Source: Nemertoderma westbladi (Eukaryota > Animalia > Xenacoelomorpha). Taken from it: a stretch of DNA of 64,000 bases. The notes beneath the pieces were generated by a model. The model was given only the letters and a program-made list of their open reading frames with translations. It ran no database searches and was not told the DNA's origin. The stretch lies in contig JAUCBJ010007342.1 of assembly GCA_032718475.1 (NCBI GenBank), positions 1-64,000 on the forward strand, written 5' to 3'. Made by a program: the position numbers and the translations under genes. Below are positions 1 to 64,000 of the stretch, piece after piece. The first letter of the stretch is position 1, and the number at the start of each line of letters is the position of its first letter.

Positions 1-1330
1 AATTCCGTTTTGTCCGGGTTCAGTTTCAAATGAGAATCATTAAATATTTTTTGAATTTTCTGAACATTCGACTCTAACAATTTTGTAGCTTGTTCTGGAT
101 CTGAGTCAGCCACATAAATAACTGTATCATCAGCATACTGTATAATTGAAACATTTGTCAGTTGTTCTGGAATGTTATTGGTATATAGCATAAATAATAG
201 AGGCCCTAAAATGGTACCTTGGGGAACGCCCCTTGTTTCAGTTAGCCAATCAGAAAAAGTATTTTCTACTTTAACACGTTGCTTCCTTTTCAATAGGTAA
301 TTTTGTATGAGGTTCAGTGCAGTCGAGTGGAAGCCTAAATGTTTGAGTCTGTGATTCAAAATGTCATGATTTATAGAGTTGAAAGCTTTGCTTAGGTCTA
401 AAAATGCGGCTGCGACAAATTTGTTGTCATTCAAATGTTGACGCCAATTCTCAGTTAAGTAAGTAACAGCATCAACAGTAGAAAATCCTTTTCGGAAACC
501 AAATTGTTTTGGGTATAAAAGCTTATTATCTTTGACATATTCAAGTATTTGAGAACACATAATTTTTTCAACAACTTTGGCAAAAGGAGACGTTATTGCA
601 ACTGGTCTGTAGTTCGCAGCATCAAATAGATCACCTTTTTTATAAATTGGGGAAATATTCGACAATTTTAGATGGTCTGGGAATAAAGATTTCGTCAAAC
701 ATTGAATTATTAGAAAATGCAACGACCCCGAAATGTGAGATCGAATTTCCCTTATTATTTTTGTAGGTATTTTACAAGGTCCAGAGGACTTATTTTCATT
801 TAATTGATCAATTCTATTTCATTCATGGCATTTGATAATTGTTTTCTGTTAGTTATTAAAATACCTCTGTATTTGTTACAGTTAATGGAGGCACTTTTGA
901 TTTTATTATTTATAATTTTATTAATTATTTTCCACCTTGATTTGCTGTCCCTGGCACTCAGATATTTATTTTTTACGAAATTATTCTTTAGTTTATTGTT
1001 CAGATTATTAAACTTATTTCGCATTAATTTGTATGCTTTGTAATCGTTATCACTTTTTGTACGGCGCCAAAGTGCAAATTTTTTATATTTATTGGTTTTT
1101 AACTCATTAAGTTCATCTGTTGCCCAGTCATCTCTCATCATATTTTTATTAGGAATGAATAGTTTACGTTTCATAGGGGCATATTTATTCAGTATTTCCA
1201 CTATCTGATTTTCAAAAATCTCAAATTGTTTATTGATATCATCCTCAAGATAAAAATCATTCCAGATAATATTCTCAATTTCATTTAAAAAGGCACCTTT
1301 GTTAAAATCAGTAAAATTCCTATACTCAAT
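1..1330 (-). pseudogene. CR1/L2-group LINE ORF2 fragment (reverse transcriptase), disrupted near 800 and running off the window start
   Basis: Manual minus-strand translation gives KSSGPCKIP, PIYKKGDLFDAANYRPV, FLDLSKAF, GVPQGTILGPLLF and QYADDT. ORF 800-1201 is the EN-RT linker (DWATDEL...WKIIN) and is out of frame with the RT part. Confidence 0.85.
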
Positions 1331-1359
1331 CCACTCGTTCCACTCAATCCACTAAGTAG

Positions 1360-3393
1360 CCATTATACTTAGTCGCACTAATGTAGATCAATGGAGACAT
1401 TGCCCTGGGACGATTAATCCAGCTGACATCGCCTACAGAGGAGCAACTCCTCAAGAACTGATAGATACTCCAGACTGGTTAGGTGGACCCGACTTCCTAA
1501 GTAAAGAAGAGGATGAATGGCCTCCTCATCTCACCACGGCTGAGATTAGACAAGCCAAGGGAGCGGAGAAAGTCAAACCTAAAACCCGGACGAGTAAATC
1601 AAAGTTATTCAAACCCGTGATAGATATGTCTGTACTACACATTTCCGGGGACGACGCTGTGGATCTAAACTCCCCTTCAACAAATAAATCCGTTGTAGAA
1701 ATCAGAGAAAGAGACTGGAAATCTGGAACACCAGACGTCTCACAGGGACTCTCACCTCTCCTGCAGAGAGCGATAAATCACTATAGTTTTCACTATATTT
1801 AATCGGCTTTGTAAGGCCGTCGTGTATTTGAAGCGATGCTTCCATCATCACTACTCCAGGATGAAGATCATTAGTGATACTGCTCCAATCACATCAGCGC
1901 AGGTTCATGCTATTAAAGATCTTCCCATGTACAAGGTGCCAGATAGGTTTCTGACGGAGAAGATCAGTTATCAAGAGCATGAAGAAACCAATAAGCAGAT
2001 ACTGAGACTCCTGCAATGCTATGAAGATTCCGATAAGTATTTCCTGTTGTTGAGAAATCCACAGACGCGCTTAAGGGATCGTTTCTCTAGCACAATGATA
2101 GATGGGTTAATACGTGTTGGAGGGAGACTAACTAATGCTCCATTGTCATTTAACACTAAATTTCCCATACTCATTAGAAATCCTGAAATACAAATCAAGA
2201 TGATTGTAGATGTTCACAGTAAGCTTTACCATGATGGTAGAGAACGAGTTCTTAGCGAAATTCGAACTCGCTATTATTTTCATAAACCCCGTAGAGCTCT
2301 GAACCACGTTCTTAGGAACTGTATACCCTGTAGGAAAGTATTCAGTAGGCCTTTAACACAGCGAGAGGCAGAATTACCTAGGGAAAGAGTAAGTTTCTAT
2401 GAACCACCCTTTACTAATACCGGTGTGGATTTATTTGGCCCTATAGAAGTATATCGTGCTAGGACTATAGTCAAGCGATGGTATGTCATCTTTGTCTGTA
2501 AGACTTGTAGAGCGATCCATCTAGATATGGTGAACGATCTATCTACCAACAGCTTCATACTGAGCTTACGCCGACAGATCGCTCGCTTTGGTACTAGCAA
2601 CACGATGAGATCTGATAAGGGAACAAACTTTATTGGCGCCAATAATGAGATCAAAGCTTACGTTAGGGATTGGAACCAAAGACAGGTGGACGATCAGCTA
2701 AGGGTAACAGCATCTAGCTGGACCTTCAACGCCGCCGACGCCCCTTGGTGGGGAGGAAGTTGGGAGAGATTGATAAGGAGCGTGAAGACCGCATTTCACT
2801 TTATAGTGCCTTGCCGCGCGTATCTCACCGACGAACTTTTGCGGACGTTAATGGAGGAAATCGCCGCCTATCTTAACGAGAGACCGCTTATGCCAGTCTC
2901 ATCGAGTCCCGACTCCCTAGAAGCGCTAACACCCGCGCATTTCCTACTGAAGAAACCTGTAGCCATGCTCCCATGATCGGAAATCACGGACGGAGACGAA
3001 TACTGCCGACAAACTTGGCAACTTATGCAGTTATTATCCCATCATTTCGCTGACCATTTCAAAAAACATTATCTGCCTACGCTACAACTTCAAACCAAGT
3101 GGTTTGTGCAGCAAGAAAACGTCAGCGCCGGAGACATGGTCCTTATTGTGGAATCAGATCTTCCACGTAAGCGGTGGCAGACAGGTCGTATCATCGAGAC
3201 TCATCTATCCGATGATGGTTTAGTGCAATCGGTAGAACTCGTCATCATGCGACGTAACTTTAATAAACCTGGAATTGTATTCGAAACACAGAAACTCAAT
3301 CGCCCAATTGGTCGTTTATGTTTACTGGAAAGAGACAGAGAACTATCCGGAACTTCCCTAATCCAACAAACATCTAGGGACTCCCCAACGTAA
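1360..3393 (+). pseudogene. BEL/Pao pol C-terminus (end of RNase H, HHCC zinc finger, DDE integrase, C-terminal DUF5641-like region), with a frameshift near 1802 and an in-frame TGA at 2974-2976
   Basis: GLIRVGGRL, HSKLYH...CIPC, PPFTNTGVDLFGP, RAIHLD, SDKGTNF, PWWGGSWERLIRSVK, LTPAHFL, YLPTLQLQTKW, GRIIETH. Confidence 0.92.
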
Positions 3394-5107
3394 CCGCGTC
3401 TGGAGTGGGTGTGTGACTATATTATTTTATATTTGTTTTAATATTTTTATATTTATGTATGTATTATTATGTAATTTTATTATAATCGTTTTCTTTAATT
3501 TTATTTAGTAGAATGTTATTTTAGCGATTATTTAGTAGATTAGTGCAATATATATATTCGTGTTTATTACTTAATTACTTATATTATATATTTAGTGCAA
3601 TGGCGAGAAATAATTATTTTTATCTTTCCTTACTGTCTGTATCATATTATAAATGCGAGACTACAGTAAGATGAAATGTCCGTACTTATTAAAGTACAAT
3701 AAAGCTCCTACTATATTCAAGTATTATTGGTAAGTAGAGTATTAGGAATGCAAAGTTCAGATCCTCGTGTCTCGGCTAAACCAAGCTCTGGGTAGACCTT
3801 GGAAACGACTTGCCTCTTCTCACTGACATTGCTCCTTGCAATATTGCTCTCATACCGTATATTAAATAATACATATAGTAGCGTGATGTCCCTTTAACAG
3901 TAGCGTGAAATGCAAAATAAATCTGTTAAACCCTTTGACCATCTGTAATTCTAGTCGATTAAGATATCGCGGCACCCACCGATATACTTGAAAGACAAAT
4001 TTCTAGAATCAGTGGTTAACGTCCCCAGACAAGTTCTGGAATAATTCGGTGCCCATCTTGAATATTAATTATTTAATATTTACAAAATCTGTTAAAACAA
4101 ATGTTACAATAGCGTAAATGCTAAGAAATTAACTCTAGAAAATCTATAAATCAAAATCTGTTACAATTTAGATCCTCTAAAATTCTAGTCGATTAAAATA
4201 TCGTAGCACTTACCGATACTCTTAAAAGGACAAATTTCCTAGAATTAAGGATCCTAGTCCCGAGACATGCTCTGGAATAAAATTGTGTCTATTTTAGTGT
4301 TAAATAATAAAATTTACAGGAATAATTTTAAATTCATATCCTCTCATGAATTTGATAAATTGTCATTTTATACAATTTATAACATTCCCAAAATTCCATT
4401 AATTAATAGATCATGGGAGCAGAGATTCACCCTATTAAGTATATTAGTGTGCGAGAATCTCCAATATCTAGTCAATAGCCGATAAAATTCATAAAATCAT
4501 GTATAAAGGGGAATATTGACAATTAAAGAATTACTATTAAATAGCATCCCAGATCTGTATGCATGAGAATTACCCTAATTCTACTGCTAGCTTCCCATAA
4601 TGTCACCATAGCAACAACCATGCTAGAATTAGAAGCGAGTTAAAAGAACAATGGAAAGCTTGCCCCATTGAATAGCATATGGAATAAATAGCACACTGCT
4701 AGTATCCAGGGATACATAATAATAACGTGGCATTCTGGAAGGCAATTGACTAAGGGACAAATGGCCCGAATGTGTACAATTTGTGACAGTTGTGTTGAAT
4801 TTGTGCGTTTATAGGTGAATGTTACTACTAAAGTGTGTTTACAGTAGCGAGTTGCAGTTGTGAAAGTAGCCCTACCTCTGTAGCAATAACCTGAAGTAAA
4901 TCTAAGCCCTTGGGACGGACAGTGGCTCGAGTGACTCGCGCTGGTTGTTGTTGTCGTTGTGTAGCTACTACGTTGGCGAGAGGCACAGCGACGACAGTAC
5001 ATCAGCGCTGAGGATCTTGCGCTGTCCGGGGGCATTGAAGGGTAGGCAGCGAAGACCGCTAGCCTAAATATAATTAATTATAATATCGATAAACTCATAC
5101 AGCCGCT

Positions 5108-6434
5108 ATGACTGAGTTGAAAGAAGATGATCTTGGAATCAGGGAGCGATATACCCTACCATTGCAAGCATTTGTTGATAGTTTAATACGTGGTGACAGT
5201 AGTCAACCCGCTACGGAGGACAATGGCCGTTATATCAAACTGCCAATGTCAAAGGAACAGCACAAGCGTGAATTGGACTATAGAAAATTCACCACTCGCT
5301 ATACGCATCATAATGGTACGTATATGGACTTCTTAACTACTGGTCATCCTATCGATGTACACGATACGGACAATGTAGACACCGAAAGGGAAATAATCCT
5401 ATTTAAATATCATACCCAGCGGAGTCGGAACTAAAAAACTGAAGTCGAACACGAAAAATTATATTCGAAATCGACTCGAAAGAGAAGATGTTAAAGAACC
5501 GGATAAACGCAGTGACTTCAACGTATATTTGGAATTCTTGAGAGAAACATTGTAAAACTGGTGAAATATCACCCGCGTTTCCCCTACAAGACGTGCGTCT
5601 TTGGTATTATTACGATAAATGCCCTAGACCCAACCAACACATGGAAAGACATAAACATCCGCGGAGACGTTGCGTTAAACACAGTTTTACTCGCTATATT
5701 TATGGGAGTTTCGAGCGAAACTTGTTCGACGTATCACCTACGCTCGCTGGACTCAAAAGATCTTTAAATAAACCTATGATCAGAGTTCCAGAATACTCGG
5801 TCAGATCTCCTCATTCCCTGGTGAGACCTCAGACTCTTGATCCTAATAGTATCACGGATCCTCCTGAACTATACTCACTATTCAAAGATCTAGTATTACC
5901 CGAACAATTAATTGGTGGCACTCCGGTAGTGGGCTCTCTAGATATCCGCCCATCCTACCTAGCCGGATTGGGACGTGGACATTTAATATCATCCTGGTTT
6001 AACCCAATACAACCCGACACCGAGGTAGAGGAGAGCGTTGTACGAAACGCGTTAGACGCTATTCGACAAAAGATCGGAAAAGGAACCTACAATTGTTTAG
6101 ATAAACATAAATTGCAGCAGCAAGTCCAAGCGGTAAAATAATTAGCTTCACCTCAGTTCGATCGGGAAATCCAGAATCTCGAAGAAGATATCGAACTTGG
6201 ACGACCCTACTCTCTGCAAGAGTTTTGGACGAATGCTTTCAACGACAAGCAGAGGAAAATCAGCTTGAGGAGAAGCATATCAATTCCGATAGAGCCCGAG
6301 AACGCGAGTTGGAAAGAATCATCAAACCGAAGAAATTTCTCACTACTCACGGTCAACCTACCGCTCTCGTGCACACGACCCGTCAGGGACCAGTAAGAGC
6401 TGCTGTCTTGAAACGCGCTCTAAAGGTTGTTTGA
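5108..6434 (+). pseudogene. Fragmented accessory ORF of the first BEL element, apparently homologous to the N-terminus of the 27047-30745 ORF
   Basis: ORF pieces 5108-5434, 5593-6141 and 6225-6434. Collinear motif matches: NGRY/NGKY, TTRY/RTRY, IDVHD..EREI/LDVCD..DEEI, RCVKHSFTRY/RCPAHQFLRY, PMIRV/PMISI, TLDP/TLDP, LYSLFKDL/LYQAYKDL. Confidence 0.65.
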
Positions 6435-6719
6435 CCTCGTTCTACGGAGGTTGATATCGATCAACCGGGTACCTCGACCTGCGGATACACCGACCGTAAC
6501 CCTAAACCTTCTGATGCAATTGTATTGCACCTCTTACCCAGGAGTTATAGCCCTCCTAGTAAAGTGGCTCGCCCCTAAGAGAAAAGGACTCTTGCTAGCC
6601 TCAAAAAACTGCGTAAATGCCGTTCACGTAAGAAGGACTAACTGTTTAGAGTATTTTTATATTTTAGAAACTGTGATTTTTTATATTTTAAAGAATTAAA
6701 TCCCATTTTCTGGGAGCGG

Positions 6720-7260
6720 TGTAAAAGCTTTTGCGGACATAACTAGTCATTTTTCCCGCAATGTACCGTATAGGTGCTTTAGCGGACATAACAAGCAATT
6801 TTTCCGCAATGTGCATAATACTCTAAAAAGATTGTAGCTCAGATGACGAAATCTGTCAGCTGATTTCATGTACACGTGGAACCTCTCTTTGTTCTGCTCA
6901 GCCAATCAGAGCGATTTTCACTTTATTCCTCAAGGGCCTATGTAAAACCGCGCAATGCATTACGGTCTTTGTTTACCTTTCTTAGCCTAAGAACCGGCTT
7001 GGAAATCTTCTGTACTTCTGTTGTAGAAGTTTCAGACTTTGGCCAAAACATTAGATGGCTTTGATTACAAGAACGTAAATCTATTATCTGCTGGCACTGC
7101 TGGCCACTTGCCACCTGGATACACTAACTGAGCAACACCAACTGTAATCAACACTGCAATTATACAGTATGCATTACGTTCACCGCATTATTTTACTTCT
7201 GTTTACTGTCTGTTATTAATTGTTGTATATTGATGGATATTTTGTTATATTTGGAGAACA
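6720..7260 (+). repeat. Candidate 3' LTR of the first BEL element (TGT...ACA, about 541 bp)
   Basis: Starts with TGT directly after the purine tract GGGAGCGG and ends in AACA just before the minisatellite. No partner LTR in the window, so the 3' end is uncertain. Confidence 0.5.
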
Positions 7261-7271
7261 CCGATAAATTG

Positions 7272-7548
7272 ACGCTACTCCTACCTGCTACCCGAAGGTA
7301 GGGGTGGGCGCTACTCCTATCTGCTACCCGAAGGTAGGGCTAGGTGCTACACATATCTGCTACCGAGGGTAGGGGTGGGCGCTACTCCTATCTGCTACCC
7401 GAAGGTAGGGGTGGGCGCTACTCCTATCTGCTACCCGAAGGTAGGGGTGGGCGCTACTCCTATCTGCTACCCGAAGGTAGGGGTGAGCGCTACTCCTATC
7501 TGCTACCCGAAGGTAGGGGTGGGTGCTACACATATCTGCTACCGAGGT
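7272..7548. repeat. 33-bp minisatellite (GGGCGCTACTCCTATCTGCTACCCGAAGGTAGGGGT-type), about 8 copies; reverse complement of the arrays at 52653-53798 and 62006-63646
   Basis: Directly visible tandem units. Confidence 0.95.
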
Positions 7549-8120
7549 TAATATGATATCTAAAGTAATAAATAAAAAGTAAATAAATACTGCAATAATG
7601 GTGATAGTAGTTGTAGTGATACTGTAGTAATAGTGGCAACTGCTAATACTGCAAATTAATTTACTGTACCTTTAAATTACTTAATAATTTTTCAATAAAT
7701 ATGAACAATAATTAATATACATTAAAATGAACCATTTAATATGGATAAATACTATCAAAAATAACATTGGTAGCGAAGTAAGTCTGTCGATTAATGTTTA
7801 TATCTTGGTAAACCTACAGTTTAGTAAAGTGGTGCCATAAAAGTGGTACAATTGTAAAGTGTAGGCAAAGGGACGACATGTGCAGTTATCATTCATGATA
7901 TTGTAAAAGTAGCATCCACTAGAGAGTTCTCCTAAACAAGTGGGCGGCGGCGGCCTCTAGTTGTCATGACGTATAATATATAAATATTGTCATGATAAAG
8001 TTTCCCGCATGACAAATATAGTAAACGACTTCAGCCAATATAATTAATTATAGAAAACATATAACAATTAATTAATTAACATTTCAATAAAACATCAATT
8101 ACATAACTAAGGTAGCCCGG

Positions 8121-8441
8121 TTTGTATCATTGGAGGTGTCTCATTGGTTCCCCCAAGTTTGATACTAGAATCAAGCCTCCTCCACTTTGCAGGACATTGC
8201 TTTCGCCGTGAGGACCTGCCAGTGCATAATCTTGTGATATGGCAGCCTCATAGAGTGAATAAACATGGTGGACAGCCCATGACTTTCTTGAGGCGCATCT
8301 TAAAGGACACTGGCCTTGACGATGGGGGGTGATAAATCAAATGTCATGTGTGATAGGGAGTTGTGGTGGCGCAATTTTGTCGACAAGCCGGCACAGCATT
8401 CTTAAAAATGCAGCTGCAATGCAGCCTGCCGATACTAGTAA
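8121..8441 (+). mobile_element. 5'-truncated RTE LINE 3' end (second RTE family)
   Basis: Encodes LHFAGHCFR...LVIWQP...GGQP. 13-bp TSD TAAGGTAGCCCGG at 8108-8120 and 8442-8454. Empty site in the inverted copy at about 50091-50110. Confidence 0.88.
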
Positions 8442-8545
8442 TAAGGTAGCCCGGCACGGTTAATTATATAGTATAATTTTTGTTTTCCAACTTTAAGGCC
8501 CACGCAAATTCGAAATGTCAAGCTACTACAACTCACTGCAAAGCC

Positions 8546-10437
8546 TACGGAGCCCCTAAAGGGAGATGGGTTCCCCTTTTTTTTCTAAGTCCGGCCCGGA
8601 GATACTAAGTCTGGCCCGGAGATACTAAGTCTGGCCCAGAGATACTAAGTCTGGCCCGGAGATACTAAGTCCGGTCCGGAGATACTAAGTCCGGCATGGA
8701 GATACTAAGTCCGGCCCAGAGATACTATCTAAGGCCCTGAGATACTAAGTCCGGCCCGGTGATACTATCTCATTCCGCACTGAGATACTAAGTCCGGCTG
8801 GAGATACTAAGTCTGGCCTGGATATACTTTCTCAGGCTCGGAGATACTATGTCCGGCCTGGAGATACTAAGTCCGGCCTGGAGATACTATCTCAGGCCCT
8901 GAAATACTAAGTCCAGCCCGGAGATACTAAGTCCGGCTCGGAGATACTAAGTCCGTCCTGGAGATACTATCTCAGGCCCTGAAATACTAAGTCCAGCCCG
9001 GAGATACTATCTCATGCCCTGAGATACTAAGTCCGGCTGGAGATACTAAGTCTGGCCTGGAGATACTTTCTCGGGCCCTGAGATACTAAGTCAGGCCCGG
9101 AGATACTAAGTCTGGCCTGGAGATACTATCTCAGGCCCTGAAATTCTAAGTCCAGCCCGGAGATACTATGTCCGGCCTGAAGATACTATCTCAGGCCCTG
9201 AAATACTAAGTCCAGCCTGGAGATACTATCTCATGCCCTGAGATACTAAGTCCGGCCCGGAGATACTAAGTCCGGCCTGGAAATACGATCTCAGGCCCTG
9301 AAATACTAAGAGATGGTCTTCAGCAGGGCATGTTGATAAAATAATTTTATGTAATTTCTGTACTGAAATTTCGCAAATCTCACCAAACAGCCCCCTCCCC
9401 GCATATTATCTTTCATTCTTACTCCTACTTACTCAATATTTTCTCTGTTGCTCTTACCACTTTACTACCGAACTCTCAACCCCCCTCCCCCATCCCACAT
9501 CCTTATCCCGCAGGGCCCAGTGGAAATTTAAGTTTAATTAGCATGGTTTACCGCCATGAATGTACAGTAGATAGTATACTATAGAAGATAATTTCAGGTA
9601 CGAATATATGTGTACCTTAGGCGATCTTGTCATGATCGTGTTACGATCTTAGTAGATTGTCTTTGAATCATAGCAAGATCTATGTAGATAAGCAACTATG
9701 TTGTTATTTCGCAAACACTTAACTATTAATTGACTCATGGGTTAGGACTCATGTGTAGAAGATAAATTAAAATACCTAAAAATTGTCACTTACCGGTTCA
9801 AGTCTTTAACGATCTTGCCAAGATCATGTCATGATATTGACAGAATTATAATGCATTAAGATTTTTGCAGGTACACCACGGTCATAGCATGATCATCCAA
9901 GATCTTTGCAGATTCAAAAAGTTGCTAGTCTAGAGCCACCCCACCCCAGTTTGCCAGTCCCACTTATTACTCAAATTGAATTTCCCTCCAGGCCAGAGAT
10001 ACTATCTCAGGGACTGAGATAGTATCTCCGGGCCGGACAGTATCTCAAGGCCTGAGATAGTATCTCCGGGCCTCAGATAGTATCTCAGGGCCGGACTTAG
10101 TATAGCAGGGCCTGAGATAGTATCTCCGGGCCTGACTTAGATTCTCCGGGCCGGACTTAGTATAGCAGGGCCTGAGATAGTATCTCCGGGCCTGACTTAG
10201 ATTCTCCGGGCCGGACTTAGTATCTCCGGACCGGACTTAGTATCTCCGGGCCGGACTTATTATCTCTGGCCCAGACTTAGTATCTCCGGGCCGGACTTAT
10301 TATCTCTGGCCCAGACTTAGTATCTCTGGGCCGGACTTAGTATCCCCGGGCCTGAGATAGTATCTCCGGGGCGGACTTAGTATCTCTGGGCCAGATTTAA
10401 AAAAAGGGGGAAACCCATGCCCTTTAGGGGCTCCGTA
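8546..10437. mobile_element. Non-autonomous TIR (foldback-type) DNA transposon, IS3EU-like
   Basis: TIR TACGGAGCCCCTAAAGGG.../...CCCTTTAGGGGCTCCGTA. 6-bp TSD AAAGCC/AAAACC, supported by the empty site at about 49995-50010. Inverted subterminal arrays of a 20-bp unit (CTAAGTCCGGCCCGGAGATA) at 8585-9310 and about 9995-10395. Confidence 0.8.
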
Positions 10438-10557
10438 AAAACCACTATCTATATATTTATATTAGGCCTACATATTTTGTTACATGGAGCTTGGATTTAT
10501 TACTGTTTACTTTGAATTGGAACTAGGCAGTTTAATTTGTAACTGGGTGCTCATATT

Positions 10558-11470
10558 TGTGGGATTATTTTACTGTTAAGTAAGATATCTACAGTACTAT
10601 GTAAAAACTTTCTAAATCCAACGTATTTTGCCTTGATTTGTAGTTGTTGTAATTTGCCTATTACCTACAATAGTTATAATTTCACTTGGGATTCTATTGG
10701 CGCAGTGATCGAGAAGGTTAAGGTCTCGGGTTACATTCTAAATAGGTCAGGGGTTCGAATCTGGGTCGGTAAATTTTTTATTTTGGGCTATTATATTTTC
10801 GGTTTCATTAATTTAGATAAGCCAGGGGTGCGCGTACAACACGTATCGCAGGGCACTTAATAATTTATTGCTCCAATGTGCATTCGTAGAATGTTGTAGA
10901 ATGTTCTAGTTGATTCCATGCTTAGGATTTGCTATATAAGGGGCTGTTTGCCATTCGGTTATCACTAATACTTATTACTTACTATACTAATACTTATTAA
11001 CTTACACTTTACTTGCTTAGTTCACTTCAGTTAACTTAGCTTATTTAGTCTTACTTTAGTTTAATTCGCCTTTGTGATTTTGTATAGAAAATTTGAGAAG
11101 TCTTGTAATTACATTAAAATATACTGCAAACTCTTAGACATACTAGTTTTGACGTATCTATCTTGAGACAGCCAAACGCTTCGGGGGAATGGCTGCCTAG
11201 ACCGTTAGGCTTCAGCAACACAAGGAGGAAAGATGTCCACGACGCATTAGGGAGCCCACATTATCTTCGCCCACGCCCGTTAGAGAGTATGCCTCACTGC
11301 CTGAGAACGCCCTCATCAGAGGAAGGTAAGACTTTGTTTGACGCCCTTGCCCACAGTAAGACCTTAGATCAGGGTAAAGCGTGACGCCGTCCTGGGACGC
11401 CATAAAATTTAGGATCAAATATCTCAGATATTCAGACAGGAAAAAAACCGGTCAACCTGTATCTCCTACA
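10558..11470 (+). repeat. Possible LTR-like remnant
   Basis: Begins with TGT where homology to 49882 ends. TATATAA at about 10934, ATTAAA at about 11113, ACA at 11468-11470. No TSD or partner found. Confidence 0.25.
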
Positions 11471-12790
11471 GGTGCGAGCTGTTGCTGTTCGTGAGTAAGC
11501 GCAAGTACACTTAGGTGCGAATAGCACGCTCTATAATTTGGTGATTTACAGTACTGACAGTACAGTACCAGTTAGCTTTGTAGAGGCCTTATAGATTGAC
11601 CGACCTGTCTGATTCCAAAGTATTTACTATCGGCACACGTTTGGCTTAGGGAGGTTTACTAACAATCCTACCGCGTCTTTGCCACGTACTGATAGGTATT
11701 TACTGCTAACCACAGCAGTAACAAAATTCTAGAATCAAATTTATATACCAGATCAGCTATATGTACGGTAGTAAATTAACACCTATTTTCTTATCTCACA
11801 ATCAGAATCTGGTATTAGTGCCGATCACGGGTGTAGTTACTAACACCGTAATTGCCCGGTTGAGTTGTGAATGAAGGAGGAGAGAGCCCTTTTGACGTCA
11901 GTTTGTAAGTATTGCGCCTACAGCGTGCGACTAGCTTATTCGAGTAGCCGATCACCAAAACCTAGTATAACGGCGATACACCAAAATTGTTTTATACACA
12001 CACACACACACACATACGGGTTAACAATGGATTCTGTGGACAAGCTCACAACCAAGGGATCTGTGGACGTACTTATTTATTAAATATCTAGAGATCTATC
12101 TAATGAAAATCCTTCAAATTAGCTTCCTAATAAGTAATGGGAAATGTTTGCTTTTAACATTTAAAATTTTTCCAATATTTCAAAAATCATTTTTTTACAT
12201 TCACTGTGCGGACATTGCTTTTGGTGACATCATAATTATGTGTGTTGTGCCTCAGTGTGTTTAGTGATGTCCACAAACCCCAACTGGGGTCAAGACACAT
12301 ACGAAAATTAATGTCCACTCTCCACAACTAGTGTAACACATACAGTATATGGGAAAGGAAACTGAAATGCTTTGTTTTTATGCAACTTCATGGGTGTGAT
12401 TCTAGTATTTGGATTACTTGGTCTGGTCAGTCCATAGAGATAATGTTCTATTATTGTTTTTATACAATCGTGAATAATTATTGTAAAAGTTAATATTTCC
12501 CTATTAGTTACCTAAGGACTATTTGTGGTACAAGTTTCCTTAGTTTACTCAGTTACTATAACAATGGGTTATCATTTAGTCGATAGCGATAGCGCTGAAC
12601 AATCCCGCCTGTAAAGCAATGCATACAAGTTAGCATGTAGCAATTTGTTTTGAAAATACTTGCAGTCTCAAGAAATATACCGTAATACTGCCATCACTGC
12701 TCAAGATATTCTTTTTTTCTGCGGGAAGACTAATTAATTTTAGGTTGTATATAAATATATACCAATATATATATAAGTATATAAATATAC

Positions 12791-15700
12791 CAGGTCAGGT
12801 CAGGTCCCCAGATCCTGCTACCACTATGGCAGTAATGTGGTACTACCTGTAGTTGTCAGCCCAGTAGGGCAGGCCCGATAAGCATAGCCTATTCATTATT
12901 TAGTTGATCAAGAGTGGGTTGGTTCAGCCCCGTCAACTAAATAAGTCATTGAGGGCTATAGCGCCTTGGGCACCATTGAAGGCAAAGGCTTGATACGCAT
13001 CTGCATTAGAGATGATACACGCCCCGCCCTGTCTATACTGGATGCTCCCCTACCAGTGTTAGTTAACCTAACCCAGGAGGCACACTTGGTTCAGGGTGTA
13101 ACAAAAGGACCCCTACAGTCGGCAGCAGGGCTGTAGGCCATGGATAGGCGGAAGGTAATCAACCAACGGCTAGACATGCTGACAATGTCGGCGGAAGGTA
13201 ATCAACCAACGGCGATCTACTGCGAAGACGCTTGTAGGAGTTGCGACCACAAGCGATTTACTCCCGCAACTGAAAGATATGAGTATGAGAACCCTCCAGG
13301 AGAAATACCGGCTCGGTCGTCGCCCGGGTCAACAAGGACCGCGTCCCCCAGTGGTACACCAGGCTGGGGTCGATAAATTGGCTACTGGAACAGAAGACCG
13401 AGAAGAAAGAAGAACCAACCTGTTGAAATGTAAAAAGACACTAAAGATTGCTACAATGAACGCACGCACGCTGAAAGCACATACCAAACAGGGTGACATG
13501 GTCGCTCTGGCAATGGAATATAACATCGACATCATCTGCATCCAAGAACATCGGATTTGTCATGAAGACACTGCCATGAAGTACAATGACATTGGAAATG
13601 GATGGACGTTAGTAACAAGCTCAGCAGTAAGAAACTCGGCCAATGCATCAATTGGTGGAGTAGGAATTCTGCTAAGCCCATTTGCACTTAAGACCCTAAA
13701 CAACATCGAATCTATAAATTCCAGGGTTATGATCGCAACATTTGATGGGAATCCCAAGGCAACAGTTATATGTTGCTACAGTCCAACCAATGCCTCAGAG
13801 CCAGAACAAGCAGTCAAGTTTTATGAAGAACTGACTGGACTTATAAAGGACATTCCGAAACACAATGTTAAAGTCATTGCTGGTGACCTGAATGCCCAAA
13901 TTGGCCCAGAAGACATCAAGGGTTACACCTATAACACCAGTTCTAACAGAAATGGGTACTTACTTTTAGACCTAATGGAAGAATGTGAATTGATACCAAC
14001 AAACAACACATTCGAAAAGAGTAAGGGGAAGCTATGGACCTTTCAATACCCTAATGGAACCAAAGCACAACTGGATTACATCCTCATAAACAAAAAGTGG
14101 AGAAACAGCATGATCAACTGCGAGGCATACAGCTCGTTCAACCTAATTGGTTCGGACCACAGAATTGTGACTGCAGAGATCAGACTCAGTTTGAGAGCCA
14201 GCAAACCCAGGACAAGCAAGCAAATCAAATATGACTGGGAAAAACTCAGAACTGACAATGCTGTAAAGGATGCTTATACAGTAGAAGTTCAAAACCGCTT
14301 TGAAGCACTTCAGTCAATGGATGAAGACCAATCCACCAATTCAATATACCAGAATATAATAACAGCCCACAAGGAATCAGCTAAGAGGCATATCCCCCAG
14401 AAACCCAAACGAAAACAATATGTGCCATGGCAAAACTCTGAGGTTACTTGTAAGAGAGAAGATCTTAAGATAGCCTACAAAGTTAAAACCGAACAACCAA
14501 CAACCGAAAACATTAACAAGGTTGAGAAAGCTAAGGACGATCTTAAATTGGCCTACAACATCAGCCAGGAAAAGTACATACAGGATAAAACTGAAGCAAT
14601 TACAACTGCTCACATACAGCAACAATCAAGACTTACCTGGCAAACTGTAAATGAGGTATCTGGTCGGAAAAGTTGTGCAAAGGGGCGCCTCAAAGCCGAT
14701 AGTCCTGAAGAACGTGTTGGGAAGTGGAAAAATCACTTCAGCAACTTGCTTGGGCAGCCACCAAACATCGAGGTCAGCCCTACAAGGAAAATATATGACA
14801 AGACACTACCTATAGAAACAGGGGACTTCACACCTGCCGAACTCCAAAGAAGCATTAAAAGCATGTCCAATAATAAAGCGAGTGGATTAGATGAAATCCC
14901 AGCGGAGGTATGGAAAACCGGAGTGCTAAACAGACCATTATTGAATGTTTGCAACCGGATGTTAAAAGGGGAAAAGCCACCACCAATTTGGACTAAAGGT
15001 CAACTAAAGCCTCTCCCCAAGAAAGGAGACCTCGGCATACCAACAAACTATCGTGGGATCTGTCTGCTTGTGGTAGCTGCCAAAATATACAATAAAATGA
15101 TTCTATATAGGATTAGGCCTCACATAGAGAAACTACTGCGTAAGAGCCAAAACGGATTTCGACCAAGTAGATCAACAATAGCTCAGATACTTGCACTACG
15201 GAGACTGATTGAAGGAATTAAGTCAAAGAATCTCCCCGCTGTCATGACTTTTGTGGACTTCAAGAAGGCATTCGACTCCATCCATAGAGGTAAAATGCTT
15301 GAAATCCTAAGAGCTTATGGAATACCAGAAGTAATTGTTGCTGGCATTGGATTGTTATATTGTGACACAGAAGCGCAGGTACTCTCACCAGATGGTGAAA
15401 CTGAGTTTTTCTCAATCCTGGCTGGCGTACTGCAAGGTGACACATTAGCACCATTACTATTTGTAATTGTGCTGGATTACGCAATGAGGACGGCCACAAA
15501 GGGTGAAGACCTGGGATTCACACTTCAAGAACGCAGAAGTAGTAGATATCCGGCAACTACAGTCACAGACACCGACTTTGCGGATGACATCGCCCTGCTC
15601 TCTAATACCCTAGCAGATGCACAGCTTCTACTAAATAAAGTGGAGAGGGCTGCTAAGGAGGTTGGATTGCATATAAATTCTACAAAGACCGAATTCATGA

Positions 15701-16335
15701 CCTTTAATGTTGATGGAAACTTGACAACCATTGATAATAATCAACTAAGGAAGGTCGATGACTTCCAGTACCTTGGATCATGGATAGAGAGTAGCAAAAA
15801 GGACATAGAAGTTAGGAAAGCAAAGGCTTGGGTAGCTCTATCAAAAATGGATACCATCTGGAAATCAGATCTCTCCAGGCACCTGAAGACTAAGTTCTTT
15901 CGAGCCACAGTGGAAAGTGTATTTTTATATGGGGGTGAGACCGGGACACTGACTAAATCACTTGAACAACGAATTGATGGTTGCTACACAAGACTACTAA
16001 GGGCAGCCCTAAACATCAGCTGGAGACAACACATGACAAACGCCGAGCTTTATGGTACAATACCACCTGTATCAACCACCCTCCGTGAACGCAGATTAAG
16101 ATTCAGTGGGCACTGCTGGCGAAGTAAAGACGAGGTCATACCAGATCTACTTTTCTGGCAACCAACTCATGGAAAGCATAGTCGTGGACGACCGGCCATA
16201 ACATATATAGATCAACTTGAAAGGGATACTGAACTTGGGAGAAACGAAATTGCGACAACTATGGAGAATCGGGAAGCCTGGAAGGATCTCATTTCCACTG
16301 TCCGAGTTCGCTCGACCTAGTAGTAGTAGTAGTAG
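12791..16335 (+). mobile_element. Full-length RTE-clade LINE with about 490-bp 5' UTR and (TAG)n tail
   Basis: Single APE-RT ORF whose stop codon is the first unit of a TAGTAGTAG tail. Imperfect ATATAAATA-type flanks; the 5' boundary is approximate. Confidence 0.9.
13279..16320 (+). CDS. RTE retrotransposon apurinic-like endonuclease plus reverse transcriptase, intact, 1013 aa
   Basis: IATMNART, CIQEHR, GGVGILL, GDLNA, LDYIL, SDH (APE). NYRGICL, FVDFKKAFDS, GVLQGDTLAP, FADD, YLGS, RLRFSGHCWR, GRP (RT and RTE C-terminus). Confidence 0.96.
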   Translation: MSMRTLQEKYRLGRRPGQQGPRPPVVHQAGVDKLATGTEDREERRTNLLKCKKTLKIATMNARTLKAHTKQGDMVALAMEYNIDIICIQEHRICHEDTAMKYNDIGNGWTLVTSSAVRNSANASIGGVGILLSPFALKTLNNIESINSRVMIATFDGNPKATVICCYSPTNASEPEQAVKFYEELTGLIKDIPKHNVKVIAGDLNAQIGPEDIKGYTYNTSSNRNGYLLLDLMEECELIPTNNTFEKSKGKLWTFQYPNGTKAQLDYILINKKWRNSMINCEAYSSFNLIGSDHRIVTAEIRLSLRASKPRTSKQIKYDWEKLRTDNAVKDAYTVEVQNRFEALQSMDEDQSTNSIYQNIITAHKESAKRHIPQKPKRKQYVPWQNSEVTCKREDLKIAYKVKTEQPTTENINKVEKAKDDLKLAYNISQEKYIQDKTEAITTAHIQQQSRLTWQTVNEVSGRKSCAKGRLKADSPEERVGKWKNHFSNLLGQPPNIEVSPTRKIYDKTLPIETGDFTPAELQRSIKSMSNNKASGLDEIPAEVWKTGVLNRPLLNVCNRMLKGEKPPPIWTKGQLKPLPKKGDLGIPTNYRGICLLVVAAKIYNKMILYRIRPHIEKLLRKSQNGFRPSRSTIAQILALRRLIEGIKSKNLPAVMTFVDFKKAFDSIHRGKMLEILRAYGIPEVIVAGIGLLYCDTEAQVLSPDGETEFFSILAGVLQGDTLAPLLFVIVLDYAMRTATKGEDLGFTLQERRSSRYPATTVTDTDFADDIALLSNTLADAQLLLNKVERAAKEVGLHINSTKTEFMTFNVDGNLTTIDNNQLRKVDDFQYLGSWIESSKKDIEVRKAKAWVALSKMDTIWKSDLSRHLKTKFFRATVESVFLYGGETGTLTKSLEQRIDGCYTRLLRAALNISWRQHMTNAELYGTIPPVSTTLRERRLRFSGHCWRSKDEVIPDLLFWQPTHGKHSRGRPAITYIDQLERDTELGRNEIATTMENREAWKDLISTVRVRST

Positions 16336-16727
16336 AATATAAATACAAATAGAGTGGCGCACAACAAATAATGATATAACTCTTATCATTCAATTATATT
16401 AATTATGAATTTTATGCCTTAAAATTATTTGCACCCTTCTACAGTACACGTATTGTAAGAGCAATAGACGCTAAGAATATATAGTAAATTAACGAAAACA
16501 CACCGTTCTAAATACTGTCCCTTGCGTACATCTGGGGACATTAGTTTTTGTATTGTTTTTCTGCAGGCCATACGTTATGTAGTTGCAATGGACATTAAGA
16601 AAATTTTTTATATATTAACGAAAACACACCATTGAAAATACTGTCCTTTACGCACATCTGGGGACATTCGTTTTTGTATAGGTAAGATAGGCCCAAGCCT
16701 ATCTTACCATAAGTTCCCCTTACTTAA

Positions 16728-17049
16728 GTTCCCCCAAGCTTGACACTACTGTAGAACAAAGTCGCCTCCACTTTTCAGGACATTGCTTTCGCCGTGAGGA
16801 CCAGCCAGTGCAAAATCTTGTACTTTGGCAGCCTCATGGAGTGAATAAGGATGGTGGACAGCCCATGACTTTCTTGAGACGCATCTTAAAGGACACTGGC
16901 CTTGAAGATGCGGATGATCTAGCAAATGTCATGGGTGATAGAGAGTTGTGGCGGCGCAAATTTGTCGACAAGCCGGCACGGCATTCTCAATATAATATAT
17001 AATGCAGCTGCAAGGCAGAATGCCGATCGTAGTAGTAGTAGTAGTAGTA
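16728..17049 (+). mobile_element. 5'-truncated RTE 3' end, same family as 8121-8441
   Basis: High similarity to 8146-8440 (WQPHGVNKDGGQPMTFLRRILKDTGL) and a (GTA)n tail. Confidence 0.85.
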
Positions 17050-19240
17050 AGAATCGTGCCCTTTATGTCTTGCACTGCAGGCCAAGATAATGGAGCCTTT
17101 CTTGTTAACAGCGGATCTCAGTTAAATGTGATGATGGGGCGTGCTAGTTTAGCGCTGATTTTATGGTTGATGTTTTTGTCAGAAAGTGCTCTACAGTAGG
17201 CCAATTTTAATGTTTCGATTATAATTTAAAAAGGCGAAATTGCAGAAATTATAATATAATAATAATACTGATATGTTGATGCGCAATCATTAGTATTTCG
17301 TATAAATTTGTTTGAGAATCGAAACATATGGTAAGTATAATTAGTTCAAATAATATTTTTAAACAATGTATTTTATAAAATAAACGTACCGGTATACGTT
17401 CAACATCCATTTACTTATGATATCAATATCATATTAATTAAGATATATTTGTGTGCCAGCTGTCATTGTGGGTTGGTTGGTACCAAACAGGTCGCAGCAT
17501 ACTGGTACCTCATGGGAGAATCGACGCAAATAACAGCGGGATGATACACTCCAAAAGAAAACTGTTGTAACTTGTGCTATTTGACTCTCATTTAAACTGT
17601 CCGGTTAGAAAAAATGCAACTGTCTTTGTCGAGACGAGACATAAATTATCCTCTTCCTAAAACAAAATTAAGGCACTCCCAGCTTGGTTAGTTAAGACTT
17701 GGTTGGAAAGTGTTGGGAGTACAATCTGTGTCTCATTCTAGATATCATTTATCAAACTGGGTTTCACTTCATTCATGAATATAAATAACCTGAAGAAGGC
17801 CTCTATTTATATTTTATAAATGTCACCGTGAAGAAACATCTCTCGTTCCAATAATTAATTATTAAATAACATTATAATAACTTCAGGTTAACACACGTAA
17901 TTATTCTAATTTTAGTAATCAAATTTTAAAGTTTTAAATAAATTAATACATAACAGTGAGCCAGCTTAAATTAATCCGCAATGTCTAACAGAGTTAATTA
18001 CACACAATCAACTCAACTTAAGGGAATTTTACAACAGCAGGAGCCCAAATATACAGAGTTTAACAGGGGCGAGTGGGTCATTAAACTCCTCAGGCTGCGA
18101 GACAGGAGGGGGGGAAACTCGACGCAAAACCCGCCTTGGCGAATTAATATCCCGCCTCAATGTTAAATTCTCAATTTAGGGAAAGGAACAGGTTACATTG
18201 GCACGTTATTTTAACCAAAACAATAAACTAAACACAATAGAACAGGTTACAGTTTTATTTTTGAGTGTAATCATCTGTTATTTGCGTCAAATTTCCCTTG
18301 GAGATGGATGAATTTTTTTGCGTCCAGTTCCCCCCCCCCCCCCCCCCCCCCCCCCCTCTGCAGGTCAATCATCTGCAGGGGTTGCAGTATGAATGCTATA
18401 GTGGGGGTGACGTGACGGGTTACAGGTTTGAGATAATAAAAGTTAGATATGAGAAAAAGTACCTTGTTTGGGAAACGGTATCTAGAATGAGATTGTATGT
18501 TTTTTTTGGTCAAAGAGATGATCTATGAAAGTTGTATATATACATTATGTTATTTTTTTCCATGAAAATTTATATAGAAACTCAAAATTAAACAGAGAAA
18601 ATCGACGCAAATCGACAGCCACTAAACCTGTTCCTTTCCCTAAATTAAATTGATATTTAACATTGTTTATATGCCGCAATTCTCAATAAATATGAAATTG
18701 TTGATAACGTTCATAACACATGATACCTGAGGTGTGTTTGTATTATGTATGTATTATATTGTAAATGGACTGGACATAGTATAAAAAAATCTAAGAAATA
18801 AAATAAAGAAAAATTGTATTGATTAATTATTGTTCAAAATAACAGGACTATAATAACAAAGATGCATTTACACCTACTGACCAACTTAAAACGTAACGCC
18901 TTACAAATCTGGCCACGGCCAAATAATTTATTTAAATAGAGAGCACGAAAAAATAAAATCTCGTATAAGATAATAAAATTCAATAAAGGGTTACAAAATA
19001 TGCAGTTACGTAAATAAATTATATATTATTATATTTGCGGGGTGGGAAAGATATATTATAATATGTCATCGGATTTTCACGTGCAAATACGTCATACAGT
19101 AGATAAAAATAAATACTATTCGCAATTGAGATAAAGATAATTCCCATATATATTCCAAAAGCCTCGGTTTGGAGACTGAGGAACAATATATTTCGTCAAT
19201 GTTATGCAAATGGAATTTTTGGTTTTTTATTCCATCTGAT

Positions 19241-21122
19241 GGGCCCATGTGAAGAATACCAGACTTTCTGCCGTTATATTTCACTTTGCAGTTACCCCCA
19301 TGTGAAGAATACCAGACTTTCTGCCGTTATACGAACAATTTATTATTAATTATGTGGAAAATATAGGCCTACACTTAAATTGCTTAGATGATCGAATGAA
19401 ATTCATTACTTAATAATACCGGTATTTAAATAGATATAAATAATGTAATTAAGATTACTCGTTATTCATCTTACTTCTACATTTATAAGTATTTTACAGT
19501 GCCCGTAGCAAAAGTGTCCTTCGGAACACAAAATGTGGTTTTACTATACTTTTGCTACACTACATTACATTACGGGCCAATGTGAAGAATACCAGACTTT
19601 CTGCCGTTATACGAACAATTTATTATTAATTATGTGGAAAATATAGGCCTACACTTAAATTGCTTAGATGATCGAATGAAATTCATTACTTAATAATACC
19701 GGTATTTAAATAGATATAAATAATGTAATTAAGATTACTCGTTATTCATCTTACTTCTACATTTATAAGTATTTTACAGTGCCCGTAGCAAAAGTGTCCT
19801 TCGGAACACAAAATGTGGTTTTACTATACTTTTGCTACACTACATTACATTACGGGCCAATGTGAAGAATACCAGACTTTCTGACCTTATATTTCACTTT
19901 ACAGTTACCCCCATGTGAAGAATACCAGGTTTTCACCAAAACCACAGGTTACATACAGAATGACTGAATCTAACCAAAACAATAAACGAATTAGCATATG
20001 TACAGGTTATAATATAAGGCAGATAAGCTCTATAATACACTCAATAAAGATAAATTAAAAAAGAATTAAAATCTTCATATATAAAATTCCAGTAAAAGTC
20101 GACGGAAAAGTGAAATGTGGTATTCTTCTTGACATGGGCGATCTGATGCATAATTTAATGAGGATTTCAATTCTTAAAACTTCTGAGTGAGATATTATTT
20201 TGTTCTCGAGTTATCGCTGTCTTTCCATCTACCAGTTTGTTCGTTTAGGAAGACAAAACCCACAAAACATGAAAAATGGCGTTTGAATTTAAATCACCTT
20301 CGCCGATCACTAAAGTTAAAGTATTAATTATTTTAGTGAGGTGGTGTGCAGCCTTAGTGCCAATGCAAAACATTGCTAACCCAACGAGAGACCCCAGATA
20401 GACGGGTTTAAGGGGGAAGGATCAAACTTTAATGGGAATCAGAATTCTATTTTTCGCTATTTCAAATTACTATTTTCACCCAAATTTGATAATTTAGGAT
20501 TTTTTTTAATATCTCTCCAGTATAAAAACTCTCAAGTCATTAAAACAAAATTATTCATTTATTGACAAAAAATAATCAAAATTACAAAAAAAATAAACAA
20601 ATTTAAAAATCTGTTTGAGACTTTTTGTAGATTCGATTCGAAGGTGCTGAGTCCAAAAAGTTGGTTTAAAATTTTTTTGGATAAATAACAAGGCTATTTA
20701 TAGGCCTACTTAGTGAAATATTTAATTCCGTCACTCGCCAATTGAGGGAGGCAATAAATATTTAAATTTCCATTAACGTTGCTCTTTCGTCATCCCCCAC
20801 GGTGGCTGAACGACGCCACGGTGCTATTGACCTACAACAAGGCGCCCTTGTGAAGAATACCAGGATTTCACTTTTCGGTCGATTTTTTATTGGAATTTTA
20901 TATATGAAGATTTTTTATGTTTTTTTAATTTATATTTATTAAGTGTTTTAATGCGCTTTTTTCTGCCTTGTAACCTGTACATATACTAATTCGTTTATTG
21001 TTTTGGTTATATTCAGCCCTTCTGTAACCTGTGTTTTTGGTGAAAACCTGGTATTCTTCACATGGGGGTAACTGCAAAGTGAAATATAACGGCAGTAAGT
21101 CTGGTATTCTTCATATGGGCCC
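19241..21122. mobile_element. MITE with GGGCCC termini (PIF/Harbinger-like) and an internal tandem duplication of about 280 bp
   Basis: GGGCCCATGTGAAGAATACCAGAC at 19241 is inverted at 21099-21122. Arm 19855-20130 is inverted at about 20850-21122. 19301-19580 is duplicated at 19581-19860. No clean TSD. Confidence 0.7.
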
Positions 21123-21496
21123 AACAAGACGTTAGAGCTCCTTTAAAAACAATCCTCTGAGGTGGAGGGGGCGCCTCCACCCCCCCCCCCCCCCCCCCCA
21201 CCCTTAACAGATATGATTTCCAAATTTTCTCGAATTTAGTTTTTGTATAACAATTATTTACTTCAAGACTTTTAATCTTGTACTTTATAGGATTACAGTA
21301 GGAGGCGTTTCTATAGAAACGAAAACTGTAACATTAGTAAGAGGTATAGATAACGACTTGGAGTGTCTATATTGATTCGAAAATGCAAATATTTATTAAA
21401 ATACACGTCTTGTAAATATTAAAATTAAATTTCAATACTTTGTAGTAATTCTAGTTGATTATAGCGATAGTATATGGACAACTGGAGTCGCTTATC

Positions 21497-21640
21497 CCTT
21501 TTGACATACCGGCACTGACCCCTTTTGACATACCGGTACTGACCCCTTTTGACATACCGGTACTGACCCCTTTTGACATACCGGTACTGACCCCTTTTGA
21601 CATACCGGTACTGACCCCTTTTGACATACCGGTACTGACA
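21497..21640. repeat. 24-bp minisatellite (CCCTTTTGACATACCGGTACTGAC), 6 copies
   Basis: Directly visible tandem units. Confidence 0.95.
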
Positions 21641-22087
21641 TCTATGATTAGCTGCGGTATGTGAGGTAGGCATAGGAAAAATGAAAATAATTTTGCTTGG
21701 CCTCCACCTACAGATGTACCGGTAAGGAAGGGGCCTAACTCATATGCTGGAGGTCCTATTCCTATGGACGCTATTGGTATCCCACTAGCAGTAAAAACAA
21801 TTCTCAGCCGCAGTTTTTACCACTTTTACTTTACCTTTCTACTGTACATAGTGATAGTTACATAAGAGTATTCCAAAGAGGAGACAATATATTAATAATA
21901 ATTATAATAACGGAGGTTTAATTAATTGTATGCATTGCCAGATTAAAATTTAAATTTAACACCCCCATTTTATCAATGAATAGAATACTAACGTACTCTA
22001 TGAATGCAAATGTACTGCACCTTAGCTAATAAGTCTAACAGACCTGCTTAGCTTATTTTATCTAATATAAAAATACTAAGTACTGTT

Positions 22088-22159
22088 CTAAGGGTACCTA
22101 AGCCGGCACAGCATTCTTAAAAATGCAGCTGCAATGCAGCATGCCGATCCTAGTAGTAG
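22088..22159 (+). mobile_element. Extremely 5'-truncated RTE insertion (3' UTR plus TAG tail)
   Basis: Matches 8386-8440. TSD TAAGTACTGTT at 22077-22087 and 22160-22170. Confidence 0.85.
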
Positions 22160-22502
22160 TAAGTACTGTTAATAACAATCATAAAATATTATTATATTAT
22201 TATATTAATATCTATTAATAACTCTATTATATCAATAAAATGTATATAGGCCTTTGCACTTGCTGTTGTGTATATCGAGTGGGTTGAGGTAGCTACGAAA
22301 GACAAACAAATCTCGAGTTAACCTATAATCGGCTGCACAACTCACTCAGTAGCAGCGGAAACAAAGAAAAGGAAACACACATAGCCACAAAGCATCATGA
22401 TACTCACTGATTTATATTAATCTATCCACCTGTGATGCCAAATGCCAAAAATGTTAAATGTTTAAAAACAAAAAAAATAGGGGGAACTATTCAAAAAATA
22501 AT

Positions 22503-23480
22503 CTAAATACCGTCCTTGTACCTGTGGTAAAGGTTGGGATTCAAAGTCCTGCGGGTCATTTCGTAGGCGTAAAAAAGCGCTGCGTTCGCAGGAAAACTGC
22601 GCACAACTGTCGGCGCCAAACCGCTGTAGAGTTTAGGAATACCTCCACTCCTGTAAATATCCTTAGCAGTGCTAATAATCCCGGAGGAAACCCCAGTCTG
22701 AACCTGCAGACGCGACTTAACCACGTCCATGGGGAACACCGAAGTCCAGAACGAAACGCCGGCGATCACACCGCACAGCATGAGTCGGAAGGGTCCGATA
22801 GTCTCCTTAGATTCGCCTTCTTTAGCGAGGAGATTGCGACTGAGTTCGTAGCCGCCGAAGAAGAAAAAATAGCCGGGGACTTCGCGGACCACGGTGCTCG
22901 CGAAACCTCGGTAGAACCCCGCCAAACCGTCCTGTCTGTAAACCGAGGCGACCAGTTGTAAGGGGCCTTCGATACGGGTAGATATTCCCGAGTGTTTCGC
23001 GGCTTCTCGCATCGCCTGTAGCCGGCATTTAATCAACTCTGTAGGGCAAAGCACAGTCGAAGCGAATAGCGCCGCTCCGCTGCCCGCCAACGCGTTATGG
23101 AATGCGTTCAACCGCTCCGGCCTGTCGATACCGCAAGCGTAGGAAACGGTTTTCTGGCACAAACCGTAGCTCATAAAGAGCACCGAATTTTCGGCGATGT
23201 TAGCGGCGAGGGCTGGCACCGACCCAGCGTATAGACCGCGAATTCCCTCGAATTTAAATGTGTTTAAGAAACAGTTTGTAGCTCCGCGGTACTGCTCCGG
23301 GAAGGTCTGGAGTTTCACTTTCACAGTGTCCAGCGGTTGTCCGGCGGCCACGCACGCTGTCCCACCCATGGCCCCGGCGATAAAGTCCACGAATGTGTCC
23401 CACGCGTGGCTCGATGTGCTGTGGACATGTTTCTGTTGTAGGTGTTCCACCTGGTGTTGGATCAATGAAGGTTCCCCCAT
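22503..23480 (-). CDS. SLC25A15: Mitochondrial carrier, ornithine transporter ORNT1-like, single coding exon, 325 aa
   Basis: Three Px[DE]xx[KR] carrier motifs (PLDTVK, PTELIK, PMDVVK). ORNT-typical GGTACV..GQPLDTVKVKLQTFP, ANIAENSVLF, REVPGYFFFFGGYE and RSFPANAALF. Confidence 0.9.
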   Translation of the reverse strand: MGEPSLIQHQVEHLQQKHVHSTSSHAWDTFVDFIAGAMGGTACVAAGQPLDTVKVKLQTFPEQYRGATNCFLNTFKFEGIRGLYAGSVPALAANIAENSVLFMSYGLCQKTVSYACGIDRPERLNAFHNALAGSGAALFASTVLCPTELIKCRLQAMREAAKHSGISTRIEGPLQLVASVYRQDGLAGFYRGFASTVVREVPGYFFFFGGYELSRNLLAKEGESKETIGPFRLMLCGVIAGVSFWTSVFPMDVVKSRLQVQTGVSSGIISTAKDIYRSGGIPKLYSGLAPTVVRSFPANAALFYAYEMTRRTLNPNLYHRYKDGI

Positions 23481-24354
23481 GGTAGCATCGATGACTGGAC
23501 TGGATAAATTAGGCCTACAGAATTAAATATTTGTAAATTTTTAACGAACCATAGGCAGATAGGCCAGGGGTGTAGGCCTACACCAAGGACTACTAGGCCC
23601 TATACTATATTACCTATACTATATACCTCTACTATATTACCGTACAGGACTGGAACACCCCTTCATCCGACTTCGCTAGCGAAGTCCATTGGTTTGGTAT
23701 TGCTTTACAGCTTTAGGCCCTATCACCTATAAACAGATAAAGCTATACTGCTGTACTGTTATAGACATTAATGTTATCAAAGGATTTTCATGAAATTTAG
23801 TACACTCAATCGTAATTATTAATAACATAGGCCTAATATATCAGTATATTTTGGTGTCAAGAAATAAAGGACGAACGCAGCGAGGCTTGTAACAAAGGGG
23901 ACGAGTGTTGTGTACTGTGTACTAACTATTCAATATAGTCTAGCTAGAGCGACCGTGTTTAGTACATTGTGCGATATAAAAACGATGTGAAAAGTATCCC
24001 TATTGGTCTGTTGGTAGGGGAATGTTGTGACACAGATGATAATGTATTCAACTAGCGGTATCAGGCAGTCGCAGTATGCCATTCCTGTAGTATAGTAGTC
24101 CTTGGCCAACATTAATAAGGGCCTGGCTGCCTGGTGGTGGTACGGTACCTGGACAAGTCCCTAAAAAAGCACCCTGCTCCATAGCGCGGGAATTTCAAAT
24201 GATTGAAAGACATGTAATTTATACTGGAAAGGGTGGCAGATCAGATCTGCCACCTATATTTTGGCGGTAAATTCAAATCTGTTTTAACATTGAATACATG
24301 AATAGAGTAAGACCAAGGACTACTATAGGCCTACTACAGGACTGGCATACTGCC

Positions 24355-26559
24355 TGATAAACAACCGCGACCTCTATACTAACAGCAGAACTGTTGAACA
24401 GACCAATACCCGTTAATATCCTTCTGCCAACCTAATAAGTTCTCGCCTATCCAATAAGACACAAAGACTGCTCTACTGTTAAGTAAAGGGGATCAGGAGC
24501 GTGCTATTACTAAATTGTAAGGGTTGCTAAATACAAAACCGCTACTTACCGTTGGATGGCGCTAATCTGCCGTCCGCTAATATATTTTACTAAATTTACA
24601 CAACTCCTGCAAAATCGCTTGTTCCTTTCTCTACCGATCGCTCGATAGAGAGCTAACTGTTCGAATCTATGAGCCACGCGGGAATAACCAAAACAATAAA
24701 CCCGAGTCGGCTCCCTAAGCTTACTTAAGACGAGTGCGAGAGGCCTTGCACTCAGAGTATTCTTACGCCTAATTCTATCACTTATTAAAGCACGCTATTA
24801 CCTACGTCTTTCCTAATCGCGAATACTGGAGGTTCCCTAACGTAATGTGTGAATGCGAGAATATTTAAAATAATCAAAAATGGTACAGTAACTGTTTCTA
24901 CGTGGATAGTACCACTCCGAGTCTAAAACTGCCCGCGGCTGGCTTTAGGCCAGCAAAACTACTAGCGTATCGTGCGTACCGAATAGTGCGTTCTAGCTGA
25001 TTGCCCGCTAATGCAAATAACCGCTCAGCGTGAATAGTTTACAGTACACTAATTATTACCTTAGCTACTCTCCGCTATGCTGCGTACTAATTCTTAATTT
25101 TTACTAATTAATTACAGTCACAAATATTTAACAGCGTACTAATTACTAAGAGTTCCAGAATACGTAATTCTAATTTATCACGCAACAGGTTTCGCTAGTA
25201 ATAGCCTAAATTGCCGTATTACTTTGACCTAATCAATAACTAATTATTGTAACTAAGAAATAGAAATCAATCAAAGGGAAAAGAGCGCCTATCTAAGCAT
25301 TCGTAATCATAGGCACACTTCAATAACACACCAATCAGCGTTAGAAATCACAGTTTACAATTGTGCAATTCACTACTCGTACTCCACACTCAACGTTGTA
25401 ATACGCGCAGGCCTCTCCCGGATACATCTAGGATTCCTAACTAACCCAATTCCTGCCCCCCTAATACTAAATAGAGACAAAACCTGGATCATCAGCCCCC
25501 TAGATACTGTACCAGCGATTGGTCTGCGTGCCGCAGTGCAAGATACCCGCCCGCAACGGTGACCCTGGCCAGCGTTGCCCGCTTTGAATCCTCCGCTCTC
25601 TCCTAGTCGCTCAACCCCCCGATGCGCCCACCGCCCACTGGCACCTTAGCCCTCCATGATGCTAATAGCTACCGTAGCGGCGCATGCAAATCACAAAGTC
25701 TGACAGTCTCAGAAATCCCTTAGGATTATTGCGCAGAAAGGAATCACATAGAACCATTAATCAAAGGGTAGAAATCATAGTTCAATTGTAATTAGCAGCA
25801 ATCGAAGGAATTATTGAGAAACACAAGCAAAGTAATCGCACTAGCAAATCATTCCAAGAAATTAATCAAAATTAGCAAATTGCAGAAAATACGATATCCT
25901 AATACAAAATTAGAGACAGCTCAGCAAGTAAATTGTAACAGGGGTGTGTCATGTGATAAGTAAGGGTATACAGTATTAACAGCATGAACATATAGGTTCT
26001 ACCGGCACACCGCCAATTTATAGGTGATCCGGATGGGGTGATGCAATAAGGTGACTCAATCGCTCTCCCATTGGCTCTCCAGTCCGTGCTAGCATTAAAC
26101 CAACCTGGAAGCAGTTAGTCCAATAAGGAGGCCGGATTGTAGTCCTATTGCCTGCCCAAACCTCGAATTATTACCTTATATGGTAATGGTTCACGTCCCT
26201 GGCCGCTGAATGGCCAGGACAGCGTCCCTATATGATAGCCCTACTGATGCTAATATCAGCAAGCACAAAATCCAGGGTCCGAATAAACTTGCTACCCTGG
26301 GACTATCTACATATATCCTAATACAAAATTACGTAGGTAGGGCTACATACTATACAAAATGGATGGATGCAAAATATATGGGCGTTTTAACTTCCTTACC
26401 TAAATGTCACCGCACTGTGCCTTATCTAAATAATTATACTGCACAACGGACTAATATTACGTACAGTATAACGGACTAATATTGCATACTGCATAACGGA
26501 CTAATACTGCATACAGTATAACGACTAATAATGTGGATACAGCGCCATATACCGTAACA
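24355..26559 (-). repeat. 3' LTR (2205 bp)
   Basis: Near-identical to 41005-43208; by eye about 7 substitutions and 2 small indels. Confidence 0.97.
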
Positions 26560-27046
26560 CCGCTCCAAGGGAAATCATATAATGTTTCCCTCCAATTGTA
26601 GAAGAGTATAAGGTGATGTATACAAAACAAAATAAATTTCTTCCAACCAATCTAAATAACATAATAATTCTACTATTTACAAATATTGCCATAGATATTG
26701 CATAATGAATTACATACAAATTAAATTTACAAAATATTATCTCTCTCATTGTTTAACGATTATTACATACAAATTAAATTTACAAAATATTGTTTCTCGT
26801 TCATTCTTACTACATAATGATTACTACATACAAATCAAATATAAAATTTTGCTAGGGCAAGTGAAAGGAGTAAGCCAAACCCGCAGGTTTGTCTCCCCAA
26901 TCACTTCCTTCGCCTCTTTCATAATATAAATTCAAATAACTCAACTAGTGTATACGAGTCTAGTCGAAGATTTTCAAATGCTACAATATACATCAGAGCG
27001 ACGATGATGTATATATCTAGAGTCTGTCGCCCTATGCCATAATGTA

Positions 27047-30000
27047 TTATCGACCCGCTCCTGGGTTCTTTGGGCTCGCTCCTCTCTTTCGCCCCCTCCC
27101 CAGATACACTAATCTACCTCCAGTCGACTCCGCTGACGGCGTTCGTGAGGCGTCACTCCCCGGAACTGGCGACGACGTTCCCTGAGCCCCGACAGATTCT
27201 CGGCTTGAATTTCTCCCTCGGCCTCGTCCCAATTGTCGCGCTCCCGTGGTCGCTTCCGCCAACTCTTCCTTCTGCAGTTGCACACGCGCTTTCTCCGACG
27301 CCCCCTGCGCCTTGCGCTGCAACCGTTGCGCTTCTATAATTGAGTGGTAGTGGTCGTCCTTGACTTGACGCTTGTCTTGGACCTCTCCTCCTGGTTCTTT
27401 CCGCGAGCCTTGAGCTCCAGCGGTTGTCGCTGTGGTCGCTGCGATCCTTTGTTCCTGTATCCTCTCAGCGGTCAATGAACCCACTGGCACATGAGTCAAC
27501 AAGAATTCGTTGCGGTATTGTATAGCCGCCATCCTCCAATCACCTCGCGCGCGTACCACTTTTCTAGTCTCCGTAAATACACCCTTCGTGATGCGATAGC
27601 AAATAGCAACGAAGTTCCATGTGTACTTATTGTCCATGTTCAATTGTCTGAAGTATTCTCGGACTACGATAACTCCAGTGTTCTGTGGAAGGTCTTGAGC
27701 AGTTAGGATGAGCTCCTGATATTGTGGTAGCGATTGTAGATATGGCTCGTACGCAACATGCGATGGGTCTACCGCTCAAAACCCATATCCCGCTTTAAAT
27801 GGTAACCAACGCATCTGCGCTTGAATATGGTAATCCGCCACACTCTCCCACTTGTCTAACATCTCCCGAAGTAGGTTAGCGCTATGGTTTTGAAAGGAAT
27901 CATCTCGCAGCTGACATCTCGCGCTACGATGTCCCTTTACCCCACAATATCCACATTGAGAAACGAAGACGGTGCACGTATGAAACGAATGGTCGGTCTC
28001 ATTACACCAACGACAGACCTTATGTGCCGCCTCTACTACCGCGTCGCACGACTTTAGATTGTGCCTTGTGCTGCCGCACAATTTGCACCTACGCGCTTGT
28101 GGAAACCAGGCCCTCTCGTATATGAGGTCTCCAATTGGTTTCGCACTTCCTTCCTTCCCAATGTCTAATACGATGTCGTCCTCTCCAGTCAACGGTTGTC
28201 GATCCGGAACAAAGTAAACATCCTCGCCCTTGTCCTCTATCTCCAATATTTCCTCCCGCGTTCGTTTCGGATATGTCTTCTCCACCGGAAGATCTACTCC
28301 GAACACCTCTACTAAAGTCTCCGGCCAGCCCTCCTTAACAGGTCTATCAGCCTCCGAGAGGAAGGGAGTACCAAACCCGCGGGTTTGATTCCCGAACCAC
28401 TTCTCCAAAGCTTCTGGCGTCGGATATTCCATCGACGGTCGGTCTCCCAAATCTCCGATGTTCTGTCGATATACTCCTTCGAATATCGCTAATCCTCTCC
28501 TCACCATCGACGTATTCTCTAACGACTGGTTGAAGAACGGGGTTAAGAAACGCTTCATCACGTCGGATTGGATTCCCCCTTTCGAGCGAACGTATTGATC
28601 TCCTCCGAATACCAATGGATGACGCTTCAAAACTCGCGCAACGATATCCGCTAATAAACAAGTCACCGTGTTCGACTCAAGCACCAAATAATATTGTAGC
28701 GACGCACGGGGTGGCGCGCAAATGTTCCAATACACTAACGCTTGCCGCTTGAAGTGGGATTTGAACTCCGCTCCCGGTGGCGTGTTGTATTCGCCATACG
28801 CCTCCTCATACTTCCTTTGCGTCTTTAACTTAAAGTCCCAATTATACAACAAGTGTGCTATAAAGCCCATACCAGTCTTGGCAGAGTTGGGATACTCCCT
28901 ATAAATTCCAATATCCTGTGCCCATAGCAACAATAGCTTGGTGTCGACAAACGGTCTCGGCAATCTATCTTCCAGATCAGTCATGGCGTTGAAGTCGCTC
29001 TCCAAATCGCTCTGGACTCCCGATCCCACCTTGACGTAATCTTGGTTGAGAATAGCCTCTCTAACTTTCTTTGGTAACATCCTGGCGTCGATACGCTCCG
29101 CTCCGTGCATACCTCCTCGCCTGCATACCTCCAAAATCTGCTCCCTAGGATCCTTCCCCTTCCGATATTGTGTCGTTATGATGGGCTCCGGTCTCTCTCG
29201 ATCCGCCCTCACACGCATAAACACATGAGTCACACCATCGGCCGCACGAATTTGAATACACTTGCTGGTCAAACATTCCTGATGGGACCCTCCTTCATTG
29301 TCGTAGAACATCACCCTCCAATCCTGCAGTGATTCCTCCGTCTTCCTCCACTGACGCTGAATCTCGTCTGATGGGGTCCACATGCGCTCGATAGCCTTGT
29401 GGTCATCATATCGGGTATAAGAACCCTTCCTCCTCAGCCACGTCTGGTCTACCTCCTGGAATGTAGCCACCACGACCCATACCTTGATGTACTTATCCAA
29501 CCATCCAAATAGCTTACTCTCCTTCCCCGGAGCTCCAATCTTATCCAACGTGTCATAATCTGTGATCTGCATTGGGACATCACGCAAGAACTTCGCGCAT
29601 AAAACTTCCCGTAGACAGTCAACGTTCCAATGGTCCGCCATTCTTACCATCGGCAAGAATCGTATCGCTTCTCGCGACTCCGGATGATCTACTAATATCG
29701 CAGGTTCGGTGCCGTCGGAATAATACACCGGTCCGGGTTGAGATACGACCTGTGGAACAAATCCGGTCACTCTCCTCGTCTCCTCTTGATGTCTATCCGC
29801 GGTCTTATTATACTCCGCTATCCTGTTCTCAAATAACTCTTTCGCCTTCGCCGCTCGCTCCTCCTGCCGCAACGCGTCTATGTCGTCCTGATGCTCAGGC
29901 GTGAGGCTTCTCACTCGGTGAGGTGAAGTAAACGTAGTCCAGGGACTCGAGAGCTCCAAACCCGCGGGTTTGGTACCCGAGTCCCGCGCCGCTTCGCGCC

Positions 30001-30745
30001 GCGCCTCTAGATCCTTGTAGGCTTGGTACAGCGAAATGGCCGCTGCCGTCTCTATCAAACTGGGTGTCGAACAGGGTTTAATCTCCGTATACGGATCTAA
30101 TGTCGTAACGGTCGGCGTAATGGGTCTCGGAGGTCGCTTTCCGCTGAAGTCGATACTGATCATCGGGTTGCTCATCGGGTAACCTCCCTCGTTGTATCTA
30201 AGGAATTGGTGAGCTGGACATCGCGTTAATATCGGTTCCGGATGTTGCTCGTCTAATCGGTCGGGAATCGCTACGTCCTGTTTATTCATGCATTCACCAC
30301 ACTTGTAGAACAGCTTGTACACGCTGAAGACTTTCGGCGTCTCCTGATCCTCACCTCGAGTCCTCCGGTACAGATGCATTCCGTCGAACTGATCTCGGAC
30401 TGCAGGTAGAGGCTCCTCGTGTCGTAAATACATATTCATATGGTATAGTCGTGCGATTTCCTCGTCCGGGTCTGCGCTAATGTCACACACGTCCAAAGCG
30501 AAGTCGTAGGGATACCGCGTGCGATACTCTTTCCGCAAAACTTCCATCCGGTCCCCCAACGCTCTCATTCTTTCTCTCCGTAATTCTTTATCATAACTTG
30601 GTTTGTACTTTCCATTTAGCTCCATCACGGACCGCCCATGGTAGTAAACGTTAGAGTCTTTACATCCTGGTCGCGCGAATGGTAGCTCCGCCTCCTCTCT
30701 GGCAGTAAATCCTCTGCGCGGTTGCGCTCTAATATCCCTCTCCAT
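27047..30745 (-). CDS. BEL accessory protein: N-terminal unknown/Cys-His domain, DEDDy 3'-5' exonuclease-like domain, three CCHC knuckles and basic RG-rich tail; 989 aa to an in-frame TGA at 27776-27778, about 1232 aa if read through
   Basis: VMFYDNE, CIQIR, LPKKVREAILNQDYVKVGSGVQSDL, FVDT, QYYLVLE. CKLCGSTRHNLKSC, CRWCNETDHSFHTC, CGYCGVKGHRSARC. The frame stays open past the TGA into ORF 27047-27643. Confidence 0.8.
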
Positions 30746-31503
30746 TATGTTACGCGTATATACATATATATATATCCCAATAAGTGCCGTTACGTAACCA
30801 ATTACACTGTGGGTAAATCAGTTAGATGTCGCCGAAAGACAGACCTCCCGAACCCCCCCCCGCCTTCCAGCAGTTCAGGTTCGACTCTCTAGATCCCGTC
30901 TCTTCCTAACTAACTATCCTCTAACCTATTCCCATGCATAGCGCAAAAACTTTGGAGATAAACTGGCCGTGACCAACTCACTTTTTGATGCCCAAACTAC
31001 TCCCATTACTCGTACTAAACTACAGTAGTTAGAAAGGACCATAGCCACAATACTCGACTATACCAAACCCACAGGTTTGATAATCGAACATCACACATCC
31101 TGCAAACTACTGAGTGGGGTCCATGTACGCCTCTGGTGCTACTAACCTTTAGCACCCTAGTTGCACCGTTGGCACCAATCTGTGGAAGTTGCTAAACTCA
31201 ATTTACACTCCTACGTAATATAGCCGTCACCATGGTTTCTAAATGCTATTTTCCAGGCTTCACGACTTTTCAAATTACTGTTATCTATAGACGAATTCTA
31301 AAACGCGTCTATACACAGCGTCTGGAATTGTCTTGGGTTCACTTTTAATTTTTAAAATTTTCTAATTTTCCAAAAATTTTGAAATAAAATTTTGTTTTGA
31401 TACCCACTAGACAAAACTCAACGCAAATCACCACAACCCCGCTCCTATGCATTTCCTTGTATTTGCATACGAGGAATGCATACGAAGTGAGTTGCGTCTA
31501 ACA

Positions 31504-33393
31504 CTATCTCTGTTTTGAGGCAGGAGACAAATTATAATCTCCCGTCTCGATACGTGTCTCCTCTAATAACACGATATCTTGGACTGGTCGGTCCAAGGTG
31601 TGTAAACCATTAGTTTTACACTTCTTTGGGTGCGGACACTTGCACCTAATTTTCACAGTGACTGTGCGCACTATGTTTTGCACGTCTGGGTGTGTGTGCA
31701 AGATCACTCCTGTCTCCCAATACTTTCTCTTGACAATGGGTTCGGTTATCAACACGTAATCTCCTCTTTGGAGACTCCGAACCGTTTTGTACCACTTTGT
31801 TCTGGTAGATATGGTGGGAAGATAGTATTCCCGCCAATATTCCCAGAATGTGTACGCCACAAATTGTGTCACCTTCCAGCTCTTACGACTATATAGGTCG
31901 GCACTAACGGGTTCTGATGCCGGCACAAGAAATGCTGGACTCTGCATTAGCAAATGATTCGGCGTTAATGCAACACCGTCTGGCAACATAGCTATCGGCC
32001 TCGAGTTTAGGGTATGCTCGATTTCAATGAAAGCTGTGACCAGTTCGTCGTCGGTAAGTTGTTTGTTCACAGGCAATGTTTTGGCAATGGCCTGTTTTAC
32101 AGAGCGAACTAAACGCTCCCAACTTCCTCCTCTCCAAGGACTTTCTGGAGTATTAAATCTCCATTCTACTCTTTGCGGCAAAAGTGCTGCAGAAATTTCC
32201 TTATTCTGTGCTGCTTTATGAGCCGCGTTCAACTCGCTATTCCCTCCGACAAAGTTTGTACCCTTATCGGAGTAGAACGCCTTTACTAGTCCTCTCCTGG
32301 CCATAAATCTCTTCAAGGCCAGGAGCAGAGATTTGGTCGACATGTCTGCCACACGCTCGATATGTATGGCTCTACTCGCCATACATGTCAGTAGCAGGCC
32401 CCATCTCTTGTGGGTCAGCCGTCCACTCTTTGCTTCAATCGGACCAAAACAATCCACCCCTGTGTTCGTAAAGGGTGGGTCATATGCCTGCACTCTCGCT
32501 TCCGGGAGTTCAGCCATCTCCTGTTCCAATACTCTGGCGTTCACTCTCTTGCAAACCAGACAGGCGTCGTACATAGTGCCGACTGCCCTGCTTGGCTGCA
32601 ATAGAATGAATCGCTGTCTCGCTGCCGACAAACAGTGTAACTTTCCAGCGTGATGCAACCTCTTATGTATATCCCATAGAATCGCTCTTTGCAATTCTAT
32701 TGGGTGACTAGGGATTATCACTGGGAATCGAAACTGTGAGTTTATGTCGACAGTCTGGATTCTCGATCTATGACAAATTAAACCCTTATGGATTAATGGA
32801 CTCCATTTTCTAAGGGGTTTGTAGAGAACTGGTCGCTGAGCCGATAATAGATGGAATTCTTTGGGGAAGGCACACATTTGATAATGCTTCAAATGCTTTA
32901 ATTCCGCTTGATCAATCTCATCCTCTGTCAGAGGTTGTTTCAATTTCCGAATTCGCTCACTATTGGTGCTCAATGGTTCTCTCAAATGTTTCGAATGTTT
33001 TATACAAAGGTACGAAATGTATCGGCTTAACCACGCAGTTCTTTTACAAATTGTCAGCCAAGAGGCAGACGAATTTAGTAATTTGTCATAAACACTGCAT
33101 GACTCTAATGCCAGCGACGGTTGTCCGCTAACTAATGGAAGTTTCGAATCCAAACCCGCAGGTTTGGAAACCAAAGGATCCATTGTGTCGGTCATTTTCT
33201 GTCCGTCACTTACCAATTGTGACTCCGGTTTAGTCTGTAAGGGTGGTTTGATGTCATAACTTACCCTTCCGGACCTAGTAGTCAAGCTCCAATGACTCTT
33301 CAGGCCGCTCCAATGACTCTTCAGGCCGCTCCAATGACTTAAGTTTGGCTTTAGACTTCGACTTAGAGACTTTCTCCACCTTGACTTCTGCAT
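31504..33393 (-). CDS. BEL pol C-terminus (integrase), in the +1 frame relative to upstream pol
   Basis: HKRLHH...CLVC, PPFTNTGVDCFGP, RAIHIE, SDKGTNF, PWRGGSWERLVRSVK, LTPNHLL, YLPTISTRTKW. Confidence 0.93.
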   Translation of the reverse strand: MQKSRWRKSLSRSLKPNLSHWSGLKSHWSGLKSHWSLTTRSGRVSYDIKPPLQTKPESQLVSDGQKMTDTMDPLVSKPAGLDSKLPLVSGQPSLALESCSVYDKLLNSSASWLTICKRTAWLSRYISYLCIKHSKHLREPLSTNSERIRKLKQPLTEDEIDQAELKHLKHYQMCAFPKEFHLLSAQRPVLYKPLRKWSPLIHKGLICHRSRIQTVDINSQFRFPVIIPSHPIELQRAILWDIHKRLHHAGKLHCLSAARQRFILLQPSRAVGTMYDACLVCKRVNARVLEQEMAELPEARVQAYDPPFTNTGVDCFGPIEAKSGRLTHKRWGLLLTCMASRAIHIERVADMSTKSLLLALKRFMARRGLVKAFYSDKGTNFVGGNSELNAAHKAAQNKEISAALLPQRVEWRFNTPESPWRGGSWERLVRSVKQAIAKTLPVNKQLTDDELVTAFIEIEHTLNSRPIAMLPDGVALTPNHLLMQSPAFLVPASEPVSADLYSRKSWKVTQFVAYTFWEYWREYYLPTISTRTKWYKTVRSLQRGDYVLITEPIVKRKYWETGVILHTHPDVQNIVRTVTVKIRCKCPHPKKCKTNGLHTLDRPVQDIVLLEETRIETGDYNLSPASKQR

Positions 33394-36300
33394 CTTCAGG
33401 CATCGGATTGGTCACTATCTTTAGTCGCTCTGGCCAATGTTCCTGTGTCCTCGTTAGAAAATCAGGTCCATGCAACCAAAACTCCTGGGACTCTTCCTGA
33501 CAGAATTCCGCCGGCATTGCACCTCTCGAAGTTATGTCGGCCGGGTTCAACACTCCCGGACAATGTCTCCATTGTTCCTTCGTCGAAAAATCAACGATCT
33601 GAGCGCGTCTATTGGCCACAAATGTCTTTAGTGCAATATTGTCGGCCGCAATGTATACTAACACTAAGGATGCGTCCGTCCAATAGAATAAGGTCAATGT
33701 CGTGTCTAACTCCTCAGTTATTTGCTTACTTACCTCGACTGAAACTACAGCCGCCTGTAACTCTGCACGAGGGACAGTCATGTATTTGACCGGCATAGTC
33801 TTTGATCTAGAAGTCACAAAGGCCGTCTCAAACTTGTCCTGACTTACCTCTCGGCGAAGGTAGGCTACCATACCAAAGCCGGTGTCACTTGCGTCACTAA
33901 ATAGGTGGAGCTCTAAATCAGCTGGGAATACCAGCTGATTCGGGAAGTAGGAGCGGGGTACATCTATGTTTTTCAATAGATGTAACTCGGCTTCCCACTC
34001 TCTCCACTGCTTTGCATGTATAGGAGATATTGGTTCGTCCCACTCTACGTCGGACAACCAAATTTTCCTCATGCACGCTCGTGCCTGTAATATTACCGGA
34101 CTGATAAAGTTCATCGGGTCAAATAGTCTACTTAATGTCGATAAGCAAATCCTCTTTGTCAAAACTTTGTCTGGGCTACTGGGCTCAAATCTAACTCTTA
34201 CCTGGAACTTATCTGAGTTCGGGTTCCAAGCGAGTCCCAGTACTCGCGCCATGGGGATTGGTTCTACCCCCAATTCTATGTCTCCGCTCCCGCGATCTTT
34301 CACCGGGAACGATTCTAATAGGGCCTCCGAATTCGTAGTGAACTTGGTCAGAGGAAAACCCCCTGTAGCCAAGCACTCTTGCAGGCCGTGAGCCACTTCT
34401 ATGGCTTGTTCCGCCGTGTCCTTGGACACCAATCCGTCGTCCATATAGAAGTTTCTCAAGATGGACTCGATTACTTCTACTGGGTACTTACCAATTTGGG
34501 CTGTTGCCGTTTTCTTTAGAACAAACAGCGTGCCATTCGGACTATCGCGGGCGCCAAATATCCTAACGTACATTTGGTATGTAACCACTGGGCCGGATAA
34601 GTCTTCATTCTCGTACCAGAGAAAGCGAAGGCTATCCTGGTCTGCCTTACAGGCTCTTACCTGGTGGAACATCGCCTCGATGTCACAAGTAAATGCGAAT
34701 CGCCGCTGTCTAAAACGCAACAGTATTCCTATCAAATAGTTATTCAGGTTGGGACCATCCATCAACTCTGAATTCAGGGACATACCTCTATAGACTGCTG
34801 CGCAGTCGTTGACTACTCGGACTTTGTCTGGCTTGTCAGGGTGAGTCACATAGTGGTGCGGAAGGTAATAAGTCTGGTCTGTCACTAAGTCAGGGTCCTC
34901 TACCTTCCCAGCAAATCCCTTGGCGAAATAGTTGTTGATCTGGGCGCAATACTTCTCCCTAATGTCCGGATTCTTCAACAACCGAGCCCTTACTCCGTTT
35001 AATCTTTTCAAGGCTAAGTTGTAGTTGTTCTCCAACTTAGGTGGTTGTCGACGCCACAACATTCCAACTTCAAAATGTCCAGTCGGTAGCAGACGTATGG
35101 TATCTTCCATCATCTCCAGCGACCGTTTCTCATCAGTAGACATGGCTAGGTCATATCCACCGGGTTCCATTGCGTCCCTATCCAGCCATTCGACGGTTCT
35201 GGCTCCTGTCTCGAGGTCCTGGCGTATCAATTCTTTCTGCAATTCCTCCTCACTGTATTGGAAAATGTCGAGGTCTCGATATTTAGCCACTTGACCCTCC
35301 ACTATGTCTGTATAAGTCAAAACGTTAGTCAGATAAGTAGCGTGGGCCGCTGAACCAGACCCACGGGTCTGATAACAGTCCTCGGGTTCACTATCTGTCC
35401 GGTTGTTATGAAGTGGTTCCGACAACCTAACATTATCGGGAATCAACTCCTCGTCCGACTCGCTAAAGTCACTATAGTGGTCAATACAGGTTCTCCTAAA
35501 CTCGTCTATGTCTGGTGGTTCTACTAACGGTGGTTGAATTATAGGCTGTAATTCATCGTATCTGTCTATTGGCTTGTCGCCACCTGTAAACTCATAAGAC
35601 ATGGGTACTCGTGTATACCAACCTAGTATAGTCCTATGGGCATGTGGTCCATTGACATGCGGCTCAGCTGGTCTCGTTTCCCATATTTGGTGTGCGATCA
35701 GCTGTTCTGCACCAATCAACATAGAAACATTCCTATAACCTACCTGGTGTCTGGGTATCCTGAGCTTGTCAAAATACTCCTGTGCTATGGGACTCATCGG
35801 CGGCACCTTACCTAACTGCCTGCCGAATCCCTTCATAGCTAGACACTTAAATCCGTCCAATGGCAAAGCTTTCCGTTCTTGTCGAGTGTGTTGGTCTCTC
35901 GGAAGTAGGGAATCTAGTTCTACCGAAATTCTGTGTCCCTTGAGGTCACCTACCCCGTGCATAGACTTCAACTCTATTTGGATCTCCTCGGCGTCCTGGA
36001 AGCTAGAAACGGCTCTCGCCACTTCCTCGTCGATATACGATAATGTGGACGCAGTGTCCAACATCACATATATTCGCTTCGATCCCTTATCGCCAGTAAG
36101 TTTCACCGGAATCACGCTAAATATTTCCGACGTGGCCGATGATAAATACGTCCGCGCGCTGGTCGATGAACTATCCGCGGTGAAACCTTGGCAGGTCACT
36201 TCTCTCGCGCTCGACTCGCCATCCTCGTCCGACGAACCTGGTTGATAACCATCGTCCTGGATGCCGGTATACGTATTCCTCCTTATCGATACGGGTTCTT

Positions 36301-37701
36301 TGCTCCCCTTCCTGTGAGGATTTCGCTGTAAGTAACGGTCCGTTGGGGTGTGGAAATCCGCATGTAGCAACTTGTGATGTAGTCTGCCGCACTCCATGCA
36401 TCCGTCCTTGCTGTTCGGGCACTGCCGCCGTACATGGCCTGGCGCAAGACATGCCCAACAGGTGTCCAACGTCCGCACTTGAACTCTTCTCTGTTCCGAA
36501 TTTAATTCCTTGAACCGTCTGCAACTATCTAACTTATGGTCGTCAGATCTTACCTCCTTTAGTAAACAGTATTGGCAACCTACAAATCCATCCGGCAACT
36601 CCTGTTGCTTTAACCTAGGTCTATCTAACCGCTCACCTGACCATACTCGCGAGTCTGATCTAAAGGCTGGGGTACTCGAATTATATCTGTCTACTGAGTT
36701 AAATGTCACAGTGGTCCTGTCGTCGTCAAAACTTACCATAGACTTACCGGTAACAGGTTTAGACTCCCTCATATTCTCTTCTGAGAAGTTTGATTTCATC
36801 TCTGCTACTGCGTCTGTGGCTATCATGTCATGAATATGCTGAAGTGTCAACACCTTACCTTGACCTTCCAGCTTATTCTCTAATTTGCGCCATTTCTGTC
36901 GGTAACGCATGTTTAGACGTCTTATTACGCTCTTTAAGACTTCGGCGTGATCACCATGCTGAGGTAGATTCACCGTCCTCAAGATGTCCAATGCGTTCGA
37001 AATAGCGTTCGCTAAGTTCAACAGCTCTAACGGAGTTGTAATCCTTCCGCCCTTACCCAAGTCTTCTACTATCGACTGCGCCATCTTGGTTTTATTCCCG
37101 TAGATGTCACTAAGCGTCTTCATCGCTAACTCGAATGCCCGTTCATTGCCGACGAAGTTATCAGCAATGGCTCTAGGTTCTCGATGGAGCATCTGAAGCA
37201 AATAGTTGAACTTCTCGTTGGGAGTAAAGGTGCTGTTGGTCAGCTGCTCGTCGACATAGGTTTTAAAGGTCCTCCAGTGCTTATGGTTGCCCATAAACTT
37301 CTGGGGTTGTTGCGTCGGCAGTCCTTGCCTAGCAGCAAACTTACCTATGTCCCTAAGGGTTGCGTCGTTCCGGGTTAACAAATGGTTTAGTTCCGCAGGG
37401 TTATTAAGTCTGGTCCTTTCCCGGTGGTTCCAACTTACCTGCTCCGCGTCCGTCCTTCTTTCCTTATAGTTTCGGGACTTCTGACGTCTCATTTCTTCCT
37501 CTTCATCGCTTGACTCAGTGTCAGTCCTTAGCGCTCGCGATGGTTTGCGCACCGAGGCCCTGACCCAAGCTTCCTCAATAAATCTTTCCGCCGAATTTTC
37601 GAAATTGTGATTATGGATATTCGGGACAGGCGTCCTTACCTGAGGTCTATGTGGTATAGTCTCCTCCGATATGCGTACTCGTTGACTAGGTTGGACTTTT
37701 A
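33275..37701 (-). CDS. BEL gag core (DUF1759-like plus three zinc knuckles), aspartic protease, reverse transcriptase and RNase H
   Basis: KFMGNHKHWRTF, EKFNYL, CQYC..H..C, CWACLAPGHVRRQC, CMECGRLHHKLLH, MLDTAS, YYLPHH, DIEAMFHQV, FYMDD, LFSDAS, PRAELQAA, WTDA, WRHCPGVLNPAD. The frame is open from about 37701. Confidence 0.95.
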
Positions 37702-39887
37702 TCTAACTCAGGCCTGCTGGGATTAGAATTACTTCTTACCTGGGCTGCTTCCTTTAACCGTAGGTTGCTAAGCATGTCCGTTATAGGTTGGATGTGCGGC
37801 GATATAGCTTGCGCTAAACTAGCACTTAACTCATCCCTCGTAATAAATTCCTGGCTAGGGTTCTGTTGTATAGTCGGCTCTATCTGAGTAATTCGCTGTC
37901 TCTCATATGATCCCTCTTCCGGTTTAACCCGGAAGTTCTCCGTCGAACTGGGTCGGCGCTCCGTCCGCGTATTCCAAACCCGCGGGTTCGGTTCGCCAAG
38001 TACTCGTCCCGTCGGAGTTTCTTCTCTAAATTCTCCGTTGTCGCGTTCGGTATACAGTGGTGCGGTGTTCCGATGACGTAGATCCTGGGCGATGGGTGAA
38101 GCACTAATACCAACTGGCGTGCGATATGTAGAGAACGGTTTAACGATCCGTGTACTCGTAATAGCTGGACCGGGTATAGGAATTCTGGTCGTCGTCGACT
38201 CGCGTATAGTCGGAGTTCTCGCTTCCTGTTCGGCCTTCTGCAGTGCGAACAGCTCTCGCAACTCTGTCCCTACACTCGCCCCACATTCTTCGATCATTCG
38301 CATCCCCTTCTCGGCGATTTCATTCGCCTTCCTAGTCCATTCTTCGCTCTCTAAACTTAATCTCGCACTTTCCAACTGCGCCAGTTTACGCTCTTCTTCT
38401 TCCCTCGCTCGTCTCGCTGCGCTCTCTTCTTCCACTCGCGCCTTTTCTTCATACAATGCGCGTCTTCTTTTTTCGATCTCGAGTTCGCGTTCCTTGCGTC
38501 CGCGTTCGAGTTGAAGCTCGCGCTCCTTCTGTTCACGATCGAGTTTCTTGCGCTCGCGTTCGGCTTGGAGTTCGCGTTTCTTCGCTTCCTGCTCGCGTTC
38601 GAGTTGGAGTTCGCGTTTCTTCGCTTCCCGCTCGCATTCAAGTTGGAGTTCGCATTCTCTCTGTTCGCGTTCGAGTTCCTCGCGCTCGCGCTCGGCTTGG
38701 AGTTCGCGTTCCCTTTGCTCGCGTTCCGCTCGCTCGCGCTTACTTATCTCTTCCAACTCTCGTAACTCTGCATCCAACTTACGTGTGCGCTCCCGTTCCC
38801 GCTCGGCTTCCTTCCGTGCTTCCTGTGCACGCAAAACTTCCGCCTGCTGTTCGTCTAGTCGGCGTCTTCTCTCCTCCGCCGAGTTGTGAGAAACAAGGGA
38901 TCTAGCACATATTACCTTACCTCGCGCGTGACTAACCTGGGAATCGCCGCTGTCTCTAGATGCATCGTCGGGTGGAGTCAACGTCCTCTGTTGGATGTTC
39001 TCCGTCGTCGGTAGCACCTGACCTGGTACCACCACTCCATTCTGCATCAGCCAGCTAGTAACTTCCCTCTGATAACGGCGCCCTTCTTTATCCTGCGTCT
39101 CTTCACGCTCCACTAAGTCTCTCAACTCTGCGTCACTCACCTGAGTCGCCTGCGTTTGTGATGCCCATAGCAGCCAGTTCTCCGTCCTAACTCGTCGAAA
39201 TCGCTCCGATAACTCGCGGTGCTCCAACAAGGCTGCTAAAACCCTGTCGTAAATCCTCGTTGCTACGTCGCTCGACTGAGACTCTACTGCCTTCTTCGCT
39301 AGGACTGCAAGCTCCTCCGTCTGCTTGAATAACGCTGAGTTATATCCTCTTCTAATTTCTACTAACTCTACCCTCCCGATGTTCGCTGAGTCGGCTAACA
39401 TCTTCCTTACCTTGTCCGTCGTCCGAGTTATATGTCCGGCGTGCGCGCAAAGTTTCTTCTTTATCGCGATATCAAGTTCTCTCTCGCTTACCTGACTCAC
39501 ACTCGGTGGACTTGAAGGATTATTTCGGGAACTACGGGTACTCCTAACAGCCGTCGGGACCACGGCACTTACCATACCCACAGGTCTGGAAACCGGGCTC
39601 CGGGCTCTCGCTTCTGCTACACTACTCTCCCTATCACTCACCTCTGTCCGGGCTGCTGTACAGTCCTTCCTATCAGTAGCGGTAGGGGATCCTAATACTA
39701 TTACTTGAGGTTGCTCTTCTTCCTCACTAGTCACTGTCTCGTCCTCCTGTTCACTTACGTCAGCGTCGCTCGCTGCGTCGTCATAGTCGGGATTGTCGTC
39801 AACAGTAATGTTTACGCTATCGTCAGTCGGCGGTCCAGCCGCCGTCTCATAGCTGTCCTCTAGTGCCTCCTTGTCTGAGACACTCAT
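37686..39887 (-). CDS. Long N-terminal part of gag: acidic leader, helical region and E/R-rich coiled-coil repeats, 733 aa
   Basis: ATG lies 1.1 kb downstream of the 5' LTR. Overlaps the gag-pol frame by about 15 nt at GATAAAAGTC, where removing one base would fuse the two. Confidence 0.8.
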   Translation of the reverse strand: MSVSDKEALEDSYETAAGPPTDDSVNITVDDNPDYDDAASDADVSEQEDETVTSEEEEQPQVIVLGSPTATDRKDCTAARTEVSDRESSVAEARARSPVSRPVGMVSAVVPTAVRSTRSSRNNPSSPPSVSQVSERELDIAIKKKLCAHAGHITRTTDKVRKMLADSANIGRVELVEIRRGYNSALFKQTEELAVLAKKAVESQSSDVATRIYDRVLAALLEHRELSERFRRVRTENWLLWASQTQATQVSDAELRDLVEREETQDKEGRRYQREVTSWLMQNGVVVPGQVLPTTENIQQRTLTPPDDASRDSGDSQVSHARGKVICARSLVSHNSAEERRRRLDEQQAEVLRAQEARKEAERERERTRKLDAELRELEEISKRERAEREQRERELQAEREREELEREQRECELQLECEREAKKRELQLEREQEAKKRELQAERERKKLDREQKERELQLERGRKERELEIEKRRRALYEEKARVEEESAARRAREEEERKLAQLESARLSLESEEWTRKANEIAEKGMRMIEECGASVGTELRELFALQKAEQEARTPTIRESTTTRIPIPGPAITSTRIVKPFSTYRTPVGISASPIAQDLRHRNTAPLYTERDNGEFREETPTGRVLGEPNPRVWNTRTERRPSSTENFRVKPEEGSYERQRITQIEPTIQQNPSQEFITRDELSASLAQAISPHIQPITDMLSNLRLKEAAQVRSNSNPSRPELDKSPT

Positions 39888-41004
39888 AGTCTAAATAATG
39901 TTTGCCTTCCGGCAAAAATATCTCGCAAAAGTTCGAGATATAATTATAATTTAACCGAAAATACGGTCAAATTATTTGTCAAATAATCAGTTGGTCCAAA
40001 ATGTCAAAATAAATTCGCAATGCAATATTGTGAATTTAATGGGGTATATAGTTATAGCAAATACTAACACAATATTTAAACAAAATATTATTATTTAGCT
40101 ATTATATAGCATTAAATACCGGTATAGCACAAAATAACTTTGAATCTAATACAAAATATTCAAAATAAACTTGCCGCCCGAATATTTCTAATTTTATATA
40201 TATAGCTCTAATCAACGTAATTTTAATTTCAAATATTATATGTATCCACTAGCGCGTGGCTACATCTTCGGGTTGCGACTCTCTCTAACTCTCTCTCTAA
40301 CTTGAGCGATTCAAAACCATGGCCGGCTAAACCTAAATATCCTAACTAATAAATTGAGTTCAGCTTCGCAGTTAAACAACCGATAATTTTTTACTGCTTC
40401 CACAAACACACTGGTGCCAACAGAACAACTAACCTTGTTTGCTGTGAGATTCCACGTCCGCGTCCAAAGATTCAGGCCCTTCGCTGATTGCAAACCGAAC
40501 CCGCAGACCCACACGAACCCCAAACTCAGAAGTTCCGTCTTGCCATGTATCTCCAGATGGTATAAAATAACTAAGCGGTTACCTAACATACCGGTACAAA
40601 ACTCTAGAATTTTACAAATAATTTTGACCGAAAACTGAATTCTCGCAAACCTAGCTAAAATTTTCAAAAACTTACTAATTACTGTTTGCCCTAAGGCCTA
40701 AGGAACTGCTGTATTCGCAATTAGCAAAACGCACTACCGTACATTCACTGTATGCAGTACAGTAAGTAAAACAGTACACCAACCTAACAGCCTAATGTAC
40801 TACTGTACTATTGTACGCAGCCAGTGAATACAGTAATCTAAACTAACAGCCTAAAGGAATATACTCAATGTCTTACTGTACGCTAGCCTATAGCCTACAG
40901 CAGACGATCACGTGCTCCAATTTATTGCCTAATACTATGATACTACTATCAGCCTAAGAATACTCTATTGACCGCTGCAAGCAACAGCCAATAGCGCGTA
41001 TTAC

Positions 41005-43208
41005 TGATAAACAACCGCGACCTCTATACTAACAGCAGAACTGTTGAACAGACCAATACCCGTTAATATCCTTCTGCCAACCTAATAAGTTCTCGTCTAA
41101 CCAATAAGACACAAAGACTGCTCTACTGTTAAGTAAAGGGGATCAGGAGCGTGCTATTACTAAATTGTAAGGGTTGCTAAATACAAAACCGCTACTTACC
41201 GTTGGATGGCGCTAATCTGCCGTCCGCTAATATATTTTACTAAATTTACACAACTCCTGCAAAATCACTTGTTCCTTTCTCTACCGATCGCTCGATAGAG
41301 AGCTAACTGTTCGAATCTATGAGCCACGCGGGAATAACCAAAACAATAAACCCGAGTCGGCTCCCTAAGCTTACTTAAGACGAGTGCGAGAGGCCTTGCA
41401 CTCAGAGTATTCTTACGCCTAATTCTATCACTTATTAAAGCACGCTATTACCTACGTCTTTCCTAATCGCGAATACTGGAGGTTCCCTAACGTAATGTGT
41501 GAATGCGAGAATATTTAAAATAATCAAAAATGGTACAGTAACTGTTTCTACGTGGATAGTACCACTCCGAGTCTAAAACTGCCCGCGGCTGGCTTTAGGC
41601 CAGCAAAACTACTAGCGTATCGTGCGTACCGAATAGTGCGTTCTAGCTGATTGCCCGCTAATGCAAATAACCGCTCAGCGTGAATAGTTTACAGTACACT
41701 AATTATTACCTTAGCTACTCTCCGCTATGCTGCGTACTAATTCTTAATTTTTACTAATTAATTACAGTCACAAATATTTAACAGCGTACTAATTACTAAG
41801 AGTTCCAGAATACGTAATTCTAATTTATCACGCAACAGGTTTCGCTAGTAATAGCCTAAATTGCCGTATTACTTTGACCTAATCAATAACTAATTATTGT
41901 AACTAAGAAATAGAAATCAATCAAAGGGAAAAGAGCGCCTATCTAAGCATTCGTAATCATAGGCACACTTCAATAACACACCAATCAGCGTTAGAAATCA
42001 CAGTTTACAATTGTGCAATTCACTACTCGTACTCCACACTCAACGTTGTAATACGCGCAGGCCTCTCCCAGATACATCTAGGATTCCTAACTAACCCAAT
42101 TCCTGCCCCCCTAATACTAAATAGAGACAAAACCTGGATCATCAGCCCCCTAGATACTGTACCAGCGATTGGTCTGCGTGCCGCAGTGCAAGATACCCGC
42201 CCGCAACGGTGACCCTGGCCAGCGTTGCCCGCTTTGAATCCTCCGCTCTCTCCTAGTCGCTCAACCCCCCGATGCGCCCACCGCCCACTGGCACCTTAGC
42301 CCTCCATGATGCTAATAGCTACCGTAGCGGCGCATGCAAATCACAAAGTCTGACAGTCTCAGAAATCCCTTAGGATTATTGCGCAGAAAGGAATCACATA
42401 GAACCATTAATCAAAGGGTAGAAATCATAGTTCAATTGTAATTAGCAGCAATCGAAGGAATTATTGAGAAACACAAGCAAAGTAATCGCACTAGCAAATC
42501 ATTCCAAGAAATTAATCAAAATTAGCAAATTGCAGAAAATACGATATCCTAATACAAAATTAGAGACAGCTCAGCAAGTAAATTGTAACAGGGGTGTGTC
42601 ATGTGATAAGTAAGGGTATACAGTATTAACAGCATGAACATATAGGTTCTACCGGCACACCGCCAATTTATAGGTGATCCGGATGGGGTGATGCAATAAG
42701 GTGACTCAATCGCTCTCCCATTGGCTCTCCAGTCCGTGCTAGCATTAAACCAACCTGGAAGCAGTTAGTCCAATAAGGAGGCCGGATTGTAGTCCTATCG
42801 CTTGCCCAAACCTCGAATTATTACCTTATATGGTAATGGTTCACGTCCCTGGCCGCTGAATGGCCAGGACAGCGTCCCTATGATAGCCCTACTGATGCTA
42901 ATATCAGCAAGCACAAAAATCCAGGGTCCGAATAAACTTGCTACCCTGGGACTATCTACATATATCTTAATACAAAATTACGTAGGTAGGGCTACATACT
43001 ATACAAAATGGATGGATGCAAAATATATGGGCGTTTTAACTTCCTTACCTAAATGTCACCGCACTGTGCCTTATCTAAATAATTATACTGCACAACGGAC
43101 TAATATTACGTACAGTATAACGGACTAATATTGCATACTGCATAACGGACTAATACTGCATACAGTATAACGACTAATAATGTGGATACAGCGCCATATA
43201 CCGTAACA
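41005..43208 (-). repeat. 5' LTR (2204 bp)
   Basis: Partner of 24355-26559, followed by TSD CTGCC. Confidence 0.97.
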
Positions 43209-43412
43209 CTGCCTGACACCTGATCCGACTTCGCTAGCGAAGTCCATTCATTTCATACTGCACTATTGATGTAAGCTGTACTGCTACCGTAGAATGATTT
43301 ATTAACCAGTATACTTAACCTACAAACAGACAGATAGACAGTTTACTGGTTTAGTATAGTCCTACCGCCTGACCGCTGCTGGTAGGCCTATATCATATCG
43401 CTGGATGACGCA

Positions 43413-46400
43413 GAGTGTTGAAAAATAACGATAATAACGCTGAGTTCAAAAAATATCGAGAGGAAAAATATCGAGAGTAAAAATATCGAGTGTTGAAAAA
43501 TATCGAGAGTAAAAATATCGAGTGTTGAAAAATATCGAGAGTAAAAATATCGAGTGTTGAAAAATATCGAGAGTAAAAATATCGAGTGTTGAAAAATATC
43601 GAGAGTAAAAATATCGAGTGTTGAAAAATATCGAGAGTAAAAATATCGAGTGTTGAAAAATATCGAGAGTAAAAATATCGAGTGTTGAAAAATATCGAGA
43701 GTAAAAATTTAAAAAGTAAAAAAATTTTTAATAAGGGTTGTATGATATTTTTTTTCATAGAAATGATCTAGAACAAAAAAAAGTGTTCTAGAAAAAAATT
43801 ATTTATCTAAATTGGTAGCTTACACGTGTTCTATAACATTTATAAAAAGAAGTTGAAACTTCCTGCTACTACCAGGTAACTAATACCAGGTACTAACAAG
43901 TATAAAACATTGAAAATGTGATCTAGAACTAAAAAATGTGTTCTATAACAAAAAAATTTATCAAAATTTATAGCTAGCACATCTTCTATAATATTTATTA
44001 AAAAATAGCAAAAACTAGCTAGTATAATAAATCTGGTAAATGGGTACCCAAGGTGTATTACATAATGCCATTCACTTGCACTTGCACTGTTGTAACCCAT
44101 GCACTGCAACAGCCGGCACAGCATTCTTAAAAATGCAGCTGCAATGCAGCATGCCGATCCTAGTAGTAGTATGCACTGCAATATTGTCCCATAATTCTAA
44201 ATAAAATGCTCAAGCAAAATGCAATATTTTTACTCTCGATAGTTTTCAACACCCGATATTTTTACTCTCGATATTTTTCAACACTCGATATTTTTACTCT
44301 CGATATTTTTCAACACTCGATATTTTTACTCTCGATATTTTTCAACACTCGATATTTTTACTCTCGATATTTTTCAACACTCGATATTTTTACTCTCGAT
44401 ATTTTTCAACACTCGATATTTTTACTTTCGATATTTTTCAACACTCTCAACACTCGATATTTTTCAACACTCGTTAATTTTACTCTCGATATTTTTCAAC
44501 ACTCGATATTTTACTCTCGATATTTTTACTCTCGATATTTATCAACACTCGATATTTTTCAACACTCGAGATTTTTCAACACTCGATATTTTTACTCTCG
44601 ATATTTTACAACTCTCGATATTTTTCAACACTCGATATTTTTACTCTCGATATTTTTACCCTCGATATTTTTCAACACTCGATATTTTTACTCTCGATAT
44701 TTTTCAACACTCGATATTTTTCAACACTCGAGATTTTTCAACACTCGATATTTTTACTCTCGATATTTTTCAACACTCGATATTTTTACTCCCGATATTT
44801 TTACCCTCGATATTTTTCAACACTCGATATTTTTACTCTCGATATTTATCAACACTCGATATTTTTACTCCCGATATTTTTACCCTCGATATTTTTCAAC
44901 ACTCGATATTTTTACTCTCGATATTTTTCAACACTCGATATTTTTACTCTCGATATTTTTCAACACTCGATATTTTTACTCTCGATATTTTTCAACACTC
45001 GATACCTCTTTTTACTCTCGATATTTTTCAACACTCGATATTTTTACTCTCGATATTTTTCAACTCTCGATATTTTTCAACACTCGAGATTTTTCAACAC
45101 TCGATATTTTTACTCTCGATATTTTACAACTCTCGATATTTTTCAACACTCGATATTTTTCACTCTCGATATTTTACAACTCTCGATATTTTTCAACACT
45201 CGATATTTTTACCCTCGATATTTTTCAACACTCGATATTTTTACTCTCGATATTTATCAACACTCGATATTTTTCAACACTCGAGATTTTTCAACACTCG
45301 ATATTTTTACTCTCGATATTTATCAACACTCGATATTTTTCAACACTCGAGATTTTTCAACACTCGATATTTTTACTCTCGATATTTTACAACTCTCGAT
45401 ATTTTTCAACACTCGATATTTTTACTCTCGATATTTTACAACTCTCGATATTTTTCAACACTCGATATTTTTACTCTCGATATTTTACAACTCTCGATAT
45501 TTTTCAACACTCGATATTTTTACTCTCGATATTTTACAACTCTCGATATTTTTCAACACTCGATATTTTTACCCTCGATATTTTTCAACACTCGATATTT
45601 TTACTCTCCATATTTATCAACACTCGATATTTTTCAACACTCGAGATTTTTCAACACTCGATATTTTTACTCTCGATATTTTACAACTCTCGATATTTTT
45701 CAACACTCGATATTTTTACTCTCGATATTTTTACCCTCGATATTTTTCAACACTCGATATTTTTACTCTCGATATTTTTCAACATTCGATATTTTTACTC
45801 TCGATATTTTTCAACACTCAATATTTTTACTCCCGATATTTTTACCCTCGATATTTTTCAACACTCGATATTTTTACTCTCGATATTTATCAACACTCGA
45901 TATTTTTACTCTCGATATTTTTACCCTCGATATTTTTCAACACTTGATATTTTTACTCTCGATATTTTTCAACACTCGATATTTTTACTCCCGATATTTT
46001 TACCCTCGATATTTTTCAACACTCGAGATTTTTCAACACTCGATATTTTTAAACGCTCTATATTTTTCAACATTCGATATTTTACTCTCGATATTTTTCA
46101 ACACTCGATATTTTTACTCTCGATATTTTTCAACACTCGATATTTTTACTCCCGATATTTTTACCCTCGATATTTTTCAACACTCGATATTTTTACTCTC
46201 GATATTTATCAACACTCGATATTTTTCAACACTCGATATTTTTACTATCGATATTTTTCAACACTCGATATTTTTACTCTCGATATTTTTCAACACTCGA
46301 TATTTTTACTCTCGATATTTTTCAACACTCGATATTTTTACTCCCGATATTTTTACCCTCGATATTTTTATTCTCGATATTTTTCAACACTCGATATTTT

Positions 46401-49018
46401 TACTCTCGATATTTATCAACACTCGATATTTTTCAACACTCGAGATTTTTCAACACTCGATATTTTTACTCTCGATATTTTACAACACTCGATATTTTTA
46501 CTCTCGATATTTTTACCCTCGATATTTTTCAACACTCGATATTTTTACTCTCGATATTTTTCAACACTCGATATTTTTACTCTCGATATTTTTCAACACT
46601 CCATGTTTTTACTCTCGATATTTTTCAACACTCGATATTTTTATTCTCGATATTTTTCAACACTCCATGTTTTTACTCTCGATATTTATCAACACTCGAT
46701 ATTTTTCAACACTCGAGATTTTTCAACACTCGATATTTTTACCCTCGATATTTTTCAACACTCGATATTTTTACTCTCGATATTTTTCAACACTCCATGT
46801 TTTTACTCTCGATATTTATCAACACTCGATATTTTTCAACACTCGAGATTTTTCAACACTCGATATTTTTACTCTCGATATTTTTCAACACTCGATATTT
46901 TTACTCTCGATATTTTTACTCTCGATATTTTTCAACACTCGATATTTTTACTCTCGATATTTTTCAACACTCGATATTTTTACTCTCGATATTTTTCAAC
47001 ACTCCATGTTTTTACTCTCGATATTTTTCAACACTCGATATTTTTCAACACTCGATATTTTTCAACACTCGATATTTTTACTCTCGATATTTTTACCCTC
47101 GATATTTTTCAACACTCGATATTTTTACTCTCGATATTTTTCAACACTCGATATTTTTACTCTCGATATTTTTCAACACTCCATGTTTTTACTCTCGATA
47201 TTTTTCAACACTCGATATTTTTATTCTCGATATTTTTCAACACTCCATGTTTTTACTCTCGATATTTATCAACACTCGATATTTTTCAACACTCGAGATT
47301 TTTCAACACTCGATATTTTTACCCTCGATATTTTTCAACACTCGATATTTTTACTCTCGATATTTTTCAACACTCCATGTTTTTACTCTCGATATTTATC
47401 AACACTCGATATTTTTCAACACTCGAGATTTTTCAACACTCGATATTTTTACTCTCGATATTTTTCAACACTCGATATTTTTACTCTCGATATTTTTCAA
47501 CACTCGATATTTTTACTCTCGATATTTTTACCCTCAATATTTTTCAACACTCGATATTTTTACTCTCGATATTTTTCAACACTCGATATTTTTACTCTCG
47601 ATATTTTTCAACACTCGATATTTTTACTCTCGATATTTTTCAACACTCCATGTTTTTACTCTCGATATTTTTCAACACTCGATATTTTTACTCTCGATAT
47701 TTTTCAACACTCGATATTTTTACTCTCGATATTTTTCAACACTCGATATTTTTACTCTCGATATTTTTCAACACTCGATATTTTTACTCTCGATATTTTT
47801 CAACACTCCATGTTTTTACTCTCGATATTTTTCAACACTCGATATTTTTACTCTCGATATTTATCAACACTCGATATTTTTCAACACTCGATATTTTTCA
47901 ACACTCGATATTTTTACTCTCGATATTTTTCAACACTCCATGTTTTTACTCTCGATATTTATCAACACTCGATATTTTTCAACACTCGAGATTTTTCAAC
48001 ACTCGATATTTTTACTCTCGATATTTTACAACTCTCGATATTTTTCAACACTCGATATTTTTACTCTCGATATTTTTACCCTCGATATTTTTCAACACTC
48101 GATATTTTTACTCTCGATATTTTTCAACACTCGATATTTTTACTCTCGATATTTTTCAACACTCCATGTTTTTACTCTCGATATTTTTCAACACTCGATA
48201 TTTTTACTCTCGATATTTATCAACACTCGATATTTTTCAACACTCGAGATTTTTCAACATTCGATATTTTTACTCTCGATATTTTGCAACCCTCGATATT
48301 TTTCAACACTCATTAATTGTACTCTCGATATTTTTCAACACTCGATATTTTTCAACACTCGAGATTTTTCAACACTCGAGATTTTTCAACACTCGATATT
48401 TTTACTCTCGATATTTATCAACACTCGAGATTTTTCAACACTCGAGATTTTTCAACACTCGATATTTTTACTCTCGATATTTATCAACACTCGATATTTT
48501 TCAACACTCGAGATTTTTCAACACTCGAGAATTTTTAACACTCGATATTTTTCAACACTCGATATTTTTACTCTCGATATTTATCAACACTCGATATTTT
48601 TCAACACTCGAGATTTTTCAACACTCGAGATTTTTCAACACTCGATATTTTTCAACACTCTAGATTTTTCAACACTCGATATTTTTACTCTCGATATTTT
48701 TCAACACTCGATATTTTTACTCTCGATATTTTTCAACACTCGATATTTTTCAACACTCGATATTTTTACTCTCGATATTTTTACCCTCGATATTTTTCAA
48801 CACTCGATATTTTTCAACACTCGTTATTTTCGATATTTTTCATCTCGCGTTATTTTTACTCTCGATATTTTTTAATCACGTTAATTTTCAACACTCGTTA
48901 TTTTTACTCTCGATATTTTTTAATCACGTTAATTTTCAACACTCGTTATTTTTACTCTCGATATTTTTACTCTCGTTATTTTTACTCTCGATATTTTTGA
49001 GTCTCGATATTTTTCACC
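43413..49018. repeat. Satellite of alternating 15-17-bp units (CTCGATATTTTTACT / CTCGATATTTTTCAACA) in two inverted blocks, about 43450-43706 and 44224-49015
   Basis: Directly visible. The left block is the reverse complement of the right block, around an AT-rich core of about 500 bp. Confidence 0.95.
44110..44170 (+). mobile_element. 61-bp RTE 3'-end insertion
   Basis: Matches 22101-22160. TSD ATGCACTGCAA at 44099-44109 and 44171-44181. Confidence 0.88.
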
Positions 49019-50230
49019 ATTACCCTTGTAAAACACCTAGTACATATTTGCACAATTGCACTACTTTTCAGATAACCATCGAACACATACAGTATATCAG
49101 ATTAAAAAGAATGATAAATCTCACTGATCTCAGTAAAGAAATCATACTACCTCGAATACCCAAATTACATGCTAGTTTGTGGAGGAGGTAATTTCGTGTA
49201 ACACTGTCGAAAGCTGGTTAAAGCGGCGGGTTGAAAAGAATCAAAACAATAAACGAGAGTTAAGAATTGTTTTGACTTTTCCGCGTAGCGAGCAGGTGTA
49301 GACGTTACGCTCACTGTCTTACACCGCGCCAGTAGTGGCGGGTCCGAAATCGCGCCAATAGGGGGTACCACCCTACTAAAAAATTAAAACAAAAAAATAA
49401 GACATGAAACACAGTTTCAAGCCATTCGATAATAAATTGTATTGCCCCGGGTTCTCTCCTTAAACCATGTTGATCTGATCCATATGTTTATGGTACAAGT
49501 TGACATTTTTTCTTCCAGGCCTGTTAAATTTTTTCTTCACTGATGTAAAAGCCTAAGGTTTTTCGCTGAAATCCGCATTTTAACACGCAGAGAGAATATA
49601 ATATTTTTTAAGATAAGATTGCAATTGTGAATTTATTATTTACAAAAATTGAGTTTACTTAGGACTGGGAAAAGGGATTGGTGTTTTGGGTGAATGAGTG
49701 GTTTAATATTGCTAGTGACCTGCCTAGAATGCCCGATAAGGAACCGACCTTTTATTTCATAAAAAACAGTCAATTGGTAGCGGTTACGAAATTGAGTTTC
49801 TAGTTACAAATGTGAGAGTGCTGTACTAAATTGGAGTTCCTGATTACATATGTGTTTCTGGTTACAATTCAGTATTGTGGTTACAAATATGAGCACCCAG
49901 TTACAAATTAAACTGCCTAGTTCCAATTTAAAGTAAACAGTAATAAATCCAAGCTCCATGTAACAAAATATGTAGGCCTAACATAAATAGATATAGAGAG
50001 TGGCTTTGCAGCAAGTTGTAGTAGTTTGACATATCGAATTTGCGTGGGCCTTAAAGTTGGAAATCAAAAAAATATATTATACAATTGAAAGTGCCGGGCT
50101 ACCTTTATGTAATTGATGTTTTATTGAAATTGTAATTAATTAATTGTTATATGTTTTCTATAATTAATTATATTGGCTGAAGTCGTTTACTATATTTGTC
50201 ATGCGGGAAACTTTATCATAACAATATTTA

Positions 50231-52047
50231 TTAGCAAGTCGTTAGACTTGATTACTAGAGACGGGCCTAGCGGCCCGTGAAGCAAGTCGTAGGAGACAGT
50301 AAAAGCTTTTTGTTCTGTCTGATAATAAATTAGCGTGAGGGTAGTCCCGGTGGTGTACAATAAATTTTCTAGACAACTTCAAACTATAATTATTATGTTG
50401 TAATTAATCATCTAATGAATTATAAAAGCTGTTGTGATTATAGAAGATAAGAGAGCAGTTAGCGAAATGATTATTTTATTCTATCGGATAGAGTAGTCAG
50501 AGTCTCAGAGAGGAGTCGAGGTGTCAATTGATTAATAATAATAACAGCAGTTGTCATGAATTCAATACAATCGCGCACAAGAAGTGATAAGACAAATTCG
50601 TTCTTATTTTTGTAATAAATAAAACAAGTTGAGATGTTTCAATGTAAACCGCGATTAACAATTTACACTGTTCAATGTTAGCCGTATGGAGAATCATTAT
50701 GAGGCTGAGTAAACATACAGCCTCCACAGTATTATTAATTCCTGTAAGAAAAAAGCTACTGACTACTGCTACTGGCTATACTGACTACTGACTACAGACC
50801 TAGAGCAAAAACGGCGCTAACGATTTTGATGAAATTTTGCATGGACCATGAAAATGGATTTCTAAGGGTACTTGTGAAATCGCGGTTTAAATTGAAACAT
50901 CTCAACTTATTTTATTTCGAAAAGAAGCCCCAAAGCACGAAAATTGCCATAGGCGCATTGATAAAAACACCAGCTGGCACTCATGAAAAATGTATAGAGA
51001 TATGGCCTGGTAATGCATTCAATAGGAAGGGCAACTAACATAGAAGTACTTTCTCTGCCAAGTATTATCACTCGACTCTGCAACCCAGACAGTAAGCAAA
51101 CCTTAACGGGTGTAAACGCTACGCCGACAACCGACAGCCGACAACCAACGCCGACAACCATTATTAAAGCTAATTAATGTTAATTATTAATTGAGGGAAC
51201 GGAACAGGTTACAGTTTAAGGTTATTCTAACCAAAACAATAAACGAGAGTCACGAACTCAAGTTACATTTTCATTTTTGCTGTTGTCGGCAGTGGTTGTC
51301 GGCTGTTGGTTGTCGGCGTAGCGTTTACACCCAACATTAACTGGTTTAGCTGGCTATTACAGTCTCAGCTGAATAACTCTTCCCAATGTTAATTAATTGG
51401 CGTGCAAGCTAAATGACTGTTAGTTTCACAGTGTGTTGGCTACACAGTGTATTGTACTGTTGTACTATTGTATTGTATGATCTCATTGAATTATTGTTTT
51501 ATTTTGAAATCTTTGTGCCAACATTAATACTGTGGAGGCTGTATGTGGAGGCTGTAAGGCTGAATTTTTACTCAGCCTCATAATGATTCTCCATAAAGGC
51601 TAACATTATTGTTTGAAATATAAAAATCTGTTATAATAATAATATAATTGTTGTATTTAATTAATATCGAGGTTTACAGTGAACAGTGTAAATTGTTAAT
51701 CGCGTTTTACATTGAAACATCACATCTTGTGCTCGAGTGTATTGAATTCATGACAACTGCTGTTATTATTATTAATCAATTGACACCTCGACTCCTCTCT
51801 GAGACTCCGACTACTCTATCCGATAGAATAAAATAATCATTTCGCTAACTGCTCTCTATCTTCTATAATCACAACAGCTTTTATAATTCATTAGATGATT
51901 ACAACATAATAATTATAGTTTGAAGTTGTCTAGAAAATTTTTCGTACACCACCGGGACTACCCTCACACTAATTTATTATCAGACAGAACAAAAAGCTTT
52001 TACTGTCTCCTACGACTTGCTTCACGGGCAGCTAGGCCCGTCTCTAG
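50231..52047 (+). mobile_element. Non-autonomous Helitron/Helentron-like element with about 480-bp inverted arms
   Basis: Absent from the homologous site at about 7975-7985. 5' subterminal AGCAAGTCGT in a small stem-loop. 3' ACGACTTGCT, then hairpin ACGGGC-AGCTAG-GCCCGT, then CTAG|T. 50253-50735 is an inverted copy of about 51525-52049. Confidence 0.6.
51108..51332. mobile_element. 225-bp MITE (GGG termini, 3-bp TSD AAC; PIF/Harbinger-like)
   Basis: TIR GGGTGTAAACGCTACGCCGACAACC / GGTTGTCGGCGTAGCGTTTACACCC, with AAC on both flanks. Confidence 0.8.
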
Positions 52048-52652
52048 TATATTATATGTCATGACAACTAGAGGCCGCCGCCGCCCACTTGTTTAGGAGA
52101 ACTCTCTAGTGGATGCTACTTTTAAAATATCATGAATGATAACTGCACATGTCGTCCCTTTGCCTACGCTTTACAATTGTACCACTTTTATGGTACCACT
52201 TACTAAACTGTAGGTTTACCAAGATATAAACATTAATCGACAGACTTACTTCGCTAGCAATGTTATTTTTGATAGTATTTATCCATATTAAATGGTTCAT
52301 TTTAATGTATATAAATTATTGTTCATATTTATTGAAAAATTATTAAATATTTTAAAGGTACAGTAAATTAATTTGCAGTGAGTATTTATTTACTATAGAT
52401 ATTATATTATAATAGGGCAGTAAGTCATTTGGTGCCAAAATATTCCGCCTTTTTTCGTTGTTAAAGTAATCTCCACGGCAGGATAAATTTAATTAAATGC
52501 AAATAAATGCAAAATAAGTGTAAATTCATTTACAAATTACAAGTGTTGTAAAATGCATTAAATGCAGTGTAAATGTAAAATTTGCATTTATTTAATGCAA
52601 AACAGTATAAATTAATTGAGAACATCGGAGGGCAGGCCTTGTGGTAATACAT

Positions 52653-53798
52653 TACGCCCACCCCTACCCTTGGGTAGCAGATAGGAGTAACGCCCACCCC
52701 TACCCTCGGGTAGCAGATAGGAGTAGCGCCTAGCCCTACCCTCGGGTAGCAGATAGGAGTAACGCCCACCCCTACCCTCGGGTAGCAGATAGGAGTAGCG
52801 CCTAGCCCTACCCTCGGGTAGCAGATAGGAGTAGCGCCCACCCCTACCCTCGGGTAGCAGATAGGAGTAGCGCCCACCCCTACCTTCGGGTAGCAGATAG
52901 GAGTAGCGCCCACCCCTACCTTCGGGTAGCAGATAGGAGTAGCGCCCACCCCTACCCTCGGGTAGCAGATAGGAGTAGCGCCCACCCCTACCCTCGGGTA
53001 GCATATAGGAGTAGCGCCCACCCCTACCTTCGGGTAGCAGATAGGAGTAGCGCCCACCCCTACCCTCGGGTAGCATATAGGAGTAGCGCCCACCCCTACC
53101 CTCGGGTAGCAGATAGGAGTAGCGCCCAGCCTTACCCTCGGGTAGCAGATAGGAGTAGCGCCCATCCTTACCTTTGGGTAGCAGGTAGGAGGAGTAGCGC
53201 CCACCCCTACCTTCGGGTAGCAGATAGTAGTAGCGCCCATCCTTACCCTCGGGTAGCAGATAGGAGTAGCGCCCATCCTTACCCTCGGGTAGCAGATAGG
53301 AGTAGCGCCCATCCTTACCCTCGGGTAGCAGATAGGAGTAGCGCCCATCCTTACCCTCGGGTAGCAGATAGGAGTAGCGCCCCCCCTTACCCTCGGGTAG
53401 CAGATAGGAGTAGCGCCCATCCTTACCCTCGGGTAGCAGATAGGAGTAGCGCCCATCCTTACCCTCGGGTAGCAGATAGGAGTAGCGCCCATCCTTACCC
53501 TCGGGTAGCAGATAGGAGTAGCGCCCATCCTTACCCTCGGGTAGCAGATAGGAGTAACGCCAATCCCTACCTTCGGGTAGCAGATATGTGTAGCGCCCAC
53601 CCCTACATTCGGGTAGCAGATAGGAGTAGCGCCCACCCCTACCTTCGGGTAGCAGATAGGAGTAGCGCCTACACCTTCGGGTAGCAGATAGGAGTAGCGC
53701 CCACCCCTACCCTCAGGTAGCAGATTGGAGTAGCGCCCACCCCTACCTTTGGGTAGCAGATAGGAGTAGCGCCTACCCCTACCTTCGGGTAGCAGATA
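52653..53798. repeat. 33-bp minisatellite array, left part
   Basis: GGGTAGCAGATAGGAGTAGCGCCCACCCCTACC(C/T)TC units. Confidence 0.97.
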
Positions 53799-54113
53799 TT
53801 TTTTTTTTGATTGATGCGCTTGTTGGCGCCATCATCCGGACCAGCCGGCATTTAATTAGACTTCACTTTAGTAAAAACCAAAAATTACAGTATAGGTACA
53901 CATCAAAATTGCACTAATAGCACATCAAACACGTTATTAATAATGCATAACAAAACAGCATAATAAAATCATGGATCGTGATAAAAGTATAGTACAGTAT
54001 TGTTATAGGATAACATTAGACACATACCAACATTATTAACAATCATCATTAAATATATCACTACACACAGAACTCAATCGATATTTGTTGCAATGAGACA
54101 TTAATGCTTCCAC

Positions 54114-57100
54114 CTAAAATTGAAAGTAGTTGTGGACCAGGCTTACTTTGTTAGCGAAGGTTAAACCATTTGTAGCATAACAGGCTCTCAGAAAGTTGTA
54201 GCTACCAAAGTCTGTGGTAGTTGCTGCACCTTCATCCATCCGTGATCTCAGTTCCTCATTGGAGTAGGTATAGTTTAGCATATTAAACATGGATGGAAGG
54301 CCTGATGTCTGTCTAGCAATCTCGTATGTGTGACTCAGCCCCATCTTCACGTTATTTGACGCAAGTGAATTCGTCATCAACAAGTACCGCAGATTCTGCT
54401 GGAGTGACTCCTTTGGACATCGAGATATCCGTCTAATCAATCCAATTGAGCGTTCTGACACAAGATTACTAAGTGAAGATGCTCCATACAGCAAGCATAG
54501 AGCTGAGTTTGACACACGATTATTACAGTACATGAGACCACGCATGATTTTACGAAACTGTCCATTCAGCGATTCCACTTCAGTACCTGAAAGCATTCCA
54601 AAATTAAATTCTAGGCCATAAAGGATACCAGGCACAGCGACAGCATTCCATAGCCTGGCAATGCATTCCGCAGGAAATTGCCGTACTGTCCAACCCCTGG
54701 TGTGGAAGATCGCCCCCATTGACGATATCCTGCGTCGACATTCATTTAGAAGCTGGTATGGAGATTGGTAGAAAGTAAATCCAAGGAAAGATATTGACTT
54801 AGTGAACAGTACATTTGTACCAAGGATTGATAGCGTTCTGTCAGAGAGACTCTGCACTTTAGATGACCCATTTACCATTGTCCAGTGAGTTTTACTTATG
54901 GAGATAGAAAGTCCAATTTTCTTTAGCTCGGTATCCAGAAGTACCATCATATTGTCGATGTCCCCACCGCATTCAGCAAATAAAATGATATCGTCGGCAT
55001 AGTTGAGGATGGAGACACTGCGATTCATAATAATTCTACACCCCAGTCCAGAATTCTTAACAGCCTCAATTGCATCAGAAATATAAAAATTAAACAGGAT
55101 CGGTGAAAGGATAGATCCTTGCTTAACTCCATTTCTTGGAGTGAAGCTATTGATGTCAACCTCCTCACCAAATTTGAAAAAGAAACGGCCACTAAGGTAA
55201 TACTGCAGAAGGAGTCTACACACTGATGGATTTATAACACTGGATAACTTCTCAAACAGAACTCTGAAGTCAACTGTGTCGAATGCTGAGTCAATATCTG
55301 TCTGGCACAAGTACACTGGAGCTCGGCTACTGTTAAAGTGGTTTATAATCTCATATGCTAGACTGATAGAAGTGTCACACCCAATGCCTTTCTGGTACGC
55401 CATCGACAGCTCATGCGGTTTTATGACACTCCGAAGAAATTCTGAGAGGCAAATCGCTTCCAAGATCTTTGCAATAATATTGACCGTAGACACCGGACGA
55501 TATGAGGATGGATGAAATCTATCTTTCCTGTGACCCTTATAGATACATGTAATTATCGTCTCCCCAAGAAGTTGGGGACAATGACCTAGGCGCAACGATG
55601 TTCTAAAGATATTGTGGAGAACCCCTACAACAAGAGTTGGATTAAGAGCTAGTAGGTGCTCCACTACTAGTGATGCAGAGTCTGGCGACTTATTTTTGTT
55701 CAACGAGAGAATCGCAGTCCTTATGGTTTCTGATGAAATTTCGGGTACAGTTGAGTTGTTACAGATGAGATCAAGTTTGCTTTTGATATCGGTATAAACC
55801 TGTTTATCTTTTTTCTGTAGCTGATTCTGAATATGAGCCCGCACGGAGTCCCTTGAGTTTGCAGGAACATTATTACCACCATCATCTTTCAGACGACCTT
55901 TTGTGTCCATAGTTCTCCAGAAGGATCTATCGTTGTTTAGGTTTTTGACGAGGTGGCACTCTGCTAAGTTCCGAAACAATTTATTCTTCAGTCTCCGAGT
56001 AGCTTTCCGTGATGCCTTAATGTCCTTCAATAGAGGATCCTGTGGATCAGACCCATTCCGGAGCCAAAGGTGGTGCAGTTTGGATGTTGTTTTAGAGTAG
56101 TCCTTCAACCTTTCATTGCGAATACGTAGATTTCATGTTCTTTTCTGCATCTTCTTGTGAGGTATATTCTCAATGGCTGAACGGAAAATCGCTACAGAGA
56201 CTTCCAGAGTGAAGGAGTCCAGGTCATTTTTTGACCATGAGTCTGATGGGGGATAACATTCTAAGATTTTAGACATTTTCTGCTCGAAGGCATTATTATA
56301 TACTAGTATCTGACTAGAGGTAGCTTTCCCCCAGTGAAATCGAGTTAATTTACGAATATTTAAGCTTTCAGGTACGGTAGCACCACCAGGCAAGTCAAGT
56401 TCCATTGTAATTGCAAAATGATCTGAGAAGTTCATTTTATCTGGGGCTGAATTCACTGGATCCTCAAAGAGTACCTTACCTGAGAGTACCCGAAGCTGGT
56501 TAGTGCCAACAATATGGTCGATGTAAGATGTAGCTCCACTGGTATCACAGTGGAAGGTAAATTGGGGACCACTGATACATGATTTCGTATCTAGACATGA
56601 TGCATGTATGTTTTCTAAGAATTCTAAAAGGTTTCTTCCACGTTGAGTAGGCACTGTTCTACAGAATCGTGTGCAATTTGAACTACCAATATCAGCATTA
56701 AAATCACCCAGTACAATAGGCACTGCTGATGGATGTGCCACAATGGTATCCTCGAGTCTTCCAATAAAATCAGTGTACTCTTCTTGGGGCTTAGAAGCAT
56801 CAGGAGCATAAACACTAAGCATAAGAAGTTGTGACCCCATGAAGGAGGTTAGGGCACCAACAATGTCATCCTTGGAGCGTACCGGGCAGATATTTTTGAA
56901 AATTTTTGTATCAAGGATAAGAGCTACACCACCAACTCCTCTTTTCCTATTAGGATTGTTCATTTTTTCAGATACAGAAAATAGGCATCTAAAATTGCTG
57001 GACAGCCTTTTATTAAAAACTCCAGCCATCTCCTGGTGATCACACCAGTGTTCCTGTAGTGCTAGAATACAATTAGTACGTAGTAGTTCATCAACATAGG

Positions 57101-57236
57101 CAAGGTTTGTCGCAATTCCATGACAATTAAGAGTTGCGCAGTGTAAAGAGTTAGTATCGGTATCTTCTCGGCACACCAAATTCCCCTCCTGTACGACTTC
57201 CCCCCCTACATCTGGCAATGTGTCCTTGACGTCCAT
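54114..57236 (-). CDS. LINE ORF2 (APE endonuclease plus RT) interrupted by one in-frame TGA at 56133-56135
   Basis: ATLNCHG, LQEHW, GGVALI, SVYAP, LGDFN, SYIDH, SDH. SYRPVS, DIDSAFD, GVKQGSILSPILF, YADD, FLG, LYGLE. The two track ORFs share a frame (KRT*NLRIRNERLKDY). The start codon is uncertain. Confidence 0.9.
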
Positions 57237-60200
57237 AAAAGGGCACCGTTTGTTCCATCTTGTCTGTTGCATCAGTAAAAGCATACTGGCGGTATTCCCA
57301 TTCTACACATACAAATCCTTGTGGCCAGAATCCTGTTGAGGTTAGAGCACTGGCATCATTTGCATTCACCACTAACTGCATGTTCTTATCCCTATTGTAG
57401 AACCTTGTAGAAATTTTTAGCACTTTAATTCCCACCTCGTTACAGTATCCATCAATCAAACCCTCGGCACAGTCAGCCTTCATTCCAGTGAGATATAAGG
57501 TTTTAGTCTGAGCACACGTATCACCTTGATTTAACTGCCTTTTATTGTGATTGTATAATACTGGGTTAACCTTATCACTCTCACTACCTGGTCGTTTAAA
57601 TCTGTGGCCTGATGTCATTGATGACCCAAAAGGATGTGAGATAGGTTTAGAGTCTTCCAAATCATCAGGTGTATGACTAAGGACCGTGAACCTATTGTCA
57701 CAATTTACAGCCGGTCTACTGTTGTGTAGTCTTGTTTGGTGATGTAACTCATCTCTGGGCCTATGTGACTGCCTGACCATATGAAAAGGCTTTTCTATAT
57801 TACCTTCTATAACTCTGCTTTGTCTGACCTTATCACCATCAAGAATCTTTAGATCCCCATTGATACCAGGGCGAGATCTACCATGACCATGTGAAACTTG
57901 CATATTTCTGTTGAATGGACCTGTTGACACTGTTCTACTCTTACCCATATTCATTTCAAGACTCTGTGTTTGGTTGCTAGTATGACTCTCTATCGGTTTC
58001 CCCCATGCATTGTGGGTTAGTTTTCCTGTGGGGTTTTGAACATCTATGGGTTTGTCTGATACAATGTGCTGAACATGCTTCACATACTCATTATTACAAT
58101 CGCCCCTCTCAGTTACAGTATGTCTTCCTTGTGAGACCCTCAACGGATTACTCGCAACAGCACTATCACACATAACCGATCTTGTTATATGTCGTGTACG
58201 TCTCTCATTTTCAAGCTGATCCCTTAGATCTATATTTTCTTGCTCAAGAGACTTTACCCTTAGTTCCATTCCTGATAGTCTACTTTGTATGTGACCAATA
58301 AGTGCATGAATCTCCATGCTAGCAGGTGGTTGGGCAGGAAGGAATTCTCGCTTCAAACGTTTCTTACAGGCCGCTGTTAAGGTTCCATTTACACGTGATC
58401 TATGAAGCTCGAAAATGTCCTGTGCCAGTTGCGCTTCTGATGATCTATGGTTCAAGTGAAAGGTAACTGTCTCCGAAGCACTCAGAGTTGGTTTGATCTC
58501 TGAGAAAAGGCAGATGCGTGCATTCATGAGTTCATTAAACTTCCTATTACTTAACTTTGACACAGCATATTTACGGGGCAGTTGAAGAATCCTCTGTATA
58601 CTTTGGCTGATTGGTGAGACCATTAGTTTGGAAGGCGAGATGTGTTTCGATTCGTCCCTTCCTTGACAATTGGGTATCAAAGAACCAACCAGTACATCAG
58701 TTGACTTCCTAGTATTTGACGTCGGTGGTTCAAATTCATCGGGGGCATAGTATTTCACATTGTCCAGGCATTTAGAAATCCAATTTCTACATCTATCACT
58801 GTCAGTGTGAAAATGTGAAACTTTGGAGTTAGTGGCGATTGCGTTAGCAAAGAGGCAGACGTAAACTCCACAGTCATAAGAGTTCTCCTGTGTTGGGTAC
58901 TTGTGACCGCTAGGGGTAGTTGTAACTTTCCATGCATGCTGTCTTTCCCGGTTTTCATATTTGTCTATTGCCGGCTCACTGGTGGTCAGGTTGTCCATTA
59001 GGTTTAATAACTCACAGATTTGGAAAGCTATTTTACCTGGCAGTGATGCGGTTGATGAGATGGTGTATACAAGTCGCATCTTCAGATCAGCCACATGAAG
59101 AACAAAATGTTCTTTGTTATAACATTCTGGTATCAGTAAAAACTCAGGTCTGGCAGACATGTATTTGCCGAAATATGGAATGGCCATAAGTTGGATGGCG
59201 AATAAAGTATCGTATTTTTCCACTGCTAGTTTCTGACATAAATCACTTTGAACTGATGCCACATGTGGGAATTGCTTTCTAAGTAAGCCAAGAAAACTAT
59301 CCACTACAGTGTCGCTCAGCCACTCTTTACATTCTAGGGTTTTCATATCCTTTCGCTCAGGAAGGACGTTTGGTGGCTGATCATTGTTCAGTTGATTTAG
59401 GTATATGGTAATTTGTTCAAGATCAGCCATTTTGGGTTGTAAGTTTTTGTCAATTTTTTTGACAAAGTGTATATCTACATCATCCTCATTTTTATGAGCC
59501 CCAATTTTGTCCACGAAATGCACATCCGCTTCATCTACCTTAGTTTTATTTTCACTATGTCTCTTAGTGTTATCGCTTTCATTGAAAGTATAAACAATAT
59601 TTGTTTTACTAAAAGTTACCTTTTTTGTGAAAATTATGTCGTCTGTACATGATGAAACTTTTGGTTTAAAAAAATGAGTTATCAGATTTTTAGGATTAGG
59701 CATATACTGGGTTCCCCAGTTCTTTATAGCTAGAGTATCTGTTTGCAAACCCGGAGGGTCCATGGAAGACATTGGCGAGCGCCCACTCGTAGAATGGGGA
59801 TCCGCTGGTGATCCACTCGGAGGCGTGGTAACCGCTGGTGAACCACTCGGAGGTGGGGGAACCTCTGGCGAGCCACTCGTAGGCGGGAGATCCACTGGTG
59901 AACCACTCGGAGGCGTGGGAACCACTGGCGAACCACTCATAGGCGAGAGATCCGCTGGTGAACCACTCAGAGGCGTGGGAACCGCTGGCGAACCACACGT
60001 AGACGGCAGATCCGCTGGCGAACCACTCGTAGGCCGGAGATCCGCTGGCAAGCCACTCGGAGGCGTGGGAACCTCTGGTGAACCACTCATAGGTTGTGGA
60101 ACCGCTGGCGACCCACTCGTAGGCGGGAGACCCGCTGACGAACCACTCAGTGGTGGGGGAACTGCTGGCGAAACACTCGTAGGCGGGAGATCCGCTGGCG

Positions 60201-61788
60201 AATCATTCGGAGGCGTTGGAACCTCTGGCGAACCACTCATAGGTTGTGGAACCGCTGGTGAACCACTCATAGGTGGGTGATCCGCTGTCGAACCACTCAG
60301 AGGTGGGGAAACCGCTGGAGAACCACTCGTAGGCGGGAGATCCGCTGGTGAACCACTCAGAGGTGGGGAAACCACTGGCGGACCACTCGTAGGCGGGAGA
60401 TCCGCTGACGATCCACTCGGAGGCGTGGGAACCGCTGGCAAAACACTCGGAGGCGTGGGAACCGCTGACGAACCACTCAAAGGTGGGGGAACCGCTGGCG
60501 AACCACTCAAAGGTGGGGGAACCGCTGGGGAACCACTTGGGGGCGTGGTATCTGATGGCGAACCATTCGGAGGCATGGGAACCGCTGTCGAACCACTCGG
60601 AGGCATGGGAACCACTGGCGAACCACTCGGAGGCGTGGGAACCGCCGGCGACACACTCTGAGGTGGGGGAACCGCTGGCGAACCACTCAGAGGTGGGGGA
60701 ACCACTGGGGAACCACTCGGAGGCGTGGTATCCGATGACAAACCATTCCGAGGTGTGGGAAACGCTGGCGAACCACTAGGAGGCGTGGGAACCGCTGACG
60801 AACCACTCAAAGTTGGGGGAATCGCTGGGGAACCACTCAGAAGTGGGGGAAACGCTGGCGAACCATTCGGAGGCGAAGGATCTGATGGCGAACCACTCGG
60901 AGGCGTTGGAACCGCTGGCGAACCACTCGGAGGCGTGGGAACCGATGACAAACCACTCAAAGGTGGGGGAATCGCTGGGGAACCACTCGGAGGCGTGGTA
61001 TCTGATGGCGAACCATTCGGAGGTGTGGGAACCACTGTCGAACCACTAGGAGGCGTGGGAACTGCTGGCAAACCACTCGGAGGCGTGGGAACCGCAGGCG
61101 ACCCATTCTGAGGTGGGGGAACCACTGGCGTCCCACTCAGTGGTGGAGGAACCGCTGGCGACCCACTCAGAGGTGGGGGAACTGCTGGCGAACCACTCAG
61201 AGGCGTGGGAACCGCTGGCGACCCACTCAGAGGTGGGGGAACCGCTGGCGAACCACTCAGAGGCGAGGGAAGCGCTGGCGATGAAATGTTACATGTTACC
61301 ACGGCCGCTGGATGTTTATAGAAATGAGTTATCAGGTTATTAGATTTATGCATTTCCTGGGGTCCCCAGTTCTTTGTAGCCGGTAGGTCCATGGGATCTG
61401 TTGGCGAGACCACCGCAGTCGATGGATCCCTTAGCGAACCCTCCGCAGTTGAGGGATCCTTAGGCGAACCCGCCGTGGTTGAGGAATCCTTTAGCGAACC
61501 CGCCGATGTCGAGGAATCCTTTAGAGCACCCGCCGCGGTCGATTTGATCAAACTCGGCGGGTCCCGGAGTCCCTCGGAACCGGACTTCGCGTCGGCGTTA
61601 ACTCCGTTGGTAGAGCCTGATAGATCCTCTGGAAAGATTGCATTACTCTTTCGATCCAAGAGTGATAACGCACGCTTTAGTTTCTCTGCACGAGTTCCTG
61701 CAGTCGGCAAATCATTTTTGTCGAGAAACCGTTTAAGATTGTTGGTGTTCATCTTCCGAATGCGTACATATTCCATTTTCTTCGGCAC
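57151..61788 (-). CDS. LINE ORF1, 1545 aa: SAP domain, Pro/Ser 10-aa repeats, Ulp1/SENP (C48) protease-like domain, coiled coil and C-terminal RRM-like ORF1 domain
   Basis: IRKMNTNNLKRFLDKNDLPTAGTRAEKLKRAL (SAP). DMKTL..EWLSDTVVDSFL, LLIP...EHFVLHVAD, PTQENSYDCGVYVC (Ulp1). LELRVKSLEQEN-like coil (MELRVKSLEQENIDLR). TLYLTGM...FWPQGFVC. Confidence 0.88.
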   Translation of the reverse strand: MPKKMEYVRIRKMNTNNLKRFLDKNDLPTAGTRAEKLKRALSLLDRKSNAIFPEDLSGSTNGVNADAKSGSEGLRDPPSLIKSTAAGALKDSSTSAGSLKDSSTTAGSPKDPSTAEGSLRDPSTAVVSPTDPMDLPATKNWGPQEMHKSNNLITHFYKHPAAVVTCNISSPALPSPLSGSPAVPPPLSGSPAVPTPLSGSPAVPPPLSGSPAVPPPLSGTPVVPPPQNGSPAVPTPPSGLPAVPTPPSGSTVVPTPPNGSPSDTTPPSGSPAIPPPLSGLSSVPTPPSGSPAVPTPPSGSPSDPSPPNGSPAFPPLLSGSPAIPPTLSGSSAVPTPPSGSPAFPTPRNGLSSDTTPPSGSPVVPPPLSGSPAVPPPQSVSPAVPTPPSGSPVVPMPPSGSTAVPMPPNGSPSDTTPPSGSPAVPPPLSGSPAVPPPLSGSSAVPTPPSVLPAVPTPPSGSSADLPPTSGPPVVSPPLSGSPADLPPTSGSPAVSPPLSGSTADHPPMSGSPAVPQPMSGSPEVPTPPNDSPADLPPTSVSPAVPPPLSGSSAGLPPTSGSPAVPQPMSGSPEVPTPPSGLPADLRPTSGSPADLPSTCGSPAVPTPLSGSPADLSPMSGSPVVPTPPSGSPVDLPPTSGSPEVPPPPSGSPAVTTPPSGSPADPHSTSGRSPMSSMDPPGLQTDTLAIKNWGTQYMPNPKNLITHFFKPKVSSCTDDIIFTKKVTFSKTNIVYTFNESDNTKRHSENKTKVDEADVHFVDKIGAHKNEDDVDIHFVKKIDKNLQPKMADLEQITIYLNQLNNDQPPNVLPERKDMKTLECKEWLSDTVVDSFLGLLRKQFPHVASVQSDLCQKLAVEKYDTLFAIQLMAIPYFGKYMSARPEFLLIPECYNKEHFVLHVADLKMRLVYTISSTASLPGKIAFQICELLNLMDNLTTSEPAIDKYENRERQHAWKVTTTPSGHKYPTQENSYDCGVYVCLFANAIATNSKVSHFHTDSDRCRNWISKCLDNVKYYAPDEFEPPTSNTRKSTDVLVGSLIPNCQGRDESKHISPSKLMVSPISQSIQRILQLPRKYAVSKLSNRKFNELMNARICLFSEIKPTLSASETVTFHLNHRSSEAQLAQDIFELHRSRVNGTLTAACKKRLKREFLPAQPPASMEIHALIGHIQSRLSGMELRVKSLEQENIDLRDQLENERRTRHITRSVMCDSAVASNPLRVSQGRHTVTERGDCNNEYVKHVQHIVSDKPIDVQNPTGKLTHNAWGKPIESHTSNQTQSLEMNMGKSRTVSTGPFNRNMQVSHGHGRSRPGINGDLKILDGDKVRQSRVIEGNIEKPFHMVRQSHRPRDELHHQTRLHNSRPAVNCDNRFTVLSHTPDDLEDSKPISHPFGSSMTSGHRFKRPGSESDKVNPVLYNHNKRQLNQGDTCAQTKTLYLTGMKADCAEGLIDGYCNEVGIKVLKISTRFYNRDKNMQLVVNANDASALTSTGFWPQGFVCVEWEYRQYAFTDATDKMEQTVPFYGRQGHIARCRGGSRTGGEFGVPRRYRY
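59770..61275 (-). repeat. Coding 30-bp tandem repeat (SGSPAVPPPL-type), about 50 units, inside ORF1
   Basis: In-frame, diverged units with no stop in the ORF1 frame. Confidence 0.93.
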
Positions 61789-62005
61789 TCAAGAGTACTC
61801 GGCCTTCGCTCGAATGGCGTCGTAGTTCGCAGAAACGCAGATATTGTAATTAAAATGTAATAAAATGTAAATAAAAGTGTATTGGCACCAATACAGTACA
61901 CGGTACAGCAGTATTGTAGTAGCACAGCAGTACGGTACAGCAGCAATTCAACGCAGTCTTCAGTACGCTACACAAATGAATGCCAATAGAAGTCGCTGAA
62001 TATCA

Positions 62006-63646
62006 ATAGGAGTAACGCCAATCCCTACCTTCGGGTAGCAGATATGTGTAGCACCCACCCCTACATTCGGGTAGCAGATAGGAGTAGGAGTAGCGCCCAT
62101 CCCTACCCTCGGGTAGCAGATAGGAGTAACGCCAATCCCTACCTTCGGGTAGCAGATATGTGTAGCACCCACCCCTACATTCGGGTAGCAGATAGGAGTA
62201 GCGCCCACCCCTACCCTCGGGTAGCAGAGAGGAGTAGCGGCCACCCCTACCCTCGGGTAGCAGATAGGAGTAGCGCCCACCCCTACCCTCGGGTAGCAGA
62301 TAGGAGTAACACCAATCCCTACCTTCGGGTAGCAGATATGTGTAGCGCCGACCCCTACATTCGGGTAGCAGATAGGAGTAGCGCCCACCCCTACCCTCGG
62401 GTAGCAGAGAGGAGTAGCGCCCACCCCTACCCTCGGGTAGCAGATAGGAGTAGCGCCCACCCCTACCCTCGGGTAGTATATAGGAATAGCGCCCATCCCT
62501 ACCTTCGGGTAGCAGATGTGTAGCGCCCACCCCCACCTTCGGGTAGCAGATAGGAGTAGCGCCCAGCCTTATCTTCGGGTAGCAGATAGGAGTAGCGCCC
62601 ACCCCTACCTTCGGGTAGCAGATAGGAGTAGCGCCCACCCCTACCTTCGGGTAGCAGATAGGAGTAGCGCCTACCCCTACCTTCGGGTAGCAGATAGGAG
62701 TAGCGCCCACCCCTACCTATGGGTAGCAGATAGAAGTAGCGCCCACCCTTACCTTCGGGTAGCAGATAGGAATAGCGCCCACCCCTACCTTCGGGTGGCA
62801 GATAGGAGTAGCGCCTACCCCTACCTTCGGGTAGCAGATAGGAGTAGCGCCCACCCCTACCTTCGGGTAGCAGATAGGAGTAGCGCCCACCCCTACCTTC
62901 GGGTAGCAGATAGGAGTAGCGCCCACCCCTACCTTCGGGTAGCAGATACGAGTAGCGCCCACCCCTACCTTCGGGTAGCAGATAGGAGTAGCGCCCACCC
63001 CTACCGTCGGGTAGCAGATAGGAGTAGCGCCCACCCCTACCTTCGGGTAGCAGATAGGAGTAGCGCCCACCCTTACCCTCGGGTAGCAGATAGGAGTAGC
63101 GCCCACCCCTACCTTCGGGTAGCAGATAGGAGTAGCGCCTACCCCTACCTTCGGGTAGCAGATAGGAGTAGCGCCCACCCCTACCTTATGGTAGCAGATA
63201 GGAGTAGCGACCATCCCTACCTTATGGTAGCAGATAGGAGTAGCGCCCACCCCTACCTTCGGGTAGCAGATAGGAGTAGCGCCTACCCCTACCTTCGGGT
63301 AGCAGATAGGAGTAGCGCCCACCCCTACCTTCGGGTAGCAGACAGGAGTAGCGCCTACCCCTACCTTCGGGTAGCAGATAGGAGTAGCGCCTACCCCTAC
63401 CTTCGGGTAGCAGATAGGAGTAGCGCCCACCCCTACCTTCGGGTAGCAGACAGGAGTAGTGCCTACCCCTACCTTCGGGTAGCAGATAGGAGTAGCGCAC
63501 ACCCCTACCTTCGGGTAGCAGATAGGAGTAGCGCACACCCCTACCTTCGGGTAGCAGATAGGAGTAGCGCCCACCCCTACCCTCGGGTAGCAGAGAGGAG
63601 TAGCGCCCACCCCTACCCTCGGGTAGCAGATAGGAGTAGCGCCCAC
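62006..63646. repeat. 33-bp minisatellite array, right part
   Basis: Same unit and orientation as 52653-53798. Confidence 0.97.
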
Positions 63647-64000
63647 TGTAAGGGTCCAGTAGTATACCGCTTACCAGATCCTAGTAACGATGTATCTTAC
63701 TATGAGACTCTAGTAATGTATACGGGCTTGTACAGTATCTGACAACAAATCCCAGTCCAGGATATCTAAACAAACAGATATAGTACACAAACGACTACTG
63801 GCGAGGAACAGAGCCTTGTATCTATTCTATGTACGTGAGCGGGTCGAATGCCTACGTACTAGACAGAAGGATACCTGTCCTCTAACCGGTGAGGCAGATG
63901 TACAGTTACAGTAACAGACCAAACTCACGGGAAAACAATCCCCGCGCAGCGAATCCTAACTATCACTGACAGTCCTAAATACAGTAACTTGCCGCGGTGT
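63647..64000. mobile_element. Possible start of another LTR inserted in the minisatellite
   Basis: Abrupt switch in mid-unit (GCGCCCAC|TGTAAGG) to unique sequence starting TGT. The rest lies outside the window. Confidence 0.35.

Follow-up and report, generated by a model that had tools for sequence, protein, structure and literature searches.

A putative third gene in a decayed BEL/Pao element of Nemertoderma westbladi and its counterpart in a second, divergent element

Two BEL/Pao elements and their layout

The window, a 64,000-nucleotide stretch of contig JAUCBJ010007342.1 from the xenacoelomorph Nemertoderma westbladi, contains two BEL/Pao elements on opposite strands (Table 1). Element 1, on the plus strand, is a decayed copy, recognized as BEL/Pao by a BEL-type integrase that follows RNase H and carries a DUF5641 tail; as in Belpaoviridae, a polypurine tract (PPT) precedes its putative 3' LTR. 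An opposite-strand LINE (ORFs 3-1351) cuts off the 5' LTR of the element at approximately 1351, the 5' part lying beyond the LINE and outside the window. Two lesions interrupt the integrase, a switch of frame near 1790 and a stop codon at 2974-2976. Element 2, on the minus strand, is young and is flanked by a 5-bp target duplication (GGCAG). Its BEL/Pao features comprise the LTR pair, the target duplication, DUF1759, Peptidase_A17, YMDD, integrase and DUF5641. The integrase cores of the two elements are identical at 119 of 294 positions (40%).

Table 1. Features of the two elements (aa, residues of the element 2 ORF3)
Feature	Position	Strand	Remark
Element 1, RNase H end and linker (BEL)	1356-1802	+	42-44% to element 2 pol, E=3e-15
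Element 1, integrase	1777-3393	+	Integrase_H2C2 E=1.3e-7; DUF5641 E=5.8e-21
Element 1, PPT-like site and TG	3402-3411	+	GGAGTGGG followed by TG; right behind integrase stop
Element 1, AT-rich spacer	3412-5107	+	GC 0.34
Element 1, predicted splice-acceptor-like site	5074-5102	+	weak; ends 5 nt upstream of ATG
Element 1, ORF3 piece A	5108-5434	+	coding-like codon use; weakly collinear with aa 1-104
Element 1, ORF3 middle piece	5436-5555	+	other frame; no significant similarity to aa 101-135 (172/2000 shuffles)
Element 1, ORF3 piece C	5542-6141	+	contains shared Cys/His domain, ~5545-5892
Element 1, ORF3 remainder	6142-6641	+	from frames, stops and codon-use path; no firm homolog
Element 1, PPT core GGAGCGG	6713-6719	+	identical to that of element 2; PPT and TG at 6713-6721
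Element 1, putative 3' LTR	6720-7260	+	541 bp, TG...CA; single copy in window
Element 2 (BEL/Pao)	24355-43208	-	18.9 kb
Element 2, 3' LTR	24355-26559	-	2.2 kb; 99.5% to 5' LTR
Element 2, 242-codon open frame	27047-27775	-	in frame behind ORF3 stop
Element 2, ORF3	27776-30745	-	intact, 989 aa; N-domain, helical stretch, DEDDy-like exonuclease, three CCHC knuckles
Element 2, three CX2CX4HX4C knuckles	27914-28087	-	aa 887-944; invariant C/H columns
Element 2, DEDDy-like exonuclease	28600-29338	-	D482, E484, D580, Y686, E690 by motif alignment
Element 2, shared domain in ORF3	30008-30358	-	aa ~130-246; C149-x2-C152, H168, C176-x2-H179
Element 2, predicted splice-acceptor-like site	30807-30825	-	CTAAC...CAG; 62 nt upstream of ORF3 ATG
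Element 2, PPT-like site and TG	31434-31445	-	behind integrase stop
Element 2, 5' LTR	41005-43208	-	

In element 2, gag-pol is spread over three frames, the first ORF encoding a charged protein of 734 aa, and the overlap of the pol and integrase frames holds a short tandem repeat. The leader behind the 5' LTR has no TGG start. Its first 11 nt (40994-41004) are exactly complementary to 42048-42058 inside the LTR, a match with a chance of approximately 0.002, and this complementarity may be analogous to that of self-primed elements. The ORF3 stop that precedes the 242-codon frame could be either a leaky stop or a lesion of this copy; the frame itself has a weak PHROG match of unknown function (E=0.009). 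One type of hairpin (CAAACC-YGYG-GGTTTG) is dispersed through the element in eight copies, 1.1-2.6 kb apart and several of them within coding frames (minus strand: 26876, 28372, 29957, 31064, 33151, 35356, 37975 and 39573). The expected number is 0.5, none of 100 shuffles gets to eight, and the same tetraloop stem folds in all eight copies (z below -3.8 in four), making these hairpins candidate packaging or protein-binding signals. As a feature common to both elements the hairpin was discarded, since element 1 has no such family; the one similar sequence, at 3091, does not exceed shuffles in its folding (60/200).

Behind the integrase of element 1, the AT-rich spacer includes an internal duplication of ~235 bp (3919-4084/4154-4318, at 74%). 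Derivation of the spacer from the LTR of this element was considered and rejected, as the spacer resembles 6720-7260 in low complexity only. The coding-like path traced by codon use starts at 5108, switches frame near 5430, 5545 and 6250, and passes stops at 6139, 6432 and 6576 before the last one at 6639. The original prediction had let this stretch end at 6434; it runs on to 6641 instead. The ORF3 remainder, from 6142 on, includes a charged helix-like stretch followed by a basic tail. No remnant of an exonuclease or of knuckles was found in 3394-7260. A 36-bp tandem array begins just past the end of the putative LTR and may have cut it.

Other contents of the window include an intronless 339-codon frame just past the 3' LTR of element 2 (22503-23522), which may encode a mitochondrial carrier, putatively an ornithine-transporter-like one. 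A 1045-aa LINE ORF that looks intact, further LINE pieces and a 1545-codon frame that contains a 30-bp repeat as well as a protease-like stretch (all judged by eye) together occupy 13183-16320, 3-1351, 54114-57302 and 57151-61788. Tandem arrays of 36-bp and 15/17-bp units lie at 7273-7550, 52600-53800, 61980-63700 and 43400-48900.

Both elements present the same order of features on their own strand, namely integrase, PPT-like site with TG, AT-rich spacer, acceptor-like site, ORF3, AT-rich tail, PPT and LTR. The acceptor-like site is the single pattern match in the 761-nt spacer of element 2 and the last of five matches in the 1717-nt spacer of element 1. The motif GGAG(C/T)GG...TG has six matches in the window, four of which fall at paired sites of the two elements. 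The PPT-like sites behind the integrases (3402-3411 and 31434-31445) could serve as an internal primer for the plus strand, or be what remains of the end of a shorter ancestral element.

The first of these sites could also be read as the true end of element 1, with 5108-7260 forming the 3' end of a different, tandem element. Such an arrangement would fit the position of the PPT-like site and TG directly behind the integrase stop, as well as the AATAAA and TATA matches, which are found in the spacer and are absent from 6720-7260; moreover, element 1 offers no 5' LTR for comparison. However, in element 2 the same PPT-like site lies between two LTRs that are flanked by a target duplication and is certainly internal, and no second gag-pol remnant lies between 3411 and 5108. 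A tandem element is thus improbable, and the integrase and 5108-6641 quite probably belong to the same element. This same-element reading stays short of proof because the 541-bp putative LTR has no partner in the window and contains neither AATAAA nor TATA.

Similarity of the two third genes

The original prediction paired five motifs of the decayed pieces with ORF3 of element 2, and all five pairs are present in the proposed order. IDVHD (5351) and EREI (5384) correspond to aa 84 and 94, RCVKH (5668) to aa 175, KPMIRV (5770) to aa 193, QTLDP (5830) to aa 214 and LYSLFKDL (5869) to aa 239; an additional upstream pair sets LWYYYDKC (5599) against LFYKCGEC (aa 145). The same pairing is recovered by MAFFT and by alignment with a low gap-extension penalty. 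Over 5545-5892 and residues ~130-246, identity is approximately 29%. The lack of similarity at the DNA level, noted at the outset, was confirmed by blastn (best E=0.7).

Frameshift-aware alignment combined with shuffling, the check proposed for this homology, came out in its favour. The local score of 60 obtained with the first 300 residues exceeds every shuffle (0/300 dinucleotide DNA shuffles, maximum 57; 0/300 protein shuffles, maximum 53), and the alignment is the best non-self tile of 96. With the whole protein, the score was reached by 0/60 DNA and 0/60 protein shuffles, and three further parameter sets each gave 0/100 residue and 0/100 block shuffles. The Forward score, which sums over alignments, is 49.9 for aa 130-250 against 5542-5900, compared with 27.9+-2.4 for shuffles (0/500), and 78.7 for aa 1-300, compared with 50.7+-4.1 (0/150). 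Real sequences used as decoys for the core score stay well below it, with a maximum of 37.2 among 928 DNA tiles (938 tiles of the window and loci scored, 10 overlapping the two ORFs set aside) and of 35.7 among 449 protein segments (462 scored, of which the 13 that came from the ORF3 N-terminus were left out). The sub-region limits of the best tests were chosen after the first alignment, while the ORF pair itself had been fixed beforehand by position.

Chance resemblance between two compositionally similar ORFs would be in keeping with the outcome of plain tblastn, which yields one weak match (E=0.017 in 12 kb) between aa 161-246 and 5629-5892, and with the similar scores of two alternative alignments of one stretch. 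Nevertheless, none of the controls reaches the observed score (0/500, 0/2000, 0/928 and 0/449) for a pair fixed beforehand by position, and coincidence is very improbable. As judged from sequence comparison, the strongest claim of this analysis is that a short unnamed domain is homologous between the two divergent BEL families.

The extent of the match is narrower than the first ~270 residues originally proposed: a core of ~115 aa (~130-246) is firm, the N-terminus is suggestive, and the part beyond residue 246 is unproven. Piece A and aa 1-104 share the collinear pairs NGRY/NGKY, IDVHD/LDVCD, EREI/DEEI and YH/YH, while the local score of this piece lies below the shuffle mean. When aa 1-104 were aligned to 5108-5425, the score was reached by 60/2000 residue shuffles (gap 11/1) or 10/2000 (gap 8/1), and by 255/2000 or 46/2000 block shuffles; an anchored Forward test of aa 1-135 gave 53/600. 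On the other side of the core, the Forward score of aa 247-450 against 5893-6640 was reached by 19/200 shuffles. Taken together, the core homology and the common layout support the proposal that homologous accessory ORFs occupy equivalent positions in two divergent BEL families.

A Cys/His domain and a probable exonuclease-knuckle module

Element 1 retains four of the five Cys/His residues of the element 2 N-domain (Cys 5620, His 5656, Cys 5671 and His 5680), with Tyr at the first Cys position. The shared domain is predicted to bind zinc; no third member of it was found with which the putative ligands could be compared. Searches of Pfam, PHROG, PDB, the atlas and protein collections gave no match to a described domain or zinc-finger family, so that the Cys/His domain remains, as originally proposed, an unnamed one without a relative in any library searched. 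No relatives of it were detected among 5619 candidates for the whole ORF3, among 866 candidates for piece C (proteins of at least 350 aa only), or in 102 metagenome and 133 viral stretches. Among 1.84 billion representatives there were likewise none, all five ORF3 matches being C-terminal, and a family profile search of 7989 candidates returned solely the profile's own first member. The domain is therefore known from two copies only, those of elements 1 and 2. Two structure predictions had pLDDT values of 35.5 and 40.5; the models were unusable and the fold search gave no match.

Neither ORF3 contains a membrane anchor, with a maximum KD19 of 1.34 over all five frames tested (19-residue windows), and neither Pfam nor PHROG provides an envelope match. 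These ORF3s are not envelope-like, since no 19-residue window exceeds a KD of 1.34.

The C-terminal half of the element 2 ORF3 has five relatives among the 1.84 billion representatives, all matching within aa 554-986. They have in common the exonuclease motifs and three invariant CCHC knuckles; D482, E484 and D580 align with them in Exo I and Exo II, while Exo III reads YxxxE, not YxxxD. The profile of the relatives matches EXD2 (E=2.8e-4; E=0.0037 for the exonuclease domain alone), and the knuckles match the retroviral nucleocapsid (E=4e-5). Pfam has no match anywhere in the element 2 ORF3. In the atlas, 10/10 best family matches are exonucleases, the top one being a euglenozoan exonuclease-CCHC cluster whose score of 0.88 lies below 0.9 and serves as a lead only. 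PDB entries 7c42 and 7c45, labelled 'CCHC-type domain-containing protein' and presumably T. brucei RND, match over the knuckles only. Going by these motifs and matches, the C-terminal module is likely a DEDDy-like 3'-5' exonuclease and a probable RNA trimmer. The combination of exonuclease and three CCHC knuckles is a family of its own.

Three of 183 metagenome stretches were confirmed as carriers of this module (L001, L002 and L003). Two of them, L001 and L002, are short contigs without a BEL gene. L003 encodes a BEL integrase tail (DUF5641, E=2.2e-7), followed ~150 bp on by a decayed exonuclease-like frame and knuckles (E=1.4e-21); the exonuclease frame exceeded shuffles for only one of four queries. 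L003 is rearranged over 6451-10951, where two decayed exonuclease-like copies are found and a DUF7153 piece (E=1.3e-14) adjoins the BEL integrase tail; a 150-bp repeat (87%) brackets this segment. In L002 (79-2025, P0006), the knuckle block is duplicated with a 585-nt spacing and the exonuclease is degenerate. Viral scans yielded no enzyme module (0/16 and 0/65), and L001-L003 gave no sign of the N-domain.

The notion of the N-terminal domain as a universal core is not supported in this form, for the exonuclease-knuckle module occurs without it in all five database relatives; the domain should rather be read as one of two separable modules. The modular presence of the exonuclease, also foreseen, is upheld by its absence from element 1 and by the N-domain-less enzyme module of the relatives. 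Because only one of two related ORF3s carries the exonuclease, the comparison suggests that these elements mix accessory modules.

Origin and possible role of the accessory gene

The preferred reading, to which we give a probability of roughly 0.55, is that 5108-6641 is the broken third gene of a decayed BEL/Pao element, a probably inherited non-envelope accessory gene for a putative zinc-binding scaffold, which in element 2 is fused to the enzyme module. Common descent of the accessory slot is, by itself, slightly favoured. Vertical inheritance of the accessory gene is plausible from two sequence data points and is the weakest claim; no BEL integrases for a reference set were found in 50 viral and 29 prokaryote-genome stretches.

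The module may instead have been exchanged. Template switching would then have carried the N-domain gene from one BEL family into the other, or into them from a different retroelement, and its presence would be uninformative on the sub-lineage. DEDDy and GDSL ORFs have been acquired independently and are common to unrelated retroelements in the cases described in PMC5408684; here as well the enzyme module travels alone, and both BEL families are present in one genome. However, identity is lower in the ORF3 domain (29%) than in the integrase (40%) and the RNase H end (42-44%), and DNA similarity is lacking, which argues against a recent transfer, and the doubled PPT is also common to both elements. 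Exchange is rather unlikely.

A more specific version of the preferred reading places the gain of the enzyme in an insertion: an exonuclease-knuckle cassette would have entered an element-1-like ORF3 near the TLDP motif, and the former 3' half of the gene would survive in the 242-codon frame. Segment 5827-5945 of element 1 ranks first of 1939 windows against the first 42 residues of that frame (4/2000 shuffles) and fits aa 213-254 of ORF3 less well (33/2000; block shuffle 401/2000). The global score is reached by 10/2000 shuffles, and the lengths agree (~510 codons compared with ~218 + 242), both products ending with a charged stretch and a basic tail. Nevertheless, the match of 5827-5945 was unplanned and picked after the fact, the rest of the 242-codon frame has no match (142/300), unanchored Forward tests gave only 19/400 and 36/200, and aa 213-480 of ORF3 likewise show a weak anchored signal (5/300). 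An insertion at this point is unlikely, if somewhat less so than an exchange between families.

Under the preferred reading of an inherited gene, ORF3 would be translated, like env genes, from a spliced subgenomic RNA, as the acceptor-like sites suggest. As a scaffold for binding to RNA or to the particle, the shared Cys/His domain would coordinate zinc, and together with the charged helical stretch that follows it would anchor the protein there. In element 2, this putative scaffold is fused to the separately travelling DEDDy-like exonuclease-knuckle module, which probably trims RNA 3' ends. The preferred use of the exonuclease, in the handling of host small silencing RNAs or of the element's own RNA, is a tentative suggestion, with the odds somewhat against it. 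The most far-reaching version, an undescribed clade of oversized BEL/Pao elements with a non-envelope slot (second PPT, splice acceptor), a new zinc-binding scaffold and an inserted trypanosome-RND-like small-RNA trimmer or silencing suppressor, is decidedly doubtful.

Enzyme-type ORF3s, including DEDDy-type ones, are described as common to several retroelement classes and as typically translated from spliced RNA, DEDDy-type ORF3s being known from the bdelloid rotifer LTR elements Juno and Vesta (PMC5408684). The likeness to Juno and Vesta encompasses a non-envelope ORF3 behind pol, an RNase D-like exonuclease, an altered acidic motif and family-specific presence, and two bdelloid DEDDy ORF3s have a Cys-His-Cys motif (PMC5408684). 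In contrast, the rotifer carriers are not BEL/Pao but Ty3/gypsy elements, the comparison being one of description and not of sequence, and the available text of PMC5408684 describes neither a triple CCHC array nor an N-terminal domain common to an enzyme-less family. None of the sequence searches brought up the DEDDy ORFs of Juno, Vesta or Athena. The accessible parts of PMC6338049 and PMC6431247 cite rotifer cases only.

Belpaoviridae have metazoan hosts, genomes of 4.2-10 kb, LTRs of 0.2-1.2 kb and a tRNA primer-binding site (PMC8742986). Element 2 differs in its 18.9 kb, its 2.2-kb LTRs and an ORF3 without a membrane anchor, while the gag-pol order and the third gene slot before the PPT are alike (PMC8742986; PMC3118150). 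The third genes of BEL/Pao on record in the available text of these sources are env-like (PMC8742986; PMC3118150). The open literature yielded no case of a DEDDy or Cys/His ORF3 in a BEL/Pao element; Repbase, subscription papers or supplements could hold one.

Among cellular proteins, T. brucei RND resembles the element 2 ORF3 in having a DEDD exonuclease followed by CCHC fingers, and its C-terminal fingers are described as holding the RNA to be trimmed (PMC7797062). This likeness is one of architecture to a cellular protein with four fingers, and element 1 has none of it. Maelstrom and EXD1 are comparable as DEDD-derived, Cys/His-bearing RNA-binding proteins of small-RNA pathways (PMC2628886; PMC5408684), and an EXD1-like cluster is the second atlas match of the enzyme module (0.79); they differ in being host proteins, and the shared N-domain has no Pfam match to any family.

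The third gene of BEL/Pao elements has so far been described as env-like or absent. A related non-envelope gene kept at 40% integrase identity implies long selection on some function. Two copies, one of them decayed, provide a lead for a genome-wide survey and not an established lineage. Elements 1 and 2 offer a natural comparison with and without the DEDDy module.

Follow-up and report, generated by a model that had tools for sequence, protein, structure and literature searches.

The BEL/Pao element and its third open reading frame

The window (the whole stretch of DNA analysed, 64,000 nucleotides) contains on its minus strand a retrotransposon of 18.9 kb (24355-43208), bounded by two long terminal repeats (LTRs) of 2.2 kb each. 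The 5' LTR (41005-43208, 2204 nt, with TG...CA termini) and the 3' LTR (24355-26559, 2205 nt) differ by seven substitutions and two indels (0.3% divergence), and a 5-bp target-site duplication, GGCAG, was found at 43209-43213 and 24350-24354. The coding part, read from the same strand, comprises an N-terminal gag extension of 734 residues with charged repeats (37686-39890), gag-pol (33275-37702) with DUF1759, CCHC, the protease/RT region and Peptidase_A17 (Pao), and the integrase (31504-33411) with its H2C2 zinc domain and DUF5641. The studied copy has two frame breaks: one ends the gag extension, where the length differs in other copies (four of four runs), and the second sits ahead of the integrase. 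Pfam searches matched DUF1759 (E 2e-9), Peptidase_A17 (E 3e-39) and DUF5641 (E 2e-17), with the integrase placed last. By these marker domains and by the LTRs with their target-site duplication the element is assigned to BEL/Pao (Belpaoviridae), in agreement with the preliminary description; it represents a young, multi-copy family.

Between the integrase ORF, with its DUF5641, and the 3' LTR, that is in the env position, lies a separate ORF of 989 residues (ORF3, 30745-27779, minus strand), or of 1232 positions if it is read past the stop as X; both the coordinates and the lengths first reported were reproduced. Since the peak hydropathy of ORF3 over 19 residues was 1.34 and its N-terminus is charged, it is without an evident membrane segment. 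Judged by signal peptide and transmembrane anchor, the earlier view that ORF3 is not an env gene is borne out.

The N-terminal region of ORF3 (29336-30745, about 470 residues) has no assigned fold, and no match to residues 1-420 was found in the Atlas. Residues 144-246 resemble a broken ORF (5596-5893) that belongs to another BEL fragment of the window (z 7.4; 0 of 300 shuffles); that fragment yielded no remnant of an exonuclease or of knuckles. This region is followed by a DEDDy-like 3'-5' exonuclease domain (28646-29317), three CX2CX4HX4C zinc knuckles (27914-28087, residues 887-944), located where they had been placed before, and a conserved tail module (27707-27913). The homology of the tail crosses the stop at 27776-27778 and reaches residue 1013 (E 1.2e-21 in a single comparison, with the stop read as X). 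The remainder of the frame (27047-27706) ends in a low-complexity basic tail, and the segment past the stop gave no Pfam match. The stop was missing from the contigs of three DNA runs that span the site, which speaks against a programmed read-through of the TGA. Thus the ORF3 of the family is about 1,230 residues long, and the TGA probably reflects damage to the studied copy or an error in its assembly.

The exonuclease-like domain and its relatives

All the exonuclease motifs listed in the preliminary description were recovered at their positions: ExoI VMFYDNE (29314-29294), the CIQI strand (29260-29249), the two ExoII segments LPKKVREAIL (29077-29048) and VKVGSGVQSDL (29035-29003), FVDT (28951-28940) and ExoIII QYYLVLE (28696-28676). 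D580 of ExoII falls within the best-conserved block (score 46.5, the next block having 6.5). The register of ExoI is the weakest: D482 and E484 align with the DVE/DTE of the relatives and lie on a predicted strand, they form the best block within residues 440-560 with a low score, and D482 was set on the relatives' DxE in two of four MAFFT modes. ExoIII has Y686-x3-E690 in place of the canonical Y-x3-D. A deep contig from another run showed no difference to ORF3 across this region (28578-28751), and Yx3E is also present in the relative P0001. The active site therefore reads as D-E-D-E and not D-E-D-D, a DEDE variant rather than a canonical DEDDy, and this is a trait common to the ORF3 family and one relative. 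The last-position Glu has a precedent in RICE1, which is described as an active RNase, atypical and apparently metal-independent (PMC5451212). An insertion of about 26 residues follows strand 3 of the domain.

Neither Pfam (0 families at E<=1) nor a PDB sequence search with ORF3 alone gave a relevant match; the weak PDB matches (rotavirus VP4, DsbA, L proteins) were dismissed as chance. Five of 1.84 billion proteins matched ORF3 (E 4.7e-7 to 4e-4), and a profile built from the relatives only scored ORF3 at E 1.2e-20 over residues 555-656 (single comparison). The homology is thus beyond chance. The five relatives are distant (about 20-30% identity) and have the layout of ORF3, in which a DEDDy-like domain precedes three CCHC knuckles and the conserved tail; among them only P0001 touches PF01612 (E 0.04-0.2). 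Two of the five are on short contigs without pol, and genomic context covers those two only. No close relative was found outside the source organism: word-indexed homologue searches gave 0 of 1524 and 0 of 7996 candidates, a further one returned the query alone, and the locus scans with ORF3 in metagenomes, with P0001 and A3 in viral contigs and with A3 in prokaryote genomes were without a match.

When the family profile was compared with the PDB, EXD2 was the best match (E 1.4e-6), with ExoI, II and III aligned, followed by Egalitarian (E 0.35). The structure model of the domain was of low confidence (pLDDT 53, pTM 0.52; an earlier model had pLDDT 37 and a misaligned ExoI). In the Foldseek check, all 36 matches listed were DEDDy-type domains, with TM-scores of about 0.3-0.4. 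DnaQ-like folds also dominated the list of the VIA fold search, in which the best Z was 8.3 (Egalitarian; rmsd 4.2, 157 aligned), a Z near 8 being unremarkable by itself according to the tool's own note. Egalitarian stood at the top of both searches, and the Atlas listed PF01612 clusters at 0.91. Taken with the profile match, these results support the predicted DnaQ/RNase H-like fold, DEDDy-like and nearest to EXD2, Egalitarian and RNase D. ORF3 and the EXD2/WRN-exo/Nibbler/Egalitarian group (PF01612) share the segment LP..l..lL.d..i.KVG.g...D; ORF3 differs from the group in its identity of 11-16%, the strand-3 insertion, Yx3E, the transposon location and the lack of a Pfam match.

DEDDy folds act on DNA too, which counts against reading ORF3 as an RNA-trimming enzyme. 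The protein could be an exonuclease acting on DNA, to proofread or trim the ends of cDNA, and so aid an unusually long genome: the domains of WRN, EXD2 and Pol I have the same fold, and the element is almost twice the size range given by the ICTV (PMC8742986). This we consider improbable, as ORF3 is not fused to Pol, its CCHC knuckles and its likeness to an RNase D from trypanosomes suggest RNA, and the copies vary freely at synonymous sites.

The catalytic residues of the relatives bear on whether the domain is active at all. P0001, P0003 and L001 retain a full set, while two of six relatives, P0005 and L003, lack the acidic residues of ExoI/II and have kept or doubled their knuckles. L003 comes from a contig of a second organism, where a BEL integrase tail is followed by a related ORF with a degenerate nuclease; support for its exonuclease-like region is weak (HMM E 0.03-0.06; in hhalign, a probability of 5% and E 0.007). 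Together with the replacement of the last D by E and with the rank of Egalitarian, these losses would fit a weak or dead adaptor or decoy, which like Egalitarian or EXD1 binds, transports or shields the RNA of the element. However, ORF3 keeps four acidic positions and the Tyr, all 40 variants listed leave the catalytic codons untouched, and the full set occurs in three relatives as well; on balance, such an adaptor seems rather unlikely.

Copies of ORF3 and selection

Comparison of the copies had been named earlier as a check on ORF3. The contig pieces that cover it number in the hundreds and come from many copies. In the other copies 31 of 36 polymorphic sites were synonymous (about 31% expected), as were all 20 polymorphic sites at 5-97% share; even in a worst-case count 33 of 69 were synonymous (p 0.007). 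Changes found in the studied copy alone, of which three are synonymous and five are not, look neutral (Fisher p 0.009). Thus ORF3 is under strong purifying selection in the other copies.

The same data bear on the possibility that ORF3 was captured once from the host or is a single nested insertion, without a role for the element. The failure to find a close relative outside the source organism would agree with this. It is largely refuted by the number of copies, the strong selection, the related ORF that a second organism has behind a BEL integrase tail and the related N-terminal part in the second BEL fragment of the window, and we regard it as very improbable; ORF3 belongs to the family, as had been supposed. 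It is nevertheless an accessory and not a core gene, since it stands as an ORF of its own, copies with internal deletions occur, the relatives are so divergent and two of six have lost catalytic residues.

Known systems and the proposed role

The preliminary description knew of no comparable architecture. Juno and Vesta of bdelloid rotifers are Ty3/gypsy-like elements. DEDDy ORF3s were reported from these LTR retrotransposons and from Athena/Terminon by Rodriguez, Kenefick and Arkhipova in 2017 (PMC5408684), and a DEDD exonuclease with CCHC fingers is described in TbRND, the RNase D of Trypanosoma brucei (PMC7797062), hence the claimed novelty was overstated. The concept of a DEDDy ORF3 is already known, and what is added here is the BEL/Pao host and the knuckles, for neither of which a published report was found with such an ORF3. 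As far as that account of the bdelloid ORF3s goes, they resemble the present one in being non-env and DEDDy-type, in lying after the integrase, in having no membrane segment and in a variant acidic motif, which is DEED in the bdelloid pool and DEDE here (PMC5408684). The bdelloid elements carry dUTPase and GPY/F-type integrases, unlike this Pao-type element; a Cys-His-Cys motif but no zinc knuckles is described in the available text, and the bdelloid ORF3s showed no clear departure from neutrality, in contrast to the strong selection found here (PMC5408684). Compared by description, the length of the present ORF3 and its long N-terminus are also unlike theirs.

In the family, the layout of LTR-gag-pol-ORF3-LTR and the Pao marker domains are shared with BEL/Pao elements that have an env-like ORF3 (PMC8742986). 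The ICTV gives 4.2-10 kb for Belpaoviridae, with LTRs of 0.2-1.2 kb and typically an 18-nt tRNA primer-binding site; the present element departs from this in its length, its LTRs and an ORF3 that is not env-like, and possibly also in its primer site, where no TGG start is seen (PMC8742986).

TbRND has a solved structure (PDB 7C42); its fingers bind RNA, and its overexpression depletes guide RNAs (PMC7797062). Finger-assisted, U-preferring trimming of RNA is a trait by which RNases D of this type are defined. It was the top PDB match of the full-length family profile, via the knuckles (7c42, E 1.8e-5), and the domain model reached Z 6.9 against it. In both proteins the exonuclease domain is followed by C-terminal tandem CCHC motifs. 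In TbRND, a cellular enzyme, the fingers number four, the linker has 28 residues and the DEDD is canonical (PMC7797062), whereas ORF3 has three knuckles about 190 residues from the exonuclease, plus the conserved tail. Since the sequence match runs via the knuckles only, no orthology is claimed.

The primer-binding position (40994-41004) lacks a TGG start and forms, over its 11 nt, an exact complement of the LTR at 42048-42058, which resembles a self-priming signature (a complement of at least 11 nt is reached at 6 of 14365 internal positions). The enzyme might serve replication by processing the element's own RNA, for example by finishing the self-primer or a transcript at its 3' end, and the nucleocapsid-like knuckles could carry it into particles. 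In Tf1 it is RNase H that generates the primer end, and this, like the survival of relatives with dead active sites, counts against such a role, which we hold to be unlikely in spite of the suggestion by Rodriguez et al. that bdelloid ORF3s process the 3' ends of element RNAs (PMC5408684). Silencing is the other role proposed there (PMC5408684).

We favour, tentatively, the view that selection maintains ORF3 as an accessory gene for a predicted divergent DEDDy 3'-5' exoribonuclease with a triple CCHC, most likely acting as a counter-silencing factor. The protein would be made from its own ORF and could act in trans. Its knuckles may hold single-stranded RNA and feed the 3' end to the active site, as in the trypanosome RNase D, and the enzyme would shorten or degrade the small silencing RNAs, or the U-tailed products of cleavage, that are directed against the element; in lineages without catalysis the RNA-binding part may persist as a decoy. 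The E as fourth acidic residue, the weak fold model, the uncertain ExoI register and the position of two protein relatives on short contigs without pol are points against the counter-silencing reading, and so is the report of no clear relation between bdelloid ORF3s and copy number (PMC5408684). A bolder version is conceivable but doubtful. In it, large BEL/Pao elements form an old lineage shared across species and encode a TbRND-like enzyme of their own, which trims small RNAs to suppress piRNA/siRNA silencing; its alternation between nuclease and decoy would be part of an arms race between element and host, and the high copy number would find its explanation.

The results extend exonuclease ORF3s to a second LTR superfamily, BEL/Pao, add a putative RNA-binding module, whose cellular analogue has a solved structure, and give direct evidence of purifying selection on an exonuclease ORF3. 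To our knowledge, counter-defence proteins encoded by animal transposons have rarely been demonstrated. The relatives of ORF3 provide a natural set of active-looking and dead variants.

Structure of the element and of its third frame

Comparison of the window with itself revealed a single long direct repeat (99.5% identical), the LTR pair of a minus-strand BEL/Pao retrotransposon at 24355-43208. The 5' LTR (41005-43208, minus strand) and the 3' LTR (24355-26559, minus strand) are both bounded by TG...CA, and the element is flanked by a 5-bp duplication, GGCAG. Since no more than 7 substitutions and 2 indels separate the two LTRs, about 0.3%, the insertion is young. Pfam matches in gag-pol were DUF1759, Peptidase_A17, the integrase zinc domain and DUF5641, which are markers of BEL/Pao. 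Two frame breaks interrupt gag-pol in the window copy; the first differs in length in other copies in all four runs compared. The element measures 18,854 bp, in contrast to the size range of 4.2-10 kb and the LTR lengths of 0.2-1.2 kb given in the ICTV profile (PMC8742986). The 11 nt directly after the 5' LTR (40994-41004) are the exact complement of LTR-internal 42048-42058 (25398-25408 in the 3' LTR), and such complementarity is also reached at 6 of 14365 internal positions of the element. This arrangement resembles the self-priming mechanism of Tf1-type retrotransposons; a title-level literature search found no paper on such an 11-nt signature.

The third frame, ORF3 (30745-27779), starts about 760 bp past the integrase stop and runs for 989 codons up to a TGA, followed by 242 further codons in the same frame. 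The preliminary description had read it as a DEDDy exonuclease with three zinc knuckles and no transmembrane segment; every motif it named was found in its place, and the hydropathy maximum of 1.34 is below membrane strength. By itself ORF3 gave no Pfam match and no useful PDB sequence match. A search of 1.84 billion representatives yielded five unnamed protein relatives, P0001-P0005 (E 4.7e-7 to 4e-4), all of which share an exonuclease-like region, three knuckles and a conserved tail. In P0005 (contig L002, 79-2025) the nuclease domain is degenerate and the knuckle-tail module is present in two tandem copies. The knuckle-tail profile built from the relatives aligns with ORF3 residues 882-1013, across the stop read as X. 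The stop was covered by 10, 4 and 1 contigs in three DNA runs, a fourth run having no cover there, and all of them differ from the window at this point. Therefore the stop is probably a lesion or an assembly error of the window copy, and the family length of ORF3 is about 1,230 codons.

The exonuclease domain and its active site

A profile of four relatives, with ORF3 excluded, matched ORF3 at E 1.2e-20 over residues 555-656. In A4, the six-sequence alignment of the exonuclease domain, D482-x-E484, D580 and Y686-x3-E690 fall on the ExoI, ExoII and ExoIII positions. The ExoI register is the weakest point (two of the four MAFFT modes chose another); D482 was favoured by a block scan and by the structure model. 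Three PDB sequences matched the A4 profile at E<=10, the best being the EXD2 exonuclease domain (E 1.4e-6), followed by Egalitarian (E 0.35). The A4-based structure model was weak (pLDDT 53, pTM 0.52). The DnaQ fold proposed earlier was nevertheless supported by it, as the 36 Foldseek matches listed were all DEDDy-type domains (5 at E<=0.001, TM about 0.3-0.4), among them EXD2, Egalitarian, RNase D, NrnC, Nibbler, Pol I and Rrp6. In the VIA fold search the best Z was 8.3, which alone is modest, with DnaQ-like folds down the list, and in the Atlas PF01612 clusters appeared at 0.91, ranked behind unnamed clusters. These lines, though not fully independent, agree on a DEDDy-type domain.

The reading of Yx3E instead of Yx3D was also confirmed. 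Since P0001 has the same Glu, and a deep contig from another run shows zero differences over the ExoIII codons, Glu at the last acidic position is a family trait. Passages on RICE1 (PMC5451212) describe an active, otherwise atypical WRN-like RNase with Glu at this position. The active-site states of six relatives were read by eye: the full catalytic set is present in P0001, P0003 and L001/P0004 (with ExoI of contig L001 in an upstream frame), P0002 has the acidic residues and no Tyr, and the site is degenerate in P0005 and the metagenome contig L003.

Copies, selection and relatives

Part of the stretch examined is present in six of the seven listed runs, from four studies, one of which is possibly the window's own source. 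In two deep DNA runs 1187 and 540 contig pieces fell on a 1,051-bp exonuclease stretch, and their identity to the window ranged from above 99% to below 90%. Thus many diverged copies carry this stretch, which largely refutes the one-off nested insertion considered in the preliminary description. Of 69 variant sites on the stretch 40 were listed and classified singly against the window codons; 33 were synonymous, and no listed variant lay in a catalytic codon. Among sites polymorphic within the two runs, 31/36 were synonymous against about 31% expected (rough omega 0.07), many low-share sites coming from one diverged subfamily and not being independent. All 20 sites at 5-97% share were synonymous and, even if the 29 unlisted sites were all non-synonymous, 33/69 would still exceed expectation (p 0.007). 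A functionless capture is very improbable. Changes private to the window copy comprised 3 synonymous and 5 non-synonymous ones at the listed sites (Fisher p 0.009 against the polymorphic set), and this high non-synonymous share fits decay after insertion. Internally deleted copies exist as well. In one well-supported subfamily, present in three DNA runs, residues 49-158 are missing in frame (window 30270-30600, about 109 codons from the N-terminal region), and other copies are without much of ORF3.

A scan of a metagenome collection with the family alignment A3 confirmed at least three stretches of 596 candidates. L001 and L002 are short contigs, which encode P0004 and P0005 respectively, and no pol was seen on either. 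L003 opens with the tail of an integrase (DUF5641, E 2.4e-11) that is similar to the integrase of the element (E 2e-6). Directly after it comes a frame of 1017 codons, which has the knuckle-tail module (E 2e-9 against A3, 0.002 against ORF3) and a degenerate, weakly supported exonuclease-like region. L003 is thus one independent case of an ORF3-type frame joined to BEL/Pao, although no LTRs are present on it. ORF3 belongs to a real, well-supported gene family: the gene is conserved, accessory and not env-like, and it combines a DEDDy-like domain with knuckles.

A second, broken BEL/Pao fragment lies at 1356-6141 (plus strand), with integrase H2C2 and DUF5641 and an integrase 38% identical. Its downstream frame resembles ORF3 residues 144-246 (0/300 shuffles, among 15 comparisons), and frame comparison within the window found no nuclease remnant in it.

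Possible role, precedents and neighbouring features

The top PDB match of the full-length ORF3-family profile, through the knuckles, was T. brucei RNase D (TbRND). In TbRND, which is a DEDD RNase, single-stranded RNA is bound by the CCHC fingers, and guide RNAs become depleted when the enzyme is overexpressed (PMC7797062). With TbRND as the working model, the ORF3 product would be an RNA 3'-trimming enzyme. Its substrate might be the element's own RNA or primer, which we regard as unlikely. Counter-silencing is tentatively favoured, because the gene is separate from Pol and most BEL/Pao elements lack it, because divergence between lineages is strong with constraint within one, and because some lineages lose catalysis and keep the RNA-binding module. 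For an enzyme separate from Pol, proofreading of cDNA is an improbable task. The dead active sites with a retained RNA-binding module in some relatives recall EXD1 and Maelstrom, DEDD pseudo-enzymes of the piRNA pathway noted in PMC5408684. Given such relatives, a binding-only decoy or adaptor is conceivable, if somewhat doubtful; counter-silencing is still preferred.

Extra ORFs may have been remarked on in the Cer elements of C. elegans and, if so, could lower the novelty of the BEL/Pao case. In bdelloids, DEDDy ORF3s have been described in Terminons and in two LTR elements, Juno and Vesta, with a proposed role in 3'-end processing or silencing (Rodriguez et al. 2017, PMC5408684), a proposal repeated in two reviews (PMC6338049, PMC5718144). 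The idea of a DEDDy ORF3 in LTR elements is therefore already in print, and the architecture is not as undescribed as first supposed; what stands is that full-text literature searches, at the level of their listings and of the papers cited here, gave no report of one in BEL/Pao or fused to knuckles. The BEL/Pao survey PMC3118150 does not contain the word 'exonuclease', nor do PMC2774666 and PMC13524379, and the only third genes of BEL/Pao mentioned in the ICTV profile are env-like (PMC8742986).

About 830 bp from the 3' LTR end lies an intronless mitochondrial carrier gene (22503-23522, minus strand; Mito_carr E 1e-64). A 1045-aa open non-LTR retrotransposon frame with endonuclease and RT occupies 13183-16320 (plus strand). 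In the LINE-like element at 54114-61788 (minus strand) a single stop lies between the endonuclease and RT frames; ahead of them is a frame of 1545 aa that contains a proline-rich 30-bp repeat as well as a Ulp1/Peptidase_C48 domain (E 5.6e-8). A long 15/17-bp satellite array extends over 43388-49191, with an inverted block at 43448-43728, and further tandem arrays (20-, 30- and 36-bp) were seen at 8500-10460, 59700-61200, 52500-53820 and 7240-7590.

Follow-up and report, generated by a model that had tools for sequence, protein, structure and literature searches.

A full-length APE-type LINE in Nemertoderma westbladi

We analyzed a 64,000-nt stretch of the Nemertoderma westbladi contig JAUCBJ010007342.1 (1 to 64,000), referred to below as the window, and all positions are positions in it. 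The window was found to contain a full-length LINE with two ORFs, lying between 36-bp tandem arrays.

62006..63646, no strand: 36-bp tandem array, 5' flank of the LINE, with TAT at 62006-62008
53799..62005, minus strand: full-length two-ORF APE-RT LINE, ~8.2 kb (from sequence, ORFs, and Pfam)
61777..62005, minus strand: 5' UTR of the LINE, ~230 nt, with the ATG context AAAATGG (from sequence)
57151..61776, minus strand: ORF1, open, 1541 aa with the ATG at 61776 as its start
54114..57284, minus strand: ORF2, with APE at ~56418-57137 and RT at ~54771-55520 (from ORFs and Pfam)
53799..54113, minus strand: 3' UTR of the LINE, with a 10-nt poly(A) tail at its end (53799-53808)
52655..53798, no strand: 36-bp tandem array, 3' flank of the LINE, with TAT at 53796-53798

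The TAT found at both junctions is the minimal target-site duplication of the LINE. A single contig spans the 5' junction and covers only 30 letters of the 36-bp array. The start of ORF2 overlaps the end of ORF1, and ORF2 encodes an N-terminal APE (PF03372, E 8.6e-13) and an RT (PF00078, E 3.8e-27). In the window copy, ORF2 has one in-frame stop at 56133-56135, where contigs of three runs (X1, X2, and X3) have a sense codon. A contig of a fourth run (X4) matches 53850-55304 and then continues into other sequence, as expected for a 5'-truncated copy. With its APE and RT, its ORF1 with a coiled coil and an RRM, its poly(A) tail, and its target-site duplication, the element is an APE-type two-ORF LINE.

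Judged by its motifs, Proto2/RTEX are candidate clades for the element. In a quick tree of 101 RTs built without named clade references, its branch was long (2.27) and fell outside the main group of 80 rows. The NeSL/Utopia clade was ruled out. Its members are described as encoding one protein with zinc fingers, an RT, and a C-terminal RLE (PMC4640811), whereas the element here has two ORFs and an N-terminal APE.

Organization of ORF1

The ORF1 frame extends over 1545 aa from stop to stop (57151-61788, minus strand) with no internal stops. It places ~1,000 extra N-terminal residues ahead of a coiled coil and an RRM-like end. This N-terminal arm begins with a SAP-like motif, followed by 50 Ser/Pro decamers, then by three SIM-like motifs and finally by a Ulp1/SENP-like (C48) domain. 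It is located 5' of the ORF1 core and shares its frame with the only suitable ATG.

61672..61761, minus strand: SAP-like motif (aa 6-35), scoring under the Pfam cut-off
61393..61542, minus strand: short array 1 of 30-bp units (~4), from repeat analysis
61318..61374, minus strand: duplicated motif KNWG...LITHF[YF], copy 1, with 14/26 residues identical to copy 2
59773..61263, minus strand: predicted flexible spacer (aa 172-668) of 50 Ser/Pro decamers, each encoded by an in-frame 30-bp unit
59668..59724, minus strand: duplicated motif KNWG...LITHF[YF], copy 2, from sequence comparison
59464..59646, minus strand: three hydrophobic SIM-like motifs with acidic flanks, at aa 711-716, 747-754, and 764-771
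58747..59364, minus strand: Ulp1/SENP-like C48 domain, aa ~805-1010 (Pfam, PDB sequence, and fold model)
59107-59109 (H890), 59056-59058 (S907), 58888-58890 (Q963), and 58870-58872 (C969), minus strand: C48 active-site codons
58192..58299, minus strand: predicted coiled coil, aa ~1160-1195 (heptad pattern and weak coiled-coil Pfam matches)
57298..57507, minus strand: C-terminal RRM-like domain, ending in a WP motif common to ORF1s of related LINEs

The original prediction had called the ORF intact, with about 500 aa of Pro-rich repeats. This was borne out for ORF1, in which the 50 decamers are all in phase, but it does not extend to the interrupted ORF2 of the window copy. Variation in the decamer array was equal at all three codon positions (80/78/71). 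The core of the duplicated motif resembles the PIP box consensus, with no excess over chance (101 of 1000 shuffles reach the pattern).

The C-terminal core was also as predicted. Hydrophobic residues occupy 9 of the 14 a/d positions at aa 1153-1200 of the coiled coil. A profile of related ORF1 ends matched hnRNP RRMs (E 1e-4), and the ORF1 end scored 9.2 bits, against a best score of 5.7 in 500 shuffles. A model of this end (pLDDT 85.9) had RRMs as its top Foldseek rows, at E 1.5e-3 or weaker. Support for an RRM is moderate. An N-terminal ORF1 domain profile built from 12 loci had no match in the element.

The SAP motif was predicted as well, as the basis of a DNA-tethered protein. In the first 59 aa we found a suggestive match to PF02037 (18.8 bits, E 0.0012), but it falls below the curated cut-off of 23.9 bits and the best PDB match had an E of only 0.37, so that the tether has a basis in a sub-threshold match.

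The modular arrangement of ORF1 is similar to that of ORF1 types I-V of APE-type LINEs, described as a coiled coil and an RRM combined with a variable accessory domain such as PHD, esterase, or CCHC (PMC4120745). The words protease, Ulp1, SAP, and SUMO do not occur in the main text of that survey, which covers 448 elements of the Jockey group. A Ulp1 domain in an APE-type LINE ORF1 was not found in our search of the literature, a search with Repbase outside its scope.

A Ulp1/SENP-like protease domain with Ser as the third triad residue

The C48-type protease named in the original prediction was recovered by both the HMM and the fold comparison. PF02902 matched the whole ORF1 with 33.3 bits (E 5.6e-8) and the domain alone with 38.7 bits (E 1.2e-9), both above the curated cut-off of 20.7. 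In a PDB sequence search with the domain, yeast Ulp1 was the best match (E 1.2e-10), and the ranking placed Ulp1 (1e-10) and SENP1 (1e-6) ahead of SENP8 (0.08). By these E values, the domain matches SUMO proteases better than it does the NEDD8 protease. The domain was modeled with a pLDDT of 82.5 and matched Ulp1 in Foldseek (E 7.6e-12). The model aligned to cellular Ulp1 and SENP1/2/3/5 with Z 21-25 and rmsd 2.0-3.0, including SENP5 with Z 25.2 and rmsd 2.2 over 184 residues; its ranking of SENP5 over SENP8 is not independent, because the input alignment of the model was SENP-rich. Identity was 19-29% to 37 aligned homologues and ~18-23% to cellular SUMO proteases. In a protease tree, the domain formed a branch of 2.09 changes per column, and the tree did not resolve the donor. 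By eye only, the domain appears to resemble yeast Ulp1 more closely than it does the NeSL rows.

The domain shares the fold, WLxD, and the active-site His, Gln, and Cys with the cellular enzymes. W819, H890, Q963, and C969 are present, and the last three are invariant columns in the 38-sequence alignment. The residue 17 positions after the His is S907, so that the Asp that serves as the third triad residue of C48 is replaced, as the original prediction had read from the YTISS segment. In the 37 homologues this column contains 33 D, 3 N, and 1 C, and Ser in none (0/37). The Ser codon is three changes away from Asp or Asn and two from Glu or Gln.

The replacement could be taken as a sign of a near-dead pseudoprotease, which would bind SUMOylated proteins as a trap or reader and dock the particle on chromatin or shield SUMO marks. 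However, the Cys, His, and oxyanion Gln are all kept, and Ser triads can be active. Active Cys-His-Ser enzymes have been described, including USP16, USP30, and USP45 (PMC8550791) and Tae3, RavD, and vasohibin (PMC10318531). In the S5 Fig alignment of PMC4640811, all 10 cellular rows have D at the third-triad site, whereas the 12 NeSL/Utopia domains have D in 7, N in 3, and C in 2, leaving 5/12 without Asp. Ser907 is therefore less odd than it first appeared. A published SENP1 Asp mutant was not found in our literature search.

SUMO contacts and the candidate substrate

S/T-F-F, R-W, and H-W are, together with WLxD, the SUMO-side motifs of these proteases. Only one of the four is kept in the ORF1 domain. 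The W and D of WLxD are present, but S/T-F-F reads S-D-L (the second position is F, H, or Y in 30/37 homologues), R-W is missing, and the Trp after the His is Phe (W in 34/37 homologues). These replacements and Ser907 set the domain apart from the cellular SENPs. The SUMO-side motifs also appear replaced, by eye, in the NeSL/Utopia domains of the same published alignment (PMC4640811 S5 Fig).

The three SIM-like motifs, which the original prediction had not included, are all located within ~95 aa N-terminal of the C48 domain. Shuffled sequences contained a mean of 0.13 such motifs, and 2 of 1000 shuffles reached three; the pattern, which follows the SIM consensus, was written after the sequence had been seen. 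The motifs lend support to a link with SUMO, and they would also suit a protein that binds SUMOylated targets. In such a trap, however, the SUMO-contact surface should outlast the active site, and the opposite was found, with the surface more eroded. We consider a trap improbable. The original prediction had offered a deSUMOylase or a SUMO trap, and it is the second half that is weakened; judged by sequence and by analogy with known Ser triads, an active enzyme is the likelier of the two.

SUMO is a likely substrate on the sequence matches and motifs, and a deSUMOylase role is likely yet uncertain because S/T-F-F and R-W of most homologues are replaced. That replacement, paralleled in NeSL/Utopia, would also fit an active protease with another substrate, such as NEDD8, ubiquitin, another modifier, or the element's own protein. 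C48-like enzymes are described as acting on NEDD8 and ubiquitin, and their viral relatives as processing polyproteins (PMC10318531). ORF1 has just two Gly-Gly pairs (aa 1525 and 1530), both in the ORF1/ORF2 overlap shortly ahead of the endonuclease, where processing could occur. However, the pairs arise partly from a G run, two are no excess, and a cut there would matter only given a hypothetical ORF1-ORF2 fusion. Against another modifier, the matches to Ulp1 and SENP1/2 exceed that to SENP8 by several orders of magnitude, and the SIM-like motifs adjoin the domain. We regard a substrate other than SUMO as unlikely.

Other copies and the search for relatives

In contigs that differ from the window copy by 0.4-0.5% and represent other copies or alleles, the C48 domain was present and the Asp was absent, so Ser907 is not the decay of one copy. 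The original prediction had proposed comparing the triad across copies. In the X1 contig, all 7 differences over the domain are listed, and the codons for His, Ser, Gln, and Cys are free of them. Over the same domain, 6 of the 7 differences of the X2 contig and 6 of the 10 of the X3 contig are listed. The depth of X3 was 138 over the ORF1 core and 50 over the protease. X4 had zero cover over the protease, a gap that carries no weight as evidence. Among the 40 of 277 differences listed between the window copy and the run contigs, 23 are in ORF1, comprising 17 that are nonsynonymous and 6 that are not. These listed ORF1 differences give no sign of purifying selection.

Protein and LINE-locus searches found no relatives with the same ORF1 architecture outside Nemertoderma westbladi. 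Word-based protein searches identified no related sequence among 3224 candidates for ORF1 aa 690-1541 or among 371 longer proteins for the protease, and none of 5 candidates from viral contigs was related. A search of 1.84 billion representatives returned 42 matches, all to the protease region and none to the ORF1 core. The Atlas contained no usable match for the post-repeat part of ORF1 and matched its C-terminal part with eukaryotic clusters only, at 0.89. The C48 profile was absent from all 80 related LINE loci, which are distant and have a recognizable ORF1 end in only 21 cases. In 13 of these 21, the ORF1 is bounded by an upstream stop, giving 146-611 aa, compared with 1541 aa here. Thus, no cross-species conservation of the arm was seen in these searches, and the domain may have been captured recently from an unsampled donor in which the Ser was already present.

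The arm could be a passenger that this lineage acquired from a DNA transposon or a host gene, carried in frame and drifting without function. The same architecture was found in none of the matches among 1.84 billion representatives and in 0/80 related loci, and the listed differences between copies look neutral. Ulp1 domains are also described as common in Ginger1 and Mutator transposons, with a proposed role in transposition or DNA repair (PMC2836005). The 4.6-kb frame is nevertheless open through 50 repeats, the arm is in frame 5' of the core with the only suitable ATG, and no inverted or direct repeats were found in the sequence bounding it. In addition, contigs bearing the arm come from two studies, and the active-site motifs persist on the long branch of the domain. 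A functionless passenger is, on balance, rather unlikely.

Comparison with Ulp1 domains of other mobile elements

Zisupton DNA transposons carry SAP, SWIM, and SUMO-protease domains, and the element resembles them in combining a SAP-like motif and a Ulp1-like domain. A Zisupton insertion was ruled out, as Pfam detected neither a SWIM nor a transposase domain and the arm is not flanked by terminal inverted repeats. The likeness to Ginger1 and Mutator lies in a mobile element with a Ulp1 domain. Those elements are described as DDE cut-and-paste transposons in which Ulp1 is part of the transposase or of an accessory gene (PMC2836005), whereas here it is on the RNA-binding protein of a retrotransposon. 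Ulp1 domains are also reported in RLE-type NeSL/Utopia elements, including nematode NeSL and Utopia-1_TSP (PMC4640811). In the window LINE, by contrast, the protease belongs to ORF1, where the SAP-like tip, the repeat spacer, and the SIM-like motifs all precede it.

Proposed role and implications

We propose that ORF1 carries an active Cys-His-Ser isopeptidase that would strip SUMO off host proteins encountered by the element's RNA-protein particle; from sequence and models, we give this full reading an even chance. Its steps differ in strength. By analogy with other ORF1 proteins, the C-terminal core very probably packages the element RNA. The protease is probably active, perhaps slowly. SUMO is slightly more likely than not to be the substrate, and the three SIM-like motifs would then compensate for the surface contacts that are lost. 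At somewhat less than even odds, the SAP-like tip would bind nucleic acid and the 500-aa spacer would give the protease the reach to act all around the particle. More tentatively, the benefit might be relief from SUMO-dependent restriction, either silencing established where the element has newly inserted or turnover of the particle driven by SUMO. SUMO is reported to be essential for piRNA-guided transcriptional silencing in Drosophila (PMC10363806). The specific suggestion of a captured SUMO protease that serves as a tethered counter-defence arm in ORF1p, erasing the SUMO marks for piRNA-type silencing at its own insertions and acquired by an independent APE-LINE capture, is doubtful.

Ulp1 domains were already known in RLE-type NeSL/Utopia elements and DNA transposons; here one is found in the ORF1 of an APE-type LINE. 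Such domains appear repeatedly in mobile elements that are not related to one another, and the functions given in the cited works are proposals only. In this element, which is of the main LINE type, the domain is part of the RNA-packaging protein and forms a compact, foldable unit with SIM-like motifs alongside. Whether Ulp1 domains carried by transposons target host SUMO can thus be addressed experimentally. The natural Ser variant of the triad opens the question of whether a CE-clan protease can work with Cys-His-Ser. With this finding, an enzyme joins the known ORF1 accessory domains and, if the counter-defence reading were true, the LINE would encode an enzymatic anti-silencing factor.

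A Ulp1-like protease domain in ORF1 of an APE-type LINE

We found that ORF1 of an APE-type LINE in Nemertoderma westbladi does carry a Ulp1 domain. The LINE consists of the following features:

53799-62005, minus strand: full-length LINE (sequence, ORFs, Pfam)
from 62005, 5' of ORF1, minus strand: 5' UTR, 230 nt (sequence)
57151-61776, minus strand: ORF1, 1541 aa, 1545 stop to stop (ORF call)
overlapping ORF1, minus strand: ORF2, encoding APE (Pfam E 8.6e-13) and RT (Pfam E 3.8e-27)
ending at 53799, minus strand: 3' UTR, then a 10-nt poly(A) tail (sequence)

The LINE splits a 36-bp tandem array (52655-53798 and 62006-63646), and TAT is duplicated at both LINE ends. A third array of this unit lies at 7273-7543. 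The unit has very high contig depth in the sequencing runs, with loose ends recurring on either side, and so seems to be part of a longer high-copy repeat. The original prediction described an intact ORF1; ORF1 is indeed open over 1541 aa, but ORF2 of the same copy has a single in-frame stop (56133-56135). Because contigs from three runs (X1, X2 and X3) have a sense codon there, the window copy is a slightly decayed family member, or an allele of one.

Identity and fold of the C48 domain

The predicted Ulp1/SENP-like (C48) domain, at ORF1 aa ~805-1010, scored above the PF02902 cut-off in a Pfam profile search. The best PDB sequence matches were yeast Ulp1 (E 1.2e-10) and SENP1/2 (1e-6 to 1e-4), and the NEDD8 protease SENP8 matched at E 0.08. 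A structure model (pLDDT 82.5) built from a SENP-rich alignment of 38 sequences matched Ulp1 (Foldseek E 7.6e-12) and SENP5 (Z 25.2, rmsd 2.2, 184 residues), a ranking that is not independent of the input alignment. H890, Q963 and C969 are invariant columns in the alignment; S907 takes the third triad place, in a column that reads D in 33, N in 3 and C in 1 of 37 homologues. The substrate side is eroded: WLxD is retained, S-D-L stands instead of S/T-F-F, R-W is gone, and Phe follows the catalytic His (W in 34/37 homologues). Four other C48 proteins (P0004, P0041, P0033 and P0010) also lack Asp at the third triad position, three having Asn and one Cys, and P0002 combines C48 with a weak PHD match, a pairing as in Ginger/Mutator elements.

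The third triad residue across copies

X1 and X2 contigs differ from the window at 32/6391 and 28/6395 letters (eight contig pieces listed for each) and are therefore other copies or alleles; X1 and X3 are one sample, and either top-matching run may be the window's own source. Triad residues were compared across copies, as originally proposed, using the 40 of 277 rows of differences that were listed. Across the C48 domain, X1 has 7 differences, all listed and none in the four active-site codons, while X2 has 7 (6 listed) and X3 has 10 (6 listed). The single unlisted X2 change could not make the Ser codon Asp, Asn, Glu or Gln. Since the X1 and X2 contigs leave the third triad codon non-Asp, S907 is not private decay of the window copy.

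The Ser reported beside retained His, Gln and Cys is present, but it is less unusual than claimed. Of 12 NeSL/Utopia domains, 7 have D at this site, 3 have N and 2 have C, against D in 10/10 cellular rows, and by eye these NeSL/Utopia domains also lack the F-F and R-W motifs (PMC4640811 S5 Fig). Ser replaces Asp/Asn in USP16, USP30 and USP45 (PMC8550791), and Cys-His-Ser is used by Tae3, RavD and vasohibin (PMC10318531). Because Cys, His and Gln are kept while the substrate surface is worn, and with such Cys-His-Ser enzymes known, a working enzyme fits better than the SUMO trap offered by the original prediction, which we consider the least likely of the readings.

Arm and core of ORF1

Because the C-terminal part matches related ORF1 ends and RRMs, the last 500 aa are a core of the ordinary ORF1 kind, to which the first 1,000 aa have been added as an arm. 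The expected coiled coil and RRM-like end were both recovered after the protease. A profile built on the ORF1 ends of 21 related loci scored 9.2 bits on this end (best 5.7 in 500 shuffles), a profile of this end and 20 related ends matched hnRNP RRMs, and the top matches of its structure model were RRMs. No terminal repeats bounding the arm were found in the sequence around it.

The proposed N-terminal SAP motif does match the SAP profile, but its 18.8 bits fall under the 23.9 cut-off; the best PDB match had E 0.37. A module of 30-bp repeats and a KNWG...LITHF motif is present twice in ORF1, the second array having 50 units. The duplicated KNWG...LITHF[YF]K (61318-61374 and 59668-59724) closes each array. 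Decamer variation falls about equally on the three codon positions (80/78/71), which leaves length and frame as the only features of the array that look constrained. The motif core resembles a PCNA-binding box, a pattern no more frequent than chance in shuffles. Three acid-flanked hydrophobic motifs (aa 711-771) resemble SUMO-interacting motifs (SIM consensus); a count of three was reached in 2/1000 shuffles, using a pattern chosen after the motifs were seen.

Linkage, relatives and selection

An X2 contig spans the SIM-like region, protease and downstream linker (58571-59649), and a contig from a fourth run, X4, bridges 58463-58614 into the core. From protease to core, contig depth, which is not a copy number, stays level in X1 (94/87) and X2 (83/80) but not in X3 (50/138). 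An X4 contig that follows the 3' 1.45 kb of the LINE before passing into other sequence appears to be a 5'-truncated copy. A high-depth X3 contig lacks 34 bases of the RRM-like end (57329-57364), and X3 contigs have more differences and indels than other runs, which suggests a decayed subfamily.

The RT gave 37 matches (22-35% identity) and 80 metagenome loci. A quick tree without named references was built from 101 rows, all of them RT stretches that span 170 or more query residues; there the LINE sits apart from the main group on a long branch. Judging by its motifs, it may be Proto2/RTEX-like. Clade context is available (PMC5753468, PMC7846101, PMC10294476). A C48 profile search matched 0/80 related loci, and ORF1 searches of proteins and viral contigs returned generic C48 proteins (42 matches) or nothing, so these searches give no sign of ORF1 with the C48 arm outside N. 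westbladi. Of the ORF1 differences that were listed (23), 17 alter the amino acid, as private decay would produce, with no sign of selection. This favors the arm being a passenger, a reading we judge quite unlikely.

Other elements in the window

A BEL/Pao-type LTR element (26436-43179, minus strand) encodes DUF1759, Peptidase_A17, integrase and DUF5641, with extra ORFs lacking a confident Pfam match upstream (734 aa, 37686-39890) and downstream (1013 and 242 aa, 27047-30817). One 25-bp tandem unit recurs at both of its ends (26436-26530 and 43085-43179), possibly within LTRs ~16.6 kb apart, unusually long if so. An uninterrupted 339-aa mitochondrial carrier ORF amid repeats (22503-23522, PF00153 E 1e-64) is possibly a retrocopy or intronless gene. 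A second, unrelated APE-RT ORF (1045 aa, 13183-16320), an RT fragment (3-818) and an integrase zinc-finger ORF (1777-2976) were also present. A 4.8-kb satellite of 17/32-bp units (44224-49016) has strong strand skew and yields long spurious open frames.

Relation to known systems and possible function

Ulp1 in mobile elements is already known. Zisupton also has such a domain, on which a literature search gave no result. Published cases are Ginger1 and Mutator transposons (PMC2836005) as well as NeSL and Utopia-1_TSP, which have one ORF and RLE, unlike the two-ORF APE LINE here (PMC4640811). Protease, Ulp1, SAP and SUMO have 0 mentions in the main text of an ORF1 survey of 448 Jockey-group LINEs (PMC4120745) and, by term counts, in an L1 survey (PMC5203782). 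No APE-LINE ORF1 with Ulp1 was found in the literature searched, mostly outside subscription journals, Repbase Reports and survey supplements, so an earlier description may exist.

SUMO is linked to TRIM28-type silencing. Its stated requirement in piRNA-guided silencing is borne out for Drosophila, where it is essential for the transcriptional form (PMC10363806). The ORF1 core likely packages LINE RNA (PMC4120745 section 12). The arm would likely carry an active protease and the SIM-like motifs along with the particle, with SUMO as the likeliest substrate. Another substrate or self-processing is unlikely. ORF1 has only two Gly-Gly pairs (aa 1525 and 1530, window 57184-57204), both inside the ORF1/ORF2 overlap. 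Both pairs lie directly before the endonuclease, and the first spans a run of seven G. Because an ORF1 protein travels with its RNA and SAP motifs are not known to recognize particular sequences, the arm would more plausibly act at the particle or at a new insertion than patrol old copies. Judged from sequence and model, the chances that the C48 domain is a SUMO isopeptidase are about even, and its purpose may, tentatively, be anti-restriction.
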